Assembly: GCA_934621385.1 (NCBI GenBank)
Contig: CAKTUI010000003.1
Location: 17,998-81,997 of the forward strand
Reading direction: 5' to 3'
Source of the DNA: an uncultured Kiritimatiellota bacterium
Lineage (GTDB): Bacteria > Verrucomicrobiota > Kiritimatiellia > RFP12 > UBA1067
DNA: 64,000 nt
Shown: positions 1 to 64,000 of the stretch, one piece after another
Numbering within the stretch: the first letter of the stretch is position 1
Layout: the number at the start of each line of letters is the position of its first letter
Made by a program: the position numbers and the translations under genes
The notes under the pieces: generated by a model
The model's database searches: none
What the model was told of the DNA's origin: nothing
What the model saw: the letters and a program-made list of their open reading frames with translations, nothing else

Positions 1-1541
1 GATTTCAGGCCGCTTCCTTGGAGGTAGGTCCATTGGAAGGAAGTGTAGTTGGTAGGTGTAGGTGTAGAATGGACGTTTTCTCTTTCTTCTATTGTGGGGA
101 CATGCATCGTGGAAATACGGCCGACAGAATCGTAGGCGATGGTGGTTTGGCGGGTGCCGTTGATTGCGTAGCCGGTGGAGCGCCCGAGGGTGTCGTAATA
201 GCGCGTCAGGTTGAAGTCGTTTTGCCATTCGTTGGTGCAGTTGCCGACGAGGTCGTAGGCGTAGAGGTTTGTCACGACACCGACGGTTGTCGCTTCGATC
301 AGGTTGCCGACGCGGTCGTATGACATCGTGATGGTCGGGGTATCATCCGAGTAGCTTGTCGAAACGAGCTGCCCAGCATTGTCGTACGTGTAGTCGGTTG
401 CAATGCCGCGCGCCCAAACGCGGCGCGAGAGTTTGCCGTCGGGGGTATACGAGTAAGACGGGCCCTTGCCATCGGCGTAGAGTTTGTTCGTCATGCAACC
501 CGAGGGTTCGTCATAGAGCCACCGGGTCGTGTCGCCATTCGTGAGCGCCTCATCGCGGTAGGTCGTCATCGAGACCTTGTTGCCATAGGCATCGTACGCG
601 TAATCGACGGGGTAGGTCGCGCCGCGCTGGGCGAGGACGCGCCCTTCGGCGTCGTAGGTGGTCGTGATGGTGTGGCCGAGCGCGTCGGTCACTGCAGTCT
701 GACGGCCAAGCGCGTCGTAGGCGTAGGTCGTTTCGTGGCCGAGCGCGTCGATCGTCTTGGCGACGCGGCCTTGCGCGTCATAGACGATCTGCGATGTGTT
801 GCCGCGTCCGTCGGTCTGCGAGATTTGGCGACCGAGCGGGTCGTAGGCGTAGGTCGTGGTTACGCCGATGGGGGATCGCGAGGAGATGGTCAGGCCACAG
901 CGGGCGACGGTTTCAGCGGGAAGCGCAGAGTTGGGGGATAGGGTCGTTTGGGTCGTCGTATGGGACGAACGGTCGAGATAGGAGCGGGAGACCGTTTCGT
1001 TGCCGAGGGGATCGAGGGAATGGGTCTCGGAAATAAGGAAACCCTGCGGCGCGGCCGGAGTCCGCGCCCTACCATCATGTCCCGTCAAACGGGTACGGGT
1101 GAGGCCGACGCGGGTGAGGGCGGGTGAGCCGTTTTGGCGCGTCTGCCAAGAAGAGGACTCGCGCTACCAGTCGCCGTTGAGCGAAACATACCGCGTGTCG
1201 TTCGAGACGATGCGGTCGGTGTCGCTCCAGTCAATCTGTCCGTTGAGGTTCATGTCGGAGACGGTCAGGTGCCTTTCACCGCAATTATTGTAGCATATTA
1301 GCGTGGAACTGAGGATGCGATTGTTCGATTGTTCGGATTGTTCGATTGCGTAGGAACGGGTGGCGATGAGTTGGTTTGCTGTGTTGTACTCGTTGGAGGT
1401 GACGAGGAGACTGCCGCGGAAGCCGGGACGGGTTTCGCAGATGGTGCGGCCGAGGACGTCTTCATACGAACAACTCCAGCGCGGCGAATTGAGGCCCGCG
1501 GGGCCTTCGTAGGTCTTGGTCCAGTTCGGGCCGGCGCGAGG
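1..1541 (-). pseudogene. RHS/YD-repeat protein fragment (core segment only, continues off the left edge) with an in-frame TAG
   Basis: Minus-strand translation reads serial YD repeats (TTYAYDPLGRQISQTDGRGN, YDAQGRV, YAYDALGRQ, YDAEGRV, YAYDAYGNK). The RHS-like frame only begins ~1525 (WTKTYEGPAGLNSPRWSCSYEDVLGR) and has no N-terminus. TAG at 1164-1166 lies inside NGDW*RESSSWQ. Not in the ORF track because it exits the window. Confidence 0.8.
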
Positions 1542-2995
1542 TCGATGCCGCCGACGGACTCCGCTCGCACGATCTGCTTCAGGTCCGGCGTGATCTGGTA
1601 GAGCTTGTCACTCGAACCGGCCGGACACTGCGGGCCGTACGTCACCGCCCAAAGCGAACCCGCCCACGGCACCACCGCACCCGTCCCGCACTCTCCCTCC
1701 TGGTTGAACATCGCGAGATGCGGATAGATGCCGTCCACGCACTCCGGTCCGCCGAACGGCTCGAGATGCTCGCGGTAACCCACCGCGATGTCACGGCCGA
1801 ACGCGCGCCAGTCCTTCGGATAGAGTGTCCGGTAGCGGCTGTTGGCAAACGGGATCTCCCAGGACGAGATGAGCGCCGCGTTCGTGAAGACGCTCATTGC
1901 CCACTGGGTGAGAGTCTTCCCCTGCGAATAGTTCGTCGCCTTATTCCAGCCCTGCCCGGGCGCAAAGTCATCCGACTGGCGATAACCCATGCCACTCGTC
2001 TGCACACGCTCGACGGCCTTGCCGAACGCCTGCTGTCTCGCCCAGCACGAGGGATCCGCAAATCCGACCTGGTAGGCGTACTCGTTGGCGTTGTTCTTCT
2101 GGAACCAGTTACCGCGGAGCCACGGCGAATGGTAGTCGTTGACGACGATCGGCTTCCACTCGTTCAGCATCTTCATGATCGCACGCACCTCGGGGTAGAG
2201 GACCGGACGGTCTTCGTTGTAGTCACGTGCATGGTCGTGCGGCTTGCGGTACTTGCCCTGGTCGCCGTCCACGGTGCCGTCCTTGTCCGCAAACGGCACG
2301 ACGCGGATCTCGGTGTTCTCCCGCATCCAGCGTCCGAGATCGTCGTCCGCAAAGACCTGCTCGAGCATTCCCTCCAGCACGTAGGTGGCCGAAATCTCCT
2401 GGCAATGGTGACGCGACGAGGCGAAGATGCGGTATTTCGCCTGGCCGTCGAGCCGGCCGAACCGCGCGTACTCGACATCGCGACCCTTGCGCGACTTGCA
2501 AAGCACACCTTCCTCGAAGAGCCGACCGCGGTCCGCCGCGTGGCGGTCGAGAAAGGCCTGCCAATCGGATGCGTCATAGGGGATCGCCTGCGAAAACCAG
2601 ACTTCGTCGTCCTCTGGCCCGAACCCCCAGTCGAACCCATTCCAGTCGGCGTGGTCGTTGGTCTGCGCCTCCCGGCGCGGCGACGGCTGCAGGTCGTCGG
2701 CCCAGGTCCAGGTCGTGCCGCGGTCGGTCGAAACCGCAGGACCGCGCGAGCCGACCGCCGCGGACTTCGTAAAGCGGAACTTGAGCGTCCTCCCCGCCGC
2801 TCCCGTCACACGGAACTTCCAGTAGAACCAGTCCTGGCTCGAGTCACGCAAGTCCTGATGCAACCGAACGACATCGCCCTTGATCTTCTCGACAATGACG
2901 TTGCCCGCAGGCAACTTGTCATCGACCGCGATTCCCGCGAAAGCACTCGCCCCCAGCGCCCCCAGCGCCACAATCAGGATTGCTTTCTCCATCAT
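1298..2995 (-). CDS. Secreted M14 zinc-carboxypeptidase-like protein; 3' end disrupted (family-like sequence ends ~1545)
   Basis: 565-aa ORF with signal peptide MMEKAILIVALGALGASAFA and a carboxypeptidase-type HxxE motif (SSRHHCQE). The last ~80 codons (RPTKAPRAS..SSPPTSTTQQ) are low-complexity read-through of the RHS fragment in another frame. Confidence 0.55.
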   Translation of the reverse strand: MMEKAILIVALGALGASAFAGIAVDDKLPAGNVIVEKIKGDVVRLHQDLRDSSQDWFYWKFRVTGAAGRTLKFRFTKSAAVGSRGPAVSTDRGTTWTWADDLQPSPRREAQTNDHADWNGFDWGFGPEDDEVWFSQAIPYDASDWQAFLDRHAADRGRLFEEGVLCKSRKGRDVEYARFGRLDGQAKYRIFASSRHHCQEISATYVLEGMLEQVFADDDLGRWMRENTEIRVVPFADKDGTVDGDQGKYRKPHDHARDYNEDRPVLYPEVRAIMKMLNEWKPIVVNDYHSPWLRGNWFQKNNANEYAYQVGFADPSCWARQQAFGKAVERVQTSGMGYRQSDDFAPGQGWNKATNYSQGKTLTQWAMSVFTNAALISSWEIPFANSRYRTLYPKDWRAFGRDIAVGYREHLEPFGGPECVDGIYPHLAMFNQEGECGTGAVVPWAGSLWAVTYGPQCPAGSSDKLYQITPDLKQIVRAESVGGIDLAPARTGPRPTKAPRASIRRAGVVRMKTSSAAPSAKPVPASAAVSSSPPTSTTQQTNSSPPVPTQSNNPNNRTIASSVPR

Positions 2996-3579
2996 GTCAC
3001 TCCTTTCAATGCAGCTACTTCAAGAGTGCCTTGCACTTCGCCTCGAGCGAAGCCTTGCGCGTCGAAGGGCTTCTCGAACCAGTCGTCGCCCATGAGGCCC
3101 TTCACGAGGTCCCTGTACGCAACGCGGCGGTACGGCGGCGTGAAGTCGATCGGCACCCTGTCCTCGCCGTACGCGACCACGCGCGTGCCGATCACGGTGT
3201 CGCAGAGGTGCGGCAGGAGCCCCTCCATGATCGCCTCCATCGACGTGCGGTCGCCGTAGGCCTCGTAGATCTCGCAGACCGTGAACTCGGGGTTGTGCGT
3301 GCGGTCGATGCCCTCGTTTCGGAAGTCCTTGCCAAGCTCGATGACCTTGTTCATGCCGCCGACGACGAGGCGCTTTAGGTAGAGCTCCGGCGCGATGCGC
3401 ATGACACAGGCCTGGTCGAGCGCATTGAAGTGAGAGAAGAACGGCTTCGCGGACGCGCCGCCCGCCTGGTTCTGGAGAATCGGCGTCTCGACCTCGACGA
3501 AGCCCCTGTCCCAAAGATACTTGCGGATCTCCATCAGGAGCCTCGACCGCGTGAAGAAGCGCGCACGCGTCGACCTCAA
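2992..3579 (-). pseudogene. lysS: Lysyl-tRNA synthetase (class II) internal fragment
   Basis: 195-aa ORF matches only the middle of the LysRS catalytic core (RGFVEVETPILQ, GGASAKPF, HFNALD, RIAPELYLKRLVVGG, FRNEGID, HNPEFT). The anticodon-binding domain and motif 3 are missing. It abuts unrelated fragments on both sides. Confidence 0.75.
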
Positions 3580-3584
3580 GGTCG

Positions 3585-3811
3585 TAGCCCATCAGCTCGA
3601 CGGACGACAGTCCCGAGTCCTTCACGTACTTGAGGCAACTCAGGTACCCGACCGGCATGTGCCAATAGGAAAACGTGATGACGCCGATCGGAATGCCCCG
3701 TAGACGCTCTCCCCGAGTCCGCAATACCCCGGCAGGCTTGCATCCGCCCAGCGCGGCGACTCCCGCCGCGGCAGCCGACTTGAAAAAGAATTCCCGGCGA
3801 TTGATGCTCAT
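3585..3811 (-). pseudogene. N-terminal fragment of a Tat-exported xylose-isomerase-like TIM-barrel protein
   Basis: ATG at 3811, 10 nt after the GH27 stop. Twin-arginine signal MSINRREFFFKSAAAAGVAALGG is followed by IPIGVITFSYW..LKYVKDSGLSSVELMGYDL. The frame then runs into the lysS fragment at ~3590. Confidence 0.45.
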
Positions 3812-3821
3812 CTTCGCCTTT

Positions 3822-5963
3822 CTATTTGCCCTTCGGACAGGTTGGGCAACCCTTTTCGACCGTCGCCTTCGTGTCACGGTCCGGTCCAAAATGCACATTC
3901 CACGCGGCATCACGCACGTCCGTGACGTCAGGGGCAAGTCTACCGTCGGCACCGGCCGTCAGGCGGATGAAGTGCGGCGCGTGCGCGGGCAGCGTCACGG
4001 TGTAGACGTCGCGCACCGGCTTCTCGTCAATCCGACGCCAAAGGTCGCGCACCTTCCACTCGCCGACAAGTCCGAGCCCTCTCAGATCGACGACGGTCGT
4101 GCGCGTCTCGTACGAGAGGTTCACGATGCCGACGGCGATGGATCCGTCCTCGAGCGGACGCGCCCAGATGTCCTCGTAGAAGCCCGGCTCGTCCCCGCCG
4201 ACGCGCGCCGCAGCCTTCCCGAGCGGATCCTGGTTGACGGCCAGCACCTCGGGATTCGTCAGGATCGCCCGCGTGAAGTCGTCGAGCTTCGTCAAATCGC
4301 AGCCGATCAGGAGCGGCGCGGCGAAGAGCGACCAGAGCGTCATGTGCGTGTACTGCTCGTTTGGCGTCAGGCGCGTCGGATGCAGCTTCGGGCCCCAGCC
4401 GACCCAGCCGACAATCAGCATGTCGGGATCGTTCCACCCGCCGGGACCGGCAAAGCGCTCGAGCCCCCGCTGGGCAGATGCAATGAAACGCATCGACTCC
4501 CACGTATCCTCGATGTCATGCGTTGTGCGCCAGCACTGTCCTCCGACCTTGTCACCCCAACGCGAGACGCGGTCCATGCCGTACTGGCAGATCGAATAGA
4601 CGATGTCACGGTCCTGTCGCGCGAGCTCACGTCCCAGCTTGAGATAGGGCGCCTGATAATAGAGCGTCGGATCGTCCTTGGCTACGGCCACGTCGGTGTA
4701 GCTGCACCAGTCGTACTTCACGTAGTCAAAACCCCAAGCCGCCCACGTCGCCGCGTCAATCGCCTCATATCCCCAACTGCCCGTGCAACCGCCGCAGGTG
4801 AGCGGACCCGGCGAGGAGTAAAGCCCGACCTTGAGTCCCTTCGCGTGCACGTAGTCGGCAAGCCCCTTCATGTCGGGGAAGCGTGCGTTCGTAACGACCG
4901 TGCCGTCACGCCTCCGCATCGGCCCCTGAATGTCGGGATGGGCGTCATCACGCTGGTAGTTGCACCAGAAGTCGTCGATGTTCACATAGCTCCAGCCGAA
5001 GTCGATGAGACGCTCGCGCACGAAGGCGTCTGCCGCGGCACGGATGTCATCCGCCGTGACGGCGCTCGCAAAGCAGTTCCACGAGTTCCACCCCATCGGC
5101 GGCGTAAGGGCGATGCGCTCGCCGACAACCAGACGGTAGACGCGCGTGTCGGACCCCTTCCCGTTCGTCGCCGTGACCGTGACCGGATATTCGCCGCGGC
5201 CGGCGATCGCACCCGTGAGGATGCCTGTCTTCGCATCGAGCGTGACTCCCGCCGGCAGACCCTTTGCCGTGAACGTCATCGGACGAGCCCCCGAGCAAGG
5301 CAAGGTGAAGAGCAGCGGATGCGTCGGCCGCACGCCGAAAACATACGGCGCATTGAGATGCGGCTCTTCACCGATCTTCGGCGAAAGAATGCCGAACTGC
5401 TCCGGAACGGTTTCGCACCGGACCGGCCGAAGCGTCGTTCCCGGCATCACCTCGAAGTCCGCCTCGCACCAGTCGGCGAGGTCATTGCAGAGCCCGTCAC
5501 CGGCGTCGTCCACCCAGAGGATGACGCGCTTGGCACCCCTCAAGGGCACGTCGATGCGTTCCGCCGCGTTGCCGAAACGATGGACGGGCGAGCGAAAGAC
5601 GCGCCTGCCGTCGGCAAAGACCGAGAACCGGACCGAACCGCGCCGCACGGTCTCCATGCCTGCATCCGCACCGATTGTCGCCGTGAAGCGAACGGCCTCA
5701 CCCTTCACCTCGATCTCGTAAAAGCTCGCCGCATGCGTGCCCACGCCTCGCCTGAACGTCTCGCCGCCGATCCGAAACGGCGTTCCGCCGTTGGCGACAT
5801 TCACCGTCGGCGGATTCCACCCGCTCGTCATCGTCGAGAGGTCAAGCGTCTCCAGTCCGATGCGCTCGGTCCCCGTTGAAGCGTTTTTAACCGTTCCCGC
5901 GCATCCGCCGAGCAAGGCCAGCGCCAAGCCAACTGCGCAATAAACGTTCGTATTCCTTTTCAT
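3822..5963 (-). CDS. Lipoprotein GH27 alpha-galactosidase with N-terminal NPCBM-like carbohydrate-binding module
   Basis: 713-aa ORF with lipobox LALLGGC. The N-terminal module (GVGTHAAS..FSVFADG..LWVDDAGDG) is NPCBM-like. GH27 core motifs are PPMGWNSWNCF, YVNIDDFW and KYDWC. Confidence 0.85.
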   Translation of the reverse strand: MKRNTNVYCAVGLALALLGGCAGTVKNASTGTERIGLETLDLSTMTSGWNPPTVNVANGGTPFRIGGETFRRGVGTHAASFYEIEVKGEAVRFTATIGADAGMETVRRGSVRFSVFADGRRVFRSPVHRFGNAAERIDVPLRGAKRVILWVDDAGDGLCNDLADWCEADFEVMPGTTLRPVRCETVPEQFGILSPKIGEEPHLNAPYVFGVRPTHPLLFTLPCSGARPMTFTAKGLPAGVTLDAKTGILTGAIAGRGEYPVTVTATNGKGSDTRVYRLVVGERIALTPPMGWNSWNCFASAVTADDIRAAADAFVRERLIDFGWSYVNIDDFWCNYQRDDAHPDIQGPMRRRDGTVVTNARFPDMKGLADYVHAKGLKVGLYSSPGPLTCGGCTGSWGYEAIDAATWAAWGFDYVKYDWCSYTDVAVAKDDPTLYYQAPYLKLGRELARQDRDIVYSICQYGMDRVSRWGDKVGGQCWRTTHDIEDTWESMRFIASAQRGLERFAGPGGWNDPDMLIVGWVGWGPKLHPTRLTPNEQYTHMTLWSLFAAPLLIGCDLTKLDDFTRAILTNPEVLAVNQDPLGKAAARVGGDEPGFYEDIWARPLEDGSIAVGIVNLSYETRTTVVDLRGLGLVGEWKVRDLWRRIDEKPVRDVYTVTLPAHAPHFIRLTAGADGRLAPDVTDVRDAAWNVHFGPDRDTKATVEKGCPTCPKGK

Positions 5964-6052
5964 TGGCCTTTACCCGTTTTTCATGACCGAAAATCCAGCC
6001 CTCCGGCAACACCTCTCGCACCCGCGAAAAGCTACACCCTCAAGCAACGATG

Positions 6053-6061
6053 ATTATATCA
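6053..6061 (-). promoter_or_regulatory. Extended -10 promoter (TGATATAAT) for the GH27 gene
   Basis: Reverse complement of attatatca, ~90 nt upstream of the ATG at 5963. Same TGnTATAAT form recurs upstream of many genes in this window. Confidence 0.5.
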
Positions 6062-6105
6062 CACTGCTGACGCGAAAAGCAATCGGAAATTTAGATACGC
6101 ATCTC

Positions 6106-6934
6106 GGGCACCACGGTGATTTAGTTCACCCTCGTTCTCGCTGGTGTTTGCCGCGGTCACCCTCCCGGGGTTAACAGATTCCCTGAAATGTGAGATACTA
6201 CACTCGTCCCATTGTGGACGGGAAGGAACGAATCTGCCAATGCTGACGATGAGACAGGTGACCAAGGCGACGGAACTGAAGCGCTTCAAGGAACTTGAGG
6301 GCGAGTACCACTACATGGGCGAGACCCATTCCGGCGGAGACACGATGCGCCTCGTCTTCGAGGAGGACGGGAAGTGGGTCGCGCTGATGGTGTGGGGCTC
6401 TGCGTGCTACCACATCAAGCCGCGCGACGCCTATGTCGGCTGGGCGAACTCGGTCAAGGCGATCGCGCGGTTCGCGAAAAGGCTGACGATGGCCCAGCGC
6501 AGGGCCCTGTGCATGCCCCGCGCGAAGAGCAAGGCCGGCGTCGTCGCGAAGCACGAGTACAAGGTGCCGTGCCACGTGACGCTCCACAACTTCCTCCGCG
6601 CGCTCGACCTCGACGACTTCGGCGAGAAGCTGTCCGGGTGGATGGCCTCGCAGGGCGACGGGACGCTCCCGCGCCAGCTCGTGCTCGACGGCAAGTCCGT
6701 CAAGGAGGTGATGGGGGTCGTGTCCGTCGTCAACGCGGAGACGGGCGCACCCGTCGCGGTGACCGAAGCGAGCTTTCCGCCAGGTGCCGTCATCGCCAGG
6801 AAAATCGAAAAAGAGGAGTCGGGCGCACGATTGAAGATGCGATGAATGCGCCTGAAGCGCCAACTGAAGCGCCACGTCCGCATTCCGTGAGGATGGACGG
6901 GCATGAGTCAGCGCCAAACTAAATCACCGTGCCC
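6106..6934 (+). mobile_element. Internally deleted IS remnant (ISAs1-like with DUF4338-like N-terminus) bounded by inverted repeats
   Basis: Left end GGGCACCACGGTGATTTAGTT (6106-6126) versus reverse complement of the right end GGGCACGGTGATTTAGTT (6917-6934). At ~830 bp it is too short for a full transposase. Confidence 0.6.
6240..6845 (+). pseudogene. Truncated DUF4338-like / ISAs1-type transposase N-terminal region
   Basis: EGEYHYMGETHSGG..WVALMVWGSACYHIKPRDAYVGW resembles DUF4338. VPCHVTLHNFLRALDLDDFGEKLSGWM..LVLDGKSV resembles the ISAs1 N-terminal region. No DDE catalytic domain follows. Confidence 0.5.
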
Positions 6935-6981
6935 AAAAAATTGATGCCGCTGAAAAAAGTCCGTTCCGGGTGCGCGGATTA

Positions 6982-6990
6982 TGGTATAAT
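6982..6990 (+). promoter_or_regulatory. Extended -10 promoter (TGGTATAAT) with no ORF downstream
   Basis: Exact match to the window-wide TGGTATAAT motif. It faces the structured non-coding stretch 6997-7310. Confidence 0.5.
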
Positions 6991-6996
6991 AGGGGC

Positions 6997-7310
6997 GTTC
7001 TTTTGAGAGTGGGCGAGCGGGAACCCGTCCGCCGGCGGAGCAACGGTTTCGCCGCGGAGGGAGGGGCGAATGCGCACCACCGACAGGACGGGGCGTTGAC
7101 GGACGGAGGAAGGGAAAGCACGCGGGTGCTTTCCGAAAACCACGCGGGTGCTTTCCCTTCGTATTCGGTTCAACAGACCTTGGGCAAGCAAAGGCGAGAC
7201 CTTGGTCAATCAAAGGCCGGCCACCCCTGTCAGGCAGGGAAACCACCTCGCTTAGGCGAGGAAAACCCTGCGCTCAGGCAAGAAACCCCCGTGTCTCGGG
7301 CAGGTCGGCA
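6997..7310 (+). ncRNA. Candidate structured sRNA (mutually exclusive hairpins plus six short stem-loops)
   Basis: No credible ORF on either strand. Hairpin GGAAAGCAC-GCGG-GTGCTTTCC lies at 7113-7134, with a duplicated 3' arm at 7148-7157. Six 19-24-nt units at 7177-7308 each begin ACC and fold into a 4-6-bp GC stem-loop. Transcript ends are unknown. Confidence 0.3.
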
Positions 7311-7324
7311 TCAGACTTTCCCTT

Positions 7325-7650
7325 TCACTTCTGGCACTTGGGACAATACCAGCTCGTGCGGCCGCCGAGCGTCACTTTGGCAACGGCGGTTCCGCAGACG
7401 GGACACTGCTTCTGCGCGTAGATTTTCAGCTTCTGGACGAACTTGCCCTCCGAGCCGTCCACGTGATGCCGCAAAGAGCATCTCGCCCGTGAAATCCTTC
7501 GAAAGCGGCTCGACGCCGATGCCCGCAAGTCCCTCCGGCCAGCCGAAACGCCGACCGCTCCGTCGAAGACAAGCCCCGCCTCCATGAAGACGTCCAACAC
7601 CCCCGCGTGATGACGCCGCAGATTGAAAAGCTGCTGAACCTTTCAACGCC
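7325..7650 (-). pseudogene. mutM: Formamidopyrimidine-DNA glycosylase remnant (frameshifts and internal deletions)
   Basis: The C-terminal zinc finger is intact (KQCPVCGTAVAKVTLGGRTSWYCPKCQK). Upstream pieces (RRFGW..GIGVEPLSKDFTGE) sit in another frame and the middle of the protein is missing. Confidence 0.7.
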
Positions 7651-8367
7651 TGCCGTGATGATCCACTGCCCCGACGGAACGATACCGCGCCACGGGACTC
7701 TCTACGCCCTTCTCAAGAACGACGACCGCGCCGTGGGGAAGACTGCCGCGGAGCACTTTCTCTCCAAGTCGAAGTTCAGGACATACGCCTTCATACCGAC
7801 GCCTTCGCCGACGAACTGGTCCGACGAGCGGCTTGCGGGCTTTGCAGAGAGGCTCGCGCAAAAAGGGGCGGCGCCGGTCGTCTGGCGTCAGGAGCGCGGA
7901 CCGCTCGAGGACTTCCTCGCGTCCCTGCCAAAGCCAGCCGCGGTCCTTGGCGCGACGGATCTCGAGGCAATCAACGTTCTGACCGCCTGCCGCAAGCTCA
8001 GGATAGACATCCCCTCGCGCGTCGCAGTGCTTGGAGTCGACGACGACGAGATGAGGCGCTGTCGTTCGTCCGGAGACATTTCGCCGAGGGCATCGGCGTA
8101 GACGACGTGGTCAAGCACCTGGGCGTCTCGCACTCGCTCGTGCGCGAGCGCTTCCGCAACGTGCACGGCAAGTCACTGCGCGACGTCATACTCGACATGC
8201 GCGTAAAGGCGGCGATGTCGCTCCTTTCGCGGACAAAGGCATCCGTGCGCGAAATCGCGCTAAAGGTCGGCTTCTCTTCAGACGCCCATTTCGTCCGCTA
8301 CTTCAGGAAAAAGACGGGAACGACTCCTGCCGCCTACCGAAATTCAACAGCACTACATCGTTTCTGA
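7607..8367 (+). pseudogene. XylR-like AraC-family regulator remnant (N-terminally truncated, internal deletion ~8050-8070)
   Basis: ORF 7607-8101 carries a periplasmic-binding-like sensor part (..PKPAAVLGATDLEAINVL..VAVLGVDDDE). ORF 8107-8367 carries the AraC HTH (VREIALKVGFSSDAHFVRYFRKKTG). The junction jumps frame (VDDDE / ALSFVRRHF). Confidence 0.65.
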
Positions 8368-8604
8368 ACCAAAAGGGTCACACTTGATTGCCACACCCGA
8401 TTGACACAGTGTCCGTTCGTATTCACCACATCCGAGCGGAGAGAATGGACAGTGAGCGAGACAAAGCAGGTGGTCACGCCTGAAACCGATTGCTCGCGGT
8501 TCTCTATGCAGCACTCATGGCAGCATTGCCCGCAACTCCGCAATCTCCTTCGGGTCGCGAGTAACGGAGCTTACAGCCTCAGGATTCATCGCCACGCTAA
8601 ATTA

Positions 8605-8634
8605 CCACAGTCATGTTGAAGCCGATGACTGTGG
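8605..8634. repeat. Perfect 10-bp inverted repeat (CCACAGTCAT-n10-ATGACTGTGG)
   Basis: Read directly from the sequence. It lies in non-coding DNA between the xylR remnant and the tRNA-like gene. Confidence 0.6.
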
Positions 8635-8808
8635 CCATTCCTCAACATCGCCGCGACAAATCTGCCGCGCTTGGTGTTGAGCAGTGCCACGCTTTTTGAC
8701 GCGAAACGTTCTGCTTTTCCCTCGCTTCAGCTTCATTTTGTGTCCCCCAATGTGTCCCCCACCACTTGAGGTGTATAGGGCTGTATGAAGGTGTATGCCG
8801 ACGAGAGA

Positions 8809-8856
8809 GAAAAAGTGCGTTTCACCCCCGTTTTTATTGAGTAAAGCGCACTTTTA
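8809..8856 (-). terminator. Putative intrinsic terminator of the tRNA-like gene
   Basis: Minus-strand RNA AAAAGUGCGCUUUAC..GUGAAACGCACUUUU forms a ~15-bp stem with one mismatch, followed by UCUCUCUC. Confidence 0.45.
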
Positions 8857-8859
8857 AAG

Positions 8860-8921
8860 TGGTGGAGGTTGAAAGATTCCAAAGCCCGACCCACTTGCGC
8901 CGAGCGGAGAAACCAACCTCC
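8860..8921 (-). ncRNA. 62-nt tRNA-like RNA gene or truncated tRNA pseudogene with encoded ACCA end
   Basis: GGAGGUUG...CAACCUCC-ACCA gives an 8-bp acceptor-type stem. The T-loop-like UUGGAAU is degenerate, and the element is ~14 nt shorter than a tRNA. It is flanked by its own promoter and hairpin. Confidence 0.5.
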
Positions 8922-8934
8922 AAAAACGCCTTAT

Positions 8935-8943
8935 ATTATACCA
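8935..8943 (-). promoter_or_regulatory. Extended -10 promoter (TGGTATAAT) driving the tRNA-like gene
   Basis: Reverse complement of attatacca. The predicted start is ~7 nt upstream of the tRNA-like 5' end. Confidence 0.5.
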
Positions 8944-9105
8944 TATTTCGGGTGTGACGAGGTTCTGAATATGTGATAAATGCTGGACCATGAAACTTCT
9001 CCCCGAAAAAGTTGGTGGAGAAAATATTTCTATTTTTTCTGATTCAACTGATGCCATCGAAGCCCCCTATAGTGTCCAGGCACTAATACGTATAGCGATT
9101 AGACT

Positions 9106-9867
9106 TCATTGATGTAGCACTTCTAATAAGACGGAGAATGCCTTGCCAACATCAAGCGCCTTAATTGTATGCTCTTCAAGGTTAATTCCGCAAATCATCG
9201 CGACAAGATTACCTTGCTCGTCTAATAATGGGGCGCCGCTACATCCCTCAAAATTCGTTATATCCTCAAGCCCGTCTATATCCCGAATACGAAAGTATCT
9301 ATAAAAGCCATCATCGTAAGTATGATCAATATGCGTATATGCTGCCGGGGTCTGATAAAAGTAAAACCGATTAGAATCGTCATAGGTTTCGTTATCGTCG
9401 GCATATTGAGGTTTTATCATTCCGCAGAATGAACATTCTCCATCAACTGGGCACTCAATATGTGGGACGGGAAATGTTTTTAATGGAACTATAACTTCAT
9501 TCCCCCCCTGTACCTTTAGATGTCTGATTGGTTTACAGTCCGTGGGCAAATCAAACAGGGCTCCATCCACAATTGTCCTATCATCAAGGCACCAAACAAT
9601 TTCGCCTGAAGGAACATTATCATTTAGCGCACATTGATTAGCAGACAAAAGGCATGCGCCTCCTCCCAACGGCAAGCATTTCGTACCATACGAAGGATCG
9701 TAGTCAAGTTGTAACGACAGCCCCTCACCAAAGGCATGACCTACAGTAAAAAGGTAATTCCTACATTCGTGGCTCAATATAATGCCTGACGCAGATGCTA
9801 TTGGCATATGGCCCTCACTCAGTTTTACCAACTGAGCAGTGGAGGCAAACAAAGTATCAATATCCAT
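9106..9867 (-). CDS. Cytoplasmic trypsin-like (S1-type) serine protease
   Basis: 253 aa in low-GC DNA with an ordered triad: TVGH(44)AF, D(101)GALF, GCS(210)GAPLL. No signal peptide. Confidence 0.65.
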   Translation of the reverse strand: MDIDTLFASTAQLVKLSEGHMPIASASGIILSHECRNYLFTVGHAFGEGLSLQLDYDPSYGTKCLPLGGGACLLSANQCALNDNVPSGEIVWCLDDRTIVDGALFDLPTDCKPIRHLKVQGGNEVIVPLKTFPVPHIECPVDGECSFCGMIKPQYADDNETYDDSNRFYFYQTPAAYTHIDHTYDDGFYRYFRIRDIDGLEDITNFEGCSGAPLLDEQGNLVAMICGINLEEHTIKALDVGKAFSVLLEVLHQ

Positions 9868-10039
9868 GACTTAATCATTCCTCGTTTTACTGCGGGCATG
9901 CAAGCCGCTGCACTTAGTCTTACATCCTTCGTATGTCGGCGTACCCGATCAGGACATTAAGCCGATAGACCTGCTCGACGCTGTTATTGTCGAATCATAA
10001 CAATATTGTAGGATGAAAAATGCACTGACGACTCCTACT

Positions 10040-10993
10040 TCAGCTATTGACGAAATCCATAAACATTTGTTTGGCAGTCGCTTCCTTAATAGAAGCTTTA
10101 TTAGCCAGATGTTCTAACATGTCCAAGATGAATCTCGTCCCTTTGTCTGCATTGTCGCGCAAAGCTACAAGATCAGCTTTACTTCTCACTCCAGAACTCA
10201 TCGCAAAAACATCACACACCTGATTAAGCGAATCAAGAAGTTTTACCAGAACTTCGTCATGGAGGTATTCCCCCTTTAGTGTCAATATATCTGCCGACAT
10301 CTCGATTATGGACCAGTTCACGTGACAAACAGGATCCAACATTCTGTTGATCTGATGAATGTCCTCGCAACGAGAAAAATCTTGGAGCCGACGATAAGCA
10401 GCTCCCGAACAGGAAATCCATTTAGTAACACTTATACCATCTGATCTTATGTCCGGCTGTTCGCCGTTCACATACGTAGCAAGAATATGCCAAACACGCT
10501 TCAGAGCATCTTCATCAATACTCAAGGTCCACTTTGAAATTGTATCAAGTGAAATAATATTCTCAATCTTAAAGTCACACGGGAACTCCAGTCCTTTTAA
10601 AGCATCTTCGCTCCAGCTCTTAACTGGAGGAGGCACAATATTAAAGGACAGAAAATAAAAAGAATAACCTTTATAATTTGGAGATGTTTTAGTCAATGCA
10701 TCTTTCAACTTTGACAAGGTACGTTCGGATGTCACTTGAACAACGACATGCTTATCATCATCCACTAAATCAAATCCTGGATGATTAAGTGCCTTTGGAT
10801 TAACATTGGTAAGATTCCAACCATCATTAGCCTTAAACTCATTCAGAATTTTACAAAATAGGTCTTCTGCATGATGGTTCAAATTGAAGAATCCTACACC
10901 ATTCTGTAGCATTGTGCATACAGAAAATATGCTCAGTTTCATGTGAATATCATCAATGATTGCTTGTCTCGTTGGTGGAATCGTGACCATCAT
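10040..10993 (-). CDS. SMEK-domain-like protein with helical C-terminal region
   Basis: Start moved to ATG 10993 (GGAG 6 nt upstream). The N-terminus NLNHHAEDLFCKILNEF..WNLTNVN..HPGFDLVDDDKHVVVQVTSERTLSKLKDAL resembles the SMEK N-domain. Low GC. Confidence 0.4.
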   Translation of the reverse strand: MMVTIPPTRQAIIDDIHMKLSIFSVCTMLQNGVGFFNLNHHAEDLFCKILNEFKANDGWNLTNVNPKALNHPGFDLVDDDKHVVVQVTSERTLSKLKDALTKTSPNYKGYSFYFLSFNIVPPPVKSWSEDALKGLEFPCDFKIENIISLDTISKWTLSIDEDALKRVWHILATYVNGEQPDIRSDGISVTKWISCSGAAYRRLQDFSRCEDIHQINRMLDPVCHVNWSIIEMSADILTLKGEYLHDEVLVKLLDSLNQVCDVFAMSSGVRSKADLVALRDNADKGTRFILDMLEHLANKASIKEATAKQMFMDFVNS

Positions 10994-11067
10994 TTCTATC
11001 TCCAATCTTAAGAACAAAATTATCCCTGTCCGAGCACTCGCTGTGGCTGAACGAGTACACGCGCACT

Positions 11068-11403
11068 TCATGCAACCTTGCGGAAATCAAACGGAACCTT
11101 GACGTTAAGCACCAGATGATAGGGTGCGATGGTGTTGGGGATGGTCTCGGCATCGCGGCGGAGAGCTGCCAGATTGTCGGCGAGACTAAACCCGAACTCC
11201 TGCGACAGGAACTCTTGGAGACGCTTTAGCGCGTCGGCATCGTCCCTCACTTCGTCTCTGCCGAACTTTTCAAACTGGCAGTCCTCATGGTCCCCGCCAA
11301 ACGCGACATGGGCGGAAGCAATCCACCCGTCCCGTTCACAGAAGTTCTCCAGCCGTCTCTCAACGGCGATTTCGTAATCAGTCATTCTCTTCATGTCGTT
11401 CAT
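11068..11403 (-). CDS. Hypothetical acidic 111-aa protein
   Basis: ATGA stop/start overlap with the upstream ORF (11400-11403). It is a ~54% GC patch inside ~40% GC DNA. No recognisable motif. Confidence 0.45.
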   Translation of the reverse strand: MNDMKRMTDYEIAVERRLENFCERDGWIASAHVAFGGDHEDCQFEKFGRDEVRDDADALKRLQEFLSQEFGFSLADNLAALRRDAETIPNTIAPYHLVLNVKVPFDFRKVA

Positions 11404-12512
11404 GTGGTCGCCTTAATTAGTTTGAGTTCGTTCATACACTCCTCAATTATCTGCTGATTGTTCAAATAGAGATCATTGCGATGGCATTCCATTACTCGCT
11501 GAATCACCTCGTCCACAACTTGTCGTCCCAAGCTCGCATTCAGAAAACGCTCAAAGGCATGAGTTAGAGAAGTGAACGAAGCATTCGTAATCACCGCCTC
11601 CTGCCGTTCAAATAAGGGTAAGGCCGAAATGGTGTAATTATACTTACGCTCGAACAATCCGTGTTCTCCCAAAGGATCGACACAATATCCCTCTTGAATC
11701 GGTTTACCATCAAAACCGTCGCAAAGGCGCATGGAAAAGTCAAACTGCCCATACAACCTCGCATAGCCATATATTCTATCTCCCGAACTGTATACGCAAA
11801 GCACATGATCGAATTCCCCTCGTTTCTGCAATTCTACATATCGATCATCGGTCACATTCCGACAGAAATTAGAAATCGTATTTATATCATCAAGCTCTTC
11901 GTCAATAAGACATCGACGAAGAGGATCAAACCTGTTTAACATCGCAATCTCGTGGTTCGTTGCCCCAAGCAGGTTGAAACAAGACTTCAAAATACCCTTG
12001 AGACACCCAGCCCCTCCATACGTTACACTCGTCGATAAAAATCCATCGCTTGACAAATCATGTTTTACTTTAGAAACTTGTACTGTTTCTATACTCGAAA
12101 ATCCCTGCGGCATATTCTTGCGAACGAGCGACTCAGCCCATCCTATCTTATGTTCCTTACCAACACATACCTTTACACGCTTCGTTTTACTGTCTACATC
12201 TTCAAACTCTCCAACGATAGGATCTATCAACTCGTAATCACCATTCTTTAAGAGATAACGATGTCCGTCCTCTGAACGCAACTCACACCCCTGCATGGAT
12301 GTGGATCGGTTGCCGGAAGCACCAAGAATATTACGGATGAAACGAAAATTCTTCTCTAATGCGACATCGCAACCATGTCCAAATTTATTCTGTACATCGT
12401 TACATGAAATCTTGTCTGATACCCAAGTGGCTCCCGTGAAATTCTGAAGGATATGCTCTTTCATAGTCCCATCTGGGAGTTCCACGCTTGTGTAGATACA
12501 TTTGGCATTCAT
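11400..12512 (-). CDS. HNH_5-like protein with degenerate zinc ligands
   Basis: Probable start at ATG 12512 (MNAKCIYTS). KC-IY..KEHILQNFTG..SCNDVQNKFG follows the CxxC..EH..CxxCN layout, but only one Cys of each pair is kept. Long C-terminal domain; low GC. Confidence 0.45.
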   Translation of the reverse strand: MNAKCIYTSVELPDGTMKEHILQNFTGATWVSDKISCNDVQNKFGHGCDVALEKNFRFIRNILGASGNRSTSMQGCELRSEDGHRYLLKNGDYELIDPIVGEFEDVDSKTKRVKVCVGKEHKIGWAESLVRKNMPQGFSSIETVQVSKVKHDLSSDGFLSTSVTYGGAGCLKGILKSCFNLLGATNHEIAMLNRFDPLRRCLIDEELDDINTISNFCRNVTDDRYVELQKRGEFDHVLCVYSSGDRIYGYARLYGQFDFSMRLCDGFDGKPIQEGYCVDPLGEHGLFERKYNYTISALPLFERQEAVITNASFTSLTHAFERFLNASLGRQVVDEVIQRVMECHRNDLYLNNQQIIEECMNELKLIKATT

Positions 12513-12532
12513 GGCAATGACACTCTCCCGGT

Positions 12533-13099
12533 TTAGCACTCGAAAATGGGTTGTCCCATCGCGGTCTTCTTCGACGTGAAGAAGAAAGTCGTACAGGGCA
12601 GCATTAGTCGATGGAGAACCAACCCCAACACAAATGCGGCAAATGCGAACGAGGCGTTGATTACAAAGATTATCGTGGGGAGGTCAAAGGCAAAGTTCAT
12701 CTTGCCGGCCGCTTCAAGTATCTTCGCAAAGCTTTGCAGGATGAAGATGCTGGTTATCATGTATGCGATACCGCTGTATCGAATGACGCCCACGAGGACT
12801 GCGACATTTATCGCCAAGCCGAACAAGACGATGCCAATCCTTGCGCCCGCGTTGTTCAAGTTGCCTGTCATGAAAATAATATCAATGGCCTTAAACAGCG
12901 TGATCACTGAAAGGCACCCGACCAATGCCCAATTCAGGAAACGCCATCTTTTGCGTTTAGCAAGCGTGACCTGAAGCGGAAGAATCCGTGACGCGGCATC
13001 CTCCCACTCGGTCATTGAATAGCGGGAGAAGATCGCGCGCTTCGATTCCCCGGCGGCAACCCGCTTCTTGATGTCGGCTGTCAGTTCCTTGCGAGTCAT
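12533..13099 (-). CDS. Four-TM membrane protein (possible immunity or orphan immunity protein)
   Basis: 188 aa with a cytosolic N-terminus followed by four hydrophobic helices. Low GC; sits in the immunity position of the RHS locus. Confidence 0.5.
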   Translation of the reverse strand: MTRKELTADIKKRVAAGESKRAIFSRYSMTEWEDAASRILPLQVTLAKRKRWRFLNWALVGCLSVITLFKAIDIIFMTGNLNNAGARIGIVLFGLAINVAVLVGVIRYSGIAYMITSIFILQSFAKILEAAGKMNFAFDLPTIIFVINASFAFAAFVLGLVLHRLMLPCTTFFFTSKKTAMGQPIFEC

Positions 13100-13111
13100 G
13101 TTAACTGTCCT

Positions 13112-13456
13112 TCATTGATTGGAATAGATGCGGGTAGGTTCTTCCCTTTGACGGCTCTTCTTCGACACATTACAAATCACGACCGCTATGAGCAGTATCG
13201 TCACAGCCGCTACAATGGCCACAAACAGGGTTCGTTCTTTCATGCGCAGAACAATGGGTTCTATAGGCCATAATAGCAATAGGAAAAGCGATATTTGCCA
13301 GAACTCGGTCAACGTAACTTGATTGAACAGCAACGCAAATATCATGGCAGCTTCCGGAAGCAAAAAAAGTAGAGAGCAGACTTTGAACGCTCTCCAATAA
13401 GGCATTGATTTGGAGATCGTAGGCATTTCGGTAGTGAGTAACTTCTTCAAGTTCAT
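13112..13456 (-). CDS. Three-TM small membrane protein (possible immunity protein)
   Basis: 114 aa, hydrophobic, with GGAGGG upstream of the ATG. Low GC. Confidence 0.5.
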   Translation of the reverse strand: MNLKKLLTTEMPTISKSMPYWRAFKVCSLLFLLPEAAMIFALLFNQVTLTEFWQISLFLLLLWPIEPIVLRMKERTLFVAIVAAVTILLIAVVICNVSKKSRQREEPTRIYSNQ

Positions 13457-13472
13457 TAAGTTCTACACCCTC

Positions 13473-13802
13473 CTACTTCTCAAAAAACACCATCAGCAAT
13501 CTTATTAACGCCACGATCACGGCAAAGAGGCAAAAGGCCTGAATGCATCCTTTGGGTAATTTGCAACCCTCTACCATTGGATTATATTTAATAAACACAG
13601 ACTTCTCGCGCATTATCCGTATATCAAGAATGGTTAGAACTACAACCGCGAGAATCCAGAGGCATCCAAGATTTGCAGTTATTTGCACGATGAACGGCAC
13701 GGGTAGTATCAGAAGAATGCCGACACACCACTTCCTCATCAGATGAGAAAGCACCGTTATAATCGCAAGATAAGAAATTAAAATTAGTGTTTGTGTCGTC
13801 AT
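13473..13802 (-). CDS. Candidate cognate immunity protein of the RHS toxin tip (three-TM)
   Basis: 109 aa. Its ATG overlaps the RHS stop as ATGA (13799-13802), the classical toxin-immunity coupling. Confidence 0.6.
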   Translation of the reverse strand: MTTQTLILISYLAIITVLSHLMRKWCVGILLILPVPFIVQITANLGCLWILAVVVLTILDIRIMREKSVFIKYNPMVEGCKLPKGCIQAFCLFAVIVALIRLLMVFFEK

Positions 13803-16800
13803 CTTGCCGGCCCCGTAAAATCATTTGGAATGGGAATGTCAGGATTTGTATCCGTATCAACCTCTGGTGACGGTAAGATGCCGATAACATTAATCGACAC
13901 GTTAAACGTTTCAACAACAACGACACCTGCCGCTGTCGATCCCGAAACTCCGCCTTCGATAACAAACTCGTATCGGATCATTCTAACACTTGTTTCCGTT
14001 GCAGTCCAACGCCCAACCGTTTGTAGTGGTTTCACTTGTCTTATTACAGCAGCTGATCTTGTTACTGACGCCCAACCCGTTGCACAAGCAGCAATTACCT
14101 CGAAAGTCGTATATGAATAGTCCAACGCTGTCTCAAGAGTTGATCCGTGGTATCCCGTAAGGCGATAAGACATTTCTCTATATGATTGTTGTATAAAGGT
14201 GCCTGGAGGTAAAGCACGGCCTTGATAACGGCTTTTCATGTTTTCATAGGCATTATGTATCTGATCCAATCCATAGGCCATTAATGCAGCACCTCCCAAC
14301 ACTCCTCCAACACCTCCAGTGGCAAAAGTCAGTTTAGCACCAGCGATGAATGACAAGGTTCCAGCAAGCATTCTCACGCCATCTGAAAAATAGCCCCAGA
14401 AACTCTCCCCAAGGATGTCTATGTATAGAACGGGATTATTATCACAAAATCCATAGAGGTTCTCGCCTCCATTCTCCTCGATGGGATCGCGGTTGAGCCA
14501 GCGTCCGAGATCGGGACGATAGAACCGACGCTTGTAGCCGATCATTCCCGTCTCGCGGTCGTGGTACTGCGTGCTGAAGCCGAAGGAGAATACGTCGGCG
14601 AGATTGCCGTTGGAATCAACTATGTTGCCGTAGGGATCGTAGACGTACTGCGCTGCGATGCTCCCAGTCTCGGAGACGTACAGGATAATGTTGCCGTTGT
14701 GGTCGTAGCAGGGAATGTAGAACACGCCGTCCACCGACACGGCCAGCAGCCCCTCCACTCCGCCCGCGCCCTGCTCCGTGCCGGACTTGTCCGCGCCCCA
14801 GAAATACTCGAACGTGCGGGTCGTGCCGTTGGCGAACTCGACCTTTTCAAGGACGATGTTGTTGCCGTCCCAGACAAACGTGTGCGTCTCCTGCGTTTCC
14901 CATTCGTGTATCCCGACCGGCGGCGACGGAGGCGGCGCAATGCTGGAATTGAGCCGCTGGACGGTCTTGCGGATTCGCCTGTTGCGGTGGTCGTAGGCGT
15001 TCAGCACGCGGATCACGCCGTTCGTCTCCGCCGCCGAAGTCACCGAGACAAGGCGGTTCTCGGCATCGTAGGCGTAGGCGAACGTGCCGTCGCCCGTCAT
15101 GTTGCCGTCGGCGTCGTACACGGGATTCGCGCCTGCGGAAACCGCCGTGTACTGGTTGAGGCTGTTCGCCGTGTAGGAGTTCGTCTCGGCGTTCGCCGCC
15201 GACCAGAGGCGGTTGCCGATGCTGTCGTAGGCGTAGCCGTAGCGATTCGTGCCAACGCTCGCGGCCGCGAGTTCGGAGCGGCGGTTGTACAGCCATTCCC
15301 GGACGAGCGAAACGGAGTCCGTGGCGTTCGTCGGACGGTTCAGCAAATCGTACTCCGTCGAATACCAGTAGATCGACTGGCCGCCGAAGAAATAGTCGCG
15401 CCGCGTGACGAGGTGCCTGCGGCCCGCCTCGCGCGACAGCCTGGCGGAGAAGCAGTTCCCGTTCGGCAGCGTGTAGACCGTGTTCGTCACATACGAGCCG
15501 TCGTAGGCGAGCGACACCGACACGCCCCGCCCCGCCGCGTTCGTGAGCGCATAGCCGCACACGCGATCCTCCGAATCGTAGAGGCGGACCTTCGCCGAAT
15601 GCCGGACGTTCGTGACGACGACCGCCGTCTCCTGGGCGCGTCGGAACTCGTCGAATGTCCGATTGACGGAGAACGCCTCGCCACTGACGGTTACGCTCTC
15701 ATTCGTGTTCAGCAGCCGGTCGTCGTAGCCGTAGGCGTAGGACGTGCCGTCAGAGAGAGTCGCCGACGCTGTCTTGCCGGAATCGGCGTATGTGTATGCG
15801 ACCGACGGCGTAGCCGTCCCAGAGTAAGTCGTGCCGCTCACGAGGTTGCGCACATTGTAGACGTGTTGCTTCCACACGCCGCGCGCCCATGTCGTGCGCG
15901 TCTTCTTCCCGTTGTCCGTGTAGGAGTATGCGACGCGCGAACCGTCCGCGTACTCTTTCGCCGTGTTCACGCCGCTCGCAGGGTCGAATTCCCATTGCGT
16001 CTCGTCCCATGTCGCGCCGCCGTCGCGTGTCGTGAAACCGTGCGTCTTGCGTCCGGCGGAATCGAAGCCGGACAGGATCGGATAGGCGTCTCCGCTCGTG
16101 GAGACCGTGCGGCCAAGCGGATCGTAGCCGGTCACGGTCTCGTTTCTGAGCGCGTCAGTCCGCCGCACTTCCCGGTTCAGCATGTCGTATTCGGCAGTCG
16201 CTTCCGCGACACGCCCGTCTCGGAAGTCCGTGATGCGCCGCACGACGTTCCCCGACTGGTCGTATTCAAGGCTGTCAACGCGGTTCGTCGCGCCGGACGC
16301 GTCCGACGCCGCCACGGCGACGTTGCGACCAAGCGCATCGTAGGACATCTCGCTTGCCCCGTCGATGGACGTCTGGTCGAGCGTGACGCCATAAATCGAA
16401 CGCGCGGTCACAGGGGTCGAGGCTTCGATCTGCGAAACGGAGGTCAGGACGCCGGTGGCCGCATCGAATGCCGTCTCCGTGACGGTCTCGCGCCCAGACG
16501 CCGCGACGGACACCGTGCGGCTGCGTAGGGCGTCCGAAAGCCCCGTCAGCTGTACCTTGCGAATCTGCACGGAGTTGGTGACGTTGCCCGTCATTCTCAC
16601 CGAGGTGGCGATGCGGTAGATTTGCTGGCTGATCGTCTCGTAGGACGCATCGTTCAGGATCGCGGTTCCGTCCTGCGATGTGCTTGTGCGTTCCCCGCGC
16701 TCGTTGTAGCCATACGTGACAACCGGCGAACCGGTCGTGGATGCGGAGAGGATTCGCGTCGTCGTGCCGTCGTAGGCGTTGACCGTGACAATCGTCGATC

Positions 16801-19800
16801 CGTTCGCGCCACACACGGCGGACGAGACGAGGCGTCCAAGGAAGTCGTATGTCGAGACGGAGTTCGTCACGACACCGCAGTCGTGCGACTCCGTGACCAC
16901 GTACTCGATGCGACAGCCGTCGGCGGCGTAGTCCTCGAAGCGCCGCTCCTCCGTAAACTTGTCGCCGCCCCACTCGCGGCGCGTTGAGGAGCCGCCGCCG
17001 AAGACGCTACGGCTCTTCGTCGCCGTCACGCGCACCCCGTTGGTGAAGACCTCCTCGCCGCTCTCGATGCAGTTGCCGAGCAGATCCGTGCGCGTCATCG
17101 TCATGCGTCCGCGCTCGTCCGTGCGGATCGCGAGGTCGCCGCCGCCGTTCGGATACTCGGTCGCGACGGACGACAGCACCTTGCCTTGGGAGGACCGCCA
17201 GTCGTTCGCCTCGCCCAGAACGAAGCCAACGTAGGTCAGCGTGTTCGTCTCGCGTCCAAGTCCGTCGAAGAAGTGCTGCGTCACGCGGTAGCCACCGTTG
17301 GTCGAAATGTCGGCCTGCCACACGTCCTCGTCCGCATTGTAGAGCTGGTCGTAGCCGGTCACGCCGGAGCGCAACACGCGGCGGCGCTCGCGGTCGCGCC
17401 GCCAGAGGAGGCGGCAGCACGAATAGGCGTTGGTGGTCGACGTGCCGTCGGAGTAGACCGTCGAGCGCAGACGGTTCTTCTCGTCGTAGAGGGACCGCTC
17501 CTCGTCAAGCATCCTGCCGCCGTCCGTCAGGTGCGTGGCCCTGCGGACGACCAGCCCGTAGGCCGCATCGTAGTCCGTCACCGTGTACGTCGGGAGCGGA
17601 CTGGACGAGAAGGACGACCGGGACGTGCAGGTCACGACCGCGCCCGTGGCGACGTAGTCATTCACGGTGAGCAGTCCGTTCTCGTCCAGTTGCGCGGAGA
17701 CCTTGCAGCGCATCACGAGGGGCGTCCCAACCCCCGTCTCGGTGAAGGTGGTCTCGTAGGAATAGGCGTTTCCATCCGCGTTCGGAGCCGCCCCGCCTGC
17801 GGCGGAGCCGGCCCGCCACCTCTCCGCCTTCACGGTCTCGCGTCCGCCTGCGGCGCCGGTCGTGTACCGCCACCACGTCCGCCCAATCATCGTCGCGACG
17901 CCTCCCGCGACAACGTACTTCGTCTCGGTTCGCACCTTGCCGACGAATTCGCCGTCCTCGCCGTCCCCGGCAAGCGGCGCGTAGTCGAATACCGTCACGT
18001 AGGCATCGGACAGCCCCTCCGCGCCCGTCAGGACGTTCGAGACCGCGACCGGGAAGGATCCTGGGATCTCCGAGCCGTTGCGCTGCTCGACGCGGAGAAT
18101 CTCGCGCCCGGACTCGTCGAAGTCGTGGTACTCCCACGGGCGGTCGTTCCCGGTCAGAAGCCGAAGCTTGCCGTGACGCGCCCTGCGTCTGGGATCGAAC
18201 CAGTAGTCGGCCTCGCGTGTGCGCCCGTTGAGCCCCGTCCACTCGTAGCGGTAGGTCTCGCGGATGACAGCGTTCTCGCACTCGCCGTACCGGTGGGATT
18301 CCGAGTAGACGTAGGACAGCTCGTTTCCGTTCGCGTCCCTCACCGTGCGCCATTCCCTCTTCGCCCCGTCCCACGGATCGTTGATCCTGTCCTCGACGGT
18401 CAGCTCCTCCGAGACCTGCTTGAGGTTGTCAAACCTCGTCCAGTCGCCGCCATCGCATGTGAACGTCCAGTCCTCGAGGGGATTGTCGAGTCTGCTGATC
18501 TTGCGGATTCTGATCCGCGACGTGCTCCCGTCCACATTCGAGAACTCCCACGTGTGGTCGAGCGTCCCGGAGAGACGGTCCCGGACGGTCATCCGCACCA
18601 CGCCGGACACGCTCTCGATCACGATGTCCCGGCCGCGTTCGCCCATGCACACGATGTGGCGGCTGTTCCCGTTCGTGGTCACGGTCACGCTGGCGTCCTC
18701 CCTGAACAGGTAGCGGAAGGTCGACGGAGTCACGATGATCGGATCGTCCGTCTTGAAGTAGGCGAATCCGTCCGTCTGTCCCCTGCGGGGCGATCCGACC
18801 GACACGCGGAACGCGAGCGATCCGAGTTCCGTCCCGTCGTAGTGCTGGCAGGAGCCGCCCGTGCAGGTGTCCTCGCACGACTCGCACTCGTCAAGCTCGG
18901 TCAGAAGCTCGGAATGCGTCAGCGATCCGCCGCAGCCGTATTCGCGCAGATGCAGGGCCTTCCCCGACCACACCACCTCGTCGCCGACCTTGACCACGCC
19001 GGTGCATTTCTCGCCGTCCGTGTCGAAGTCTGTCGACACGCCCGCATAGTCTCCGATGCCCGACGAGACGCCTGGTTCGCAGTTGCAGTACCATCCGCCG
19101 GAGTAGTCCCGCGACCAGTTCCCCCAGAGGCACTTGCTGTTGAGCGGGTAGTGTTCCTCGTAGTAGTAGGTGTCGCTGGTCCAGTCGTAGCCGAGGTCGG
19201 AACCCGCATAGCAGTGATCCTCGCCGTACCACACGCTCGGATCGAGAATGAGCAGTATATGGCCTCCCCCGCCATCGCCGGAACGGAGCATGCGCCGCAA
19301 GACCGGCGGCGCAAGCGAGGCGGAGATCTCCGGGAACGGATACGCGCCGGGGCGGTAGACCGCAAGCGTCCCGCCCGAGACGTCGCCGTCGTAAGCGATG
19401 CCGCCGTCCGAGACGCCCTCCATCCCGGAAAGCACCCCCATGTCCGCCTCCTCGTCGGAGAGCGGGCCGTTGCAGGGACGATGCGTCCTGTCGATGGTCA
19501 GTCCGACGGAGGAGTACGATCCGTCCGTGAACACGGAGTACGAGATTCCGTTGTACTTGATCTCCCTGCCGCCCTCCACCTTCAACTCCGGCACGTAGGC
19601 GAGGAGGTGGAGCGGGGTGGCCGTGCGCACCCTGCACCCGGTCGCGACGAGCCGGAGCGTGAGGTTCTCCGCGCCGTTCGTCGAGACCGGGATGCGGAAG
19701 CTGTCCCCGGACGGGGAGCGGACGAGCGAACCCGAGCCGCCGAAGGAGTCCTCCCATTCGAGGCGCATCCCCTCCAGCATCCAGCCCGCCGCCGAATCGG

Positions 19801-21349
19801 GCGCGGCCGAGACGAAGTACTGCTGCCACGGGCTCGTCTTCGAGATGCGGAACGTCCTCTGCCAGACGAGCGCGGGCGCACCCTGCGGAAGCTCGGCGGC
19901 GAATGCGTCCGCCATCTTCCACGACACGAGGGAGTTTGTGACGCAGACGACGGGCGAGGGCGCGGCGTTCGTCGGGTTGAGTCCCAGGAGCATCTCCGTT
20001 CCGAGCGTGAAGCCGTCCTCCTTGGCGGCGGTCGCATCGTCCACGACGTTCGTGTCGCCGAACCAGTGCCGCTCGTACTCGTCGTCGATGCCGTCGCGGT
20101 CGGCATCGGTGGAGGCGGTGGCCGTCTGCGGATCGGGGTCGGAACCGTCCACGAGGCCGTCCCCGTCCGAATCGCGGTTCAGGGGGTCGAGGTTCGCCGC
20201 GACCTCCGCGCCATCGGGAATGCCGTCGAAGTCGGAGTCGGGAAGGTCGGGGTCCGTGCCGAGTCCGAAGATCTCGTCCTCGGTCGGGATGCCGTCGCCG
20301 TCGCGGTCGGGATTGGCGATGTCGTAGGCCGTCACCCGCTGGAAGGCGAGCGAGGTGAGAGACCTGCCGAGCGCCAGAGCGAACCACGCGCCTCCGCCGC
20401 TCCTCACGCCGACCGTCACGTTCGTCAGCAGATCGTCGGACGCAAGACGCGAGAGGTCGAAGCGATAGACGAACGAGCCGCCGGGACGGAACTCGACCTG
20501 GAACGAGACGGGATTAGTCGCGCATCGGTCGAGAAGCACGTTCTGCCAGGTGACGAGAAGCGAGTTCTCCTCCGTCAGCGTCCACCAGAAGACGCAGGGA
20601 CGGTTCGTCTCGTCCAGCTCACCCCAGTTTGCCTCCGGGGCGACGCCGAGGGGAGCCGAGAACGGCGAGAAGCAACGGTTGGTGTCCGCGACGTCAGGCA
20701 TCACCACGCCGTTGGCGAATGCCGCGAGATTCGTCACGTATCCGTCGTCGAACGGGAACGTCCAGTCCGGGAGATCGGCATGGATCCTGACCGTCGCCGC
20801 GCCATGCCGCACCCAGTTGGTTGCGAGACAAGCCCCATTCGGTGCCGAGAAGTCGAACGTCTCGTTCGTGCCGACACCAGTCAGCACGAATCCCGCTGCA
20901 TAGGCGCTCGGCGGAATGCGCGAAACATGCGAAATGGGTGCGTTGGTCGGCGCTTCCGGCTCCGGATCGCCGGTCTCGCCGCCGTTGTCGCGGTCACCCA
21001 GGTTCGGCGCTCCGCCGAACATGCCCAGCATCATGGCCCCGCCGACGTCGTTCGTGTTCGCCTCGCCGTCCACGCCGCCGACGAGATTCGTCATGTCGCC
21101 CTCCGCCCCCTCGACCACGTTCGTGATCGAGCCCCCGTCGCCGCCGGTCGAACCGCCGCCGTAGTCCGGCTTCGTGCCGCCGTAGACAATCGCAGCCGCC
21201 AGCATCCCGCCGCAGACGACCCTTGTCAGCCAGGACTGCGCCTTGAGACGCTTCTCGGCATCCTTGAACACTCCCTTTTCGTAAAGCCAGCAGACGATGA
21301 ACGCCGTCCAAAGGGTGACGACCCCGCCTATCGCGAACAACTTGAACAT
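13799..21349 (-). CDS. RHS-family polymorphic toxin, 2516 aa
   Basis: Two N-terminal TM helices. TSP3-type Asp-rich Ca-binding repeats ([12 protein letters not shown].., ~20059-20314). Long YD-repeat core. Core-end motif [39 protein letters not shown] at ~14405. Confidence 0.9.
   Translation of the reverse strand: [2516 protein letters not shown]
13802..14404 (-). other. Variable C-terminal toxin tip of the RHS protein (201 aa, glycine-zipper-like segment)
   Basis: It follows the DILGE core boundary, and GC drops from about 14480 downward. Contains [25 protein letters not shown]. No recognisable nuclease or deaminase motif. Confidence 0.6.
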
Positions 21350-21358
21350 GGCTGGCTG

Positions 21359-22009
21359 TCACCTCAATGTCATCACGAAGCCCTTGAACTGGATGTCGAC
21401 GAAGAACCGCTCGTTCTGCACGTCGACTCCCCGCGCGGTCATCCGCATCAGATTCCAGTCGCGCCCGTAGAGCCACTCCGGGCGAGCGGTGGAGAGGTCG
21501 GCGAACGCGGCCCCGGTCTCGTTCGTCGCGGTGAACGACTTGACCTCGACCCTGTCCTTTCCGACCCTGTAGTGCCAGTCGAGCGTCCGGGCGACGCCGT
21601 TCGTGCCGACGCCATCCTCCTCGATTCGCTCCCCCGTCCTGAACCGCTCGACGAAGTACCGCCCGCACTCCCAGCCGATCACCACGTCAGTCTCCTGCGG
21701 GGCAAGCCTCCCGTCCGAGTCGGCATCGGTTCCGAACGCCACCTCGACGTTGTTCGATGGCGTTCCGTCGAAGGAGAGCCAGAAGTCGAGAGTCCTCACG
21801 CCGCCCGTCTGGTCGAGGCGGTGGTGCGCGGTCACCTCGGTGTCGGCGAACTCCGGCGCGGGCAGCCGGCGCATCTCCTTCCCGGAGACGGCGAACACCG
21901 CAGCGGCCGCGAACGCCAGCATCGCGGCCATCCATCCCTTCCACTCGATGTTCATCTTCATGTTCTTCAACCTCTCTGTCAAATCCTTCATCTTCAGACC
22001 TTTACGCAT
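21359..22009 (-). CDS. Membrane-anchored hypothetical protein immediately upstream of the RHS gene
   Basis: 216 aa (start ambiguous among three ATGs) with one TM (WMAAMLAFAAAAVFAV) and then a beta-rich domain. Only a 9-nt gap to the RHS start. Confidence 0.5.
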   Translation of the reverse strand: MRKGLKMKDLTERLKNMKMNIEWKGWMAAMLAFAAAAVFAVSGKEMRRLPAPEFADTEVTAHHRLDQTGGVRTLDFWLSFDGTPSNNVEVAFGTDADSDGRLAPQETDVVIGWECGRYFVERFRTGERIEEDGVGTNGVARTLDWHYRVGKDRVEVKSFTATNETGAAFADLSTARPEWLYGRDWNLMRMTARGVDVQNERFFVDIQFKGFVMTLR

Positions 22010-22140
22010 ATCACAAACAATTCAACCGCGATGGCAAGCAGCGAACAGCCATCACCGCCCCGATTATCGTAAGGCACCGCCCCCAATTGCGGAACGCAGA
22101 AGCTGATTCCTTCAAGTCATCGAACCACCTCACGGCCTGT

Positions 22141-22293
22141 CTACTCTTTTTCGCACCCCTCCATCTCCTTGCGGTGACGTTCCATCGCCTCCGCCTGTTC
22201 AATTGTTATGAGTCGCGGTTGCGGTCCCTTGATCCGAGGATCGCGCTTCCGCGGCCACCACACCATGCCCATCATCCGTCCAAGAAGCGTCAT
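22141..22293 (-). CDS. 50-aa ORF coupled to the FtsK-like gene
   Basis: MTLLGRMMGMVWWPRKRDPRIKGPQPRLITIEQAEAMERHRKEMEGCEKE. Its ATG overlaps the FtsK-like stop as ATGA. Below the ORF-track length cut-off. Confidence 0.35.
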   Translation of the reverse strand: MTLLGRMMGMVWWPRKRDPRIKGPQPRLITIEQAEAMERHRKEMEGCEKE

Positions 22294-23255
22294 TCCTTCT
22301 CCTCAATGAACTTCGGCTGTCCGTACTTCCCAACCGCAGCAGATACGAGTTCGCCGATTTCCGCATCGGAGATGTATGCACCCTGCCCGCGCACGATTTC
22401 TTCGGAACCCGAACGGAACAAGAAGCCCCCGCGTCCGTGAAGCTTCTCCGCTCCCACATCATCGATGATCGTCCGAGAATCGATGCCGCTCACCGTTTTG
22501 AACGCCAGCCGCCCCGGCATGTTCGACTTCAACAGACCCGTAACAACCTTGCAGTCAGGACGGGACGTGGCGATCACAATGTGGATACCAGCCGCCCTGG
22601 CCTTGGCCGTGATCCGCGAAACCAACGCCTCGACCTCCTTGCCTTGCGTCATCATCAGATCCGCGAACTCGTCAAATACGGTAACGATATAGAGGACTGT
22701 CCTGGGCGTTTCACCACCAACGTCACTCACAACCTTTCGGGCGTTGAAATCCGTGATGTTGCGACAGTACGCCCTTGCGAACATCTTAAGCCGCTTCTCC
22801 ATCTCGCAGCAGTCCAGCCAACGCAATGCAAAGAGCGTCCGCGAATCGGAGGTGATGACTGGCAGGATAAGATGCGGCAGTTTGCATGCCCATGTGAACT
22901 CGACACATTTGGGATCGTAGATCATGAGCCGCACTTCATCCGGCGACTTGGTAGAAATCAGTCCCGCGATAAACGAATTAAGGCATACTGTCTTTCCCTG
23001 TCCCGCGCCACCGCCCACCAGAAGATGCGGCAACCGCGCAAGGTCGATGATTTGACTTGTCCCGAACTCATCCCGCCCGAGGACGAACGGGAGTGCGTAG
23101 TTATGCGCCCTTCCATCTACTGGCGCGATTTCTCTGGCAATCAAACCTGCTGTCTGCGGCGATTCCATGCGGTCGGCCGCCTGCATTTCACGGGCAACCT
23201 CCAAGAGGTTCTTCGCGCATTCACGCAGTTTCGCAATGACATCTCTGTTATCCAT
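22290..23255 (-). CDS. FtsK/SpoIIIE-family ATPase, motor domain only
   Basis: Start at ATG 23255 (GGAGGAGAGG upstream). Walker A GGGAGQGKT, Walker B VTVFDEFADL, and ATSRPDCKVVTG..AFKTVSGIDSRTIID match the FtsK motor. No TM region or gamma domain. Confidence 0.75.
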   Translation of the reverse strand: MDNRDVIAKLRECAKNLLEVAREMQAADRMESPQTAGLIAREIAPVDGRAHNYALPFVLGRDEFGTSQIIDLARLPHLLVGGGAGQGKTVCLNSFIAGLISTKSPDEVRLMIYDPKCVEFTWACKLPHLILPVITSDSRTLFALRWLDCCEMEKRLKMFARAYCRNITDFNARKVVSDVGGETPRTVLYIVTVFDEFADLMMTQGKEVEALVSRITAKARAAGIHIVIATSRPDCKVVTGLLKSNMPGRLAFKTVSGIDSRTIIDDVGAEKLHGRGGFLFRSGSEEIVRGQGAYISDAEIGELVSAAVGKYGQPKFIEEKE

Positions 23256-23269
23256 ATTCCTCTCCTCCG

Positions 23270-24499
23270 TCAGCAATACGCATATCTGCCGTCAAGTTTT
23301 GTGAAGGCCTCTGCTATCTTCGCCGCACTCTTTTCATCCTTCAACGAGTTGGTATAATACCGCCACGCGCCCGCAGCAGCCCTGCACGGCCCTCGTCTTT
23401 CGGTCGAATAGAGCCAGTTGTCCCTGCGGAACTTCTCAACGGTATTCAGCAACTCCGCCATCAGCACCGCAGTCATCGTCGAATTCTTCACGCAGAGATG
23501 GTCTGCCAGCGCAAGCATCAGCTGATATGACATTTCCCGATTGTCCGCACTGCATCCTCCGGCGAGCAACCGGCTTGCCTCGTCATTCAGGAGTTTTGAA
23601 AACGCCTTGAAGGATGCATCCCTCGAATCGTCGTAGAACTTCTCCTTCGCCGGAGGTGCGAACATCCGATGGCGAATGAGGACGTCAGCTATCGCTCTTC
23701 CAAATGCCTCAACTTCGATGTGTTTCCTGCCAGTAACCCACGACGGATGTTGCGTCTGGACGATCAGCGTCCGCCCGTATCTGTAGACCTTGATCAGCCA
23801 CGGGCTTCCGTCCTTCGGATGGATCACCGGCTCAATCATCTCGATGCCCTTCGGGAAAACACGATCCGCCCCAGAGTTGTTATGCAACGTGTAGATGATC
23901 ACATTTGGACAAAACACCTTGATGAACCTGTCAAATGATGACAGCCCGCATTCGTCAGCGATCCGTTGGATAAGCGAGAGCCGAGACGGGGTGATCGAAT
24001 CCCTTGCAACGCCGCCACCAACCCCATCTGGCTTGTACTTTTCTATCGGATAAGAGTTGCTCCACGCAATTCCCCTGAAAATCGGACTTGCCGCATCAAG
24101 GGCGTCATGCGTCGAATAGACGGTGTTCAACACCCCCGCAACGGCCTTCCAAAACGGGTTCTTCCATTTCGTCGGGCCATCGGCAAGATGTCCTTTTCTT
24201 GCGCATGATTCGCGCTGAAGAACCTCGAACGAAAACTCGAGTTCGTATTTACCATTTTTGCGGTCTTCCAAATCCGTCAGAAGGGAGTCCTTCCAATAAT
24301 TCGTGCCCTCGCCCACGATGGCCACCTTCACAAGCGACTGTGCGTAGAGGTTACCACACCCAGGAAGGAAAAGCGCAGGAACTGCCCAAAGCTCCTTGTC
24401 CGTAAATCCAACATCCGCTATCCTCTGAAAGAACAGATCCGATGCTGGGCCGTACTCATCCCGAAACCTTTTCCGAAGTTCCAATTCCCGTGGTGACAT
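23270..24499 (-). CDS. 409-aa hypothetical protein, possibly with a UDG-superfamily-like fold
   Basis: Start at ATG 24499 (AAAGGAG upstream). The motif order VAIVGEGTNYW .. FWKAVAGVL .. IAWSNSYPI .. NVIIYTLH .. TQHPSW loosely parallels UDG family 4 motifs. Helical C-terminal domain. This is a weak inference. Confidence 0.3.
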   Translation of the reverse strand: MSPRELELRKRFRDEYGPASDLFFQRIADVGFTDKELWAVPALFLPGCGNLYAQSLVKVAIVGEGTNYWKDSLLTDLEDRKNGKYELEFSFEVLQRESCARKGHLADGPTKWKNPFWKAVAGVLNTVYSTHDALDAASPIFRGIAWSNSYPIEKYKPDGVGGGVARDSITPSRLSLIQRIADECGLSSFDRFIKVFCPNVIIYTLHNNSGADRVFPKGIEMIEPVIHPKDGSPWLIKVYRYGRTLIVQTQHPSWVTGRKHIEVEAFGRAIADVLIRHRMFAPPAKEKFYDDSRDASFKAFSKLLNDEASRLLAGGCSADNREMSYQLMLALADHLCVKNSTMTAVLMAELLNTVEKFRRDNWLYSTERRGPCRAAAGAWRYYTNSLKDEKSAAKIAEAFTKLDGRYAYC

Positions 24500-24513
24500 A
24501 TTTCCCGCTCCTT

Positions 24514-24765
24514 TCATCCAGCGCACCGAGTCCCATTAGGCAAAATGGCCGAACACGTCCCTCTGACAACGGCCCCGACAAGCCAGAGTACGCCACCGAT
24601 GACAAACAACAAAGCAAGGACTCGAAGCACAAACACCCCGACCGCCGCCAGCACGGCGCAGACCATACACACGCACATGATAAGCAATGCTGCGGCAAGT
24701 AACAAAACGACAACGGCGAGTGCCGCCAGCGGAAGGCACAGAATTCCAACGGCTATGTTCTTCAT
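24514..24765 (-). CDS. 83-aa extremely hydrophobic membrane protein
   Basis: Two or three TM helices. ATGA overlap with the YkgJ-like stop at 24762-24765. Confidence 0.5.
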   Translation of the reverse strand: MKNIAVGILCLPLAALAVVVLLLAAALLIMCVCMVCAVLAAVGVFVLRVLALLFVIGGVLWLVGAVVRGTCSAILPNGTRCAG

Positions 24766-25184
24766 CCCTCGCCCCCTGTCTCGCCGCTCGTTCCAAGCAC
24801 TTCTTCCGACAAACTGTCAAGCGAGCCTTCTGGGAGGGAAGACATAAGCCGCTCAAAATCGGTTTCGAGTCCGGCCTTCTCACCCTCGCCAACTTCCACC
24901 CCCGACATTGCAGAGCGCAGTTCATCAAAATGAGACTTGAGCATCGTGCAAGACGTCGACATGGCATCGAGATATTCGTCCTTCGTCAACTTCGCGGCGA
25001 AGCGCGAATACATCCTGTCAACGCTGCAAACCTCGGGGCGATGATCGTATATGTCGCAGAGGTTGTCGCACGTAAGATGGACGCACACGCCATCGCCACG
25101 GTCGAAATGCTTGAGCTGCGGCACATTGCCTATGAGGCGGCAACACAATCCACAACGATCACATTCAAATCGCGGCGATGGCAT
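24762..25184 (-). CDS. YkgJ-family cysteine-cluster (zinc/iron-chelating) protein
   Basis: CDRCGLCC .. C-VHL-C .. CDIYDHRPEVC matches the UPF0153/YkgJ pattern. Acidic tail. Confidence 0.65.
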   Translation of the reverse strand: MPSPRFECDRCGLCCRLIGNVPQLKHFDRGDGVCVHLTCDNLCDIYDHRPEVCSVDRMYSRFAAKLTKDEYLDAMSTSCTMLKSHFDELRSAMSGVEVGEGEKAGLETDFERLMSSLPEGSLDSLSEEVLGTSGETGGEG

Positions 25185-25199
25185 GGTATCCTCCCCTGC

Positions 25200-25751
25200 T
25201 TATGCAGCAGCCCTCTTGAGATACTTGTTCGTCTCGAGGAGAACGTCCTCAGACTTGCTTGTGAGCGCACCCTTGTCGTCGAGCAACGCAGTGTCAAGGA
25301 TCGCTTTGACAGCCTGCGCCGTCGAAAGAAGAGCGGCCACACGCTTCTTCGATTCGGGCCTGTACTTGGCGAAGTCACAGCCCTCCATGTCGATGATGCT
25401 CTCGAAACTGTAGAGCTGCGGGAACATCAGCGCCTCAAGCTTGATCAGAACCTGCGTGAACAGGTCGGCGCGGCGCGTGATCGCATTGCAGGCCGTCACC
25501 ATGACATTGACCTCCGCCTCCGCCTCCTTGACCTTCGCGATCTCGCCGCCCAGGGCCTTCAGATCGTCGAAGCTGCCGCCCTCGGGGACCGTGACCTGCG
25601 GATAGGGCTTGCCCTTGAACTTCATCGTCACGTACTTCATGAACAGCAGCGAGAGGATGTAGTTCTTGTACTGCGACGGGTCCATGCCGCCGCGCAGCTT
25701 GTCGCAGCTCGCGTCCAGGGATGAATAGATTTCGTTCTTCTTGATAGCCAT
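25200..25751 (-). CDS. Stand-alone HsdM_N-like protein (N-terminal ~75 aa only) fused to unrelated sequence
   Basis: Start at ATG 25751. MAIKKNEIYSSLDASCDKLRGGMDPSQYKNYILSLLFMKYV matches the type I HsdM N-terminus. After ..DDLKALGG the similarity ends and there is no methyltransferase domain. Confidence 0.55.
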   Translation of the reverse strand: MAIKKNEIYSSLDASCDKLRGGMDPSQYKNYILSLLFMKYVTMKFKGKPYPQVTVPEGGSFDDLKALGGEIAKVKEAEAEVNVMVTACNAITRRADLFTQVLIKLEALMFPQLYSFESIIDMEGCDFAKYRPESKKRVAALLSTAQAVKAILDTALLDDKGALTSKSEDVLLETNKYLKRAAA

Positions 25752-25771
25752 GTTCGTGTTCCTCTCGTAAA

Positions 25772-27559
25772 TCAGTTTTTGGACCCCGCAGTTTCGGCGA
25801 AGCAGTCGGCCGCGTTCGTCGCCAAGATCGCCCCCAGCTCTTCCTTTGCCTGCCCGAGCCGCGTCCGAAGCTCGACCACGCGGCGAACCGCCTCGCGGCA
25901 CTTGTCTCCAATTTCCTTCTGCCGATCAAGCGGGAGAACAGGAATCGGCAGCATTTCCAAGCTCTTGTATTGCAGCGTCTTCACCATGTTCCCGACAGCC
26001 GAGTTCCGAAGATACCGCTGGGCGTACTCGTTCTCAAGGCAGGACTTGATGAAGTAGGGATCAGCCCGCGTCGGATCGACCGTCAAGACCAGAACGTTCC
26101 CGCCGGGCAGAAGCGTCTGCCCAGACGCCAATTCAGCAACGGCCACCTTGAAGACCGAGTTGTTCGCCATGACCCGCGTAATCAGCACATCACCATCATG
26201 AACACAATAGGACGCGTACTTTTCCGGCACTTCGGAAAGATTCATCAGCACGGCGTCTACCACGCCGTCATTGATGTTTCCCGACGAGACATACCGAATG
26301 CCCGTATCAGCATTCGACACCAAGTCATCAAGTTCCTTTGACGGGATCGCCGCACCGCGCTTCCCGACGCTGATCAACGCGGACAATTGAACACCCTCGC
26401 GGAGTGCCATCGGATCGGCAAAATGCCGCAAGACCGTCAGATTACACGTCTCGTCCAAGAGCGACTTCTTTTCGACCACCGCGCAGATCTCGTCATCGAG
26501 CGTCGTCCCCGTTCCGCTCTCCATGCTCCGCATGATTCTTGCAACGCCGCCGGTCGTGAGGGCATTGTTGCTGCGCCCCTTCTCGCAAAGGTTCCCCGCA
26601 CGGATCATCTTCACGGACTCATTGCCCTCGCTAAACACAACCATGTAGGTCGAAATGGAAGTGTTCGTGAAGAGCTTCGCCGGAAGCTCAATGATCGCCT
26701 CGACAAGATTGCGCTGGACGAAGTACCGGCGGAACGGTTCGGCCTGCTGCGTGTGCATGGCCGACGGCGGCAGAATCACCACGGCCCGTCCACCCGGCTT
26801 CATCGCGGCGACTGCGCGAGCGGCAAACAGCCAATCGCTGGCGGCCGACGGCGGGATTTCCGGGAAGTCAGGGAATGCCCTGCGGATGAACTCGCGGACG
26901 TTGTCCTGTTCCGGGAGACCGCGCACCGCAAACGGTGGCTGCGAAAAGACCTTGTCAAACTTGTCCTTCTCGTATGACTGCCCGAAGAAGTCATCCCAGA
27001 CGATCTGCACATCCGCATTGCAGCCATGCATGCTGATCTCTGCCAACGCCGCCAATTCGAGTTTCTTCTCATACCCGACGACGTTGCTCTTCTCACTCCC
27101 GGCTTTTACCTTGGACGCCGCCAGACGAATGAAGTCCCCCGTTCCACATCCGAGGTCCGCCACCGAATCGCCCTCGCCGATCCTCAAGACATCAGAGACC
27201 AGCTCCACGACGGGCAGAGACGAGCCCGATGTCTTGGCAAGTTCAAAACGCTCCCCGTTGACCGCCCTTGCGAAATAACCGCCGAACGAATCAACCGGGA
27301 ATGCTGTCAGGAGAGGAAGGTACTCGCCCCAGTGGTCGCCCAGTCGATTGCATATAAAGTCCGACAACTTCTCCGAAACGTGGCCAGCTGCGAGAAGCGC
27401 TTTCAGATCCGTCACCCCGCTGTAACGGGCAGCCAAGCAAAGAACATACGCTCCGCACACAACGGATGTATACGGTACTGCGGTATGCGCCCTCTCGACC
27501 ACCATCAGCGTGGTCTCGATCTTGTTCTGTATCTCACTCAGTTCTATCACAAAAATCAC
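25772..27559 (-). CDS. N6-adenine DNA methyltransferase fused to one HsdS-type target-recognition domain (no R subunit in window)
   Basis: 595 aa with a GTG start. Motif I is VADLGCGTGDF; motif IV is the non-canonical FSQPPFA. The C-terminal TRD plus conserved helix (GDVLITRV..LPIPVLPLDRQKEIG) is typical of HsdS halves. Confidence 0.75.
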   Translation of the reverse strand: MIFVIELSEIQNKIETTLMVVERAHTAVPYTSVVCGAYVLCLAARYSGVTDLKALLAAGHVSEKLSDFICNRLGDHWGEYLPLLTAFPVDSFGGYFARAVNGERFELAKTSGSSLPVVELVSDVLRIGEGDSVADLGCGTGDFIRLAASKVKAGSEKSNVVGYEKKLELAALAEISMHGCNADVQIVWDDFFGQSYEKDKFDKVFSQPPFAVRGLPEQDNVREFIRRAFPDFPEIPPSAASDWLFAARAVAAMKPGGRAVVILPPSAMHTQQAEPFRRYFVQRNLVEAIIELPAKLFTNTSISTYMVVFSEGNESVKMIRAGNLCEKGRSNNALTTGGVARIMRSMESGTGTTLDDEICAVVEKKSLLDETCNLTVLRHFADPMALREGVQLSALISVGKRGAAIPSKELDDLVSNADTGIRYVSSGNINDGVVDAVLMNLSEVPEKYASYCVHDGDVLITRVMANNSVFKVAVAELASGQTLLPGGNVLVLTVDPTRADPYFIKSCLENEYAQRYLRNSAVGNMVKTLQYKSLEMLPIPVLPLDRQKEIGDKCREAVRRVVELRTRLGQAKEELGAILATNAADCFAETAGSKN

Positions 27560-27578
27560 CTCTGTCGTTGTGGCGCAT

Positions 27579-27587
27579 AGTATATCA
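27579..27587 (-). promoter_or_regulatory. Extended -10 promoter (TGATATACT) at the head of the long minus-strand gene train
   Basis: Reverse complement of agtatatca, ~20 nt upstream of the GTG start at 27559. Confidence 0.45.
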
Positions 27588-27876
27588 CATTTTGCATTGC
27601 CGTGTCAATGGCTATGACTTGCAGATTGTAAAGCAATATAAATCATACATTTCAGTTCGTCGCATCTCAAAGGACAAACTTTTTCGGGACTGAACGCTTT
27701 TGGGCCTCGAAAAACGTGAGCGGAGGCCGGGGCTGCGACTTCAAATCGCTCCTTCGCCGTCACTTGAAAAGGCAAAGAAAGAGCGTTTTATGATAAAGAA
27801 TTGTGAAATAGACGGTTGCTATTCGCCCGACATTACGGCATCATGTCAACCGTTGAATCAAACTGGCGAAAAGGAC

Positions 27877-28323
27877 ATGAAAGTAGGCGAACAGCTCAAG
27901 CAGGAACTGGCCGAGTTGCAGGAACTTGACCCTGAAACGCTGCGTCGGAAATACTGTGAGCTAACGGGAGTGAATGCCGCCGTCTTTGGGGCGCGGTTCA
28001 TGCAAAGCCGTTGCGCTTACAGCATTCAGCAACGCACCTTGGGCGGATTAACCCCCGCTGAACTTGAAACCCTCGCCTACATTGCCAATCACGATCCGAA
28101 GACGAACAAGGAACTTCGAGACGCACCGCGCTCGGCAAAGGACAAACGCGGTGTCACGTACAGGCGCGAATATCACGGCAAGCTTTATGAAATGAAGTCG
28201 CTCGGAAACGGACGATACGAATACGAGTCGAAGATCTACACATCTCCGACAGCCGTCGTCCGCGCCATCACGGGCAAGAGCCACTACAACGGCGTCGTAT
28301 GGTGGGGCCTCAACCGGGGGTAA
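27877..28323 (+). CDS. DUF2924-family protein (recombinase-associated)
   Basis: Start at ATG 27877. LRRKYCELTG..YSIQQRTLGGL..REYHGKLYEM..YESKIYTSPTAVVRAITGKSHYNGVVWWGL is the DUF2924 pattern usually found upstream of large serine recombinases. Confidence 0.65.
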   Translation: MKVGEQLKQELAELQELDPETLRRKYCELTGVNAAVFGARFMQSRCAYSIQQRTLGGLTPAELETLAYIANHDPKTNKELRDAPRSAKDKRGVTYRREYHGKLYEMKSLGNGRYEYESKIYTSPTAVVRAITGKSHYNGVVWWGLNRG

Positions 28324-28342
28324 AACGAGAAAGGAGTTCAAA

Positions 28343-30079
28343 ATGAACCACGGGAAAACGATCCGAGTGGCGATTTACACGCGTAAGTCCGTCGAGGATT
28401 CAGAGGAAAAGCAGTTCAACTCCATCGATGCCCAGCGCCAGATGTGCGAGAGTTTCATCGCCGCCAAGGCGGCAGAGGGATGGATTGCCCTTCCCGAACG
28501 ATTCGATGACTACGGCTACAGCGGCGGCAATCTCGAACGCCCCGCCTACCAGCGGCTCATGGCGCAATGCGAACAGGGACTCGTCGACAAGATCATCGTC
28601 TTCCGAATCGACCGCATGACGCGCAGCACCAAGGACTTCTGCGAGTTCGACGAGAAGATGAAGAAGCTCGGAGTAGGATTCACCTCCGTCTCCGAGCCAT
28701 TTGTCGACACCTCCTCGCCGATGGGCGAGCTGGTCGTGAACCTTCTCGTCTCGTTCGGGCAATGGGAACGCAAGACGATTCAAGAGCGCATTCAAAAGCA
28801 CTTCAAGACCGCTCTCGACCAAGGCTTCTTTGTAGGCGGCATACCGCCCTACGGCTACAAGGTCGAGAACCAGACACTCATCCCTGACCCGAAGACGGCG
28901 CAGAACGTCCCACACATTTTCGAGTTGTTTGTCCAGCTCCATTCAGCGAAGAAGGTGGCGGCCAAACTCGCCGAGGAAGGCATCGAACGCTTCCCCGGAC
29001 GCGCCTGGACGACGCAGTCGGTCTACAATTGCCTTGGCAACGTCCGCTATGTCGGCGATGCCAACAGCCACGGCAAGATCGTCAAAGGCAAGCAACAGGC
29101 GCTCATCACACGCGAACTTTGGGAGCGTGTCCGCAACCTCGTCAACGCCGCCAAGGGCAGCCGCGAGAAGAAAGAGATGACCCCGGAGGCGGCCGTTTAT
29201 CAAGGTCTCATCTTCTGCGGCCATTGCCAGCATCCGATGTCCTACCGCTGGTCGAAGAAAGATACGCTCGGCGTTCGGAAATATCCCTACTTCATCTGCC
29301 AGCAAGATGCCCGCAAGGGTGTTTCAGAATGTCCGATCCGCCATGTCAGCGCAACAACCGTGCAGGAAGCAATCGAACAGGAACTCGAATCAATCATGAT
29401 GGCTTCTACAACGATGCTCGTCGCGGCGGCAAACGTCACCCCCTTCACGCCCGAGCAGATCGTCACGGGCTTTCGTCGCCACGGCTTCTGGCAACAGCTG
29501 TCGACGAACGACAGGAAGGCAATCTACCGTCTCTTCATCCGTTCCGTCACGGTGTTTGAATCGACACTCGACATCCGCGTCAAAATGCCGTGTGACGATG
29601 CGCGAAACGAACTTGTGAAGACTCTCTGCATCCCTGCGACGCCAACCAGCGAATTCGACACGCGCATCGATGCCGACGGATGCCTCTTCATGCGCATCCC
29701 GGTCGCCTTCCGAACGGTGTCCGGGCGCAAGAAGATCGTCCGCACGGACGGCGGCTCGGTCTCGCAGAGACCAACCCAGCACGAGATCAACAACACCCTT
29801 CTGCAGGGAGCGGTTCTCAAGGCAATTGCACGGGCATTCGCATGGTTGCGGCTTATCGACGAAGGCAAGGCGTCCTCCGTCCACGAACTGGCGGATCTCG
29901 TCGAGGAAGACCGCCACTACGTGCGCTATACGCTGCGCCTCGCGTTTCTTTCGCCCCGGATTATTCGCGCTGCGATGACCGGCGACCTGCCAAACGGTTT
30001 TTCGCTGGAGAAAGTCCGCAAGGTCGAAACCGACGATTGGGCAGAGCAGGAGCGGATTCTTGGATTTCCATCAACCTGA
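28343..30079 (+). CDS. Large serine recombinase (integrase)
   Basis: 578 aa. The resolvase-type N-domain has a catalytic Ser in VAIYTRKSVEDSE..SIDAQ. A recombinase domain and a Cys-containing zinc-ribbon region (FCGHCQHPM..FICQQD) follow. Confidence 0.85.
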   Translation: MNHGKTIRVAIYTRKSVEDSEEKQFNSIDAQRQMCESFIAAKAAEGWIALPERFDDYGYSGGNLERPAYQRLMAQCEQGLVDKIIVFRIDRMTRSTKDFCEFDEKMKKLGVGFTSVSEPFVDTSSPMGELVVNLLVSFGQWERKTIQERIQKHFKTALDQGFFVGGIPPYGYKVENQTLIPDPKTAQNVPHIFELFVQLHSAKKVAAKLAEEGIERFPGRAWTTQSVYNCLGNVRYVGDANSHGKIVKGKQQALITRELWERVRNLVNAAKGSREKKEMTPEAAVYQGLIFCGHCQHPMSYRWSKKDTLGVRKYPYFICQQDARKGVSECPIRHVSATTVQEAIEQELESIMMASTTMLVAAANVTPFTPEQIVTGFRRHGFWQQLSTNDRKAIYRLFIRSVTVFESTLDIRVKMPCDDARNELVKTLCIPATPTSEFDTRIDADGCLFMRIPVAFRTVSGRKKIVRTDGGSVSQRPTQHEINNTLLQGAVLKAIARAFAWLRLIDEGKASSVHELADLVEEDRHYVRYTLRLAFLSPRIIRAAMTGDLPNGFSLEKVRKVETDDWAEQERILGFPST

Positions 30080-30094
30080 CAAAGGAGAACTACG

Positions 30095-30412
30095 ATGAAG
30101 ATACAACGGAACCCCGAACGCATGATCGTCAACTGCGCGGCCCCAGTCGAGGTGGTCGCCAAGGTCAAAACAGCCATAGCCAGACGCATGGTCCCGACGT
30201 GGGTCAGACAAGGCCACAGGACGCACAACAAGATGCGCCCAATGGGGATTTCGACATTCTTCGTCGAGGCCGTAGCCAAGGCCGTTGAAGGCATCGTTCC
30301 CTCTCCAGAGAACGTCGAATGGGCAGAACGGATGATTGCCAAGGGTCGGGAAAATCACGCAATCGCGACGCGGGAACGGTGGGAGAAGCGCAGAGCCAAG
30401 CACAAGAAGTGA
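30095..30412 (+). CDS. Hypothetical basic 105-aa protein
   Basis: The ORF follows the recombinase by 15 nt and ends before a strong terminator. Confidence 0.4.
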   Translation: MKIQRNPERMIVNCAAPVEVVAKVKTAIARRMVPTWVRQGHRTHNKMRPMGISTFFVEAVAKAVEGIVPSPENVEWAERMIAKGRENHAIATRERWEKRRAKHKK

Positions 30413-30427
30413 CGGGCTTCGCAACGC

Positions 30428-30466
30428 AAAGCGGGACGTGTGCAACGACGCACACGCCCCGCTTTT
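30428..30466 (+). terminator. Intrinsic terminator
   Basis: GCGGGACGTGTGC-loop-GCACACGCCCCGC followed by TTTTCATTT. Confidence 0.7.
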
Positions 30467-30650
30467 CATTTCTCCATTGCAAATTCCGCATCTCCAAAAC
30501 GCCACTCGGGGGAGAAATTCGGGAGGGGGAAACGGAGAAAACGATCATACCCCCCCTTTCTCCCGTCCCCCTCTGGAGAAATCACCCCCTCCCGCTTCCA
30601 ACTCCAAACACCCCCGTAAATTGGGCATTTTCCGCGCACTCCCCAACCCC

Positions 30651-30682
30651 AACAGAAAAGGGAGAAGCGCACTTCTCCCTTT
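30651..30682 (-). terminator. Intrinsic terminator downstream of tRNA-Val
   Basis: Minus-strand AAAGGGAGAAG-UGCG-CUUCUCCCUUU followed by UCUGUU. Confidence 0.6.
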
Positions 30683-30695
30683 CGCTGTCTGTTAG

Positions 30696-30772
30696 TGGTG
30701 GACGATGAGGGACTCGAACCCCCGACCTTGACCGTGTAAAGGTCCTGCTCTAACCAACTGAGCTAATCGTCC
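30696..30772 (-). tRNA. tRNA-Val (anticodon TAC), CCA encoded
   Basis: 77-nt cloverleaf read by hand: GGACGAT/ATCGTCC acceptor, GCTC..GAGC D arm, anticodon loop TTTACAC, T arm GGGGG-TTCGAGT-CCCTC. Confidence 0.9.
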
Positions 30773-31488
30773 TTGCCTGTGGAGTGGGAATTATAGCAAA
30801 TATCCGGAACGGCGGAAAGGAGGTGACGCGTATATTCACTCTTCGGGTGCGCAAAAACCTCCGCCGCATCACCGACATCGACAAAAAGCCCATGTTCCAT
30901 CACACAAATGCGATCACAGACATTCTTCACAACGGCCAGGTCGTGCGCAATGAGAAGAATGGATAAGCCAAGTTCCCGACGCAAGTCGCGCAGCAAATTC
31001 AAGACGCGGGCCTGAACCGAGACATCCAGTGCGCTGACCGGTTCATCGGCAATCAGGACTCGCGGCTCACAGGCGAGTGCCCGTGCAACGGAAATGCGCT
31101 GGCACTGCCCCCCCGACATCTCACGCGGATACTGATCCAGGACAGCGCGCGAAAGTCCCACCAGTTCGAGCAACTGGCTCGGCTCCGAAAACTTCGTCGA
31201 ATGCCGAATCTTCAGGACCTCCGAAAGCGTCTGCCGCACGGTCATCCGCGGATTGAGAGAGCCAACTGCATCCTGAAAGACCATCTGCACCGACACATCC
31301 GCCCGACGGATTTCACCCGACGAAGGGCGCTCAATGCCGATGAGCGTTTTCGCAATGGTCGACTTGCCCGAGCCGGACTCTCCGACAATTCCCAGAATCT
31401 CCCCTTCTCGGAGCGTGAAACTCACGCCCTTGACGGCTTCGTATGAGCCGTATCGAACATGCAAATCTCGAACGTCAAAAATGTCCAT
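30763..31488 (-). CDS. ABC transporter ATP-binding protein (oligopeptide/dipeptide DppF/OppF-like), no partner genes adjacent
   Basis: Walker A GESGSGKST, signature MSGGQCQR, Walker B VLIADEP. The last 10 nt overlap the 5' end of tRNA-Val. Confidence 0.8.
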   Translation of the reverse strand: MDIFDVRDLHVRYGSYEAVKGVSFTLREGEILGIVGESGSGKSTIAKTLIGIERPSSGEIRRADVSVQMVFQDAVGSLNPRMTVRQTLSEVLKIRHSTKFSEPSQLLELVGLSRAVLDQYPREMSGGQCQRISVARALACEPRVLIADEPVSALDVSVQARVLNLLRDLRRELGLSILLIAHDLAVVKNVCDRICVMEHGLFVDVGDAAEVFAHPKSEYTRHLLSAVPDICYNSHSTGKDD

Positions 31489-31494
31489 GTGATT

Positions 31495-32856
31495 TTACTT
31501 CAGCAGGGCCTTGCACTTTGACGAGAGCGTACGCTCCCGATCCCGAATGTTCTTTGCGAAATCAGCAAAACGCTTCTGATAGACGGAATGATCGATGCCG
31601 CCCGTCGTTCCCTCGTGCGTCTTCGCATTGACGGCAATGTCAGGATCCTCATCCCCGAGACGCTCAAGGTGGTCGCGAACCTCATGATAGGCATCGCGCC
31701 AAGGCGTACCCCCAGAGACCATTCGCAGGGCGACGTCAGTGGCGAAGACACCTGGCGTAAACGCCGCACGACATCTTGCCGCATCAACCGAAAGCCCCGC
31801 GACAACTTTTGCAAGGATGCGCAGTGTCGTACGGGTAATGTCGAGGCCCTTCATGTACAGCCACTTGCAGTCCTGAAGGTCACGATTGTAACCGCCCGGC
31901 ATCGCATGGAGCAGTGAGAGCGCGGCGGTCTGAAGGCCAAGGACCTGAGCCGCCTTCGAACGCATCAACTCAAGGACATCCGGATTGAACTTCTGCGGCA
32001 TAATCGATGAACCCGTGCAATACTCACGCGGCAGTTTGAAATAGGCAAACTCCGGCATGGAGAAAAGAATCATATCCTCCGCAAGGCGCGAAAGAACCGC
32101 CATGAGCTGTGCCAAAGCCGACAGGAGTGCCGCCTCGCACTCGCCGCGTGCCATCGACGCACCAAAACAGTTGTGAATCGTGCGGGAGAAACCAAGCAAG
32201 TCCGTTGTCCGCTGACGATTCAGCGGCAAGGGAACGCCATAACCCGCGGCACTTCCAAGCGGATTGAGGTCTGCGAGGCGATAGGCCGCTTCAAGATTCT
32301 CCAGCTGATCGGCAATCATTTCTGCATGACCTGTCGCCCACATCTCAACAGTCGAAGGCATCGCCGGCTGAAGATGCGTCCGTCCAACAAGGGGAATGCG
32401 GCCCGCTTTCTTGCCCAGTCGGCAAAGCGTCTCAACCAATGCGAGGACTTCGCCCTCCGTCTTCAGAATCTCGTCCTTCATGTGTAGGCGCACGTCAACG
32501 GCGACCTGGTCATTGCGTGAGCGCCCCGTATGAATCTTCTTTCCAAGGTCGCCCAGCCGCTCCGTCAGCATCCGTTCGACCGCCATGTGCACATCCTGGT
32601 CGTCCTCGCGGATGACGAACTTACCGTCCTGCGCGAGCGCGACAATCCGACCAAGCTCCTTGCGGACTTTCGCCGCCTCGGCCTTTGTCACAACAGGACG
32701 CTTCAGCTTCATTTCGGAAAGCATCGTCACGTGCGCAGCCGTGCCCATGCAGTCCCAGACGGCCAGGCGAAGGTCAAGGACGGGATCATCACCCACCGTA
32801 TAATCCAACACATCCGGATCAATCCGATTGTCTGTTATCGTCCTTTTCGTCTTCAT
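31495..32856 (-). CDS. argH: Argininosuccinate lyase
   Basis: 453 aa with fumarate-lyase signature GSSIMPQKFNPD and GRSRNDQVAVD. Confidence 0.9.
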   Translation of the reverse strand: MKTKRTITDNRIDPDVLDYTVGDDPVLDLRLAVWDCMGTAAHVTMLSEMKLKRPVVTKAEAAKVRKELGRIVALAQDGKFVIREDDQDVHMAVERMLTERLGDLGKKIHTGRSRNDQVAVDVRLHMKDEILKTEGEVLALVETLCRLGKKAGRIPLVGRTHLQPAMPSTVEMWATGHAEMIADQLENLEAAYRLADLNPLGSAAGYGVPLPLNRQRTTDLLGFSRTIHNCFGASMARGECEAALLSALAQLMAVLSRLAEDMILFSMPEFAYFKLPREYCTGSSIMPQKFNPDVLELMRSKAAQVLGLQTAALSLLHAMPGGYNRDLQDCKWLYMKGLDITRTTLRILAKVVAGLSVDAARCRAAFTPGVFATDVALRMVSGGTPWRDAYHEVRDHLERLGDEDPDIAVNAKTHEGTTGGIDHSVYQKRFADFAKNIRDRERTLSSKCKALLK

Positions 32857-33761
32857 TTTCTCATCAGTCCTTTCAGTTTTTCATCCGCCTCGGACAAGAG
32901 ACGCGCCAATTCAATTTCGGTTTTCTTAAATCGTGCAAGTTCCATCAGGAAAGACGAATAGGCCTCTGCAACGGATGCCAACTCCTCGCCGCGTCCACCT
33001 CCGAAGATTGCGACCTGCCGTGACTTGACGAACGCGGCAAGCCGCACGCTCGGATCGGTCTTCGCATGGAGAATGGCCTCGGCAAACGTGCAGGAGTCGT
33101 ACTTTCCACAAAAAGGCAACGCATAGGCCATGGGATAAAGGCGAAGCCGCGAGGCAAACGTGAGGACATCGTCCTGTGCCGCGACCCCCGGCTTGAGAAC
33201 CTTTCGCTGGAGTTGGAGATAGTCCTCGTCACTCTTCCCCGGCGCATAACTGCCGCGCTCGCGCCAGTCCGCAAGTTCCGCCCGTTCCTCCGCAACGCGC
33301 AAGTCAGGGTTCGCCGCCACCAGTGCCGCATACGCGGTCGCATCGTCAATCACCTCATTCTTCACCGCGAGGTAAAAAGCCCGAATAACCGACAACTGAA
33401 AGGAGCGAAGATCCGCCGCCCCCGGGGCTGGCAAGTAAATCCGTGCATACCGGTCCCCACTCGAACGCGTGGACGACCTCATCACGACATTCGTCACATT
33501 CGTCCGAATGTCGCCGATATGGATGACGATTCCTGGCTCCGAAAATCGCGGCAATTTCAGGGACTGCGCCGATGCCAGCGAACGGCAGACATCGGCGGCC
33601 GCACCTGCCACAGAACCCATGAACTCGCGCCGCATATCAGCCGGACAATCCCCATAGACCCGAACCAACCCATCACATTTCGTCATGGGAGCGGCACGCA
33701 GGCGATCAACGAGTTCCGCTCGCGTCAGTGCAAGAAGCAAGATGGATGCCAAGACCGTCAT
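32853..33761 (-). CDS. Hypothetical protein with N-terminal hydrophobic segment
   Basis: Start taken at ATG 33761 (TGATG overlap with the mraY-like stop); N-terminus MTVLASILLLALTRA. No recognised motif. Confidence 0.45.
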   Translation of the reverse strand: MTVLASILLLALTRAELVDRLRAAPMTKCDGLVRVYGDCPADMRREFMGSVAGAAADVCRSLASAQSLKLPRFSEPGIVIHIGDIRTNVTNVVMRSSTRSSGDRYARIYLPAPGAADLRSFQLSVIRAFYLAVKNEVIDDATAYAALVAANPDLRVAEERAELADWRERGSYAPGKSDEDYLQLQRKVLKPGVAAQDDVLTFASRLRLYPMAYALPFCGKYDSCTFAEAILHAKTDPSVRLAAFVKSRQVAIFGGGRGEELASVAEAYSSFLMELARFKKTEIELARLLSEADEKLKGLMRK

Positions 33762-34840
33762 CAACGCACCTTCACCAAAATGAGGAGGAGAAACGGCATG
33801 ACGACCAGTTGAAGAAGCGTAAAGCGCATCAGCACCTGGGCATTCGACCAGCCGAGATTCTTCTTGCAATGATCATGCAACGGAAAGCGAATGCGCCGAA
33901 TCGCCGCGTCTTCACCAATGTCAAAACCCACTTTCTTCGCAAGTCGCAAGAGGACGAGCTTACCGAGTCCGCCCCCGCCATTGACGAGGACGACGGGCGA
34001 GAAGGCGAGAATCAGAAATGGGTTGCCCGTCACCAGAACGGCTGTCCCGACCAAAATCCCCAGGAAACGACTGCCCGCATCACCCATCAAGATCTTCGAC
34101 GGCTCTGCATTGAACCACAGGTATCCACCGACACCACCGGCAACCGTCATCACGAGAATCGCCCAACGGGCCGCCTCGGGATCGCACGGCAACAGGAAAT
34201 AATGAGCCACGGGACGATAGCCGACAATCACATAGAGCATCACCGCCAGCAGTACCAACGTAATCAGGGTCAATGTGCCCGCAAGACCATCCACGCCGTC
34301 CGAGCAATTCGTCGCATTCATCGTAAACCACAGCATGAACCCGGCACACGGAACATAAAGCCAGAGCGGAACAACCCACACCCCCTTCACAAACGGCAAC
34401 CAGACGAGCGTCGAATGTCCACGCGCAATGCAATAGGCAATGCCAAGCGCGACAACGGCATCCAGCAACCCCTTTTTCAGTTCCCCCCAGGGAACAGCAG
34501 CCCGATCGTCAAGGTAGCCGAAGAGCATCGCCGCATAGAGCAAGACAACAGCCAGCAGATCCCAGAAAGCCAGTGGCGTGAAGAGAACGATGACCGGCAA
34601 CGCGATGAGCGACAGGAGAACGCCCGCGCCAGTCGGCTTTCCGGCGGACTTCATGCCGCCTAAGTCCTTGCACAGGGCCTTGCCGCGATCCCGTGGCAAC
34701 CGATTCCAGAGGCGCGGCAAGAACATGAATGTCAACAGCGCGGCCGTCAAGGCACCGCCCGCCAGCAAAAGCGCATGAGACTGGAGAAGTCGGAATGGCC
34801 CCCAATAGGGCGTCAAATAAAGCGAAAGATAGTAAAGCAT
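33761..34840 (-). CDS. mraY: MraY-type phospho-sugar transferase (GT4 polyprenyl-phosphate family)
   Basis: MLYYLS start at 34840 (TGATG overlap with the truA stop). Motifs: NATNCSDGVDGLAG, MGDAGSRFLG, RFPLHDHC. Multi-TM. Confidence 0.6.
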   Translation of the reverse strand: MLYYLSLYLTPYWGPFRLLQSHALLLAGGALTAALLTFMFLPRLWNRLPRDRGKALCKDLGGMKSAGKPTGAGVLLSLIALPVIVLFTPLAFWDLLAVVLLYAAMLFGYLDDRAAVPWGELKKGLLDAVVALGIAYCIARGHSTLVWLPFVKGVWVVPLWLYVPCAGFMLWFTMNATNCSDGVDGLAGTLTLITLVLLAVMLYVIVGYRPVAHYFLLPCDPEAARWAILVMTVAGGVGGYLWFNAEPSKILMGDAGSRFLGILVGTAVLVTGNPFLILAFSPVVLVNGGGGLGKLVLLRLAKKVGFDIGEDAAIRRIRFPLHDHCKKNLGWSNAQVLMRFTLLQLVVMPFLLLILVKVR

Positions 34841-35592
34841 CAGTAGAAAACCTTCCAAAGAAAAAGTCCACGGCCAGGAGCCGTCTCAACACGCGCCGTA
34901 CGCGGCGCTTTCGCCTCCAGCAATTCCTTGACGGCAATGGGCTTTTCATTCCCCTTGCCAACGGACAACAGAAAGCCAACCATTGACCGAACCTGCTTGT
35001 AGAGAAAACCATCCCCACGGACAATGAACGTGTAGCGAGGCCCAACCCGCTTAATGACAAACGAGAAGATCGTGCGCTCCGTCGTCGCAAGCGGACGATT
35101 CGGATTCGCGGCAAAAGAGACGAAATCATGCTTGCCGACGAAATAGGACGCCGCCTCCTGCATAGCCGCCAAATCAAGCGTGCGATGGGTGAACGCCCAG
35201 TAGGGGGCCAGATGAGGCGGCAGAATGTCCGCCTGATAGAGTTGGTAGCGATACTCCTTGCCCTTCGCCGACAACTGGGCATTAAAATCGTCCTTGACGC
35301 GTTTAGCCCGCAGGATGCGAATCGCCATTGGCAACTGAGCATTCAACGCCCGAACGAGATTGGCCGGAGGTATTGCATGCGTCAGGCAGAAATCCGCCAC
35401 GTAGCCCTTCGCGTGCACCCCCGCATCCGTCCGGGACGAGCCGCGCACACGCACGGGCGCACCTTCGATGCGACCAACCGCCTCCTCGACGACTTGCTGA
35501 ATGCCGACGGCATTTTCCTGGTATTGCCACCCGGAATAGGCCGTCCCATCGTAGGCGATAACAACGCAATACTTATATTTCGTCTCGTTCAC
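34840..35592 (-). CDS. truA: tRNA pseudouridine synthase A
   Basis: GTG start at 35592 overlaps the upstream stop (GTGA). YDGTAYSGWQYQ and catalytic RTDAGVHA are present. Confidence 0.85.
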   Translation of the reverse strand: MNETKYKYCVVIAYDGTAYSGWQYQENAVGIQQVVEEAVGRIEGAPVRVRGSSRTDAGVHAKGYVADFCLTHAIPPANLVRALNAQLPMAIRILRAKRVKDDFNAQLSAKGKEYRYQLYQADILPPHLAPYWAFTHRTLDLAAMQEAASYFVGKHDFVSFAANPNRPLATTERTIFSFVIKRVGPRYTFIVRGDGFLYKQVRSMVGFLLSVGKGNEKPIAVKELLEAKAPRTARVETAPGRGLFLWKVFY

Positions 35593-36569
35593 GCGAACAG
35601 TTTCTTGAGTTCGCCGGCGCGGGACCGGCTCACAACGAGGACGGCATCCTTTGTCGAAACGACCACCAGGTCTTTCACCCCCAGCAGGGCAATCTTCGGT
35701 CCCTTGGCGATGCAAATGTTGTCCGCCGATTCAACGGTCTTCACGTCTCCGCTCACCACATTCCCCTCGGCATCATGTGGATAGTAACGCTCAAACGCCC
35801 CATAGCCGCCAACATCATCCCATCCAAAGTCGCCGGGGACAACGGCCACCGTCTCATACTTCTCCATCACGGCATAGTCGAACGAAATGCGGGGTAGCTC
35901 CTCGTACAAACGCCGCAATTTTGCCGTGGTATAGCGCGTTTCGGCAAGGCTCGACAGGGCCGGCGCATGCGCGGCAAATGCAGCCCGAAAAGTCGATGCC
36001 CGGGCAATGAACATCCCCGCATTCCACAGAAAGCCCTTCTCCAAGTAGCACTTCGCCTTCTCGGCATCAGGCTTCTCGACAAACTTGCCCGTTGCCGGGT
36101 CGACATAGCCAAAACCCGTGGCAGGATAGGTTGGGCGGATGCCAATCGTCACAATCGCACGACTTTTTCGAGCGATGCCAATCGCCTTCCGAACCGCCGC
36201 CCGAAATTGCGCCGGCCGCGCAACCAGCTGGTCACTTGAAAAGACCCCGATGACGGGGTCGCCTTCACCAGCGGAAACGCCAACGCCCAGCGCAACGGCG
36301 GCCCCCGTGTCGCGGCGCATCGGCTCGCCCACAACATTCTCCGAGGGGATTTCAGGCAGTTCACGCTTCGTCGCCCGAGTGAGGGCGCGCCCCGTGATGA
36401 CATGGACATTCTCGGGGGCGCACAAATCACCAAGACGATCAAAACTCAAGCGAATAAGGCTCTTTTCACCAAAAACGCTCAAGAATTGCTTCGGCCTCGC
36501 CGCCGTTGAGAGAGGCCAGAAGCGCTCGCCGCTTCCTCCCGCCAATATCACCGCCTGAAAGTTCTTCAT
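35589..36569 (-). CDS. Mannose-1-phosphate guanylyltransferase-like nucleotidyltransferase
   Basis: MKNFQAVILAGGSGERFWPLS..RPKQF. The start at 36569 coincides with the predicted transcription start, so the mRNA is probably leaderless. Confidence 0.75.
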   Translation of the reverse strand: MKNFQAVILAGGSGERFWPLSTAARPKQFLSVFGEKSLIRLSFDRLGDLCAPENVHVITGRALTRATKRELPEIPSENVVGEPMRRDTGAAVALGVGVSAGEGDPVIGVFSSDQLVARPAQFRAAVRKAIGIARKSRAIVTIGIRPTYPATGFGYVDPATGKFVEKPDAEKAKCYLEKGFLWNAGMFIARASTFRAAFAAHAPALSSLAETRYTTAKLRRLYEELPRISFDYAVMEKYETVAVVPGDFGWDDVGGYGAFERYYPHDAEGNVVSGDVKTVESADNICIAKGPKIALLGVKDLVVVSTKDAVLVVSRSRAGELKKLFA

Positions 36570-36575
36570 GCCCAT

Positions 36576-36584
36576 ATTATACCA
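36576..36584 (-). promoter_or_regulatory. Extended -10 promoter (TGGTATAAT), leaderless configuration
   Basis: Reverse complement of attatacca. The hexamer ends 7 nt before the ATG at 36569. Confidence 0.5.
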
Positions 36585-36829
36585 TAGATTGCGCGAAGGT
36601 CACCGTTCCTTGTTAAAGTCGGAAATTGTAAAATCGAATGAGTCACCCAAGCGAAGTGAAAAGTGCCGCGCCTGCGGCCATCTACGATCGCATTGAGACG
36701 ATGAGCGCATTCGCCCACGCCCTCATAAGCGAACGATTCATCCGCTGAACGCACGATTTCAACGCATAAAAGGCTTCTCGACGCATACCAACAGGTATGG
36801 CCCAGACGCGGCGAAGGCAACCGCCACGT

Positions 36830-36935
36830 TTCTCATGCCCAGCGGCGGCAGACTTACTGCCCAGTAAATCAAAACTTACTGCCCAGTAAGTCTAAAGTTA
36901 CTGCCCAGTAAGTCTCCGTCCGATGGGCACGGCAA
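36830..36935. repeat. Palindrome-array element, copy 1 (three ACTTACT-GCCC-AGTAAGT units inside an outer inverted repeat)
   Basis: Units lie at 36852-36867, 36874-36891 and 36897-36913. Flanks are ATGCCCAGCGGCGGCAG and CTCCGTCCGATGGGCAC. Same scaffold as 44317-44427. Confidence 0.8.
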
Positions 36936-37023
36936 TTTCGCGCCGTCCGCATCTCTCGAACGGACCGTCGGCAGGTGCGCCCTCCGCCCTCCTCACTTCC
37001 CCTCTCAGTTCGCGGCACTTTTT

Positions 37024-37032
37024 TGGTATAAT
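37024..37032 (+). promoter_or_regulatory. Extended -10 promoter (TGGTATAAT), leaderless configuration
   Basis: The hexamer ends 7 nt before the ATG at 37039. Confidence 0.5.
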
Positions 37033-37038
37033 GTCCGC

Positions 37039-37962
37039 ATGGTTTTTGCCGCGCTTATGCTCTGCGCCTCACTGGCGTTCTCCGAATCGAAGACGCTCGC
37101 CGTCCAGATTCGGCTGGACAGGCTTGGCTACTCCTGCAACACGATTGATGGGCAGTGGGGGCGCAAGTCCCAATCCGCCCTCGAACGCTACTGCGCCGAC
37201 CGCAAACTGCCGCTGCCGGCCACCCCCGAAGAGGCCTACGACCGTTTCTTCTCCGTTGGGAGCCGCCTTTTCCGGCAGGACGAGGTTTCGTCCGCCGATC
37301 TTGCCGCGCTCGTCTCCATTCCTACTGACCCCGCCGAAAAGTCCAGGCTCGTCCATCTCGGCTACGAATCCATCAAGGAGGCATTCGCCGAGCGCGGTCA
37401 TGTCAGCCGGCGGACGATTGAGCGGCTGAACCCAGGTCTCAACTGGGAGAAAATCCGCCCGGGGACGCGCATCACCCTCCCGGACTTCAGGAAAATGGCG
37501 GACGACCTTGCCGCCGGAACGCGCACCCTGCCAGGGGATGCCACGCGTCCAGAGGCGACGCTCGTCAAGATTTCCCTCTCCAAGTTCGAAATCGCCGCGT
37601 ATGACCGCAGCGGCACGCTGCTGGGGCTCTTCCCCTGCTCCATCGCAAAGGACAAGTCCAAAGCCCCCAAGGGAGAGCTCAAAATCGTCTCGCTCGTCCC
37701 CAATCCTAACTACACCTATACGCCCGACCATACGCCGCCTGGCGCAAAACGGTCTCGCTATATGTTCATGGATGGCCCGAACAATCCCGTGGGGGTCGCC
37801 TGGCTCGGACTCTCCCTCCCGGGCTACGGCATCCACGGCACACCCATCCCCGAGCGCATCGGCCGCGCCGAATCGCACGGATGCTTCAGGCTGTCGAACT
37901 GGAATGCCGCACGCCTCTACTCGCTTTGCCGCATCGGAACACGCGTCATCATCGAGCCGTAA
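37039..37962 (+). CDS. L,D-transpeptidase (YkuD domain) with peptidoglycan-binding-like N-terminal domain
   Basis: HGTPIPERIGRAESHGCFRL catalytic motif. The N-terminal part LDRLGYSCNTIDGQWGRKSQSALERY is PG_binding_1-like. Confidence 0.8.
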   Translation: MVFAALMLCASLAFSESKTLAVQIRLDRLGYSCNTIDGQWGRKSQSALERYCADRKLPLPATPEEAYDRFFSVGSRLFRQDEVSSADLAALVSIPTDPAEKSRLVHLGYESIKEAFAERGHVSRRTIERLNPGLNWEKIRPGTRITLPDFRKMADDLAAGTRTLPGDATRPEATLVKISLSKFEIAAYDRSGTLLGLFPCSIAKDKSKAPKGELKIVSLVPNPNYTYTPDHTPPGAKRSRYMFMDGPNNPVGVAWLGLSLPGYGIHGTPIPERIGRAESHGCFRLSNWNAARLYSLCRIGTRVIIEP

Positions 37963-37995
37963 GCGCAAGAATTCAATAAGATTAGAAGAAACTCA

Positions 37996-38562
37996 TCAGG
38001 AAATCGACCGCGCCCGCATCATAAAGTCAACGAGCTTCGGAATCGATTTCACGCCCGGGGCCGTTTCAAGCGACCCTGACGCGTCAATGATGTCGGCACC
38101 CGACGAAAGTGCCGCGCCCAGATTCGCCGTGGAGATTCCTCCTGCCAGGACCGTCTTCCACGAACCAAAGCGCAGATCCGTCTCGCCATCCCCATGTGAA
38201 CTATCGAATAGGACGGCATCGCCCGGCGCACCACCAGCCAGCGTCCAGACCTCAAGCCCTGCACGATGAAGTTCACGCACATCGTCCTCGGTCGCACGAC
38301 GATGCAACTGGACGATGCCAAAGCCGACTTCCCGCGCAATTTCCCGGCAGTCCGCAGGCGCGGCATCCGTAAAGACCCCCACGACTTTCGCCCGTCCGCT
38401 GAGACCCGCGACAATCTCGCGTGCGCATGAAACCGTCACCTGCCGCAGACTCCCCTTGGCGAAGATAAGCCCAAGATAATCCGCCCCGAGCCGCTCGGCC
38501 TCCGCCGCAAATGCCGCAGTGCGGATTCCGCAAATCTTAATCTGAGGACGATGCCCCTTCAT
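37996..38562 (-). CDS. trpF: Phosphoribosylanthranilate isomerase
   Basis: Start at ATG 38562. IKICGIRT, DYLGLIF, VQLH and LAGGI are present. Confidence 0.75.
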   Translation of the reverse strand: MKGHRPQIKICGIRTAAFAAEAERLGADYLGLIFAKGSLRQVTVSCAREIVAGLSGRAKVVGVFTDAAPADCREIAREVGFGIVQLHRRATEDDVRELHRAGLEVWTLAGGAPGDAVLFDSSHGDGETDLRFGSWKTVLAGGISTANLGAALSSGADIIDASGSLETAPGVKSIPKLVDFMMRARSIS

Positions 38563-38567
38563 CGGCC

Positions 38568-39404
38568 TTAGGGACGCTCCAGCAGCCCGGTCGTCCACTC
38601 GCCAAACGTCTTTCGCCCGACCTCCCTCAGCCCATGCGACTCGTAGGTCTTCAAGACTTCCGGGTAGAGTTCCGTCAGAATGCCCGAGATAATCAGCCGA
38701 CGACCAACGCAAGGGACAATCTCGGGGGCAAAGCGAATCAGAAGCGGGCCAAGGATATTGGCCGCAACGAGGTCGGACTTCGGGAGTTCGCGGCGAATCC
38801 GCGCCCCGAGACCATATTTGACATAATCGACCTTCACGCCGTTGAACGCGGCATTCTCGGCCGAGGCATCGACCGCCTCCTGATCCACATCAAAGCCGAA
38901 GACAGGCGAGAAGCCCAGTTTAGCCGCCGCAATGGAGAGAATTCCGCTACCGCACCCCATGTCAAGGAAACTTCCCCCCTGGTCGGCGAGTTCGTCGATG
39001 AACTCAAGGCACGCCCGCGTCGTCTCGTGCTTACCCGTCCCAAACGCCATACCGGGATCAAGTGTAATGACGACCCCCTCGGTTGGCATCGGTTCCCACG
39101 GCGGATGGACGACGACACGCCGCCCAATCCGTTCCGTCTTGAAATGGCGGCGATAGGAAAGCTTCCAGTCCTCATCCGGAATCTGCGCAACTTCAATCGG
39201 GGCCGACACGCCAACAATCGAAAGTGCCGCGCCAAGGCAGCGTTTCGCCTCTTCCGTCCGATCCGCCTCGGGGAAGTAGATCTGAACCTGCGTCAGCCTC
39301 TCCTCGATGTCGCGATAGGACGACAAAATGAAATCCCCTCCATCGAAGACCTCGAAGAGGGGATTCACATAACGCTCTTCTATCGAGCAGTAGACCTTGT
39401 TCAT
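38568..39404 (-). CDS. prmA: Ribosomal protein L11 methyltransferase
   Basis: LDPGMAFGTGKHETT and FLDMGCGSGILSIAA are present. Start at ATG 39404 (the longer ORF reaches 39425). Confidence 0.8.
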   Translation of the reverse strand: MNKVYCSIEERYVNPLFEVFDGGDFILSSYRDIEERLTQVQIYFPEADRTEEAKRCLGAALSIVGVSAPIEVAQIPDEDWKLSYRRHFKTERIGRRVVVHPPWEPMPTEGVVITLDPGMAFGTGKHETTRACLEFIDELADQGGSFLDMGCGSGILSIAAAKLGFSPVFGFDVDQEAVDASAENAAFNGVKVDYVKYGLGARIRRELPKSDLVAANILGPLLIRFAPEIVPCVGRRLIISGILTELYPEVLKTYESHGLREVGRKTFGEWTTGLLERP

Positions 39405-39446
39405 GCGCAGTCCGAAAGCGACCAAGCCGACAAAAGTCGACGAGGC

Positions 39447-39662
39447 TTACTTAGCCGCCGCACGAGCAACGAGCTTGCGGACGACGGTCGGACGCTGGAC
39501 GAGCACACGCACCGCCTCATCGCCCATGAGACTGACGTCATCTTCCTTCATCCCGAACTTGACGAGACGACGGCGCTGCGCGGCATTCTTGCGCGACTTA
39601 CCGGCCGGCGTCTTGCACGGACGGACATGAGATTCCTTACGAAGTGTACGACCTGTACCCAT
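39447..39662 (-). CDS. Small highly basic protein (71 aa), unassigned
   Basis: -10 element (GGTATAAT, 39705-39712) and a purine-rich RBS lie upstream. Lys/Arg-rich. I could not match it to a specific ribosomal protein. Confidence 0.4.
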   Translation of the reverse strand: MGTGRTLRKESHVRPCKTPAGKSRKNAAQRRRLVKFGMKEDDVSLMGDEAVRVLVQRPTVVRKLVARAAAK

Positions 39663-39792
39663 TTTCTACCTCTATCTTTCTTTCCTTGGGAAAAATGTGC
39701 GCATATTATACCTTATTTCAGTGAAGTTTGCAAGGCGACCCAGCCCACAGCCATTCGCCCACAATTACCCCCTTGCTTTTTAACCGAAAAAA

Positions 39793-39801
39793 TGGTTAAA
39801 T
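39793..39801 (+). promoter_or_regulatory. Extended -10 promoter (TGGTTAAAT) with TTGCTT -35 at 17-nt spacing
   Basis: Upstream of the Rrf2-family regulator gene. Confidence 0.4.
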
Positions 39802-39831
39802 TCACATCTGAACTACGAATTGTCGAAAGAG

Positions 39832-40332
39832 ATGAATAAAGATACGGATACGGAAAAAGCTTCCTCCCGCGCCTCGTGCGCCCAGAGAGGGCTCAAGGTC
39901 TCCGCCAAGACCCGCTACGGTCTGCGCATCCTGCTGGATGTCGCCGCCCATAACCGGGACGCGAAGCCACGCTCAACGGCCGAAATCTCGCAATCCCAGC
40001 ACATTTCGGAGAAGTTCATCTCGCGCCTCGTCCTTCCTCTCAGGGAAGCCGGGCTCATTCGCTCCGTCCGCGGTTCGGGGGGCGGCTTCCGCCTCGCGCG
40101 CTCCCCCGAGGACATCACGCTTCTCAAGATTGTCGAGACCATGCAGGGTCCCCTCTCCATCCTCGACTGCCTCTCCCATTCCAAGAAGTGTTCTCGCGAA
40201 GCCGACTGCCTTGCGCGGCGAATCTGGTCCGATGTCAACACGGGCTTTATGAATGTGCTCGCCCGCATTACCCTCGCCAAGATTCTCGACCGTTCGTCCA
40301 TCGCCACGGTGACGATGGACTTCTGCATCTGA
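39832..40332 (+). CDS. Rrf2-family transcriptional regulator (IscR/NsrR-like, Cys-containing)
   Basis: KTRYGLRILLDVA..STAEISQSQHISEKFISRLVLPLREAGLIRSVRGSGGGFRLA and C..C..C in DCLSHSKKCSREADC. Confidence 0.8.
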   Translation: MNKDTDTEKASSRASCAQRGLKVSAKTRYGLRILLDVAAHNRDAKPRSTAEISQSQHISEKFISRLVLPLREAGLIRSVRGSGGGFRLARSPEDITLLKIVETMQGPLSILDCLSHSKKCSREADCLARRIWSDVNTGFMNVLARITLAKILDRSSIATVTMDFCI

Positions 40333-40426
40333 CACCACGCCCCGCGTGAGCACTTCTGGGGCGCATTTCGTCCCATTCCGCGACAGTTTGTCACAGGCGC
40401 ATCCTTTCACTTCCCGGCTTTTGCCT

Positions 40427-40442
40427 TGGCACGGGCTATGCT
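40427..40442 (+). promoter_or_regulatory. Candidate sigma54 promoter (TGGCACG-n4-ATGCT)
   Basis: TGGCACGGGCTATGCT lies ~45 nt upstream of the first hsp20 ATG. -24 GG and -12 GC are correctly spaced. Confidence 0.45.
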
Positions 40443-40486
40443 CCCTCGTTTGGTGTTGAAACAAACGATTGAAAGGAGTTCAAGAC

Positions 40487-40900
40487 ATGAACACATTGGT
40501 AAACATTGATCCGTGGGGGTTTCTGGATGACCTGTTCGATGCGAACAGCCGCGCATTCAGGAGCATGAGGGCACGCGCCGCTGGGCGGTTCCCGCCCGTG
40601 AACGTGTTCTTGGACGATGATGCCGTTATCATCGACCTGGAACTGCCGGGCAAGACGGCGAAGGATGTCTCGCTCACACTTGAACCGCAGGCCGTCGTCG
40701 TGGCGGACAAGCCTGCCGAAACGACCGATCCAGCAACGGGCAAGGCCGTTGAGGCTCGCCCTGCGTGGAGCCGTCGCCTCGAACTGCCCTTCCGCGTCAA
40801 CGCCGACAAGGCGAACGCCAAGTTCGAAAATGGCATTCTGCGCATCGAACTGCCCAAGGCCGAGGCCGACGGCGTTCGGCACATCGCCATCCAGGGCTAA
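40487..40900 (+). CDS. Hsp20/alpha-crystallin small heat-shock protein
   Basis: AAGGAG RBS before ATG 40487. VIIDLELPG..WSRRLELPF..ENGILRIELPK is present. Confidence 0.8.
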   Translation: MNTLVNIDPWGFLDDLFDANSRAFRSMRARAAGRFPPVNVFLDDDAVIIDLELPGKTAKDVSLTLEPQAVVVADKPAETTDPATGKAVEARPAWSRRLELPFRVNADKANAKFENGILRIELPKAEADGVRHIAIQG

Positions 40901-40944
40901 CGAATGGGTAATCAACGAAAGGCAAAGAGGAAAGGAAACTTGAA

Positions 40945-41280
40945 ATGAACGAGGAAAAATATGTGGTTCCAACGGCAATCCTGTCGGAGAAGCCTGATGA
41001 ATATGAACTGAAGGTCGAAGTTCCCGGCATCGGGAAGGACGAGGCCGAGTTGCATGTCGAGGGTAAGACCTTGACGCTGAAGACGCACACGAAGTACCAG
41101 AACCCGGCCGGCTTTCGGCAGGTCGCGGCAGAATTCGAGCGTCCGAACTACGCCATGAGTGCCGATCTGCCCGAACTCGCCAACCCGGCGACGCTCGCGG
41201 CGAAACTGGAGAACGGTATTCTGACCGTCACCGTCAAGAAACGCGCCGAGACGCAGGCCAAAAAGATTGAGATTCACTAA
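40945..41280 (+). CDS. Hsp20/alpha-crystallin small heat-shock protein (second copy)
   Basis: YELKVEVPGIGKDE..LENGILTVTVKK. Confidence 0.75.
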   Translation: MNEEKYVVPTAILSEKPDEYELKVEVPGIGKDEAELHVEGKTLTLKTHTKYQNPAGFRQVAAEFERPNYAMSADLPELANPATLAAKLENGILTVTVKKRAETQAKKIEIH

Positions 41281-41303
41281 ATCTCAGTCGAAATGACAGC
41301 GAA

Positions 41304-41344
41304 GACCCCCGATGAGCCAAGGCTCGTCGGGGGTCTTTTTTTTT
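41304..41344. terminator. Bidirectional intrinsic terminator (hsp20 / lysC)
   Basis: GACCCCCGATGAGC-CAAG-GCTCGTCGGGGGTC followed by T9. Confidence 0.8.
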
Positions 41345-41365
41345 ACGCCCAAGGGAGCGTGGAAC

Positions 41366-42733
41366 TCAGCGTCCGAAGAACGCCTTGTAAAGCGCACGAA
41401 CGGCGGCATCCCGATCCTGCTGGCGAATGGCAATCATGAACGAGACCTCGCTCGACCCCTGGTTGACCATCGACAGCGAGATGCCGGCCGAGGCAAGCGC
41501 CAGGCAGGCCTTCGCAAACATACCGGGCGTATAGCACATACCTTCGCCGACAATCATGATGATCGTGATGTCGCGCTCAACGGCGACGTTGTCGGGTTCA
41601 AGTTCGCGGCGAATCGCCTGAATGACGCGGCGCTCCTTCTCCTTCGACAGATTCACGCCCTTCACGACCACGCACTGAGAATCGACCCCGGACGGCATGT
41701 GCTCATAGGCGATGTGCTCGTCTTCAAGAATCTGAAGCAACCGACGACCAAAGCCAATCGCCCGGTTCATCAGGTACTTCTCGACGACGATGTTGCAGAA
41801 GTCATCCTGCGAGGCGATGCCGACGACCGTGCCCGGCACAACCCGCCGCGACTGGACAATCATCGTGCCCGGCTCGGACGGATGATTCGTGTTGCGGATG
41901 TTGATTGGAATCCGCGCCCGGACGGCCGGAATCACCGCGTCATCATTGAACACGCCAAAGCCCGCATAGGCGAGTTCGCGCATTTCGCGGTAGGTCATCG
42001 TCGGGATGCCCTCTCCATCCTTCACCTCGGGAACAATGCGCGGATCGACTGGATAGACCGAATCGACATCCGTGAAGTTCTCGTAGACATCGGCGCAGAC
42101 GGCAGCCGCAAGAATCGAACCGGTGATGTCACTTCCGCCGCGCGGGAAGGTTGCGACCTTGCCTTCCTTCGTATAGCCGAAGAAGCCCGGATAGATGACG
42201 ATTCCGTCGAAATTGGAGAACGCACGGGAAAGCGTCGCGTAGCTGGTCGGGTCAAGCGTTGCATCGCCGAACTCGCCCATCAGGATCATCCCCGTCTCGC
42301 GTGGGCTTGCATACCGCGCCTTCCGTCCACGCGCCGTAAACGCAACGGCCACAAGCTTCGCGTTGTTATCCTCACCCGCCGCCTTCAACAAATCCATGAA
42401 CTCGGCAGGTGAAAGCGACATGCGTTGCGCCAGCCGCCCCTTCAGATCCGCCTCGATTTCGTGGACAATGTCATCGCCGAGGCGCAACTCCGTCGCAATC
42501 TCGGCATACCGCTCGACGACCGCACCGAACGCCCGATCCGTGTTTTCGCCTTCGAGCGCCGTCTTGGCGAGTGCAATCAGAAGGTCCGTCACCTTCGTAT
42601 CGCCCGAATGTCGTTTACCGGGGGCGGAGACGACGACAATCCGCCGCGTCGGATCCGCCAGGACGATGTCAATGACCTTGTTGAGCTGAGCCGCATTGGC
42701 AAGCGAGCTGCCACCAAACTTACATACTTTCAT
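41366..42733 (-). CDS. lysC: Aspartate kinase
   Basis: MKVCKFGGSSL start at 42733. VVVSAPG is present and the C-terminal region is ACT-like. Confidence 0.85.
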   Translation of the reverse strand: MKVCKFGGSSLANAAQLNKVIDIVLADPTRRIVVVSAPGKRHSGDTKVTDLLIALAKTALEGENTDRAFGAVVERYAEIATELRLGDDIVHEIEADLKGRLAQRMSLSPAEFMDLLKAAGEDNNAKLVAVAFTARGRKARYASPRETGMILMGEFGDATLDPTSYATLSRAFSNFDGIVIYPGFFGYTKEGKVATFPRGGSDITGSILAAAVCADVYENFTDVDSVYPVDPRIVPEVKDGEGIPTMTYREMRELAYAGFGVFNDDAVIPAVRARIPINIRNTNHPSEPGTMIVQSRRVVPGTVVGIASQDDFCNIVVEKYLMNRAIGFGRRLLQILEDEHIAYEHMPSGVDSQCVVVKGVNLSKEKERRVIQAIRRELEPDNVAVERDITIIMIVGEGMCYTPGMFAKACLALASAGISLSMVNQGSSEVSFMIAIRQQDRDAAVRALYKAFFGR

Positions 42734-42771
42734 TGTCGTTGAGTTCCGATGAATGGACAACATTCGTTAGT

Positions 42772-44064
42772 TCAGAGGACGCGGAGCGAGACGGGCAAAC
42801 CCGAAATCATACCCGACCGGACGATTTCATCCAACGCCTTCATCAAATCAGCCGTCTTCGCCTCGTGCGTCAGCACGACGACGGGGGCGAAGCCGTCCGT
42901 TCCGGCCGCCTTCTGGGAGGCCGCCGAGATTGAGACCCCATGCGCACCGAGCGTCGTTGCGATAACACCAAACGCACCCGGCTTGTCGGCCACATTGAAG
43001 CGGAGATAGTAGGAGGACGAAATCTCGCCCGCCGCACGCAACTTCATCTGCCCTTGCGCATAATCAGGGATGCCACGCGCATAGCGCGTCTCACCGTGCG
43101 CCAGGTTGCGGGCAATGTCACCAATGTCACCAACGACCGTCGAGGCCGTCGGTGCGCGTCCAGCACCCCGCCCGTAGTACATCGTGTAGTCGCTCATGTC
43201 ACCCTTGACCCACGCCGCGTTGAACGCATCGTTGACCGACGCGAGCATGTGCGTCATCGGCACAAGCGTCGGGCCGACACCGACCTCGACCTCATCACCG
43301 ACACGCGCAACACGCGCCAGGAGCTTGATCCGATAGCCGAAATCTGCCGCGTAACGCACATCCTCGCCCGCCAAGTTGCGGATGCCCTTCACATCCACCT
43401 CGTCAACCTTCGGCTGGAAGCCATACGCCAGCGCGGCAAGAATACAGGCCTTATGGGCCGTGTCGAACCCATCGATATCGAGGGATGGGTTCGCTTCGGC
43501 ATAACCAAGACGCTGGGCCTCCTTCAGGACCTCGTCAAACGGCAGCCCTTCATTCTCCATCCGCGTCAGAATGTAGTTGCAGGTTCCGTTCAGAATCCCG
43601 TGGATGGACTCAATCGTATTGCCGGCGAGACCTTCGCGCAGGACGCGGATGATGGGGATGCCACCACCGACGGAAGCCCCGAAATAGATGTCCACGCCAT
43701 TCTTCTTGGCCGTATCGAAAATTTCCGCACCATATTCGGCCAGCAGTTTCTTGTTGGCCGTCACAACGCACTTGTGGTTGTTGAGAGCCTCCAGGACGAA
43801 CGTCTTCGCGATACCCGTTCCACCAATCGTCTCGACGACAATCTGAACCTCCGGGTCGGCAATCACGCCCTTGGCATCCGTCGTCAGCACACCCTCCGGC
43901 ACGGCGATGCCGCGATCCGTCGTAATGTCGAGATCGGCAATCTTGCGCAGGACAATATCCACGCCCAGCCGCTGCGCCATGACATCGCGATGCTTCAGGA
44001 GGCCGTCCGCGACACCCGCACCAACCGTCCCAAACCCGAGTATCCCTACTCCAATCTGCTTCAT
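42772..44064 (-). CDS. hom: Homoserine dehydrogenase
   Basis: GILGFGTVGAGV NAD-binding site, central catalytic domain and C-terminal ACT domain. Confidence 0.85.
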   Translation of the reverse strand: MKQIGVGILGFGTVGAGVADGLLKHRDVMAQRLGVDIVLRKIADLDITTDRGIAVPEGVLTTDAKGVIADPEVQIVVETIGGTGIAKTFVLEALNNHKCVVTANKKLLAEYGAEIFDTAKKNGVDIYFGASVGGGIPIIRVLREGLAGNTIESIHGILNGTCNYILTRMENEGLPFDEVLKEAQRLGYAEANPSLDIDGFDTAHKACILAALAYGFQPKVDEVDVKGIRNLAGEDVRYAADFGYRIKLLARVARVGDEVEVGVGPTLVPMTHMLASVNDAFNAAWVKGDMSDYTMYYGRGAGRAPTASTVVGDIGDIARNLAHGETRYARGIPDYAQGQMKLRAAGEISSSYYLRFNVADKPGAFGVIATTLGAHGVSISAASQKAAGTDGFAPVVVLTHEAKTADLMKALDEIVRSGMISGLPVSLRVL

Positions 44065-44316
44065 CTGTTTCGTCCTTCCATCTGTCAGAAAATCGGCATA
44101 TTTTACTCTTTTCGGCGGCTAAAAGTCAATGCCGCCCCGAGAAGAATTGCGCGGAAACCGCGCAAGAGTCGAGCCAACCCATTCCGTGATTTCCGCAAAC
44201 GCCGCGCGTTTCTTCACCGCACCATCCGGTCCGATTCGGCACGCGGCAACACGCTTGTCGGCAGGACGGAACACGGACAAGCCGACGCCCGATTCAAGTC
44301 CTGCCCATCAGCGCAG

Positions 44317-44427
44317 ATTCTCGTGCCCATCGGACGGAGACTTACTCTATGAGTAAATCAAAACTTACTCATAGAGTAAGTCCAAAGTTACTCATAGAGT
44401 AAGTTTCTTTCTGATGGGCACGAGAAT
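44317..44427. repeat. Palindrome-array element, copy 2 (three ACTTACT-CATAG/CTATG-AGTAAGT units inside an outer inverted repeat)
   Basis: Outer IR is ATTCTCGTGCCCATC .. GATGGGCACGAGAAT. The scaffold (AGACTTACT..AGTAAATCAAAACTTACT..AGTAAGTC.AAAGTTACT..AGTAAGT) is nearly identical to copy 1, but the unit centres differ. Confidence 0.8.
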
Positions 44428-44656
44428 TCCAGGCGATACCGACACCGCGCCGCCGGGATGCGCAGGAGAGTCCCATCTACAGCCTTTCTCTCGGCAAAAT
44501 GACAAGAACAAGAGAAAAATGTGACACTTTCAAGAGAAATCCCTCATCGGCAACGGAAAGCGGGGCACTGCTCACGTCGGGAATGCCGCTTCTGATGGTC
44601 TATGTCCGCGACAGGAATGCGCCGAACGATGACGCGTGGACAGTCGACGCGAAAGA

Positions 44657-44665
44657 TGGTAGACT
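44657..44665 (+). promoter_or_regulatory. Extended -10-like promoter (TGGTAGACT), near-leaderless
   Basis: Ends 8 nt before the ATG at 44674. Confidence 0.35.
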
Positions 44666-44673
44666 ACTTCCCC

Positions 44674-45966
44674 ATGTTCAGCCGCGGCAGTTCTATCGGT
44701 TCATTCTGGAAGCACGCAATCTTCCTCTTTCTCGCCCTCCGGGTTGGCGATTTCGTCAATCTGGCGGCGGGGCTTTGGTTTGTCCCGAAGTACATCTCAC
44801 CCCAGGAACTGGGCGCGGTTCTGCCCGTCACGACCTTTGCGACCTTTCTCTCTCTCCCCGTCTTTGCCTTCGCCATGACGGTCATGCGCGAGAGTGCGCA
44901 CCTTTCGGCCCTTGACGAGCGCGGCAAACTGAAGACCCTGCTTCGGGGTGTCTTCATCGTCATTGCCGTCCTGGCGGCCCTTTCACTCGTCGGTGCCGCG
45001 CTGGCCATTCCTCGGTTTTTGACCGCCATGCGCGTACCCGACGCGCTTGTCGGGTTTCTTGTCGTCGCGGCGGCCTTCCTCGGTTGCATCGCCCCCGTCT
45101 ATTCCGATGCCCTCCAGTCCCTTCGCAAGTTCAACGCCCTCGGACTCATTGAAATCATCGGCTCGCTTGCCCGGTTCGCTGTCCTCGCGATCACCATGCC
45201 CCTTCGCGCCCTCGCCGGCTATTTTGCCGGGCAGACTCTGCCGCCGCTCGTCCGCATGGCCGGCAGCGTGTTCGCGCTTCGCCGCGACCTCTCCGTCCCT
45301 GCCGCGCCCTACTGGTCCCGCCCCATTGTCCGCAAGATCGCCCTCATCTTCATTGGAATTCTCGCCTACCAAATTGCCCCGATGCTGGCAGGCCTTCTTG
45401 AGCAGTCCGTCCTTCGGACGCACCTCTCCGACTTTGATTCAGCCGGCTTCTACATGATTAGCCGATTCTCCGACTTCCTCTACTATCTGACATTTCCCCT
45501 CCTGCTCGTCATGTTCCCCTACACGGCCAATGCCTCCGAGACCGGCAAGTCGACGCGGCCGTTCGTCCTGTCCTGCAGTCTCCTCACCCTCGGCGCGGCA
45601 GTTCTGATGATGGTCGTCTACCACTTCTTCGGGCGCGAACTCCTTGCCCTGCTCCCACACGGCGCGGACTACGCGACACTTGCGACCTTCATGCCGTTCC
45701 TCGTCCTCATCACCGCCCTCACCGCCTGCCAGACCTTTTATACGAATGCGGAAGTCTCAGCCGGACGCTTCGGCTTCCTCGGCTGGTTCCTCCCCGTCAA
45801 CGCGGCGTATTCCCTCGCACTGTTCACATTGGCAGGGACCATCACCAGCCTCCGCACGATGCTGGTATGGATGGCCGCTCTTGCCGCGCTTCGCTTCGTC
45901 CTCGCCCTCGGATTCATGTGCCGAGCGCACAGGACGGGCACTCGCCGTTCGGCGAACTGCCGTTAG
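44674..45966 (+). CDS. Polytopic membrane protein, polysaccharide-flippase-like (Wzx/MOP-type)
   Basis: About 12 hydrophobic helices. Start chosen at MFSRGSS (the ORF track starts at 44602). The family call rests on topology only. Confidence 0.45.
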   Translation: MFSRGSSIGSFWKHAIFLFLALRVGDFVNLAAGLWFVPKYISPQELGAVLPVTTFATFLSLPVFAFAMTVMRESAHLSALDERGKLKTLLRGVFIVIAVLAALSLVGAALAIPRFLTAMRVPDALVGFLVVAAAFLGCIAPVYSDALQSLRKFNALGLIEIIGSLARFAVLAITMPLRALAGYFAGQTLPPLVRMAGSVFALRRDLSVPAAPYWSRPIVRKIALIFIGILAYQIAPMLAGLLEQSVLRTHLSDFDSAGFYMISRFSDFLYYLTFPLLLVMFPYTANASETGKSTRPFVLSCSLLTLGAAVLMMVVYHFFGRELLALLPHGADYATLATFMPFLVLITALTACQTFYTNAEVSAGRFGFLGWFLPVNAAYSLALFTLAGTITSLRTMLVWMAALAALRFVLALGFMCRAHRTGTRRSANCR

Positions 45967-46580
45967 TCGCCGATACGGACGCGACGGCCCTCAATGCGGT
46001 ACTTGCCGGACGACAGGATATTGAGCGCCTCCGGATACGCCAGATGCTCCTGAACCTGGATGCGGGCATGGAGCGATTCGGGCGTGTCGTCCTCCAAGAC
46101 GGGGACGGCTTTCTGCACGAGAATCGGACCTGAATCGGTGCCCGCATCAACGAAATGAACGGTCACGCCCGCGACCTTGCACCCATAGTCGAGCGCCTGC
46201 GTCCAGCTGTGGACGCCCGGGAAGGCCGGCAGGAGCGCCGGGTGAATGTTCAGGACGCGATTGGGAAAGGCGGCGAGAAGTTTCGGCTTCACAATGCGCA
46301 TGAAGCCGGCGAGCACGACGGTGTCGACCCCGGCCGACTTGAGCAGTTCAATGCAGTGGTCTTCGGCCACGCCCTCAAGTTTCGTCTTCCAGGGCGAACA
46401 GTCGAGATATTGGCAGGGAATGCCGTGCCGACGCGCCCGTTCCAAGATCCGCGCATCCGCCACGTCCGCCAGCACCAGACGGATGTCCGCATCAAGCGTC
46501 CCCGCGTCAATCGCGTCGACAATCGACTGCATATTCGAACCAGCCCCCGACCCGAGGACACCCAAATGCAACTTGCTCAT
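45963..46580 (-). CDS. purN: Phosphoribosylglycinamide formyltransferase
   Basis: VLGSGAGSN..VVLAGFMRI..NIHPALLPAF..G..VHFVD.G.D.GPI. Confidence 0.85.
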   Translation of the reverse strand: MSKLHLGVLGSGAGSNMQSIVDAIDAGTLDADIRLVLADVADARILERARRHGIPCQYLDCSPWKTKLEGVAEDHCIELLKSAGVDTVVLAGFMRIVKPKLLAAFPNRVLNIHPALLPAFPGVHSWTQALDYGCKVAGVTVHFVDAGTDSGPILVQKAVPVLEDDTPESLHARIQVQEHLAYPEALNILSSGKYRIEGRRVRIGD

Positions 46581-46601
46581 CGTTCCCAAACCCTCCTAAA
46601 A

Positions 46602-47765
46602 CTACTTGAGAAATTCCTTCAGTCCGCCGCGTGGAACGGCCGTCATCGCATTCTTCAGCAACTTGAAGAGGATGCCGCGCTCCGCCGCGCTCATCTCGGC
46701 AAGCGACCCCATGCGCCCCGCGAGTTCAATGGCGAGGTTGTCAAACCTGCCGCGCTGGGCCGAATCGTCCTTCGCGTCAAACGGATAACTCCCCTCGCGC
46801 ACCCACGCGCCAATCTTGCCACGCGACTCCGCCTCGGACAGCACGGCAAAATGGGCCTTGAGCACTTTCCGCGCCGCATCGAGATAGTTGCGCACTTCAG
46901 GGTTCAGTTCGTCCATCACCAGCGCATTCTCGGCATTGAGTGCCACAAAGCGCGGCGAAACGAGATAAGCCGTGAAACTCGCGCCACCCGATCGGATGCC
47001 CGCCGGCAGCTCGTGGAGCTGGAAACCGTCCGGCCCGGAGAAGACGAGCCGTCCCGAACCGAGGAACCGCCGCTTCCACTCGATAATTTCCAGTTTCGCC
47101 TCCGCGCCGCTCTCAATCGTCACCTTGTAGTCCGTCGTCCGCTTCTGCACGATGACCGGTGTCACGGGAATTCCATTGAAGTAAATCCGAACGTTCGGAT
47201 AGCTCTTCAGGTAAAGGGCGAACTTGGCGGCAAGCGTCTGGACGACCTCCGCCGCGTTGTAGAGGGAACTGCTGTTCGCCTTGATGTTCTGAATGAAGAC
47301 CTCTGTTCCCGTCGCAGGGCCGGGTTGCGGCGTCGAATCCAGTTCAAAGATGCCCGGATTCTCGCAGTCGCCCCAAATTCGATAGGAAAGCAACTCCCCG
47401 CCAATGCGCACCGTTGTCCGCCATTCGACGAAACCACCAAGGGCAAAAGCCTTGAAACGCCCGCACCCATGCCGCCCGTGCAACCGTCGGTGAGCACCGA
47501 CCGTTTCGGTCCGATTGCGCTTCCAGCTGCCGCCCAGCGACCCGAAGGTCGCGTCCGCCCGCAGGACATCCACGCCCGTCCCATCGTCTGAAATCCGTAT
47601 GGCATCAATCCCGTTGACCTGATTGACGATGAGGTCGACCTTCACCTCATGCGCATCGGCATCAAGCGCATTCCAGATGAGTTCCTCCAGCGCGAGAATC
47701 GGCGAGGATCTGGAAAGGGACGCAATGTAGTCGGCCTGCGCCTGGACAAGAATCTGCTTGCTCAT
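46602..47765 (-). CDS. GHKL-superfamily (HATPase_c_3-like) ATPase with unknown C-terminal domain
   Basis: N-box ELIWNALDADA, G1 ISDDGTGV, G2 HGRHGCGRFKAF. ATGA overlap with the xseB stop (47762-47765). Confidence 0.6.
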   Translation of the reverse strand: MSKQILVQAQADYIASLSRSSPILALEELIWNALDADAHEVKVDLIVNQVNGIDAIRISDDGTGVDVLRADATFGSLGGSWKRNRTETVGAHRRLHGRHGCGRFKAFALGGFVEWRTTVRIGGELLSYRIWGDCENPGIFELDSTPQPGPATGTEVFIQNIKANSSSLYNAAEVVQTLAAKFALYLKSYPNVRIYFNGIPVTPVIVQKRTTDYKVTIESGAEAKLEIIEWKRRFLGSGRLVFSGPDGFQLHELPAGIRSGGASFTAYLVSPRFVALNAENALVMDELNPEVRNYLDAARKVLKAHFAVLSEAESRGKIGAWVREGSYPFDAKDDSAQRGRFDNLAIELAGRMGSLAEMSAAERGILFKLLKNAMTAVPRGGLKEFLK

Positions 47766-47962
47766 GCCTTGAACTCCTCAACATCACCCGCCTTGGTGAC
47801 TTTCTCAATCCGCTGACGAATCGAGTCGAGATCCTTCGTACAGGAATCAACGAGCTTACGGCCTTCTTCAAAGGCCGCAATCATTTCATCAAGCTTCAGT
47901 TCGCCCGACTCCATCTTGCCCACCAATTCCTCAAGCCGCTTGAGGTTGTCTTCGAATTTCAT
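47762..47962 (-). CDS. xseB: Exodeoxyribonuclease VII small subunit
   Basis: Start at ATG 47962. FEDNLKRLEELVGKMESGELKLDEMIAAFEEGRKLV. Confidence 0.8.
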   Translation of the reverse strand: MKFEDNLKRLEELVGKMESGELKLDEMIAAFEEGRKLVDSCTKDLDSIRQRIEKVTKAGDVEEFKA

Positions 47963-47972
47963 AAGTGCGTGT

Positions 47973-47981
47973 ATTATACCA
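47973..47981 (-). promoter_or_regulatory. Extended -10 promoter (TGGTATAAT)
   Basis: Reverse complement of attatacca. The predicted start is ~4 nt before the xseB ATG. Confidence 0.5.
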
Positions 47982-48142
47982 CAAACCGCTCGTTCTTGGG
48001 CTTGCGCGAAACTTCCGCCCGGCCATCTTGCCTCCTTGCGCAAGATGAAGCACGAAGGCGAAAAAACAGAGCAAGTTCGCCGCCTCGCGGCAAGTAAAGG
48101 CGTGCGGTCAACGAGGTGAGCTCTGCAAAGTTTCGCGGTTTT

Positions 48143-48151
48143 TGGTAAACT
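48143..48151 (+). promoter_or_regulatory. Extended -10-like promoter (TGGTAAACT)
   Basis: About 37 nt upstream of the GH2 ATG, which has a GAGGAGG RBS. Confidence 0.35.
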
Positions 48152-48187
48152 ATTGCCGTTGTTGGGTTTTGTAGAGGAGGATTCGGT

Positions 48188-50086
48188 ATGCTGAAGGAGT
48201 TGATTCTGTTGGGCGCGTGTGCCGCGCTGAGTCCGTGTGCGTTGGCCTATCGGCCGGCCCCCGCGCCACTGATGACGCCCTGGGGCGAAAAGGTGACGCC
48301 CGAAAACGCTTGGCGGGATTATCCGCGTCCCCAGATGGTCAGGGACGGTTGGGTGAACCTGAACGGCGAATGGGATTACGCCATTACCAGCGTGACGAAT
48401 ACGCCGGGCATCCCCTCGTCCTGGGCCGGGAAGATTCTCGTGCCCTTTGCGTTGGAATCGCCGCTCTCGGGGGTCGGGCGTCTACTCCAGCCCGATGAGT
48501 TCTTGTGGTATCGGCGCACCATCTCCTGTGAAAAGCGTTCGGGTGAGCGCACCCTCCTTCATTTTGGCGCGGTCGACTTCCGTGCGCAGGTTTTTGTCGG
48601 CGGGCGTGAGGTGACGGACATTCCGCACGAGGGGGGCCAGTTGCCGTTTACGCTGGATGTGACGGACTTCCTTGCAGAGGGAGACAATGAGTTGGTGGTC
48701 TGCGTGTGGGACCCAACGGACGAGTTCGTCAATTCCCGTGGCAAGCAGAGCCTGCGCCCGGGCGGCTGCTTCTACACGCGTGTTTCCGGCATCTGGCAGA
48801 CGGTGTGGATGGAACGCGTCCCCGAGACGTTCGTCTCCGCCTACAGGGTGACAACAGACATCGACGCGGGAACGGTCTCCTTCCAGTTCGACGTAACAAG
48901 CCCACTGTTTGCAAAGCCCGAGGTCAAGGTCTCTGTTGCGGGAATTGAAGGTGTCACGGAGAACGGCCGCCTGACCCTGAAGATGCCCACCGGCTTCAGG
49001 CTCTGGAGTCCATCGTCGCCAAATCTCTACGCCTTCGCGGCGGTCTGCGGCTCCGACCATGTGCGTGGCTATTTCGGAATGCGCAAGATTGAAAAGCGCG
49101 TCGACGCGAAGGGCATCCTGCGGTTCCATCTCAACAACGAGCCGGTCTTCATCCTGGGGACGCTGGACCAGGGATGGTGGCCCGACGGCCTCCTAACACC
49201 ACCGTCCGAGGAGGCGATGCGTTTTGACATTGAGACATTGAAGGCGTGTGGGTACAATGCGATGCGCAAGCACATCAAGGTCGAGCCCCTGCGCTACTAT
49301 TACCTCTGCGACACGCTGGGCATTCTCGTCATTCAGGATATGCCCAGCGGAACGGTCTCCTGGCTGGATCCTCTGAAGGCGAAGACCTTCCAGCGCTATA
49401 CCCTGCAACGCGGCGAAATGAAGGGGATGATGGATGCGCTCGGCTCGTCGCCGGCGATTGTCATGTGGTGCCCCTACAACGAGGGCTGGAGCCAGCCGGG
49501 TGAATTCCCGACGCATACGATGCTCGACTTTATCCGCAACTACGACTCGACGCGCCTCGTGAATGGTCCGAGCGGATGCTGGGACTGGGAGGGCGGCGAA
49601 TTGTTGCCGACCGGATGGGTTGCCCCCGAGAAGCGTGTGCGCACGAGCCACAAGCCGGCCGATGTCTGCGAAGCGGCGGATGCCGTTGACTACCACCTTT
49701 ACCGTGGCCCGGGGATGATCCCGCTCAATCCGCGGCGCGTTTCGTTCCTTGGCGAGTTCGGCGGACTCGGTCATCCCGTTGCCGACCATCTCTGGAAGAA
49801 ATCGGAAGGCGGCTGGGGCTATGGTGGGCTGAAGGACACGAAGACCCCCGAGGGACTTGAGCGGACATATGCGGGATTGTTGGGCAAAGTCGCCGAACTA
49901 GCGCGTGACGGACTCGGCGGAGCCATCTACACGCAGACGACGGACGTAGAATTTGAAATCAACGGCCTGATGACTTACGACCGAAAGGTGCTGAAGTACA
50001 AGCCGTCCGTCCTGAAGGCCCTGCACGAGCGTGTACAAGAATCCTTCGCCCAAGCAACTGAGGGGAAACCGGCGGACGGCAAGTAA
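48188..50086 (+). CDS. Secreted glycoside hydrolase family 2-like enzyme
   Basis: Signal peptide; GH2 sugar-binding-type N-domain (WDYAIT..VPFALES..LWYRR..HFGAVDFRAQVFVGG) followed by a TIM-barrel region. Confidence 0.65.
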   Translation: MLKELILLGACAALSPCALAYRPAPAPLMTPWGEKVTPENAWRDYPRPQMVRDGWVNLNGEWDYAITSVTNTPGIPSSWAGKILVPFALESPLSGVGRLLQPDEFLWYRRTISCEKRSGERTLLHFGAVDFRAQVFVGGREVTDIPHEGGQLPFTLDVTDFLAEGDNELVVCVWDPTDEFVNSRGKQSLRPGGCFYTRVSGIWQTVWMERVPETFVSAYRVTTDIDAGTVSFQFDVTSPLFAKPEVKVSVAGIEGVTENGRLTLKMPTGFRLWSPSSPNLYAFAAVCGSDHVRGYFGMRKIEKRVDAKGILRFHLNNEPVFILGTLDQGWWPDGLLTPPSEEAMRFDIETLKACGYNAMRKHIKVEPLRYYYLCDTLGILVIQDMPSGTVSWLDPLKAKTFQRYTLQRGEMKGMMDALGSSPAIVMWCPYNEGWSQPGEFPTHTMLDFIRNYDSTRLVNGPSGCWDWEGGELLPTGWVAPEKRVRTSHKPADVCEAADAVDYHLYRGPGMIPLNPRRVSFLGEFGGLGHPVADHLWKKSEGGWGYGGLKDTKTPEGLERTYAGLLGKVAELARDGLGGAIYTQTTDVEFEINGLMTYDRKVLKYKPSVLKALHERVQESFAQATEGKPADGK

Positions 50087-50160
50087 GATTCCATCCGCCG
50101 CGTCGCGGCCTGTGGTCGGTCTCTCACCCCTCTCGCGCAAGCCCCCGAACAGGCGGTTTA

Positions 50161-50169
50161 TGGTATAAT
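50161..50169 (+). promoter_or_regulatory. Extended -10 promoter (TGGTATAAT)
   Basis: 31 nt upstream of the ATG at 50200, which has an AAGGAG RBS. Confidence 0.5.
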
Positions 50170-50199
50170 ACCGACAAATCCATTAAGGAGTATCGACAC

Positions 50200-50880
50200 A
50201 TGTCGCTGAATATTGTACGAAAGATAGATGATCGCGTTGCCGTGAAGAATGTCCTGATGTCCGTTTCGGACAAGACGGGACTTGAGACCTTTGTGCCTGC
50301 GCTCGTCAAGGCTTGCCCCGGGGTGAAGATCTACTCAACGGGCGGCACCTTCGCAAAAGTAAAGGAGATTCTTGGCGAAAAGGCTTCGGATACGCTTGTG
50401 TCGGTCTCTGACTATACGGGACAGCCCGAGATGCAGGGCGGACTTGTGAAGACGCTGGACTTCAAGATTTACCTCGGACTTCTTTCCGAGACCTACAATG
50501 ACGCGCATCAGGCCGACCTGAAGCGCCTTTCGGCGTGTCCGATTGACATGGTTGTCGTGAATCTCTATCCGTTCCGCGAGACGGTGGCCAAGCCGGATGT
50601 CACGCCCGAGATGGCTCGGACGAACATTGACATTGGCGGTCCCTGCATGGTGCGGGCCTCGGCGAAGAACTACCTGCGCGTTGCGTCCGTGACGGATCCT
50701 CTCGATTATGCCGCGATTGCGGCAGAACTTGCCGCGCATTCGGGGACGATTGGTCTTGATACACGCTTCCGCCTGATGAAGAAGGCCTTTGCCCACACGG
50801 CCGAATACGACACGGCCATTTCGAAGTTCTTTGCAACGCGAACCTGGCAGGAAATCGAGGCAACCTATGAAACTCTTTGA
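50200..50880 (+). CDS. purH: IMP cyclohydrolase (MGS-like) domain of PurH only; AICAR transformylase domain absent
   Basis: LMSVSDKTGL..STGGT..VSDYTGQPEMQGGLVKTL..VVVNLYPF..NIDIGGPCMVRASAKN. The ORF stops in the interdomain linker. Confidence 0.7.
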   Translation: MSLNIVRKIDDRVAVKNVLMSVSDKTGLETFVPALVKACPGVKIYSTGGTFAKVKEILGEKASDTLVSVSDYTGQPEMQGGLVKTLDFKIYLGLLSETYNDAHQADLKRLSACPIDMVVVNLYPFRETVAKPDVTPEMARTNIDIGGPCMVRASAKNYLRVASVTDPLDYAAIAAELAAHSGTIGLDTRFRLMKKAFAHTAEYDTAISKFFATRTWQEIEATYETL

Positions 50881-52342
50881 GGAATTCAAGCGACTGCGGA
50901 AGGAGCATCCGGCGGATGCGGCCTTTCTGCTCACCTCGGGCGACCGGTATCTGCCCATCACCTGGCGACAGTTCACCGATGACATTGCAATCATCTCGTG
51001 GATTATCGAGAACTATGCGCCGGGTGGGGTCATCGGCCTCATTGGCGAAAACTCCTACGAATGGATGGCGACGCATGCCGCCTGTCTCTTTTCGGGTGCG
51101 ACGGTTGTGCCGATTGACGTAAACCTTTCGGCGGACGAAATTGCCGCGCGGCTTCGCACGGTTTCGGCCTCCGTACTCGTCCATTCGGCCCTGTATGCCG
51201 AGAAGTCGCGAGCTGTCGCGGCGAAGATGCCGGGGCTTGCAACGGGTGGTTTCGGCTCGCGCAAGACGGACTTCTTTCTTGAGGCCGGCCGCAAGGCGAT
51301 TGCGTGTGGGCTCAAGACCATCTGGGATCGGGAGTCCGTCGACACGAGCAAGACGTCGATGATCGTCTTTACGAGCGGTACGACGGCTGAACCGCGTGGC
51401 GCGGAGCAGACGATTCGTGCAATTGAAACATTCATTGAGTGCTGGTCACCGGCCCTGAAGATGGAGTCGGGCAGCCGTTCACTGATGCTTCTGCCGCTTT
51501 ACCACATCTTTGGCATTTGCACGGCGTATGCCATGCTGGCCAGTGGCGTGGCTCTTGGCGTATGCCCGGACTTCCGCCGCATTTACGATGCGGTGGAACG
51601 TTTCCGCGTGAATTTCATCTTCCTCGTACCGGCACTTGCCGAGATTTTGGCCGCGAAGATCGCCCAGCACGGGCGGAGCGCCGAGGAGGCGCTCGGTGCG
51701 CCGATTGATTGGATTCTGACGGGCGGGGCACCACAGCCACGCCGCACCTTTGAGCGTCTTCAAACGCTGGGTGTCAAGGTCCTGACTGGATATGGCCTGA
51801 CGGAAACCGCCGCCGTCTTCTCGGTGGCTCCCTTCGATCAAGATCCGCACGTCGGAAGTGCCGGTCGTGCCGTCCAGCATCCCGAGGTCGAGACGAAGGT
51901 CTCCGAGAGGGGCGAACTGCTGGTGCGCGGTCCGAATGTCATGAAGGGCTATTACCACATGCCCGAAAAGACGGCGTCCGTCATCGACAAGGACGGGTGG
52001 TTCCACACGGGAGACATCGGGCACATTGACGAGGATGGCTATGTCTGGATTACGGGCCGGGCTTCGCGGACGATTGTTCTCTCTTCCGGCAAGAAGATTG
52101 CGCCGGAGGAACTTGAGGAAAAACTCCTGAGTATGCCGGGTGTCCTTGAGGCCCTGGTGACGGGTGATGGTGCGACGCGCACGATTCAGGCCGAGCTTTA
52201 CGGGTCGGTTCCGGAGGCCTCGCTCAGAAAGTCCGTCGATGCACTAAACCTGATGCTTCCAGTTTACAAGCGAATCTCCAAGGTCGTCGTCCGGCAGGAG
52301 CCATTCCCCCGGACATCGTCCGGCAAGATCAAGACGCACTGA
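50867..52342 (+). CDS. AMP-dependent acyl-CoA synthetase/ligase
   Basis: Start at ATG 50867 (14-nt overlap with the purH fragment). FTSGTTAEPRG, TGYGLTETA, GWFHTGDIG, SSGKI. Confidence 0.8.
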   Translation: MKLFEEFKRLRKEHPADAAFLLTSGDRYLPITWRQFTDDIAIISWIIENYAPGGVIGLIGENSYEWMATHAACLFSGATVVPIDVNLSADEIAARLRTVSASVLVHSALYAEKSRAVAAKMPGLATGGFGSRKTDFFLEAGRKAIACGLKTIWDRESVDTSKTSMIVFTSGTTAEPRGAEQTIRAIETFIECWSPALKMESGSRSLMLLPLYHIFGICTAYAMLASGVALGVCPDFRRIYDAVERFRVNFIFLVPALAEILAAKIAQHGRSAEEALGAPIDWILTGGAPQPRRTFERLQTLGVKVLTGYGLTETAAVFSVAPFDQDPHVGSAGRAVQHPEVETKVSERGELLVRGPNVMKGYYHMPEKTASVIDKDGWFHTGDIGHIDEDGYVWITGRASRTIVLSSGKKIAPEELEEKLLSMPGVLEALVTGDGATRTIQAELYGSVPEASLRKSVDALNLMLPVYKRISKVVVRQEPFPRTSSGKIKTH

Positions 52343-52353
52343 CTGGCTGACGC

Positions 52354-53457
52354 ATGAAGGCCATTCAACTTGTCCCAGCCATGGAGGAGGGCGGTGTCGA
52401 ACGGTACACCGTCCTCCTTAATCGCATCCTGACAGAAGGCGGATGGGAGAATCTCGTTATCTCGGCAGGCGGCAAACTGGCTGCGGAAATCGAGCGGGAT
52501 GGCGGTCGTCATCGGGTTCTTGACCTCAAGTCGAAGAATCCGCTGACGTATTTTCTGCGCGCAGCCAAGTTGCGGCGCATCCTGATTGACGAGAAGCCAG
52601 ATGTCGTCTGCGCCCATTCACGCGTGCCGGCATGGTTGCTCGTCTGGTCAAGTCGGGGGTTGCCCGTGCGCTGGATGACATATGCGCATGGGGCGAATTC
52701 AATTTCCCGCTATTCGCGTGTCATGGTTCGTGGCGAACTGACAATGTGCCCTTCAACCTTCATCGCGGACTATTTGACTTCCGCCTATGGAATCTCGGCG
52801 GAGAGGCTGCGCATTGTGCCACACGCGGTGGATTCGACGAGGTTTAATCCGCAGCGTGTTGACCGTGCCGCCGTTGAGCGATTTCAGGCGGATTGGAAGA
52901 TAGGGCCGGACCAGTTTGTCGTGATGGCGATTGGTCGCATCACGCGGCTCAAGGGGTACGACGCGCTTATTCGCGCCATGGCGCGTGTGAAGTGTCCGGA
53001 GTGTAAACTCGTGATCGTCGGCGGGGCTGAACCAAGCAAGGAGTCCTATTTGCAGGAACTGAAGGCTCTCGTCAAGACGCTTGGGCTGGAAGCGTCGGTC
53101 GTCTTCGCGGGGGGGAAGTCGCAGATACCCGAATGCCTTGCCGTGGCAGATGTGCTCGTCTCGGCCAATACTCAGAAGCCTGAGGCGTTTGGGCTGTCCA
53201 TGGCCGAGGCACTGATGATGGGCAAGCCGGTCATTGCGAAGGCCTTCGGCGGAGCATTGGATATTGTGCGGGATGGTCGCGACGGAATTCTTGTTCCAGT
53301 GGAGGATGCGGAAGAACCGAGCGTTGCCTTTGCCGAGGCGATTGACCGTATTCGGGAAATGACATTCGGCGACCTTCGTCAAGAGGCCCGTAGGCGGTTT
53401 GATTTGGATGTCATGGCGCAGAAAACCCGCGCCGTTTATGGAGAGTTCTTGAAATGA
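52354..53457 (+). CDS. Glycosyltransferase family 4 (GT-B)
   Basis: GRITRLKG..LVIVGG..EAFGLSMAEALMMGKPVIA..G..DIV. Confidence 0.75.
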   Translation: MKAIQLVPAMEEGGVERYTVLLNRILTEGGWENLVISAGGKLAAEIERDGGRHRVLDLKSKNPLTYFLRAAKLRRILIDEKPDVVCAHSRVPAWLLVWSSRGLPVRWMTYAHGANSISRYSRVMVRGELTMCPSTFIADYLTSAYGISAERLRIVPHAVDSTRFNPQRVDRAAVERFQADWKIGPDQFVVMAIGRITRLKGYDALIRAMARVKCPECKLVIVGGAEPSKESYLQELKALVKTLGLEASVVFAGGKSQIPECLAVADVLVSANTQKPEAFGLSMAEALMMGKPVIAKAFGGALDIVRDGRDGILVPVEDAEEPSVAFAEAIDRIREMTFGDLRQEARRRFDLDVMAQKTRAVYGEFLK

Positions 53458-54572
53458 TACACTTCAATCGTCCGCATAAGACGGGCAAGGAACTTGATTA
53501 CATCAATCAGGCTATCGCCAATGGAAAGATTTCGGGAAATGGCGAGTTCACGGTTCGCTGCCAGAAGTTCTTTGAGTCGCGCTACGGTTTTCGCAAGTGT
53601 CTGCTGACGACGTCATGCACGGATGCGCTTGAAATGGCGGCCATTCTGACGGGAGTCGGGCCAGGCGATGAGGTAATCGTCCCTTCCTATACGTTCGTCT
53701 CCTCAGCCCTGGCGTTTGTGCGGCAGGGGGCCAAGATTGTCTTTGCCGACAGTCGTTCCGACGAGCCGAACCTGGACGCGGCAAAAATTGAGTCGCTGAT
53801 TACGCCGCGCACAAAGGTCATCGTACCCGTGCACTATGCGGGCGTGGCCTGCGACATGGATGCGATTATGGACATTGCGCGGCGGCATGGACTCCTGGTC
53901 GTTGAGGATGCCGCACAGGCCGTGGACTCGTTCTACAAGGGCCGTCCCCTTGGGGCAATTGGACATTTGGCGACATTCTCCTTTCATGAGACGAAAAACA
54001 TCATTTCCGGGGAGGGCGGAATGCTGGTCGTGAATGACGATCGCTTCATCCGTCGGGCGGAAATCATTTGGGAAAAAGGGACGAATCGCGCTGAGTTCTA
54101 TCGCGGCGAAGTGAACAAGTACGGGTGGGTCGATACAGGCAGTTCGTTCCTGCCGACCGAAATTGTCTCTGCATTCCTGTGGGCGCAACTTGAGCATCTG
54201 GATGAAATCCAGGCGGAGCGCAAGCGCATTTGGGAACGCTATCATGCCGCATTTCAGGGCGTTTCGGGTGTCAAGACGCCCTTCGTCCCGTCGTATGCAA
54301 CGAATAATGCGCACATGTTCTACCTGCTCTTTCCGAATCTTGCCAAGCGGACGGACTTCATTGCACGGATGCGGGCAGAGGAGATCCTGACGGTTTTCCA
54401 TTATTTGCCACTTCATTCCTCCGCTTTTTATCACGAGAAGCACGACGGACATGAACTCCCGAACTGCGATCGCTATGCGGATACGCTTGTGAGGCTTCCG
54501 CTTTACTACGATTTGGGAGCGGATCAGGATCGGGTGATTTCAACCGCCTTGAAGATTGTGAATTTGATATAA
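53454..54572 (+). CDS. wecE: dTDP-4-amino-4,6-dideoxygalactose transaminase (DegT/WecE family)
   Basis: Close to E. coli WecE along the whole length from memory (GKELDYINQAI..SCTDALEMAA..VPVHYAGVACDMD..FSFHETKNI). Confidence 0.85.
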   Translation: MIHFNRPHKTGKELDYINQAIANGKISGNGEFTVRCQKFFESRYGFRKCLLTTSCTDALEMAAILTGVGPGDEVIVPSYTFVSSALAFVRQGAKIVFADSRSDEPNLDAAKIESLITPRTKVIVPVHYAGVACDMDAIMDIARRHGLLVVEDAAQAVDSFYKGRPLGAIGHLATFSFHETKNIISGEGGMLVVNDDRFIRRAEIIWEKGTNRAEFYRGEVNKYGWVDTGSSFLPTEIVSAFLWAQLEHLDEIQAERKRIWERYHAAFQGVSGVKTPFVPSYATNNAHMFYLLFPNLAKRTDFIARMRAEEILTVFHYLPLHSSAFYHEKHDGHELPNCDRYADTLVRLPLYYDLGADQDRVISTALKIVNLI

Positions 54573-54573
54573 T
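54565..54573 (+). promoter_or_regulatory. Extended -10 promoter (TGATATAAT)
   Basis: Overlaps the wecE stop and lies ~55 nt upstream of the ATG at 54627. Confidence 0.4.
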
Positions 54574-54626
54574 ACGCGGTGTTACGGTGATGCCGCGCTT
54601 AACTGAAAACGAAAGGAAAACAGCAA

Positions 54627-55007
54627 ATGAAGAAGTTGATTATTGCGATGTGCGCAGTGGCGTTGGGCCTTGCGGCTCCGGCGGCCTGCACATGGGACTG
54701 GTGGTTCGGCAATGCGGACAAGGACATCCAGGGATGTGCGCTTGGTCTCGGTTCTGCCAACAAGGATGTTGTCGGTGCCCAGATTAGCGTTTGTGCCTCG
54801 AAGGCCGAGAACGTGAAGGCGGGCTGCCAGGGTGCAATCGGCTACAGCGAGGTGAAGACCCTCCGCAACGGTGCCCAGTTCGGCTTCGTTACCAAGGCCG
54901 ACAAGGCGGCACTCCAGTTCGGTCTCGTCTGCTTCAACAAGGGTGGCTTCCTCCCCTGGTTCGTGTTCTTCAACTTTGACAAGTCGATGTTTGGCGCGGC
55001 CAAGTAA
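54627..55007 (+). CDS. Small lipoprotein or secreted hypothetical protein
   Basis: Signal MKKLIIAMCAVALGLAAPAAC. Repeated G-x-Q-F/I-G/S segments. No family assigned. Confidence 0.5.
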   Translation: MKKLIIAMCAVALGLAAPAACTWDWWFGNADKDIQGCALGLGSANKDVVGAQISVCASKAENVKAGCQGAIGYSEVKTLRNGAQFGFVTKADKAALQFGLVCFNKGGFLPWFVFFNFDKSMFGAAK

Positions 55008-55080
55008 AGGCGAGGCGAATAGCTTGCCAATGGTGCGGACGAAGGGGGCAACCCTCCGTCCGCATTCTGTTTTGGCGTGC

Positions 55081-55140
55081 GCGATTCGTCATAATAGTGT
55101 GCACCATGCCGAGATGGGGCACACTATTATGACGAATCGC
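55081..55140. repeat. Perfect 22-bp inverted repeat (GCGATTCGTCATAATAGTGTGC-n16-GCACACTATTATGACGAATCGC)
   Basis: Read directly. Followed by an A8/T-rich stretch, so it could act as a terminator for 54627-55007. Confidence 0.7.
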
Positions 55141-55168
55141 GGTGCACAACAAAAAAAACTTTTCCCCA

Positions 55169-55197
55169 TTGACGCAGGCAGAGGAAAAGAGTATAAT
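55169..55197 (+). promoter_or_regulatory. Sigma70 promoter TTGACG-17-TATAAT for tRNA-Pro
   Basis: -35 at 55169-55174 and -10 at 55192-55197; the tRNA starts at 55237. Confidence 0.6.
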
Positions 55198-55236
55198 ACG
55201 CGCCGTTTTCCGTTGCTTAGGCGGAAGATATCGTGT

Positions 55237-55313
55237 CGGAGCGTAGCGCAGCCTGGTAGCGCGTTTGCTTCGGGAGCAAAAGGCCGAGGGTTCAAATCCC
55301 TCCGCTCCGACCA
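55237..55313 (+). tRNA. tRNA-Pro (anticodon CGG), CCA encoded
   Basis: 77-nt cloverleaf read by hand: CGGAGCG/CGCTCCG acceptor, anticodon loop TTCGGGA, T arm GAGGG-TTCAAAT-CCCTC. Confidence 0.9.
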
Positions 55314-55420
55314 TTTCAATTGCGCATAACTGCGCGGAATGTGACGATAAAACGCAAGATTGCCGTCTTGCCAACGCAACACCAATCGGCCCCTGTCAAA
55401 GCCTATTAGGGCACCTGTCA

Positions 55421-55600
55421 ATGTCCAAAGGCAACGAAAAGAGGGTCGCAAAACGGCCCAGGAACGGCTTGCGCGGCCACGGCTGCGTCTATGTCAACAA
55501 CGCGGCTACTGGTACATCTCCGTCCGACTCCCGGGCGAACTGAAACGCCACAAGCGACCACTCTACGCCCCTGGCTCCGACCGCCCCAAACCAAGTCCGA
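55421..55600 (+). pseudogene. Possible tyrosine-integrase N-terminal remnant (frameshifted)
   Basis: MSKGNEKRVAKRPRNGLRGHGCVYVNN, then in another frame RGYWYISVRLPGELKRHKRPLYAPG. This is the typical G-VY..G-WY..LPG integrase N-terminus next to a tRNA 3' end. No catalytic domain. Confidence 0.35.
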
Positions 55601-55734
55601 ACCCTTCCCTATGGGTTACGCATCCCTCGACCTTTAGGTTGCGCAACCTAACACCACCCAATTTCCGCATTTCCCCAAGAAAAAGCGCGGCAATTCCAAA
55701 TGAACGACGAGGCAAATGGGCTTCACGAGGGAGT

Positions 55735-56826
55735 TTAAGCCATCGCTCCGTCAATAACTGCGCGAAAAGCGCGATGAAATACTGCGGGCGAAAAGCGGGC
55801 CGCATTTTCCCGACAATCCTCCGCCTTCCACCGCTTCGCCTCAAATTCCTCCATCGCCTCGCACAGCGAGTCAACGGACTGCTGCCGGAAGAAAAGACCC
55901 GTTTCTCCAGCGACGACCGTCTCCCGCGCACCACCCACACCGTAGGCGATGACGGGCGTACCAGCCGCCTGCGCCTCAAGCGGGACAATACCGAAATCCT
56001 CCACTCCCGGAAAGAGGAGGGCGCGAGCCTCGGTATAAGCACGGCGCAAATCCTCATTGCTGACGCGTCCAAGGAATTCAATGTTGGGGCTCCCCTCCGC
56101 CAAGGCCCGCAAGTGCTCAATCTGCTCACCCGAACCGACAATCTTCAACTTCCGATTCATCTTCAGACAGGCCAAAAGCGCGATGTCGGGGCGTTTGTAG
56201 GAAACAAGCTGTCCCGCCAGAAGATAGCCGTCCCCCCGCGCATCAGAAATAGAGTGCGAGAAGAAGTCAAAGTCCACCATCGGATAGACGACCTCGGCCA
56301 AACGCCCGTAGATGCGCTGAATACGCTCGGCGACAAAGTGCGAATTCGCGACAAACACATCGACCGAATCGGCACTCTTCAGGTCCTCGCGCCGCAAGTA
56401 GTCACGAAATATCCGCATGGCGATTTTGCCACTCACCCCCGCCATGCGGTAGTAGTCCTCGTACAAATCCCACAGATAGCGCATCGGCGTATGACAGTAG
56501 CAGATATGCCGCGCCCCCCTTGGCTTGCGAACACCTTTAATCGGCCCTGACTCACTGGAAATGATGAGGTCATAACCATCAAGTTTCAGAGACCGACTCG
56601 CAAGCGGCATCAGCGGCAAATACGCCTGACACTTCGTTCGGGCGAACGGCAACCGACCAATGAACGACTCGGTCACACGCCGCCCGCCAAACCATTCATC
56701 CATCACCCATGCATTGTAGGCGTGAGTGAAAATATCCCCCTGGGGGAACATTCCGCAGATTTCGCGGAAGACATTCTCTCCGCCGCGCCGATTCGTCAGC
56801 CAGTAGTGCAAAAGTGCCGTCTTCAT
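55735..56826 (-). CDS. Glycosyltransferase family 4
   Basis: EDFGIVPLEAQAAGTPVIAYGVGGARETV is a GT-B C-terminal motif. Confidence 0.75.
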   Translation of the reverse strand: MKTALLHYWLTNRRGGENVFREICGMFPQGDIFTHAYNAWVMDEWFGGRRVTESFIGRLPFARTKCQAYLPLMPLASRSLKLDGYDLIISSESGPIKGVRKPRGARHICYCHTPMRYLWDLYEDYYRMAGVSGKIAMRIFRDYLRREDLKSADSVDVFVANSHFVAERIQRIYGRLAEVVYPMVDFDFFSHSISDARGDGYLLAGQLVSYKRPDIALLACLKMNRKLKIVGSGEQIEHLRALAEGSPNIEFLGRVSNEDLRRAYTEARALLFPGVEDFGIVPLEAQAAGTPVIAYGVGGARETVVAGETGLFFRQQSVDSLCEAMEEFEAKRWKAEDCRENAARFSPAVFHRAFRAVIDGAMA

Positions 56827-56827
56827 T

Positions 56828-57871
56828 TTAAGTTCTCCTCATGAGGCAGTCTTCGTAAATCGCCCGCGTTTTTGAAACCATCTGATCAACTGAAAATTCC
56901 GTATTCACGCGAGCGAACAAGGCCGCCCCATAGCGAGCAACTGCCTCATCCGAATAATCAACGCGCAACAATTCGGCCAAAGCATCAACATTTTCAACAG
57001 GAAACAAGAGACCCGAACTACCGTCCTCAATGATGTCGCGATTGCCGGGGCAGTCGGACGCAATGACAAACTTCTTTCGCCGTCCAGCCTCGCAAAGCAT
57101 CAGCGGAAGGCCCTCCCACCGACTCGGGGCAATCACAATACGCCCACGCATCATGCAAGAAACCGCCTCTGGAATTTCACCTGCAAATACTACCAAATCC
57201 CCAATGCCCAGCACTCCAGCAAGTTCTTGCATCGCCTGAAACGTCTCGCCACCACCAATCAGCAGTGTCCGCCATCGACGCGCACGTAACTCGGACTGCA
57301 CCTTTGCAATCGCCCGCAACAAGACATCCTGTCCTTTTGGAAAATTAAAGCGTGCAATAGATATAAAAGCGTATCCACCCTGGCCAACCAATGCAGAGTC
57401 CCCCTCTCCATAAGCACACGACTCGGCCACGCCATTCGGAACAACGCAAACCCGCGTCTGAATATGATAAACGCGCAACAATGAGTCCGCATCCGTTTTC
57501 GTAAGAGCAATGATCCGAGCACACCTTCGATAAAGAAGTCGCTCCAGCATCAATCTCAGCGAGCGACGCACAAAGTTCGCCACCGTTTTCGGCAGAAAGT
57601 CATACTTACGCAGATGAATGCCGTGAACGGTGAAGACGATGGGGGCACACGGATGCCGCCAAGGACATTTGAAAAGTTGCACTAAGGCCCGCAAATGGTT
57701 AACATGAATGATGTCAGGATGCCACGCGTTGATAACCCGCGCCGAACATTCGCCACGCACCGAATAGAAGACGCGGCTTTCACAGGATGAACCAAGCCCC
57801 TCGGTCAACTGCCGCACATATTCGCACCCGCCACCAACAGTCGGTGCATCAAGCAAAAAGGCAATTCTCAT
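56828..57871 (-). CDS. Glycosyltransferase family 4
   Basis: GT-B layout; SRWEGLPLMLCEAGRRKKFVIASDCPGNRDII. Confidence 0.7.
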   Translation of the reverse strand: MRIAFLLDAPTVGGGCEYVRQLTEGLGSSCESRVFYSVRGECSARVINAWHPDIIHVNHLRALVQLFKCPWRHPCAPIVFTVHGIHLRKYDFLPKTVANFVRRSLRLMLERLLYRRCARIIALTKTDADSLLRVYHIQTRVCVVPNGVAESCAYGEGDSALVGQGGYAFISIARFNFPKGQDVLLRAIAKVQSELRARRWRTLLIGGGETFQAMQELAGVLGIGDLVVFAGEIPEAVSCMMRGRIVIAPSRWEGLPLMLCEAGRRKKFVIASDCPGNRDIIEDGSSGLLFPVENVDALAELLRVDYSDEAVARYGAALFARVNTEFSVDQMVSKTRAIYEDCLMRRT

Positions 57872-57878
57872 AAATGGC

Positions 57879-59423
57879 TTAATCGTGATAAAGCCGAACA
57901 GGCATCCGACTCATGCCAATAGACTCCAAAATATAGTTGATCGTTTTCGATCGCACAGCCTTCGTCGCCATCCAGGACCACAGGATGCGTGGGTAGGTCG
58001 GAACCCAGTAGATCTTCCGCAAAAATCGAATCTTTCGGAATGCAACGGTCAGAAACTTTGTCGGCGTTGAATAAGCCTCTCTTGAGACAAGGTAATAGCC
58101 ATATTTTAGGATATTCTCATTCTGTGGACAGGCGAAAGACGGCCCGGTGAGATCTTGCAACAGTTCACCTTCAGTTCGCGGCGTATGGCAAAAACCGAGA
58201 CGGTAATAAAGCGACGCGCCAAGTAGGATAACCGACTTGCCCCAGTAGGCCGCCTCGGCCCCCATTGTCGAACCAAAGACAACCACCTTGTCCGCCGCTT
58301 GCATGAGATCGTATGTACTGTGATTGGATGTCGCGGGGAGAACTGTCAGATTAGAATATCGCTTGGGAAGTTCGTAAAGATCCGTATGATAAGTAAACTT
58401 TAATTTCCCGAGGTTTGGATGAACCCGAAGATAGACATGATAATCAGGACGATTGGCAAGCAACTCGCAAATCTTTGAGACTCCCTCCAATTGCGAACGA
58501 AACAACGAAAAACTATCAAACTTCGGATCGATTGAAGAGTACTCGTCCTCCGAACTGTTGAAAATCGCAATGTTCTTCTTCTTTGGATTCCAATCCTCCG
58601 GCATTTGCCCAGTCTTTTGCCCTTGGATAAATGTTCGCTGTTGTCCAGGATTCCATGCATCACCAGCCGGGACACCTCCACGCCTTTTTTCGTAAAACCG
58701 CCGTGCAACTCGTCTCTTCTCGTTAAGGCCAACGCCCTCCTGCGCCCAAAGGCATTCTGCAATCCGTTCATTTTCGTCAACATCGTGTGGAAGACAGTTC
58801 GGATAGACAATGCGTCGATAGATTTGCTCGCCAGATAGGCCTTGAACCAAGACGATTTCATTGCTCCGCATTTCAATGGATCCGATCCGGGCAAGATCAA
58901 GAAATGGACGAGCCTCCAACATTCGCCCATTATAAAGCGACAGGCAATCTGGATTGACAGACTCTACGGTAGCAGCCGCCAGATCGGCCATCCGAACGGC
59001 CTCTGACAGAAGAAAATCCATGTAGGCACGTTTTCTTGCCGTAAAGACCTCAATCAACTCCCGTGTCCAAGAGATGTAACTGGACAAGACACCATACCCA
59101 ATATTGATTCCGTGATAGTCAATGCTCTTGATATCAGATAAGGAGTTATACTGAAATTGGGCGACAACCCCTCGCCCTTGATGTTTCAATGGCAACAACT
59201 TCACACCCGGCAAAAGTTTCTTGAGATAGCGCCGTTGATAAAAGCGACAAACGAGGCAAGCAAGACGACTACCCAACGGATTATTGCAACAAACACGACA
59301 AGCACCGTCGCAATAGGCAAAGAAGACCTCATTCCCTTCAGCCAGTGATGACAAGGCCTCATCCACCATGATACGCCACGAAGGTTCCTGGAGGAACGAA
59401 GTTCCAATAACCAAATGTCTCAT
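57879..59423 (-). CDS. Capsule-biosynthesis-family-like protein (Capsule_synth-type)
   Basis: Start at ATG 59423 (ATGA overlap with the Wzx stop). Cys-rich N-terminus; C-terminal half YLRVHPN..VVVFGSTMGAEAAYWGKSVILLG. Low GC. Confidence 0.4.
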   Translation of the reverse strand: MRHLVIGTSFLQEPSWRIMVDEALSSLAEGNEVFFAYCDGACRVCCNNPLGSRLACLVCRFYQRRYLKKLLPGVKLLPLKHQGRGVVAQFQYNSLSDIKSIDYHGINIGYGVLSSYISWTRELIEVFTARKRAYMDFLLSEAVRMADLAAATVESVNPDCLSLYNGRMLEARPFLDLARIGSIEMRSNEIVLVQGLSGEQIYRRIVYPNCLPHDVDENERIAECLWAQEGVGLNEKRRVARRFYEKRRGGVPAGDAWNPGQQRTFIQGQKTGQMPEDWNPKKKNIAIFNSSEDEYSSIDPKFDSFSLFRSQLEGVSKICELLANRPDYHVYLRVHPNLGKLKFTYHTDLYELPKRYSNLTVLPATSNHSTYDLMQAADKVVVFGSTMGAEAAYWGKSVILLGASLYYRLGFCHTPRTEGELLQDLTGPSFACPQNENILKYGYYLVSREAYSTPTKFLTVAFRKIRFLRKIYWVPTYPRILWSWMATKAVRSKTINYILESIGMSRMPVRLYHD

Positions 59424-60661
59424 CTTGCGACCTCCTTGAGTAACTTCAATCCATAGCAAAGGCGAACGACTAACTCAACCGCCATTGACAACATATTCGC
59501 CCAGGCCGCCCCCCAAAGCCCAAACCTTGGGATAAGAACGGCATTGAAGGCAATGACACTACCAACCGCCCAAAGCGAACTATAAAAGAAATACTTACTT
59601 TTTCGCGAAGCCGCATACAAGGCTCCAATGGAACCAGCCAACACCGAGAATCCCGCTCCAAGCGAAAGCAATGGAATAAACTTCGAAACCGAATAATATT
59701 CTGGCCCAACAAGAAAACGCATGAAAAAGGTCGAACCAACCGTTAATACCAATACAACTGCAATGACACCGCAAGCCAAAATGCCAAAGAAACTCCAAAA
59801 ATACCTGACAAATCCAGGCTCCCGATACTCTTCGAGAACCGAAATCTGCCACGCATTCCCTATGACGCTCCACCCCACACCTAAGATAGAGGGCAATTTG
59901 ATGGCCGCCGCGTAAAAACCCACAGCAGCAAGCGAACAATACCTTTCAAGAAAAGGACGATTGAGTCCCGTCAAGGCCCACCACATAACGGCTGTTGGCA
60001 CCAGCGGAATCGCATATTTCAACAGGTTGACAAGACTTGCCCGCGAAAAGGCCCCATGTCGGAAATAGTGCCATAGACGCGCCCCCAACAACGAGATGAC
60101 AATTCCTCCTGCAAAACCTGCGCACTGAATAAGTCCCAATACGCGCCCGGTGGGATAGGCGGGGATAAGCCAGATAGAAAGCAACACGACAATCAGCGTC
60201 AATCCCAAACCCGAAAGCGCATAGGTGACCATTCGGTCTACCGCACGGCAAAATTGCTGAAGATACTGGTGCAGACCATTCAAGAACAAGACACTAACAA
60301 TCAAGCCACTGTATTGACGAAAAAAAGCCCCCCGCGAGAAGAATCCACTGACGACGAAGATGCCAAGCCCACAAACGATATAACTCCCCAGCAAAAAAAC
60401 AAGCCCAGAGGAGAAATGTTGCTGCTGACGGGAATAGGTCTCTCCCTTGGGGAAGACAAAAACAGCGTCCTGTATCTGGCACGTCACCAAGCCAAGAAGC
60501 ATCGTCGCATAGGTGACAATCAAGTCTGACACGCCGTACTCAGTTGGTCCAAGATACCGTGTATAAAAAGGCAACATCAGGAACAAAAGCAATTTGCTTC
60601 CCGCGTTCCCGACAAAGACAATTCCCGTGTTCTTTAAAAGCCGCGTATACTTATTCGCCAT
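59420..60661 (-). CDS. wzx: Polysaccharide/O-antigen flippase (Wzx, MOP family)
   Basis: Start at MANKYTRLLKNTGIVFVGNAGSKLL; ~12 TM helices. Confidence 0.6.
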   Translation of the reverse strand: MANKYTRLLKNTGIVFVGNAGSKLLLFLMLPFYTRYLGPTEYGVSDLIVTYATMLLGLVTCQIQDAVFVFPKGETYSRQQQHFSSGLVFLLGSYIVCGLGIFVVSGFFSRGAFFRQYSGLIVSVLFLNGLHQYLQQFCRAVDRMVTYALSGLGLTLIVVLLSIWLIPAYPTGRVLGLIQCAGFAGGIVISLLGARLWHYFRHGAFSRASLVNLLKYAIPLVPTAVMWWALTGLNRPFLERYCSLAAVGFYAAAIKLPSILGVGWSVIGNAWQISVLEEYREPGFVRYFWSFFGILACGVIAVVLVLTVGSTFFMRFLVGPEYYSVSKFIPLLSLGAGFSVLAGSIGALYAASRKSKYFFYSSLWAVGSVIAFNAVLIPRFGLWGAAWANMLSMAVELVVRLCYGLKLLKEVAR

Positions 60662-62276
60662 ATTTCCGATTGCGTCTCGAAAGGATCCACAGCAACAGGA
60701 CAAGACCCAAAAGCCAAAAGAGGATCAACCCCTGACGTACGCTCCGCCAAGGCCAAAGCATCAGACCATAAAGTAGCGTATAGCTATAGACAATCTTCAA
60801 AAGGTTATAGGCAAGCGTCCCTGGACTCATAAAAGCGAAGACCAAGCCCGCGGCCAAAGCCATCACAATACAGAACAACATCGCTCCCCATTGAGGATAA
60901 TCCAGAACAATGTGGCCAACCATCGTCTTAAATTCGCCCGAATAGCAATCAGCAAGTTCACGATAGATCGATCGCGGCCATTCGTACGGATTGGCGAGAT
61001 GAAGTCCTGTATAGACTTCTTTCGCCGTTTGCGTCATGCTCGTGCCAGCAACAAGATCGACAACCTTAACAACAGGGCCCAGGGTTAGCGCCCCACGCAA
61101 ACATGGCAAGCCCTTCTCATATCGTGCAACATAATCCGCATTGAATGAATAGGCCCCCGTGCAAAAATATGAAAAAGAGCTATAAAACAAGCCTTCCTTG
61201 TTACTCCCCTTCGCGACAACCGTCCTCATCGATCCGCCATCTGTTCTGACCTTGCCGTCCTTCTTCGCGACGACTGGCTTCGTCGTTCCGTTGCCTGCAA
61301 CAGCCTTGCCGTCCTTCTTCACGACGACTGGCTTCGTCGTTCCGTTGCCTGCAACAGCCTTGCCGTCCTTCTTCACGACGACTGGCTTCGCCGTTCCGTT
61401 GCCTGCAACAGCCTTGCCGCTCTCCTGCACGACGACTGGCTTCGCCGTTCCGTTGCTTGCGATGACCTTCTTATATTCCAAGGGAGCCAATGCGGGCACG
61501 AAACGTAGCACCGTAATCAAGACAAACGGCAACACCGTAACAGACAGGAAACAAACCATTTCCGGACGAAAAAAAATACGCACGAACCATAACCGCCCAC
61601 ACTGACCAAAAGAGGAGCCAAGCACAACAACTGCAAGCCCATAGAAAAAGACCATTTGAAACGCAACATTCCGGGCAACTATGGAATACGACCAAAAGGC
61701 TGGCGCCAATCCCCCAATACAAAGAAGAACATTTACGAATCTAAACCGAGAGAAGTGCACCAGTCCAACCGCCGCAAGGAAAAGTGCGCAATAGGAAAAA
61801 CTCTCCAAGATGAAGCACAATTCCTGTACGCCCCCAACTTCCTTTATCGCATATGCACGACGATATGCCTCTCGCGACATTCCCGATGTTGCATAGGTAT
61901 ATAATCCCTTTACTCCAATCCACAAATCATACAAGGACACAGGAAGCGTCACAACAATTAATGCAGTCGACAGGACAAGGAACATTCGGGTGGACAACTC
62001 GCACGGAGGGCCCGACTTTGCCCTCTCTCGTTGCCGCTTAACAAACAGTAGAGGCAGACATAAAATGCCGTAGGCCACTCCAAAGAATACCATCGCCGAC
62101 AGACTGACAAAGGGGCGCCCGCTTCGCGGATGAAGGTGAAGGAAGACTGCACACAGGAAATTAAGCGCAATCACTCCAAGCGTAAAGATTGACAACAGAC
62201 TTGTCTTGGATGCCCGTGCTATCACCAGGACCAAGAGTATCGTAATGAGACAAAAGGGAATCGCCTGATACCACAT
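60651..62276 (-). CDS. Polytopic membrane protein, O-antigen polymerase-like, with an internal 18-aa tandem repeat
   Basis: Start at MWYQAIPF (TGATG overlap with the epimerase stop). More than 10 TM helices. Loop with GKAVAGNGT(A/T)KPVVVKKD repeated. Confidence 0.4.
   Translation of the reverse strand: MWYQAIPFCLITILLVLVIARASKTSLLSIFTLGVIALNFLCAVFLHLHPRSGRPFVSLSAMVFFGVAYGILCLPLLFVKRQRERAKSGPPCELSTRMFLVLSTALIVVTLPVSLYDLWIGVKGLYTYATSGMSREAYRRAYAIKEVGGVQELCFILESFSYCALFLAAVGLVHFSRFRFVNVLLCIGGLAPAFWSYSIVARNVAFQMVFFYGLAVVVLGSSFGQCGRLWFVRIFFRPEMVCFLSVTVLPFVLITVLRFVPALAPLEYKKVIASNGTAKPVVVQESGKAVAGNGTAKPVVVKKDGKAVAGNGTTKPVVVKKDGKAVAGNGTTKPVVAKKDGKVRTDGGSMRTVVAKGSNKEGLFYSSFSYFCTGAYSFNADYVARYEKGLPCLRGALTLGPVVKVVDLVAGTSMTQTAKEVYTGLHLANPYEWPRSIYRELADCYSGEFKTMVGHIVLDYPQWGAMLFCIVMALAAGLVFAFMSPGTLAYNLLKIVYSYTLLYGLMLWPWRSVRQGLILFWLLGLVLLLWILSRRNRKYGE
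61251..61466. repeat. Four tandem copies of a 54-bp repeat inside the polymerase-like gene
   Basis: Copies of cttgccgtccttcttcacgacgactggcttcgtcgttccgttgcctgcaacagc lie at 61251, 61305 and 61359; the copy at 61413 is diverged. Confidence 0.85.
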
Positions 62277-63214
62277 CACCGCATCACCTCCTTCGCCCAC
62301 GCAACCATCTGGCGAATCCCAGTCTTAAAATCCGTCTCCGGCCTCCACCCGAAGGCCTGCTCAATCGTTGAGAAATCCCCATAGATACCATGCTGGTCAC
62401 CTGGCGTCCCCGCGACATAATCAACACGGACATGGTCACCAATGTTTGTGCAGATCTGCGCTATCACCTCTTCAACGGTCGTTGGAATTCCCGTACAAAC
62501 ATTATACGTATGGTACCCGTACCCTTTCTCTGCGGATAAAAGAACGGCCCGCACAACATCCGTCACGTTCACAAAATCACGGAATCGATCCTTCGCGCCC
62601 TTGACGATGATATGCCGATCCTTGAGCGCCATCGCCAAATAAATGCTTGCCATCCCCTGCTTCAAGTTATCAAGATTCTGCCCTATTCCATAGACATTAA
62701 AGAATCGAAGAGCCGTACAATGGATGCCGAACATCGAACTAAAGATGCGCATATAATTCTCACTCGCCAGCTTCCCAACGGCATAGAAGCTCTTGGGTGT
62801 CGTTTTCGTCTCCTCACAAACCTTTGGATTCTCCGGGTGATCCCCGTAAACAGACATACTTGAAGCGTAAACGAACTTGGTGCACCCCGTATTACGGGCA
62901 AGATTCAGCAAAAGCAAGGTCGACTGTGCATTTGTCTGCAAATCATAAACAGGATCCTCAAAACTAATCTCGCCCGAACTCTGCCCCGCAATATGAATGA
63001 TGGCATCGAACTTGACACTTCTAAGTTCCTCAATTATTGCTGCATCCTGGACATTCCCATGAATAAACCGACATCCCGGCGGAACAACGTCCCTTTTCCC
63101 CGTGGACAAATTATCAATCGTGATCACTTCATGCCCCAGATCCAACAAGGCCCGAGCAACACACGATCCAATAAACCCAGCCGCGCCAGTGACCAAATAC
63201 CTCTTTTGTTCCAT
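62276..63214 (-). CDS. NAD-dependent sugar epimerase/dehydratase (extended SDR)
   Basis: VTGAAGFIGS, SSMSVYG, YAVGK. Confidence 0.8.
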   Translation of the reverse strand: MEQKRYLVTGAAGFIGSCVARALLDLGHEVITIDNLSTGKRDVVPPGCRFIHGNVQDAAIIEELRSVKFDAIIHIAGQSSGEISFEDPVYDLQTNAQSTLLLLNLARNTGCTKFVYASSMSVYGDHPENPKVCEETKTTPKSFYAVGKLASENYMRIFSSMFGIHCTALRFFNVYGIGQNLDNLKQGMASIYLAMALKDRHIIVKGAKDRFRDFVNVTDVVRAVLLSAEKGYGYHTYNVCTGIPTTVEEVIAQICTNIGDHVRVDYVAGTPGDQHGIYGDFSTIEQAFGWRPETDFKTGIRQMVAWAKEVMR

Positions 63215-63228
63215 TTGAAACTACCTCC

Positions 63229-63948
63229 TCAATAATGAATGCCATTCGCCCGCAACCATGACTCGGATCTCCGAATGTCATCCATGTCATGCACGTCAAA
63301 ACAGTCTTTTACGACAATAGGCTTGATGTTATTCCCCATAAAACTCCAAGGGGGCTGTCCAGCGACATCCGAGTAAAGCGAGTTACGCAGATTCAATGTC
63401 CAAAAATTATGGCACAGATAGTAACAGGCACACAAATCTTGCCGATTCGTTGAAATCTGCTTCCCCGTAAAATCAAAGAATGTATCAAGACACCCATCCG
63501 CCCTCAATTTCTTAGCCCGAAACGGATGATGATCCTGATCCATTTCTACGGGGCAGACGGCCGAGAGCTGCGGATTGTCGAGAATGGCCTGAATGGACTC
63601 GCGAATCCATTCCATTTTCACAATTGCCGAATTGGCCAGCAAAACAACAAGTATATCAGGCTCGACACCATCGTCCTTCATGACAGATAGCGCATGCAGA
63701 ATCGCATCCACATGCTGCGCGGTCGGAAGCGCAAGCTCTGCAGGCCGAAGAATCTTTCGGTAGCCACAATCAGCAGCCGCCTGCAAGATCTTCGGGCAAT
63801 CGCTTGATACATAGAAGTCCGTGATACCTGGACAAGTACGAGCAGCCATTGCTGGATAGTAAAGGAGAGGATGCCCCGCAACTGGCAAAATATTCTTGTC
63901 CTTCAGCGTATTGTTTCCCCGTCCTGTCAATAGTGCCGCGATGCGCAT
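63229..63948 (-). CDS. Acylneuraminate cytidylyltransferase-family (CMP-sugar synthetase) protein
   Basis: MRIAALLTGRGNNTLKDKNILPVAGHPLLYYP parallels the IPARGGSKGIP-KNI..GKPLI N-terminus of NeuA/KdsB-like enzymes. Confidence 0.6.
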   Translation of the reverse strand: MRIAALLTGRGNNTLKDKNILPVAGHPLLYYPAMAARTCPGITDFYVSSDCPKILQAAADCGYRKILRPAELALPTAQHVDAILHALSVMKDDGVEPDILVVLLANSAIVKMEWIRESIQAILDNPQLSAVCPVEMDQDHHPFRAKKLRADGCLDTFFDFTGKQISTNRQDLCACYYLCHNFWTLNLRNSLYSDVAGQPPWSFMGNNIKPIVVKDCFDVHDMDDIRRSESWLRANGIHY

Positions 63949-64000
63949 CAGTAGGCTCCTTTCTGAAAAACCACGGAAAGAGCCGTCTGAAGAACAATCC

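Follow-up and report, generated by a model that had tools for sequence, protein, structure and literature searches.

The window analysed here, a stretch of 64,000 nucleotides from the genome of an uncultured Kiritimatiellota bacterium, carries an intact tRNA-Val(TAC) gene, an integrated island with a recombinase operon and, at the other end of the island, a small promoter-bearing hairpin RNA gene whose 3′ half resembles the end of the tRNA. The features are given below in window coordinates.

8588–8860, minus strand: host flank (273 nt), the orthologue of the sequence that lies behind tRNA-Val at the empty site, and 96% identical to G018:C181:10274-10546, which adjoins tRNA-Val there.
8805–8859, minus strand: native trailer and intrinsic terminator of tRNA-Val (B′ arm), now behind the mimic; the same sequence follows the intact tRNA-Val in G018 and G003.
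8866–8858, minus strand: proposed crossover within TCCACCA(CT), placed by the attL/attP breakpoints at TCCACCA.
8860–8891, minus strand: tRNA-Val-like 3′ half of the RNA, the proposed island-side (P) arm of the attachment site, placed by identity to the tRNA and by homology breakpoints.
8860–8921, minus strand: 62-nt hairpin RNA (the mimic), GGAGGTTGG...CAACCTCCACCA (also given as GGAGGTTGG...TCAACCTCCACCA), ending in CCACCA; delimited by folds, family alignment and covariation.
Within 8860–8921, minus strand: closing helix GGAGGUUGG/UCAACCUCC and apical hairpin CUCGGCGC-AAGU-GGGUCGGG of the RNA.
8935–8943, minus strand: extended -10 promoter TGGTATAAT, a motif enriched genome-wide.
8944–9048, minus strand: conserved non-coding upstream block of the module, with a second CTCCACCA core and then a GGGAGAAG-like box, conserved together with the promoter and the RNA.
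8860–30695, minus strand: integrated island of about 21.8 kb, bounded by attL and attR and recognised by composition and ORFs.
27700–30412, plus strand: recombinase operon, with DUF2924 (27700–28323), a large serine recombinase (LSR; 28343–30079) and a 105-aa ORF (30095–30412), convergent with tRNA-Val.
30650–30695, minus strand: island-derived P′ arm, a 12-nt spacer followed by GAAAGGGAGAAG-TGCG-CTTCTCCC-TTTT, now the terminator of tRNA-Val.
30696–30772, minus strand: host tRNA-Val(TAC), intact, called by ARAGORN and Rfam; it forms attL.

The motif TGGTATAAT was found to be the canonical promoter of this genome, with 199 copies observed against 6.3 expected, and the start codons of leaderless genes peak 6–8 nt past it. 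Because leaderless ATGs sit at that distance, the primary 5′ end of the RNA gene is predicted at about 8931–8927, which would give a leader of 6–10 nt. An earlier sequence-only reading of this DNA had placed the element at 8943–8935 and about 7 nt upstream of the RNA; the element is there, and the spacing from the end of the -10 hexamer to the GGAGG of the RNA was measured as 13 nt. In a genome-internal repeat search, the promoter part alone recurred, being the standard promoter, and the RNA was not found to be a repeat element. Across the whole genome (G000), this promoter dominates (in the window, for example, at 6982–6990 as well as at 8935–8943), leaderless mRNAs are common, judged by the start codon peak, and many copies of the promoter have upstream of them a block of about 25 nt, cgcgcaagcccccgagcaggcggttt, that recurs in the genome.

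The first 8 nt of the RNA pair perfectly with the 8 nt preceding ACCA, as the same reading had claimed, and this helix extends to 9–10 bp via a G-U and a U-A pair. The T-loop-like UUGGAAU was also confirmed (TTGGAAT in the DNA). The minimum-energy fold is a single rod-like hairpin without a cloverleaf, with a z-score of -4.5 and with none of 200 shuffles equally stable. ARAGORN called only tRNA-Val and tRNA-Pro in the window, and Rfam models did not match the RNA in 8500–9300, whether at the gathering score or with the threshold relaxed to E ≤ 10; this 800-nt stretch gave four weak matches (E values of 0.21–7.9), all of them unrelated and far below the gathering scores. A tRNA identity was rejected on the basis of both negative searches, the rod-like fold and the lack of any real D, anticodon or T arm, which agrees with the earlier description of these arms as degenerate or absent. 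A tmRNA, including a lone tRNA-like domain, was rejected as well, with no tmRNA call in the window and the tmRNA of the genome located on another contig, and so was a Y RNA or YrlA-type RNA, since the Rfam search assigned the RNA to no family at E ≤ 10. An IS110-type bridge RNA was likewise rejected, the recombinase being an LSR and the RNA having no internal loops complementary to the flank above chance.

The last 32 nt of the RNA are identical to the 3′ end of tRNA-Val(TAC) at 24 of 32 positions, a recount that corrects the earlier figure of 23, and this is the best score among the 41 tRNAs of the genome (median 17). Similarly, for five variants from subfamilies A, B and D, tRNA-Val(TAC) was the best match among the tRNAs of this genome over the last 32 nt, with 21–26 identities compared with medians of 16–18; the variant L084 reached 26/32, with the last 17 nt of tRNA-Val exact. 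Judged by these scores, the mimicry is specific to tRNA-Val.

The mimic belongs to a conserved module of about 190 bp, which spans approximately -138 to +51 relative to the core and stops exactly at the terminal CCACCA, and the sequences flanking this module on both sides differ between genomes. The upstream block, promoter and RNA are conserved jointly, with identities of 94–97% within subfamily A and about 73% between A and B, and the -10 box is retained in nearly all copies. About 40 copies were found in gut and rumen Kiritimatiellae, including a second one in this genome. A search pattern derived from the apical hairpin matched 8 of 117 genus genomes, the second copy of this genome on contig C16 included, and a covariance model matched 13 of 117, one match being a true tRNA-Val, which leaves about 12 of 117. 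The pattern also matched Kiritimatiellae MAGs and rumen and gut metagenome contigs; 6 of the 45 public matches were chance hits in unrelated bacteria, where the rest of the module is absent. With regard to a phage origin, no match was found in viral contigs. Some copies lie at non-tRNA sites (G116 and the C16 copy of this genome), and the downstream flank is neither a tRNA trailer nor a P′ box in about 28 of 41 copies. The upstream cargo varies by copy and comprises RHS-like giants with small downstream genes or immunity genes, a PIN/XRE pair, DUF5131 and others, so that the RNA is not tied to particular conflict genes; the earlier proposal that it is retained beside such genes found no support here. 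The second island of the family in G000 has a subfamily-B mimic RNA at C16:7600-7672 (minus strand), with a giant protein of 2301 aa encoded upstream of it; an FtsK-like gene lies at a distance of 32 kb, and a fragment of a 41%-identical serine recombinase is at a contig end; C16:39196-39957 and C45:124-903 are the stretches cited for this island. In the window, the upstream conserved block at 9000–9030 (minus strand) reads TTTTCTCCACCAACTTTTTCGGGGAGAAG, and from its sequence this block resembles a decayed older tRNA-end/P′ junction.

The island in the window carries a methyltransferase, an FtsK-like motor, an RHS toxin with immunity genes and a low-GC module. Pfam recognised Resolvase, Recombinase and Zn_ribbon_recom domains in the recombinase and also found the DUF2924 domain. 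The LSR gene lies about 620 nt from tRNA-Val, and closer homologues of it adjoin tRNA-Val(TAC) in G099, G076, G115 and G122. The mimic was found downstream of tRNA-Val, in the same orientation, at 21.8 kb in the window, 15.5 kb in G122 and 2.1 kb in G012. In the sister species G099, the side with tRNA-Val, recombinase and methyltransferase (G099:C3:21707-32767) is 97% identical to window positions 25552–36613; the cargo diverges past 25552, and no mimic RNA was found in that assembly.

The empty site was observed in G018 and G003, two species of the same genus, in which CTTTAAAAGCGCG..., then the terminator and the further flank known from the window, come immediately after an intact tRNA-Val(TAC), with no second tRNA. 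This comparison with island-free relatives, which had been proposed as a check, also settles the nature of the hairpin that follows the RNA after a 4-nt gap. The hairpin described before as one of about 15 bp with a U-rich tail is present at about 8855–8810, as a bulged 16-bp hairpin with a T-run, but it is the terminator of tRNA-Val and not a part of the unit; the unit is therefore not self-contained, given that relatives have the hairpin and the 273 nt at 8860–8588 in their native place behind tRNA-Val. Other tRNA genes of the genus (tRNA-Ala, tRNA-Val and others; L013, L014, L016 and L010) have a similar trailer and terminator, CTTNAAAAGTGCG...CCCAATAAA..., and matched the hairpin of the window because tRNA trailers and terminators are alike. 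Homology to G018 ends at 8588, and the region from 6000 to 8588 contains only gene fragments (an Fpg zinc-finger C-terminus, a partial LacI-type binding domain and a transposase-like piece); by its content it looks like another decayed variable region.

Reciprocal junctions were found in several genomes and contigs. The P′ box follows tRNA-Val in G076, G099 and G122, and it was found at exactly 12 nt from the ACCA of the mimic in eight other contigs. In a first pair, tRNA-Val of G076:C17 is joined to AGGGTTGTTTCCGAAAGGG... (AGGGTTGTTTCCGAAAGGGAGAAGTCCGCTTCTCCC...) and the mimic of L053 to the same sequence, with homology that begins at TCCACCA, continues as far as the contig does and amounts to 87% over an aligned length of 500 nt. 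In a second pair, tRNA-Val of G122 is joined to ATCCACGATACCGAAAGGG... (ATCCACGATACCGAAAGGGAGAAGTTGG...), which in L073 follows a subfamily-B mimic. Additionally, L050 has the convergent operon of 105-aa ORF, LSR and DUF2924 about 75 nt past the mimic, with an LSR 72% identical to that of the window; read from gene order, this arrangement is a circular permutation of the island in the window. The joints between RNA and P′ may represent excised circles or tandem arrays, and in either case the 3′ end of the RNA would be the exchange point. The identity common to both junctions of the window is TCCACCACT (9 nt), and the G076 type shares only TCCACCA; such short shared identity places the crossover in the last bases of the tRNA. 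The locus thus has an element-encoded LSR by the target-side junction, an unoccupied target in relatives and reciprocal junctions, all of them expected of an LSR attachment site. An exact direct repeat of the tRNA 3′ segment was not found at the distal end, where only TCCACCACT is identical within the 24/32 match. Dyad symmetry around the proposed crossover was not convincing, with 10–12 of 26 positions at best, and the only symmetry left is a short CTTTC/GAAAG mirror at 11 and 12 nt.

At the level of sequence, these comparisons demonstrate that the element stems from the island and is conserved as a family, that an empty site and reciprocal junctions exist, and that the element is linked to the recombinase. 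The explanation that we prefer, with a probability of about 0.7, is that the element is attR, the distal junction of a 21.8-kb LSR island inserted in the end of tRNA-Val(TAC), and that the promoter and RNA form a mini-gene of the island whose 3′ half is the attachment arm, acting in cis as a dummy tRNA gene. According to this proposal, the large serine recombinase would insert the island into the last bases of tRNA-Val(TAC) and leave the tRNA intact. The promoter and the 62-nt RNA are island DNA, a conserved small gene whose 3′ half copies the T-arm and the 3′ strand of the acceptor of tRNA-Val, ends in CCACCA and would serve as the island-side arm. Strand exchange in TCCACCA(CT) would then swap the downstream parts of the two genes: tRNA-Val would gain the island spacer and terminator, which would shield the convergent recombinase operon, and the mimic would gain the native trailer and terminator of tRNA-Val. 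The canonical promoter would transcribe the mini-gene into a rod-like hairpin RNA with an ACCA tail, and this RNA may mature like a tRNA minihelix. Its main role would probably be exerted in cis, as a stand-in for the tRNA gene that preserves the layout of promoter, tRNA-like arm and terminator at the site. The view of the element as a promoter-bearing mini-gene derived from a tRNA is upheld by this account.

Selection at the level of the RNA was evaluated in a gapless alignment of 30 distinct sequences, in which the inner helix and the apical hairpin were scored. Pairing was found in 91% of the cells, compared with 36–60% when the partners were slid by 1–3 columns, and changes on both sides were observed at three pairs, 14:59 (A-U/G-C), 33:44 (G-U/U-A) and 17:56; the search pattern fixes part of the apical hairpin but none of the covarying positions. 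Different sequences form the closing helix anew in three registers, as GGAGGUUG/CAACCUCC in subfamily A, as the 14–15-bp GGUUUUUGAGGGAU/AUCUUUCAAAGACC in subfamily B and as GGUGGACA/UGUCCACC in subfamily D. RNAalifold gave a weak consensus for the whole family, and the helices were analysed per sequence because the register of the closing helix differs between subfamilies. G-U pairs are confined to the promoter-sense strand, the one predicted to be transcribed. The fold z-scores are negative in most family members; several subfamily-A copies exhibited mismatches in the closing helix and z-scores near 0, and structural selection is therefore not uniform. Helices kept by compensatory changes and register shifts suggest a transcribed, structured RNA. 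Conservation is also strong in the apical hairpin, and no explanation for this was found; more than 35 nt separate it from the crossover, a distance that puts it far beyond the footprint to be expected of a recombinase.

The hairpin RNA may also have a role in trans, for which the comparisons gave no support. There is a slim but real chance that it is a functional partner of the LSR system, with its 3′ half as the DNA arm, regulating or assisting integration into and excision from tRNA-Val, or else that it is a tRNA-acceptor mimic made by the island; should either be true, it would be, to our knowledge, the first structured RNA tied to the site choice or control of a serine integrase. Taken separately, it is unlikely that the RNA acts primarily as an acceptor-stem mimic, which CCA-adding or aminoacylating enzymes, RNase P or acceptor-targeting toxins would take as a substrate or be decoyed by, and that it is kept because the island or its host benefits from it in conflicts, with the overlap with the attachment site being secondary. 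Such a role would be consistent with the canonical promoter, with the position of the closing helix beside ACCA in most copies, with the subfamily-B helix, which begins at the predicted transcription start and has ACCA after it, and with the compensatory changes in an apical hairpin too distant from the crossover for recombinase binding to explain them. Nevertheless, the differing upstream cargo leaves no constant protein partner except on the recombinase side, the subfamily-D helix consumes CCACC by pairing so that no ACCA tail is left, the anticodon and D arms are absent, and an antisense search of the island found complementarity to the RNA no higher than with shuffles.

It is decidedly improbable that the RNA works together with the recombinase, by controlling directionality, titrating the enzyme or pairing the site with the tRNA gene, loosely like the IS110 bridge RNAs. 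Large serine recombinases are not known to use RNA, the 5′ strand of subfamily A is not complementary to tRNA-Val, and LSR islands that are 97–99% identical at the tRNA side (G099) have no mimic in the assembly. These observations are set against a 3′ half that is a recombination arm and always stands at the element end, the proximity of the RNA to the LSR operon in L050, and the 5′ strand of subfamily D, GGUGGAC, which is complementary to GUCCACC and hence also to the 3′ end of tRNA-Val.

That a host tRNA gene has decayed here, or that an old integration has left a neutral scar, is highly improbable. The sequence-only reading had offered a deleted tRNA gene marking an old integration site, of which the integration boundary has stood and the deleted host tRNA has not, the element being island-borne and present in about 40 copies. 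A scar would account for the tRNA-like 3′ half, for the location of the RNA at a GC-content boundary and for the promoterless remnants in G003:C49 and G015, but in empty-site relatives this position is occupied by the intact tRNA-Val itself, the module moves along with islands and elsewhere adjoins the island P′ or the LSR, and the promoter and helices are retained across subfamilies that are about 27% apart. The least credible alternative, a small protein gene of 37–67 aa (MVQ..., 8854–9057 in the window) running through the promoter and RNA, can point to a conserved ATG that a GGGGAG Shine-Dalgarno box precedes by 8 nt and to a frame that is open in most copies and uniformly 37 aa long in subfamilies B and D, but the differences at codon positions 1, 2 and 3 (2469, 3899 and 3219, respectively) make position 2 the most variable, the synonymous share of 17% is inside the range of the other two frames (8% and 23%), the roughly 40% amino acid identity between A and B (a manual count from translations) is the neutral expectation at about 73% DNA identity, the C16 copy has no start codon any more, and the C-terminus enters unrelated flank in subfamily A. 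The 62-nt RNA is not a tRNA, not a decayed host tRNA and not coding.

Genomic islands at the 3′ ends of tRNA and tmRNA genes, with a partial tRNA copy at the distal end, are a classical arrangement. Among the tycheposons of Prochlorococcus, 27 of 937 integrase-carrying elements have a large serine recombinase and not a tyrosine one (bioRxiv 10.1101/2020.12.28.424599). As in these elements and other tRNA-targeting islands, the island described here has an intact tRNA at one end and a sequence derived from a tRNA at the distal end, supplies the new downstream sequence of the tRNA and carries variable cargo rich in defence and toxin genes. Unlike them, it has an inexact distal copy, identical over 9 nt at the joint and at 24/32 overall, and this copy is a complete small gene with a canonical promoter, a pairing 5′ strand and a conserved apical hairpin. 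The attachment sites of large serine integrases are known from phiC31, Bxb1, A118 and SPbeta SprA. The island resembles these systems in the Resolvase, Recombinase and zinc-ribbon domains, in the short identity restricted to the crossover, in the recombinase gene by the element-side site and in the hybrid attL and attR; it differs from them in targeting the final bases of a tRNA gene, and in that the left arm of the element side resembles the left arm of the target over about 32 nt and is embedded in a predicted hairpin gene, with no dyad symmetry detected. tRNA minihelices and hairpin substrates of RNase P, such as the 4.5S RNA precursor, are known as well, and the mimic, on sequence alone, shares with them a coaxial helix of 9–17 bp followed by ACCA and, in subfamily A, a short 5′ leader, whereas some mimic subfamilies pair CCACC itself.

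In the literature, no paper was found that joins serine integrases with a tRNA-like attP or with a function of DUF2924, and no description was found of an element that has its own attachment site built into a promoter-driven gene for a tRNA-mimic hairpin. Serine integrases are valued in genome engineering, and the attachment sites that they use in nature tend to be short, to lie outside transcribed DNA and to differ from the target. With the site inside a promoter-driven tRNA-mimic gene, insertion would exchange two terminators while both transcription units stay intact. The arrangement also offers a ready-made candidate attP/attB pair for integrases of a new clade, found in gut Kiritimatiellae, would explain the build-up of toxin and defence cargo beside tRNA-Val in these bacteria, and raises the question of whether transcription or RNA structure at the attachment site matters to a serine recombinase.

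Arrays of the 8-nt repeat AACTTGNN, in both orientations, were observed directly downstream of the mimic in L047 (about 50–330 nt past the RNA), L080, L086, L087 and L056. Judging by their repeat pattern, these arrays look like iterons or a clt-type site for the FtsK-like motor of the islands.

Follow-up and report, generated by a model that had tools for sequence, protein, structure and literature searches.

Two kinds of described loci come closest to the one analysed here. In the variable 3′ regions of Rhs/polymorphic-toxin loci, a giant RHS gene with a low-GC C-terminal tip is followed by small membrane-protein genes, and related loci keep their ends and swap their middles. In defence islands and hotspots, anti-phage genes of unrelated kinds cluster at set places in the chromosome. 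We analysed a 64,000-nt stretch of DNA from an uncultured Kiritimatiellota bacterium (contig CAKTUI010000003.1; hereafter the window), where four genes, ORF1 to ORF4, lie behind an RHS gene. This locus shares with the Rhs loci both the order of the RHS tip and membrane-protein genes and the swapped middles; in the related locus L036, a displaced fragment is followed by a second cassette. With defence islands it shares the variable content between two fixed flanks (ORF2 and a 197-bp element), and the neighbours of ORF3 and ORF4 homologues include type I R-M, Gabija, AbiL, a PDC-M62 (Septu-like) pair and TA genes.

The locus also departs from both. Rhs 3′ regions hold C-terminal toxin fragments with their cognate immunity genes, whereas the slots here contain stand-alone nuclease and protease genes of full length, each with its own start, and what is conserved at the 3′ end is not a mere stretch of homology but ORF2, an entire gene under purifying selection. 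Unlike defence hotspots, this one is tied to a multi-copy gene that ends toxin operons, and no mobility gene was seen; unlike the content of defence islands, none of the four genes has a validated role in defence. We consider it likely (probability about 0.7) that the region is a mosaic of independent conflict genes around the conserved resident ORF2, and not an operon-level system.

All four ORFs that an earlier note on this DNA had listed are present on the minus strand within 9106–12512. Their low GC content was borne out (0.43 for ORF4, 0.39 for ORF3 and 0.43 for ORF1), as was the GC patch at the 111-aa ORF2 (0.55); by comparison, GC content is 0.63 in the left flank, 0.66 in the RHS core and about 0.57 over the remainder of the window. 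Low GC content extends from about 8500 to 14500, also covering the C-terminal tip of the RHS gene and three genes for small membrane proteins. The other genes of the locus and the 197-bp element described below likewise lie on the minus strand. The locus is headed by a 216-aa gene without assigned function (21359..22009), just upstream of the RHS gene, which had no match in Pfam. It is the conserved first gene of giant-protein loci; in L048 and L039, a homologue of the L039 family (38% identity) stands ahead of the giant genes. The RHS-type giant polymorphic toxin (13799..21349; 2516 aa) was recognised from the YD/RHS repeats and DPxG-type junction in its translation. The GC content of its C-terminal tip (13799 to about 14500) is 0.46, against 0.66 in the core, and its N-terminal TSP3 region is common to the giant proteins of L007, L033, L036 and L040. 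Next come two candidate immunity genes with hydrophobic translations, a 109-aa membrane protein (13473..13802), whose putative role is suggested by its place directly after the RHS tip, and a 114-aa membrane protein (13112..13456), presumed to have the same kind of role. They are followed by TM188 (12533..13099), a basic membrane protein of 188 aa (Kyte-Doolittle maximum 2.74, pI 10.1). We also observed remnant-like ORFs at 6–8.8 kb. No mobility gene (integrase or other) or repeat that could explain insertion was found in the region.

ORF1 (11400..12512) is a divergent member of a large family of stand-alone proteins, in which an HNH_5 (His-Me finger) domain at the N-terminus is followed by ∼310 aa of C-terminal sequence. 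Its own match to Pfam HNH_5 (PF14279) is weak (E = 0.008; 16.5 bits, under the cutoff of 27.5), while 22 of 31 full-length relatives match it (best E = 5e-18), and P0010, at 53% identity, carries PF14279. The wider family of ORF1 comprises 1296 clusters (50% identity) at E ≤ 1e-3 with full-length match, and by domain its members are stand-alone HNH_5 nucleases of about 380 aa. We observed that E19 and H20, the catalytic E-H dyad of the beta-beta-alpha-metal motif, are invariant across 31 diverse members; in the ∼380-aa ORF1-type family, G27 and K176 are invariant together with E-H. Canonical members align as CxxC...EH...CxxCN. ORF1 was previously described as keeping the HNH_5 layout with one Cys per zinc pair, and the alignment upholds this: its zinc site consists of C5 and T8 and of C37 and V40, two of the four Cys being lost, and Q41 replaces the motif Asn. 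All four zinc Cys are lost in other clades of the family. ORF1 has full-length homology (∼380 aa) to the stand-alone HNH_5 endonucleases (His-Me finger group 1/8; 'HNH endonuclease' in PGAP), but its clade differs from them in lacking two of the four zinc Cys and in having Gln for the motif Asn. ORF1 had no match in PADLOC or among PDB folds, the wider family had no consistent PADLOC match, and we found no member of the ∼380-aa family with a tested function. From its domain, ORF1 would be a His-Me finger (HNH_5-type) nuclease, the large C-terminal region of which may control or target the nuclease. Its dN/dS against L008 is about 0.13.

ORF2 (11068..11403) is a multi-copy resident and the pivot between two variable slots. 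It is acidic (pI 4.9) and overlaps ORF1 by ATGA, both as reported before, and had no match in Pfam, PADLOC or PDB. We found it at 18 metagenome loci and 6 genome loci, with neighbours unrelated among loci; several copies occur per metagenome, and an orphan-like array in L036 ends in ORF2. In Kiritimatiellia/Verrucomicrobia genomes it is conserved at the end of giant-protein (polymorphic-toxin-type) operons, as their last gene. The genes on either side of it are swapped between loci, those upstream being a member of the F343/390-aa family, a DUF2971 protein, a 280-aa, a 521-aa or a protease-like protein, and nucleotide homology among the loci begins at the ORF2 ATG and stops at its stop codon. 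The gene is under purifying selection (median dN/dS 0.16) and its GC3 is host-like (0.63–0.82); fragmented copies were seen in L012-15, L036-37, L039-42 and L047-48. As a guess, ORF2 may serve the giant-protein operon as an accessory or regulatory protein specific to the locus, and its conserved sequence would at the same time be a homology arm for cassette exchange.

ORF3 (10040..10993) was suspected earlier to have a SMEK N-domain, and this was strongly supported by Pfam SMEK_N (PF21941; E = 3.5e-23, 82.4 bits against a cutoff of 27) and NCBIfam SMEK_N (NF033859; E = 1e-19, 70.2 bits against a cutoff of 30); all seven of its homologues carry PF21941. The longest frame is 343 aa, starts at 11071 and also overlaps the ORF2 stop by ATGA. 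We preferred a start near 10993, because the N-terminal extension of the 343-aa frame is not conserved in the homologues. SMEK domains are nuclease effectors of the Mrr-like PD-(D/E)xK type (PMC10810196; bioRxiv 10.1101/2023.06.08.544223). Residues 8–170 of ORF3 matched the Mrr domain solved for the Mrr-APAZ partner of pAgo from Kordia jejudonensis (PDB 26bh_D; E = 7.5e-14), so that the sensor/adaptor role envisaged in the earlier note gives way to that of a nuclease effector domain. The residues invariant in the ORF3 family (H41-A42-E43, D75, D78, Q86, T88, S89 and K95) align with the same residues in 26bh_D. The N-terminal 170 residues are homologous to the nuclease domain of the short pAgo SMEK (Mrr-like)-APAZ effectors (clade S2B), with the HAE, D..D, QxTS and K positions in common. 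Unlike in those effectors, the APAZ part is unmatched in ORF3, whose C-terminal ∼150 residues form an unrelated, uncharacterised and mostly conserved domain; the PADLOC Aga_REase-PNTD model aligns to ORF3 at profile positions 4–172 of 463 only. We found no Argonaute (MID-PIWI) gene beside ORF3 in the window, where its neighbours are ORF2 and the protease, nor among the annotated neighbours of its homologues. Having neither APAZ nor an adjacent short Argonaute gene, ORF3 was rejected as a short pAgo component. It would rather be an Mrr-like PD-(D/E)xK DNase gated by its C-terminal domain, possibly acting in restriction-type or abortive-infection-type single-gene defence.

ORF4 (9106..9867) is a predicted cytoplasmic serine protease of the chymotrypsin fold (PA clan). 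The triad proposed earlier, H44/D101/S210, with S210 within GCSGAPL, proved to be invariant in all eight family members down to 50% identity, and the protein has no hydrophobic N-terminal segment, in agreement with the reported absence of a signal peptide. In a Foldseek search with its AF2 model (pLDDT 58; both AF2 models were of low or moderate confidence), the top 50 matches were all PA-clan proteases (E about 1e-3, TM 0.25–0.36). Sequence-profile matches were weak (Pfam Trypsin_2, E = 0.02), with no Pfam family at threshold; the PADLOC match was to LmuA (E = 0.011). The H-D-S order and GxSGxP-type serine motif are common to ORF4 and the bacterial and viral PA-clan serine proteases, with SplA/V8, DegS, TEV and NS3 as fold neighbours. 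In contrast to those proteases, ORF4 has a long and poorly modelled His-Asp region and lacks a signal peptide, PDZ and partner domain. It would be an intracellular serine protease occurring in defence neighbourhoods. The domain types assigned to ORF1, ORF3 and ORF4 beforehand (HNH_5-like, SMEK and trypsin-like protease) were correct, and these nuclease and protease types are those seen in bacterial conflict loci.

The downstream variable slot is closed by a conserved non-coding element of 197 bp (8853..9049), in which a TATAAT-type box is followed by a hairpin of ∼65 nt (fold z-score −2.9). It had no Rfam family and is 95% identical in L046 and in L033, where it lies upstream of dnaX.

Comparison of related loci placed the boundaries of the two slots. 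The segment 13101–11063 of the window (TM188-ORF1-ORF2) is 90–92% identical to L007-L011, L043 and L045, and the DNA on both sides of it differs. TM188 and ORF1 travel as one block (about 90% nucleotide identity); TM188 is absent beside distant ORF1 homologues. The segment 11408–9009 (ORF2-SMEK-protease) has matches in L017 and L025; the gene upstream of ORF2 in these loci is not ORF1 but codes for a DUF2971 protein or for one of 280 aa. In L017 the protease is frameshifted. The protease alone (9893–9105) is 89% identical to L012-16, where a PDC-M62A/B pair and the remains of a decayed ORF2 come before it. The DNA that moves with ORF4 includes at least 26 bp (to 9893), and probably about 110 bp, ahead of its start, and this upstream sequence is common to L012-16 and L051. 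The order is ORF2 and then directly the protease, without SMEK, in L051; ORF2 and SMEK in L052; ORF2, DUF5131 and the 197-bp element in L046; and ORF2, a 46-codon ORF, the element and dnaX in L033. Content between ORF2 and the element differs even among near-identical strains.

The histories of the genes also differ. Against L008, dS is 0.84 for ORF2 and 0.29 for ORF1, and against L017 it is 0.71 for ORF2 and 0.22 for SMEK; dN/dS is 0.13–0.24 for all four genes, which indicates purifying selection. SMEK homologues at 41–43% identity adjoin type I R-M, Gabija or HipA, without protease or ORF2, and protease homologues without SMEK follow AbiL (52% identity) or a PDC-M62 Septu-like candidate pair (85% identity). 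On the other side, five related loci (the window, L017, L025, L051 and L052) share the arrangement ORF2-SMEK-protease or ORF2-protease, and a distant protease-like gene adjoins ORF2 in L028 and L032, so that a functional link between ORF2 and the protease is conceivable. Distant homologues of ORF1, SMEK and the protease were never syntenic in the loci examined; the protease and SMEK subfamilies have seven clusters each in a word-indexed search, which may miss distant syntenic pairs. We found all four genes together at no locus besides the window, and every pair separates in close or distant relatives, this independent assortment being observed over a few tens of loci, mostly on short contigs, from uncultured lineages that are close relatives.

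As the four genes occur apart from one another in other genomes, we regard them as separately acquired cargo around one conserved resident, ORF2; the region is best read as a polymorphic-toxin locus to which a small, variable island of candidate single-gene conflict functions is attached. The resident operon would be made of the 216-aa gene, the RHS giant, the small membrane immunity-type genes, a variable slot and ORF2, in that order, and foreign low-GC genes would have been dropped into the two slots flanking ORF2: the TM188-ORF1 block into the upstream one, and the protease cassette into the downstream one (ORF2 to the 197-bp element), with a SMEK gene placed between ORF2 and the protease. 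The cargo genes most likely act individually.

Several other readings were weighed against this mosaic. The earlier note had joined all four genes into one new abortive-infection system, with a sensor/adaptor and nuclease and protease effectors, as their common strand, tight spacing, low GC content and conflict-type domains would suggest. The synteny test that the note itself had proposed went against it: the homologues do not co-occur, every pairwise linkage breaking in relatives. None of the four genes corresponds to a named defence system, and no system model of PADLOC-DB v2 was matched in its expected gene set, which also counts against a four-gene system. This reading is largely refuted by the synteny data and is the least probable of those weighed. 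The note's fallback, that the genes are extra cargo of the polymorphic-toxin locus, comes nearer to the facts and fits ORF1 as variable middle and ORF2 as conserved last gene. That the tract is decaying, horizontally acquired DNA without current function is very improbable. The small family sizes in the word-indexed search, the frameshifted protease of L017, the ORF2 fragments in the loci named above and the remnant-like ORFs at 6–8.8 kb would fit decay, but all four ORFs of the window are intact, their dN/dS values against relatives are low and the catalytic residues are invariant.

Two narrower readings concern ORF2 and one neighbour. We consider it decidedly unlikely that ORF1 and ORF2 are a nuclease toxin and its acidic immunity protein, an orphan or spare cassette of the RHS locus. 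Such a pair would explain the translational coupling via ATGA and the small, acidic ORF2, and it would sit downstream of the RHS tip and immunity genes, where orphan modules accumulate, as in the array of L036. However, the same ORF2 follows many unrelated genes, so it is not specific to ORF1; ORF1 homologues (24–44% identity) stand alone on plasmids elsewhere, without an ORF2-like partner; ORF1 starts at its own Met and holds no RHS-core remnant; and in the shared block the dS of ORF2 is about three times that of ORF1. It is also unlikely, though less so, that ORF2 and the protease form a functional unit ending giant-protein loci, with SMEK optional and ORF2 acting, for instance, as substrate, inhibitor or regulator. 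In the window, L017, L025 and L051 the two genes are direct neighbours or have only SMEK between them, in L012-15 the protease comes after an ORF2 remnant, and the distant protease-like gene (298 aa) of L028 and L032 is just upstream of ORF2. Against this, at least 15 ORF2 loci have no protease; the protease is intact (85% identity) in loci whose ORF2 is reduced to a fragment containing a stop; its 52% homologues follow AbiL without ORF2, the 116-aa gene downstream of them being unrelated to ORF2 (hhalign probability 0.2%); and ORF2 is far more diverged than its neighbours.

The mosaic reading removes a plausible 'new four-gene defence system' from the list of candidates. A tentative and unlikely extension is that ORF2 represents a new kind of hotspot. 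In gut and rumen Kiritimatiellia it would be the closing gene of every paralogous giant-toxin operon and, through its coding sequence, the fixed recombination arm for both sides, and immunity-type, nuclease and protease genes would be exchanged between toxin loci and between strains. If true, the polymorphic-toxin loci would double as defence-gene exchange sites of these bacteria, and the SMEK nuclease with its C-terminal domain, the ∼380-aa HNH_5 family and the orphan protease would count as new immune effectors, each encoded by a single gene. The analysis raises the questions of whether a stand-alone SMEK-type nuclease acts as a single-gene defence, what the function of the large ∼380-aa HNH_5 family is, and why one small conserved gene terminates so many giant-toxin operons amid swapped surroundings. 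The last of these could, as a hypothesis and not a result, inform how cargo is exchanged between polymorphic-toxin loci and defence islands in uncultured Kiritimatiellia.

The four minus-strand ORFs described in the earlier note were all present: ORF1 (HNH_5-like, 11400-12512), ORF2 (111 aa, 11068-11403), ORF3 (SMEK, 10040-10993) and ORF4 (trypsin-like protease, 9106-9867). Measurement bore out the low GC content of ORF1, ORF3 and ORF4 (0.43, 0.39 and 0.43, respectively) and the patch of 0.55 over ORF2, compared with 0.63 in the left flank, 0.66 in the RHS core and ∼0.57 in the remaining window. The ATGA overlap of ORF1 and ORF2 is real, and ORF2 is acidic as proposed (pI 4.9). We observed that the low-GC tract (∼8500-14500) is wider than the four genes, and takes in the C-terminal tip of the giant RHS protein (2516 aa, 13799-21349) as well as three small membrane-protein genes (13473-13802, 13112-13456 and 12533-13099). 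The last of these encodes a 188-aa protein, TM188, directly upstream of ORF1. A promoter and terminator scan of 8700-14000 gave sites no more numerous than in shuffled sequence, and is therefore uninformative on operon structure. A second lower-GC stretch (0.48-0.50 versus about 0.58) lies at the right window end, 58000-64000.

The four genes had been proposed to form one abortive-infection module made of a sensor/adaptor, a nuclease and a protease. We tested their synteny on the contigs of the family clusters together with an ORF2 scan of metagenome and genome collections; these comparison loci belong to uncultured, closely related lineages and are mostly short contigs. The word-indexed search, the sole tool used for the protease and SMEK families, returned only seven clusters for each of the four families. 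Among the loci fetched or scanned, all four genes occur together in the window only, and elsewhere the homologues are separate, so the proposal of a single module failed.

The block TM188-ORF1-ORF2 (13101-11063) is ∼90% identical in contigs L007-L011, L043 and L045, where the flanking DNA differs on both sides. The block ORF2-SMEK-protease (11408-9009) is also found in L017 and L025, but there the position before ORF2 is taken by a gene for a DUF2971 protein or for a protein of 280 aa instead of ORF1. In L012-15, the protease and its upstream sequence (89% nucleotide identity) come after a PDC-M62A/B pair (Septu-like ATPase and HNH) and a stop-containing, decayed remnant of ORF2. The protease homologues of 52% identity follow an AbiLi/AbiLii pair, with SMEK and ORF2 both absent, and have downstream a 116-aa gene and then a set of HTH-peptidase and GTPase genes. 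The SMEK homologues of 41–43% identity adjoin a type I R-M system, a Gabija pair or a HipA module, without the protease. ORF1 homologues at 24–44% identity have no ORF2-like gene downstream; those on Providencia and Vibrio plasmids are isolated genes annotated as 'HNH endonuclease'.

Other candidate relationships were rejected as well. The genes immediately upstream of the distant SMEK homologues are unrelated to one another and so do not form a hidden conserved partner, the 116-aa gene is not a diverged ORF2 (hhalign probability 0.2%), and in L012 the protease is preceded by a 379-aa gene that gave no tblastn match to ORF1 and encodes a PDC-M62B/PtuB-like HNH protein. In L001 (7977-17706), where a 52% protease homologue lies between the AbiLi/AbiLii pair and a conserved gene run, this run encodes proteins of 116 aa, 363 aa (HTH plus PD-Lambda-2_B/CapP-like peptidase), 764 aa, 649 aa (DO-GTPase-like) and 358 aa (coiled-coil), and may be a separate uncharacterised conflict system.

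ORF2 had no match in Pfam, PADLOC, NCBIfam or PHROGs, and the best match of its profile in PDB was an insignificant RRM-like one (E=0.22). We detected relatives of it in 18 metagenome contigs and in 6 genomes, the latter labelled mostly as Kiritimatiellia or Verrucomicrobia MAGs, at 59–89% amino-acid identity and with several copies per sample. The full-length copies, twelve in number, are all intact and have a median pairwise dN/dS of 0.16, so ORF2 is a real gene; its GC3 of 0.63–0.82 is host-like. For nearly all the loci, similarity to the window at the nucleotide level sets in at the ATG of ORF2 and ends at its stop codon. The typical order is a giant protein gene, one to three genes of a diverse 330–410 aa family, and then ORF2 after a gap of roughly 8–22 bp. 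The giant proteins commonly share an N-terminal TSP3 region with the RHS protein of the window, and the gene preceding the giant gene (21359-22009 in the window) is conserved as well. Between the window and L008, dS was 0.84 for ORF2 and 0.29 for ORF1; between the window and L017, it was 0.71 for ORF2 and 0.22 for SMEK. Because dS of ORF2 is far above that of the collinear genes, we conclude that the low-GC neighbours were placed beside pre-existing, already diverged copies of ORF2.

Truncated 5′ fragments of ORF2 (first 30–52 codons) recur in L036 (5187-8336), L037, L039-L042, L047 and L048. In L036, the fragment is fused in-frame to a giant-protein piece, which is 97% identical to part of the giant protein of L041, and downstream of it lie another cassette and then a full-length ORF2. 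The arrangement resembles an orphan array and points to recombination inside ORF2. L033 (3-4244) and L040 (604-4350) encode RHS-repeat-free giant proteins with an alpha/beta-hydrolase (Abhydrolase_6) domain near the C-terminus, followed by genes of the diverse 330–410 aa family without a Pfam match; these giants may be effectors of lipase type, and the genes after them may have immunity or accessory functions.

On the other side of the protease lies a 197-bp non-coding element (8853-9049, minus strand), which is 95% identical in L033 and L046, and whose first 58 bp are also present 3′ of the protease in L012-14. It has a TATAAT-like box and then a hairpin of ∼65 nt (GGAGGUUGG...CAACCUCC; fold z-score −2.9). 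Rfam has no family for it; a small RNA gene is one possibility, a conserved boundary of the locus another. The interval from ORF2 to this element holds SMEK and the protease in the window, a 46-codon ORF only in L033 (with dnaX after the element) and a DUF5131 gene in L046. As this DNA varies by locus, SMEK and the protease fill a second variable slot, which lies external to the toxin operon. In L051, the protease directly follows ORF2 without SMEK, but the contig ends short of the position of the element.

Beyond the element, 6144-8850 separates the island from an alpha-galactosidase gene (3822-5963) and has short or weak ORFs only, among them a sub-threshold DruA-like match (6144-6845, plus strand) and a Peripla_BP_3 fragment (7607-8101, plus strand), which suggests gene remnants. 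The left window edge (114-1475, minus strand) holds another RHS-like fragment, which has 29% identity with residues 1497–1930 of the main RHS protein. An FtsK/SpoIIIE-family ATPase (E=1e-39) is encoded at 22290-23276, on the minus strand like the RHS gene and two genes upstream of it, next to genes for proteins of 216 and 418 aa; the ATPase may belong to an export apparatus for the giant toxin.

The architecture is thus established as a resident polymorphic-toxin operon ending in ORF2, with two variable slots whose genes were acquired independently. The strongest rival, which we consider improbable, is a functional unit of ORF2 and the protease, with or without SMEK. Five related loci carry this pair, and in L028 and L032 ORF2 adjoins a gene of a second protease-like family, but a protease is missing beside most copies of ORF2, and the protease persists where ORF2 has been lost. 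A toxin–immunity pair of ORF1 and ORF2 is more doubtful still, since ORF2 is preceded by many unrelated genes and the ORF1 homologues stand alone. Non-functional decay is very unlikely; the slot genes are under purifying selection (dN/dS 0.13–0.24). The original four-gene system, found complete in the window alone, has the slightest chance of all.

Within this two-slot architecture, ORF2 would serve the giant-protein operon in an accessory or regulatory role, and its conserved sequence may also provide the homology for cassette exchange. Only ORF2 is unusual here, and mildly so: it is a conserved, multi-copy 'bookend', and exchange takes place to either side of it. That such a bookend is a distinct and general mechanism is a tentative idea, and the odds are against it.

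We infer the functional roles of ORF1–ORF4 from knowledge of their families. ORF1 alone gave a sub-threshold match to HNH_5. A profile search of 1.8 billion representatives placed it in a family of 1,296 clusters (E≤1e-3), most aligned full-length and of ∼370–400 aa, and 22 of the 31 members sampled matched HNH_5 (best 5e-18). In the alignment, the canonical motif of the family is CxxC...EH...CxxCN, and E19, H20, G27 and K176 are invariant throughout. The clade of ORF1 retains only C5 and C37 and has Q41 in place of Asn; these features, together with the invariant E19-H20, show that an HNH_5-like layout with half-lost zinc cysteines was a correct description. Some other clades lack all four cysteines, which suggests that members of this family can do without the zinc site. 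The AF2 model of ORF1 (pLDDT 67) gave only noise in Foldseek against PDB (sliding clamps, TM about 0.1) and no fold neighbour, its profile found nothing significant among PDB sequences, and in PADLOC ORF1 had no match and its family no consistent one. ORF1 is predicted to be a metal-dependent His-Me finger nuclease, whose large conserved C-terminal region (K176, H236, Y276) would serve control or target choice.

ORF3 matched SMEK_N in Pfam (3.5e-23) and in NCBIfam (1e-19), the sole NCBIfam family returned for any of the four proteins. Its family profile matched the solved 'Mrr domain from Kordia jejudonensis Mrr-APAZ pAgo' (7.5e-14, residues 8–170), and it aligned to the nuclease part only (profile positions 4–172 of 463) of the PADLOC Argonaute-associated REase protein. 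SMEK has been described as an Mrr-like nuclease effector domain that is APAZ-fused in some short-Argonaute systems (PMC10810196; bioRxiv 10.1101/2023.06.08.544223). Hence the domain identity given in the earlier note stands, but the sensor/adaptor role does not, because the Mrr-domain match and the published descriptions make SMEK an effector nuclease domain. The C-terminal region (∼150 residues) had no match in the Pfam, PADLOC, NCBIfam, PHROGs and PDB searches. A 343-aa form of ORF3, starting at 11071 with an ATGA overlap with the ORF2 stop, was rejected; one database entry (P0015) is called in this long form, and the remaining homologues do not conserve the extension (10994-11071), which makes an over-call probable. 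We predict that ORF3 is an Mrr-like DNase with its own C-terminal domain as the gate, and that it acts as a restriction-type or abortive single-gene defence.

In ORF4, the ordered triad H44, D101 and S210 (within GCSGAPL) proved invariant in eight family sequences down to 50% identity, and the lack of a signal peptide agrees with the absence of a hydrophobic N-terminus. Sequence matches were weak and limited to the serine motif (Trypsin_2, NS3, FAM111A, alphavirus capsid protease). The AF2 model was poor (pLDDT 58) and its 50 best PDB neighbours in Foldseek were all chymotrypsin-fold proteases; judging from this model, a chymotrypsin fold is likely. ORF4 would be a cytoplasmic serine protease, recurrent beside defence genes. 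In L028 (1-468) and L032 (350-1246), the gene immediately preceding ORF2 belongs to another, distant trypsin-like family (298 aa), which shares 34% identity with ORF4 in the region of the serine motif and has weak matches to Peptidase_S3 and Trypsin_2. Scans of viral contigs found neither the SMEK nor the protease family, leaving phage carriage of both without support; the plasmid search with the protease gave zero matches, as did PHROGs with all four proteins.

In agreement with the view that no named defence system is involved, a PADLOC-DB match was absent for the gene set. As this match and the co-occurrence test both failed, the region is outside every named defence system. Nor is it a short-pAgo system, since ORF3 lacks an APAZ domain and is not flanked by an Argonaute gene. 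In its behaviour the region combines the variable 3′ portion of a Rhs/polymorphic-toxin locus with a defence-island hotspot. We regard it as a variable island with uncharacterised single-gene conflict candidates as its cargo.

What the first reader, a model, noticed from the sequence alone, without database searches (positions are those of the whole stretch)
22141..25184. Tightly coupled unknown module: YkgJ Cys-cluster protein, 83-aa membrane protein, 409-aa possible UDG-fold protein, motor-only FtsK-like ATPase, 50-aa ORF
Seen: five minus-strand ORFs have 0-15-nt spacers or ATGA overlaps (24762-24765, 22290-22293), and each has its own purine-rich RBS. The ATPase keeps FtsK motor motifs (GGGAGQGKT, VFDEFADL, ATSRPDCKVVTG) but lacks the TM anchor, linker and gamma (KOPS-reading) domain. 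The 409-aa protein shows a motif order loosely like UDG family 4 (VGEG.., FWKAVAGVL, WSNSYP, HPSW). Known: FtsK/HerA-type motors occur in conjugation, T7SS export and several defence systems, and DNA glycosylases can act as anti-phage effectors. Inference: a DNA-translocating or DNA-sensing module directly downstream of an orphan methyltransferase could be the restriction-like arm of an undescribed modification-dependent system. It could instead be a TraB-like DNA-transfer function of the island.
Basis: partly seen in the sequence, partly recalled or inferred. Interest (0 to 1): 0.8.

Follow-up and report, generated by a model that had tools for sequence, protein, structure and literature searches.

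The report
Glycosylase-like gene beside truncated FtsK motor
A gut-bacterium genomic island carries an uncharacterised enzyme shaped like a uracil-DNA glycosylase next to a stripped-down copy of the FtsK DNA pump; this is probably a new kind of anti-phage DNA-base-removal gene, and it is not the partner of the neighbouring methyltransferase as first proposed.

Summary
The five tightly packed minus-strand genes are real and under purifying selection. The 409-aa protein has a UDG-superfamily fold with a complete catalytic-type motif set, plus a helical C-domain with no known fold match. The ATPase is only the beta (RecA-like) motor domain of FtsK.

The five genes are not one unit, and they are not tied to the methyltransferase. 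The M+S methyltransferase occurs only in this lineage, and the ORF at its junction is a chimera (HsdM residues 1-70 fused to the C-terminus of an unrelated 339-aa protein). A sister contig has a type I R-M operon fused into the 83-aa gene instead.

In relatives, probably Kiritimatiellae, two cassettes recur:
- The glycosylase-like gene lies next to GmrSD, Mrr, PD-(D/E)xK or PLD nucleases, or at prophage ends.
- The FtsK-like gene comes with conserved 50-aa and 46-aa peptides, behind sigma-54 promoters and near an enhancer-binding protein.

The two cassettes lie within a few genes of each other in about half of the lineages.

My best reading is a Brig-like defence glycosylase, possibly assisted by a translocase. 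A TraB-like transfer function and a restriction arm of the methyltransferase are both rejected. All functions are inferred.

The parts
23270..24499 (-). UDGL: a 409-aa two-domain protein. The N-domain (about aa 40-280) has the UDG-superfamily fold. The C-domain (about aa 295-409) is helical with no known fold match.
   Evidence: The AF2 model has pLDDT 80. The 11 best Foldseek PDB hits are UdgX, family-4 UDG and TDG (E 1.7e-3 to 9e-3, probability 0.92-1.0), and BdiUNG and SMUG1 follow at ranks 13-14. The six best BFVD hits include a phage PolA (DNA polymerase I) and two phage UDG-type proteins. The profile A2 hits only the family-4 UDG 4zbx, at E 0.002. The C-domain model has pLDDT 93 but its best PDB match is only E 0.6. 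dN/dS is 0.05.
22290..23255 (-). FtsKL: a 321-aa paralog of FtsK that keeps only the beta (RecA-like) motor domain, behind a clade-specific N-terminal segment of about 50 aa. It has no 4TM, linker, alpha or gamma domain.
   Evidence: Pfam FtsK_SpoIIIE E 1e-39. NCBIfam FtsK 204 bits, matching profile positions 988-1269 only. Residues 49-319 align with PaFtsK 2iuu residues 188-474, and Walker A, Walker B and the ATSRPD motif are intact. It is 44% identical to a genuine full-length FtsK encoded next door in L036. Relatives 84% and 59% identical carry a gamma domain.
22141..22293 (-). p50: a conserved 50-aa basic peptide whose start overlaps the FtsKL stop codon (ATGA).
   Evidence: It is 78% identical in L037-L040, where FtsKL is only 60% identical, and the ATGA overlap is the same there. 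It is 66% identical in L012. dN/dS is 0.22.
22011..22133 (-). p46': a truncated remnant of a conserved 46-aa membrane peptide with a C-terminal TM helix that accompanies FtsKL in relatives.
Evidence: It aligns with the L012, L036 and L048 peptides over its first ~29 residues, then diverges inside the TM segment.
24762..25184 (-). YkgJ-type CxxCxxCC protein (140 aa). It is a lineage-specific neighbour.
   Evidence: Pfam PF03692 at 25.2 bits against a cut-off of 23. It is present only in L007 and L012-L015 (73-100% identical). The 140-aa protein at the equivalent position in L017 is unrelated and lacks the Cys motif.
24514..24765 (-). 83-aa hydrophobic ORF. It is not conserved and is a recombination site.
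   Evidence: It matches no family. Its counterpart in L012 (81 aa) is unrelated in sequence. In L011 its last 43 codons form the C-terminus of a truncated YgjP-like ORF, with the homology breakpoint at window 24645.
25200..25751 (-). Chimeric 183-aa ORF: HsdM N-terminus (aa 1-70) fused to the C-terminus (aa 227-339) of the 339-aa protein seen in L007 and L012. This marks the insertion junction of the R-M fragment.
   Evidence: PADLOC type I MTase model, positions 1-70 of 810, E 1.7e-30. It is 99% identical to the L007 and L012 339-aa protein over aa 71-183. DNA homology with L007 stops at window 25540.
25772..27559 (-). M+S fusion N6-adenine methyltransferase. It is a recent neighbour and not part of the conserved string.
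   Evidence: Pfam N6_Mtase E 1e-32. The C-terminal half matches type I S-subunit models. It is present only in L008-L010, which are identical to the window.
27579..27608 (-). Sigma-70-like promoter (TTGACA-18-TATACT, 11 of 12 matches, with TG) just upstream of the methyltransferase start. It is the likely driver of the whole minus-strand string in this window.
   Evidence: This is a consensus match only and function is inferred. No sigma-54 promoter lies between 8 and 31 kb.
27877..30079 (+). DUF2924 gene plus a large serine recombinase at the right edge of the island.
   Evidence: Pfam and gene calls. The identical sequence from window 30772 leftwards, at least 17.5 kb, lies in a second flank (LuxS side) in the same sample, L009 versus L008.
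13799..22009 (-). A 216-aa protein (p218 family) plus a 2516-aa RHS/YD-shell toxin. This is a separate unit downstream of the module.
   Evidence: Pfam TEN_YD-shell. The 216-aa protein is 41% identical to the 233-aa protein that precedes a different RHS in L043-L047, and those loci lack UDGL and FtsKL.

Best explanation
The region is the rearranged 3' part of a mosaic DNA-conflict gene string of gut and rumen bacteria, probably Kiritimatiellae. Here it rides on a roughly 22-kb serine-recombinase island. It is probably transcribed from the promoter of an R-M fragment that recombined into it.

Two separable cassettes matter.

(1) UDGL is a new family in the UDG superfamily.
- Shown: the fold, an invariant motif-B histidine (H251), a near-invariant Asn (N148) after strand 2, aromatic residues F116, W117 and W146, and an acidic residue in motif A in every member examined.
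- Inferred: it flips out and excises a non-canonical base, most likely a phage-type modified pyrimidine. That would leave abasic sites that block replication of invading DNA, as the single-gene defence glycosylases Brig1, Brig2 and Brig3 do.
- In other lineages a nuclease gene (PD-(D/E)xK, Mrr or PLD) sits next to it and could cut the damaged DNA.

(2) FtsKL is the beta motor domain of FtsK with intact ATPase motifs, accompanied by a conserved 50-aa peptide and a 46-aa membrane peptide.
- Inferred: it is an ATP-driven double-stranded DNA translocase, tethered to the membrane by the small peptide in place of FtsK's own 4TM anchor.
- In relatives it is switched on from sigma-54 promoters by a neighbouring enhancer-binding protein.

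Whether the motor works with the glycosylase, for example by threading or clearing target DNA, or is only a frequent island neighbour, is unresolved. YkgJ and the 83-aa ORF are lineage-specific passengers. The methyltransferase is a recent insertion.
For: UDG fold:
- The 11 best Foldseek PDB hits are all UDG-superfamily enzymes.
- The BFVD top hits include phage UDGs and a phage PolA.
- The profile-to-PDB search hits only the family-4 UDG 4zbx, aligned over motif B.
- Two of 52 members touch Pfam UDG.

Motif census on 52 members:
- Position 64 or 65 is acidic in 52 of 52. Most members have G-x-[DE]-T-x-x-W; the window clade has GE[GS]T.
- F116 is present in 51, N148 in 51 and H251 in 52.

Selection: dN/dS is 0.05.

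Defence-type context of UDGL in independent lineages:
- GmrSD upstream and Mrr_cat downstream in L022.
- PLD nuclease, RhuM/Fic, a double-AAA protein and a PIF1 helicase in L027.
- PDDEXK_4 in L001, L025 and L026.
- A type I R-M operon in L011.
- A weak YhcG-type nuclease match in L017.
- Prophage terminase and portal genes next to it in L031, and Mu-like genes in L033.

Precedent: Brig1 is a UDG-superfamily defence glycosylase whose best structural match is the same S. tokodaii UDG (PMC11078745). Brig2 is described in 10.1101/2025.10.29.685425, and Brig3 in 10.64898/2026.02.25.707755.

FtsKL:
- Near-consensus sigma-54 promoters (TGGCAC-N5-TTGCT) lie directly upstream of FtsKL or of the p202-FtsKL pair in L036, L006 and L017/L018, and at the head of the long operon in L012.
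- The nearby regulator has a GAYTGA motif and a C-terminal HTH.
- The p50 and p46 peptides are conserved down to 60% and 45% FtsKL identity respectively.

Co-occurrence: UDGL and FtsKL lie within five genes of each other in about 7 of 13 UDGL lineages, spanning 22-100% UDGL identity. These are the window, L011, L007/L012, L006, L017-L020, L021 and L029.
Against: - No biochemical or genetic data exist for any member. The only named member is a 'hypothetical protein'.
- Foldseek E-values are modest (about 2e-3, TM-score normalised to the target about 0.47). The window protein itself gets no Pfam, NCBIfam, PADLOC or PHROG hit.
- The substrate is unknown.
- UDGL often occurs without FtsKL (L001, L022, L025, L027, L030-L034), and FtsKL often occurs without UDGL (L036, L037-L041, L048). 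A physical or functional link is therefore not required.
- The UDGL C-domain is kept in lineages without FtsKL, so it is not an FtsKL-specific adaptor.
- The same gene strings also carry repair or stress-type genes (DnaQ/RNase T-like exonuclease, Macro, PspC, weak TerB, short Pol III alpha-like proteins, UmuD). This fits a damage-response reading equally well.
- In the window the p46 partner is truncated and the sigma-54 control is lost. This copy may be partly decayed.
Confidence: 0.5

Rival explanations
1. Stress-induced DNA repair or segregation regulon rather than anti-phage defence. On this reading the sigma-54 enhancer-binding protein senses DNA or envelope damage. It then induces a repair glycosylase (UDGL) for endogenous or toxin-inflicted lesions, for example deaminated or ADP-ribosylated bases from rival bacteria. 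It also induces an accessory soluble FtsK paralog, analogous to SftA, that clears or segregates damaged chromosomes.
For: - Sigma-54 promoters and an enhancer-binding protein flank the genes in relatives.
- Neighbours include an RNase T/DnaQ-type exonuclease, Macro, PspC and a weak TerB match.
- They also include short DNA_pol3_alpha proteins with DnaB_C-like and nuclease-like partners, HIRAN, NUDIX and ADP-ribosyl glycohydrolase, and UmuD.
- FtsKL lies directly beside the genuine ftsK in L036.
- RtcR is a precedent for an enhancer-binding protein controlling a nucleic-acid repair operon (PMC7790460 and PMC9650030, listed).
Against: - UDGL is patchy, mobile and mostly metagenomic, unlike a housekeeping repair enzyme.
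- Its immediate neighbours are repeatedly modification-dependent or other restriction-type nucleases (GmrSD, Mrr, PDDEXK_4, PLD, type I R-M) and prophage ends.
- The whole window copy sits on a recombinase island found in two genomic contexts.
Confidence: 0.25
2. The two cassettes are functionally unrelated island neighbours. UDGL would be an autonomous single-gene effector. FtsKL with p50 and p46 would be a separate module of unknown role that merely shares the same recombination hotspot.
For: - Each occurs without the other in several lineages.
- In L006 and L017/L018 a sigma-54 promoter separates UDGL from p202-FtsKL, which makes them distinct transcription units.
- Brig1 and Brig2 work as single genes.
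- The UDGL C-domain is retained regardless of FtsKL.
Against: - UDGL and FtsKL lie within five genes of each other in about 7 of 13 UDGL lineages, across 22-100% UDGL identity. A genome usually has only one or two FtsK-type genes.
- In the window, L007, L011 and L012 they are 14 nt apart in one operon.
- In L029 FtsKL lies about 250 nt upstream of UDGL, in the opposite order.
Confidence: 0.4
3. One reading: the module is the restriction-like arm of an undescribed modification-dependent system whose modification arm is the adjacent M+S methyltransferase. MADS, which contains a methyltransferase, an S-like subunit and a short FtsK-like ATPase, would be the nearest analogue.
For: - The genes are co-oriented and tightly packed behind the methyltransferase in the window.
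- The best PADLOC hit of the methyltransferase is mad2 (E 2e-23), and its S half hits mad5.
- FtsKL hits mad8 (E 7.5e-20).
- In L011 a type I R-M operon is in the same place.
Against: - The methyltransferase adjoins the module only in the window's own lineage.
- The junction ORF is a chimera of HsdM and p339.
- L011 has a different R-M block with a different in-frame junction.
- About 12 other lineages have no methyltransferase.
- NCBIfam MADS2 and MADS5 scores are 36 and 35 bits against cut-offs of 720 and 400.
- FtsKL scores far higher on generic FtsK models (204 bits) than on mad8 (70 bits).
- The other MADS components are absent.
Confidence: 0.05
4. One reading: a TraB-like double-stranded DNA transfer motor of the island.
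For: - The island has a serine recombinase and sits in two genomic contexts.
- FtsK-type motors drive conjugation in actinomycetes (established knowledge).
- There is a weak PDB sequence hit to a 'DNA translocase coupling protein', 6o1w, at E 7e-17.
Against: - NCBIfam TraB scores 25 bits against a cut-off of 800, while FtsK scores 204 bits.
- The window protein has no gamma or wHTH DNA-recognition domain.
- No relaxase, T4SS, Spd-like or replication genes occur in the island or in any related locus.
- The same gene occurs in loci that lack a recombinase, next to chromosomal ftsK.
- The likely hosts are diderm Kiritimatiellae.
Confidence: 0.03
5. An accessory function of the downstream RHS toxin, such as export, loading or immunity.
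For: FtsKL strings end with the p218-RHS pair in the window, L012-L015 and L018/L019. FtsK-type ATPases power type VII secretion (established knowledge).
Against: - p218-type protein plus RHS occurs without UDGL or FtsKL in L043-L047.
- FtsKL and UDGL occur without RHS in L001, L022, L027, L036, L037, L041 and L048.
- NCBIfam EssC and EccC scores are far below their cut-offs.
- FtsKL has a single ATPase domain and no FHA or TM domains.
Confidence: 0.05

Closest known systems
Brig1, Brig2 and Brig3 antiviral DNA glycosylases (Brig1 and Brig2 are UDG-superfamily or UDG-like; the fold of Brig3 was not checked here)
   Same: UDGL has a predicted UDG-type fold with very low sequence similarity to classical UDGs. 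For Brig1 the best structural neighbour is the S. tokodaii family-4 UDG. For UDGL that enzyme is the only profile-sequence hit and ranks 8th in Foldseek. UDGL lies in defence islands and on mobile elements, next to ADP-ribose-processing genes. The proposed mode of action is excision of a phage-specific modified base.
   Different: No sequence comparison was possible because the Brig sequences were not at hand. UDGL carries an N-terminal helical extension and a roughly 115-aa C-terminal domain that can also occur alone. Its motif A is G-x-[DE]-T-x-x-W. It is often linked to an FtsK-like motor and to sigma-54 control. No activity has been shown.
Family 4 UDG and UdgX (classical UDG superfamily)
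   Same: UDGL shares the four-strand alpha/beta core. Motif A follows strand 1 (GEGT here, GE[AG]PG in family 4). An Asn follows strand 2. The HPS motif B follows the last strand.
   Different: UDGL has no conserved cysteine set for the family-4 and UdgX [4Fe-4S] cluster. It has a Thr in place of the motif-A Pro and a large insertion between strands 1 and 2. The window protein fails the Pfam UDG model.
FtsK/SpoIIIE DNA translocases (FtsK, SftA)
   Same: FtsKL is 44-50% identical to genuine FtsK beta domains, with intact Walker A, Walker B and ATxRP motifs. It is a paralog of the host ftsK and lies beside it in L036.
   Different: FtsKL lacks the 4TM anchor, linker, alpha domain and (in this window) gamma domain. 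It has a clade-specific N-terminal segment of about 50 aa and two conserved micro-peptide partners. In relatives it is controlled by sigma-54.
Short FtsK-like ATPases of defence systems (Mad8 of MADS; the C-terminal domain of SspH)
   Same: All are stand-alone or fused FtsK-type ATPase modules inside DNA-modification-linked defence loci. PADLOC gives SspH E 2e-47 and mad8 E 7.5e-20.
   Different: The matches cover only the generic ATPase domain. No other Ssp or MADS components are present. NCBIfam MADS models score far below their cut-offs for the neighbouring methyltransferase.
RtcR-type enhancer-binding-protein control of nucleic-acid repair operons
   Same: In relatives, a sigma-54 activator with an N-terminal sensor domain, a GAFTGA-like loop and a C-terminal HTH lies next to near-consensus -24/-12 promoters that drive nucleic-acid enzymes.
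   Different: The N-terminal domain is not recognisably CARF. The target genes differ. Both the regulator and the sigma-54 promoters are absent from this window.

Membership tests
UDG superfamily (fold level) | A four-stranded parallel beta-sheet alpha/beta core shared by families 1-6 | tested here: met
   The AF2 model has strands at 59-63, 144-147, 200-205 and 244-250. The 11 best Foldseek PDB hits and several of the best BFVD hits are UDG-superfamily proteins, with probability 0.92-1.0.
UDG superfamily (fold level) | Motif A after strand 1 carrying the water-activating or pocket residue, and motif B (H-P-S type) after the last strand | tested here: met
   G63 and H251 are invariant. Position 64 or 65 is acidic in 52 of 52 members. 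The motif-B alignment to 4zbx pairs 'tpHPsw' with 'tyHPaa'. The motif is a variant form, with Thr in place of Pro.
UDG superfamily (fold level) | Match to the Pfam UDG model PF03167 above its threshold | tested here: not met
   The window protein gets no hit. Only 2 of 52 family members reach E of about 0.0035.
UDG superfamily (fold level) | N-glycosidic bond hydrolysis on DNA | not testable with these tools
   This needs an enzyme assay.
Family 4 UDG / UdgX | Four conserved cysteines that ligate a [4Fe-4S] cluster (established knowledge of family 4) | tested here: not met
   No cysteine is conserved in the N-domain in A1, A2 or A3. The only near-invariant Cys (C372) is in the C-domain.
Brig1 / Brig2 / Brig3 defence glycosylases | Sequence homology to a characterised Brig protein, and phage protection on expression | not tested
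PADLOC (2023) predates these proteins, and NCBIfam gave no hit. The resemblance rests on fold, genomic context and the literature.
FtsK/SpoIIIE translocase | A RecA-like beta domain with Walker A, Walker B and the ATxRP motif | tested here: met
   Pfam E 1e-39. The alignment to 2iuu conserves GxxGxGK[ST], DEFAD and AT[SQ]RP.
FtsK/SpoIIIE translocase | N-terminal 4TM anchor, alpha domain and gamma (KOPS/XerD) domain of bona fide FtsK | tested here: not met
   There are no FtsK_4TM, FtsK_alpha or FtsK_gamma hits. The NCBIfam FtsK equivalog scores 204 bits against a cut-off of 1566. The genuine FtsK in L036 has all four domains.
Conjugative TraB | A match to the TraB equivalog, and neighbouring transfer or spread genes | tested here: not met
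   25 bits against a cut-off of 800. No transfer genes occur in any locus.
Type VII secretion EssC/EccC | Multi-ATPase architecture and equivalog-level score | tested here: not met
   Scores are 63-78 bits against cut-offs of 347-778. FtsKL has a single ATPase domain.
MADS (methylation-associated defence system) | The mad1-8 gene set with equivalog-level MAD2 and MAD5 | tested here: not met
   MADS2 scores 35.7 bits against a cut-off of 720, and MADS5 scores 35 against 400. Only generic domain matches were found. The other components are absent.
YkgJ / CxxCxxCC (PF03692) | The Cys-rich CxxCxxCC domain above the Pfam threshold | tested here: met
   25.2 bits against a cut-off of 23, covering residues 7-79.

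The most novel reading that the evidence does not exclude
FtsKL with its two micro-peptides is a membrane-tethered 'split FtsK' motor that is induced through a sigma-54 enhancer-binding protein. It captures or threads incoming DNA and presents it to interchangeable modification-reading effectors encoded beside it: the UDG-like glycosylase here, and GmrSD or PD-(D/E)xK/Mrr nucleases elsewhere. That would be a modular, motor-driven defence against phages with modified DNA, and a kind of system not yet described.
Probability: 0.13. Interest if true: 0.85.

Novelty: new variant of a known kind. Interest (0 to 1): 0.55.

Why it matters
If UDGL is an active glycosylase, it defines a new branch of the UDG superfamily. 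The branch has about 190 clusters at 50% identity and is known almost entirely from gut and rumen metagenomes. It would have its own catalytic motif and an extra domain of unknown fold. It would also extend the recently discovered principle that bacteria defend themselves by excising modified phage bases to a new enzyme family and to the poorly studied Kiritimatiellae.

The beta-domain-only FtsK paralog has conserved 50-aa and 46-aa peptide partners and sigma-54 control. It is an uncharacterised module in its own right, and it could show how a housekeeping DNA pump is repurposed.

For genome annotation, the analysis shows that tight gene packing next to a methyltransferase can result from recent cassette recombination rather than from a functional system.

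Tried and rejected
- **C-domain of UDGL as a known DNA-binding fold.** I suspected a serine-recombinase-type or wHTH domain from the 'LN..G..T..G..Y' pattern. The AF2 model of residues 289-409 is confident (pLDDT 93), but Foldseek against the PDB gives nothing better than E 0.6. I rejected the idea and the fold stays unassigned.
- **The 50-aa ORF as a frameshifted remnant of the lost gamma domain.** Rejected. L012 has both a gamma domain and a 55-aa homolog.
- **The 140-aa protein of L017 as a YkgJ homolog.** Rejected. It has no Cys motif and does not align.
- **The 216-aa protein as part of the module.** Rejected. It travels with RHS genes.
- **Sensor domain of the enhancer-binding protein as CARF-like.** Pfam gives no support.
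- **Wider locus retrieval with the broad UDGL alignments A2 and A3.** This failed because no stretch was conserved enough. Only A1 patterns could be scanned, so distant members are under-sampled. The IMG/VR pattern scan and tblastn against the phage and plasmid collections found nothing.
- **Literature.** I found no paper linking sigma-54 enhancer-binding proteins with anti-phage defence. The primary MADS paper is not in the library.
- **Left island boundary.** It could only be placed roughly at 8.1-9 kb, from the GC shift and the gene content.

Full report
**Observation**

The five minus-strand ORFs exist exactly as described. They are YkgJ-type (24762-25184), an 83-aa hydrophobic ORF (24514-24765), a 409-aa ORF (23270-24499), a 321-aa FtsK-like ORF (22290-23255) and a 50-aa ORF (22141-22293). 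The ATGA overlaps are at 24762-24765 and 22290-22293. The remaining spacers are 14-15 nt, each with a GGAG-type site. Public assemblies call the same genes.

Pfam confirms CxxCxxCC for the 140-aa protein and FtsK_SpoIIIE for the ATPase. The other three proteins have no hit in Pfam, NCBIfam, PADLOC or PHROGs. Comparison with relatives gives dN/dS of 0.05-0.065 (409 aa), 0.18-0.23 (ATPase), 0.14 (YkgJ) and 0.22 (50 aa), so these are functional genes.

**The 409-aa protein (UDGL)**

It belongs to a small, unnamed family. Only 11 clusters were found by word-seeded search. An exhaustive profile search found about 190 clusters at 50% identity. The only member with a source name is a 'hypothetical protein' of Thiorhodovibrio frisius.

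An AF2 model (pLDDT 80) was searched against the PDB. The 11 best hits are all UDG-superfamily enzymes: UdgX, the S. tokodaii family-4 UDG and TDG. BdiUNG and SMUG1 follow at ranks 13 and 14. E-values are 1.7e-3 to 9e-3 and probabilities 0.92-1.0. The viral structure library likewise returns a phage PolA and phage UDG-type proteins among its best hits. Independently, a 52-sequence profile has a single significant hit among PDB sequences. That hit is the family-4 UDG 4zbx (E 0.002), aligned over motif B. Two of the 52 members touch Pfam UDG.

In the 52-sequence alignment, Y16, G49, Y52, G63 and H251 are invariant. F116, W117, W146, N148 and E153 are near-invariant. Every sequence has Asp or Glu at position 64 or 65. 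Most have G-x-[DE]-T-x-x-W, which recalls the family-1 GQDPY motif. The window clade has GE[GS]T, which recalls the family-4 GE[AG]PG motif. The order of these motifs relative to the predicted strands is that of a UDG.

The conserved cysteines expected of family 4 and UdgX are absent, so this is not family 4.

Residues 295-409 form a separate helical domain. It also occurs alone as proteins of about 100 aa. It models with pLDDT 93 but has no PDB fold match.

Catalysis is plausible but untested.

**The ATPase (FtsKL)**

Residues 49-319 align with residues 188-474 of the P. aeruginosa FtsK motor construct. Walker A, Walker B and ATSRPD are conserved. The NCBIfam FtsK model matches only positions 988-1269. 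So the 4TM anchor, the linker and the gamma domain are missing, and the alpha domain is missing too. It is replaced by a clade-specific segment of about 50 residues.

About 45 clusters of 300-337 aa share this architecture. Relatives 84% (P0016) and 59% (P0025) identical carry a gamma domain. In L036 a 77%-identical copy lies two genes upstream of a genuine full-length ftsK, to which it is 44% identical. TraB, EssC/EccC and MADS models all score far below their cut-offs.

**The small ORFs**

- The 50-aa ORF is better conserved than FtsKL itself. It is 78% identical in L037-L040, where FtsKL is 60% identical, and the ATGA overlap is the same.
- A 46-aa membrane peptide accompanies FtsKL in L012, L036 and even L048, where FtsKL is only 45% identical.
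- The window retains only a truncated copy of that peptide, at 22011-22133.
- The 83-aa ORF is not conserved.
- YkgJ is found only where UDGL is at least 94% identical to the window's.

**Context and history**

The window segment is a cut-down version of a longer string seen in L012-L016. On one side lie cpYpsA and a sigma-54 activator, transcribed divergently. On the other side the order is: DUF1232, p513, p240 (weak TerB), p339, YkgJ, TM81, UDGL, FtsKL with gamma, a hexapeptide acetyltransferase, p55, p46, p151, PspC, an RNase T-type exonuclease, Macro, p218 and RHS.

In the window the upstream part is replaced. The 183-aa ORF at 25200-25751 consists of HsdM residues 1-70 fused to residues 227-339 of p339, and DNA homology to L007 stops at 25540. 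In L011 the same UDGL-FtsKL-p50 block, with an identical UDGL, is preceded by hsdS-hsdR-ygjP. There ygjP is fused in frame to the last 43 codons of the 83-aa ORF, with the breakpoint at 24645.

Two different R-M blocks with two different junctions mean the methyltransferase is a recent, replaceable neighbour and not a conserved partner.

A strong sigma-70-like promoter lies just upstream of the methyltransferase (27608-27579). It probably now drives the string.

The sequence from 30772 leftwards, at least 17.5 kb, occurs in two different flanks in one sample (L008 and L009). A large serine recombinase and a DUF2924 gene sit at that edge. The rest of the window is housekeeping.

**What recurs in relatives**

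UDGL lineages with 22-70% identity to the window protein lie:
- behind a sigma-54 enhancer-binding protein (L001, L005, L006, L017-L020, L026, L027);
- next to nucleases: PDDEXK_4 in L001, L025 and L026; GmrSD upstream and Mrr downstream in L022; PLD in L027; a weak YhcG-like match in L017;
- or at prophage or Mu-like ends (L031, L033).

FtsKL lies within five genes of UDGL in about 7 of 13 UDGL lineages. In L036, L037-L041 and L048 FtsKL is present without UDGL. In L036 a GmrSD gene lies three genes upstream of FtsKL.

Near-perfect sigma-54 promoters (TGGCAC-N5-TTGCT) sit immediately upstream of FtsKL or p202-FtsKL in L036, L006 and L017/L018, and at the head of the L012 operon. The activator has a GAYTGA loop and a C-terminal HTH. 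The window has no such promoter between 8 and 31 kb, and no sigma-54 activator turned up among the window genes that were checked.

The three named genome loci that carry UDGL relatives and are long enough to judge are two Kiritimatiellae MAGs from sheep omasum and goat rumen, plus one unnamed rumen MAG. The host assignment of the window itself is an inference.

**Mechanism**

Shown:
- the UDG-type fold, the conserved pocket-type residues and purifying selection for UDGL;
- an intact FtsK beta motor with conserved micro-peptide partners;
- defence-island and mobile-element context;
- sigma-54 promoter motifs in relatives.

Inferred:
- UDGL excises a non-canonical base, most likely a phage-type modified pyrimidine. 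That would create abasic sites that block replication, as shown for the defence glycosylases Brig1 (a UDG-superfamily enzyme whose best structural match is also the S. tokodaii UDG), Brig2 (UDG-like) and Brig3.
- Neighbouring nucleases may finish the job in other lineages.
- FtsKL is a DNA translocase, perhaps membrane-tethered by p46 in place of the FtsK anchor.
- Cooperation between FtsKL and UDGL is possible but unproven.

The main rival reading is that this is a stress-induced repair or segregation regulon. That fits the exonuclease, Macro, PspC, UmuD and Pol III alpha-like neighbours. It fits less well with the patchy, mobile, nuclease-flanked distribution.

**Verdict**

The UDG fold, the motor-only FtsK and the defence-like setting hold.
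- The methyltransferase-linked 'modification-dependent system' and the five-gene unit are not supported.
- The TraB alternative is rejected.
- Novelty: a new variant of a known kind (defence-type UDG-superfamily glycosylases), with an uncharacterised FtsK-derived module beside it.
- Interest: 0.55.

Noticed in passing
window 25200-25751 (-): This 183-aa ORF is a recombination chimera. Its first 70 residues are the N-terminus of a type I HsdM. The remaining residues are 99% identical to the C-terminus of a 339-aa Gly/Ala-rich, probably membrane-associated protein that is intact in L007 and L012.
   Followed up: yes
L011 4086-4625, corresponding to window 24514-24645: In a sister contig a truncated YgjP-like gene of a type I R-M operon is fused in frame to the last 43 codons of the 83-aa ORF. 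This is a second, independent R-M insertion at the same locus.
   Followed up: yes
window about 30772 (island edge); L008 versus L009: The identical sequence of at least 17.5 kb, running from the recombinase side through the RHS gene, lies in two different chromosomal flanks in one metagenome sample: an ABC transporter/lyase side and a LuxS/PNP side. This implies a mobile island of about 22 kb with a large serine recombinase and DUF2924 at its edge. The left end is only roughly placed at 8.1-9 kb, by GC drop and gene content.
   Followed up: partly
L012 3398-3413; L017/L018 2336-2351 and 9333-9348; L036 6535-6550; L006 3094-3109; L001 6654-6669 (-); L027 5816-5831: Near-consensus sigma-54 promoters (TGGCAC-N5-TTGCT) lie next to an enhancer-binding protein that has a GAYTGA loop and an unrecognised N-terminal domain of about 190 aa. 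They drive FtsKL, double-AAA ATPases and the long operon in relatives. None is present in the window's island.
   Followed up: partly
L036 6565-10106: The short FtsK-like gene lies two genes upstream of a genuine full-length ftsK (4TM, alpha, beta and gamma domains), to which it is 44% identical. A conserved 46-aa membrane peptide is encoded between them.
   Followed up: partly
L017 2343-5238; L041 2246-5472: Unusually short DNA_pol3_alpha proteins (553-665 aa) sit with a DnaB_C/AAA_25-like protein and a roughly 300-aa protein that weakly matches DUF6946 and REase-ARP. They lie just upstream of the enhancer-binding protein or of FtsKL. This may be a mutagenic or repair polymerase cassette.
   Followed up: no
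window 8000-14000 and 13799-21349 (-): A 2516-aa RHS/YD-shell toxin has a low-GC (0.43-0.49) 3' end. It is followed by a 109-aa putative immunity gene and an array of small genes that includes an SMEK_N-domain protein. The same tail array follows a different RHS in L043-L047, and in L043 and L046 it is followed by a type I R-M with a YhcG nuclease.
   Followed up: partly
L031 4861-8928 and L033 115-8193: A UDGL subclade (about 36% identical) abuts prophage terminase and portal genes in L031. In L033 it lies among Mu-like genes: a UmuD-like protein, a repressor, a nuclease and a transposase.
   Followed up: partly
L023 10001-11196: The UDGL homolog in this rumen MAG is split into two overlapping ORFs of 154 and 351 aa. 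This is either a frameshift pseudogene or an assembly error.
   Followed up: no
window 61296-61419 (-): The 16-mer CGGCAAGGCTGTTGCA occurs three times at exact 54-nt spacing inside the 549-aa ORF 60651-62300, which has no Pfam hit. This suggests an 18-residue tandem protein repeat. It surfaced only as sigma-54-like pattern matches.
   Followed up: no
window 27579-27608 (-): A strong sigma-70-type promoter match (TTGACA-18-TATACT with an extended -10 TG) lies about 20 nt upstream of the M+S methyltransferase start.
   Followed up: no
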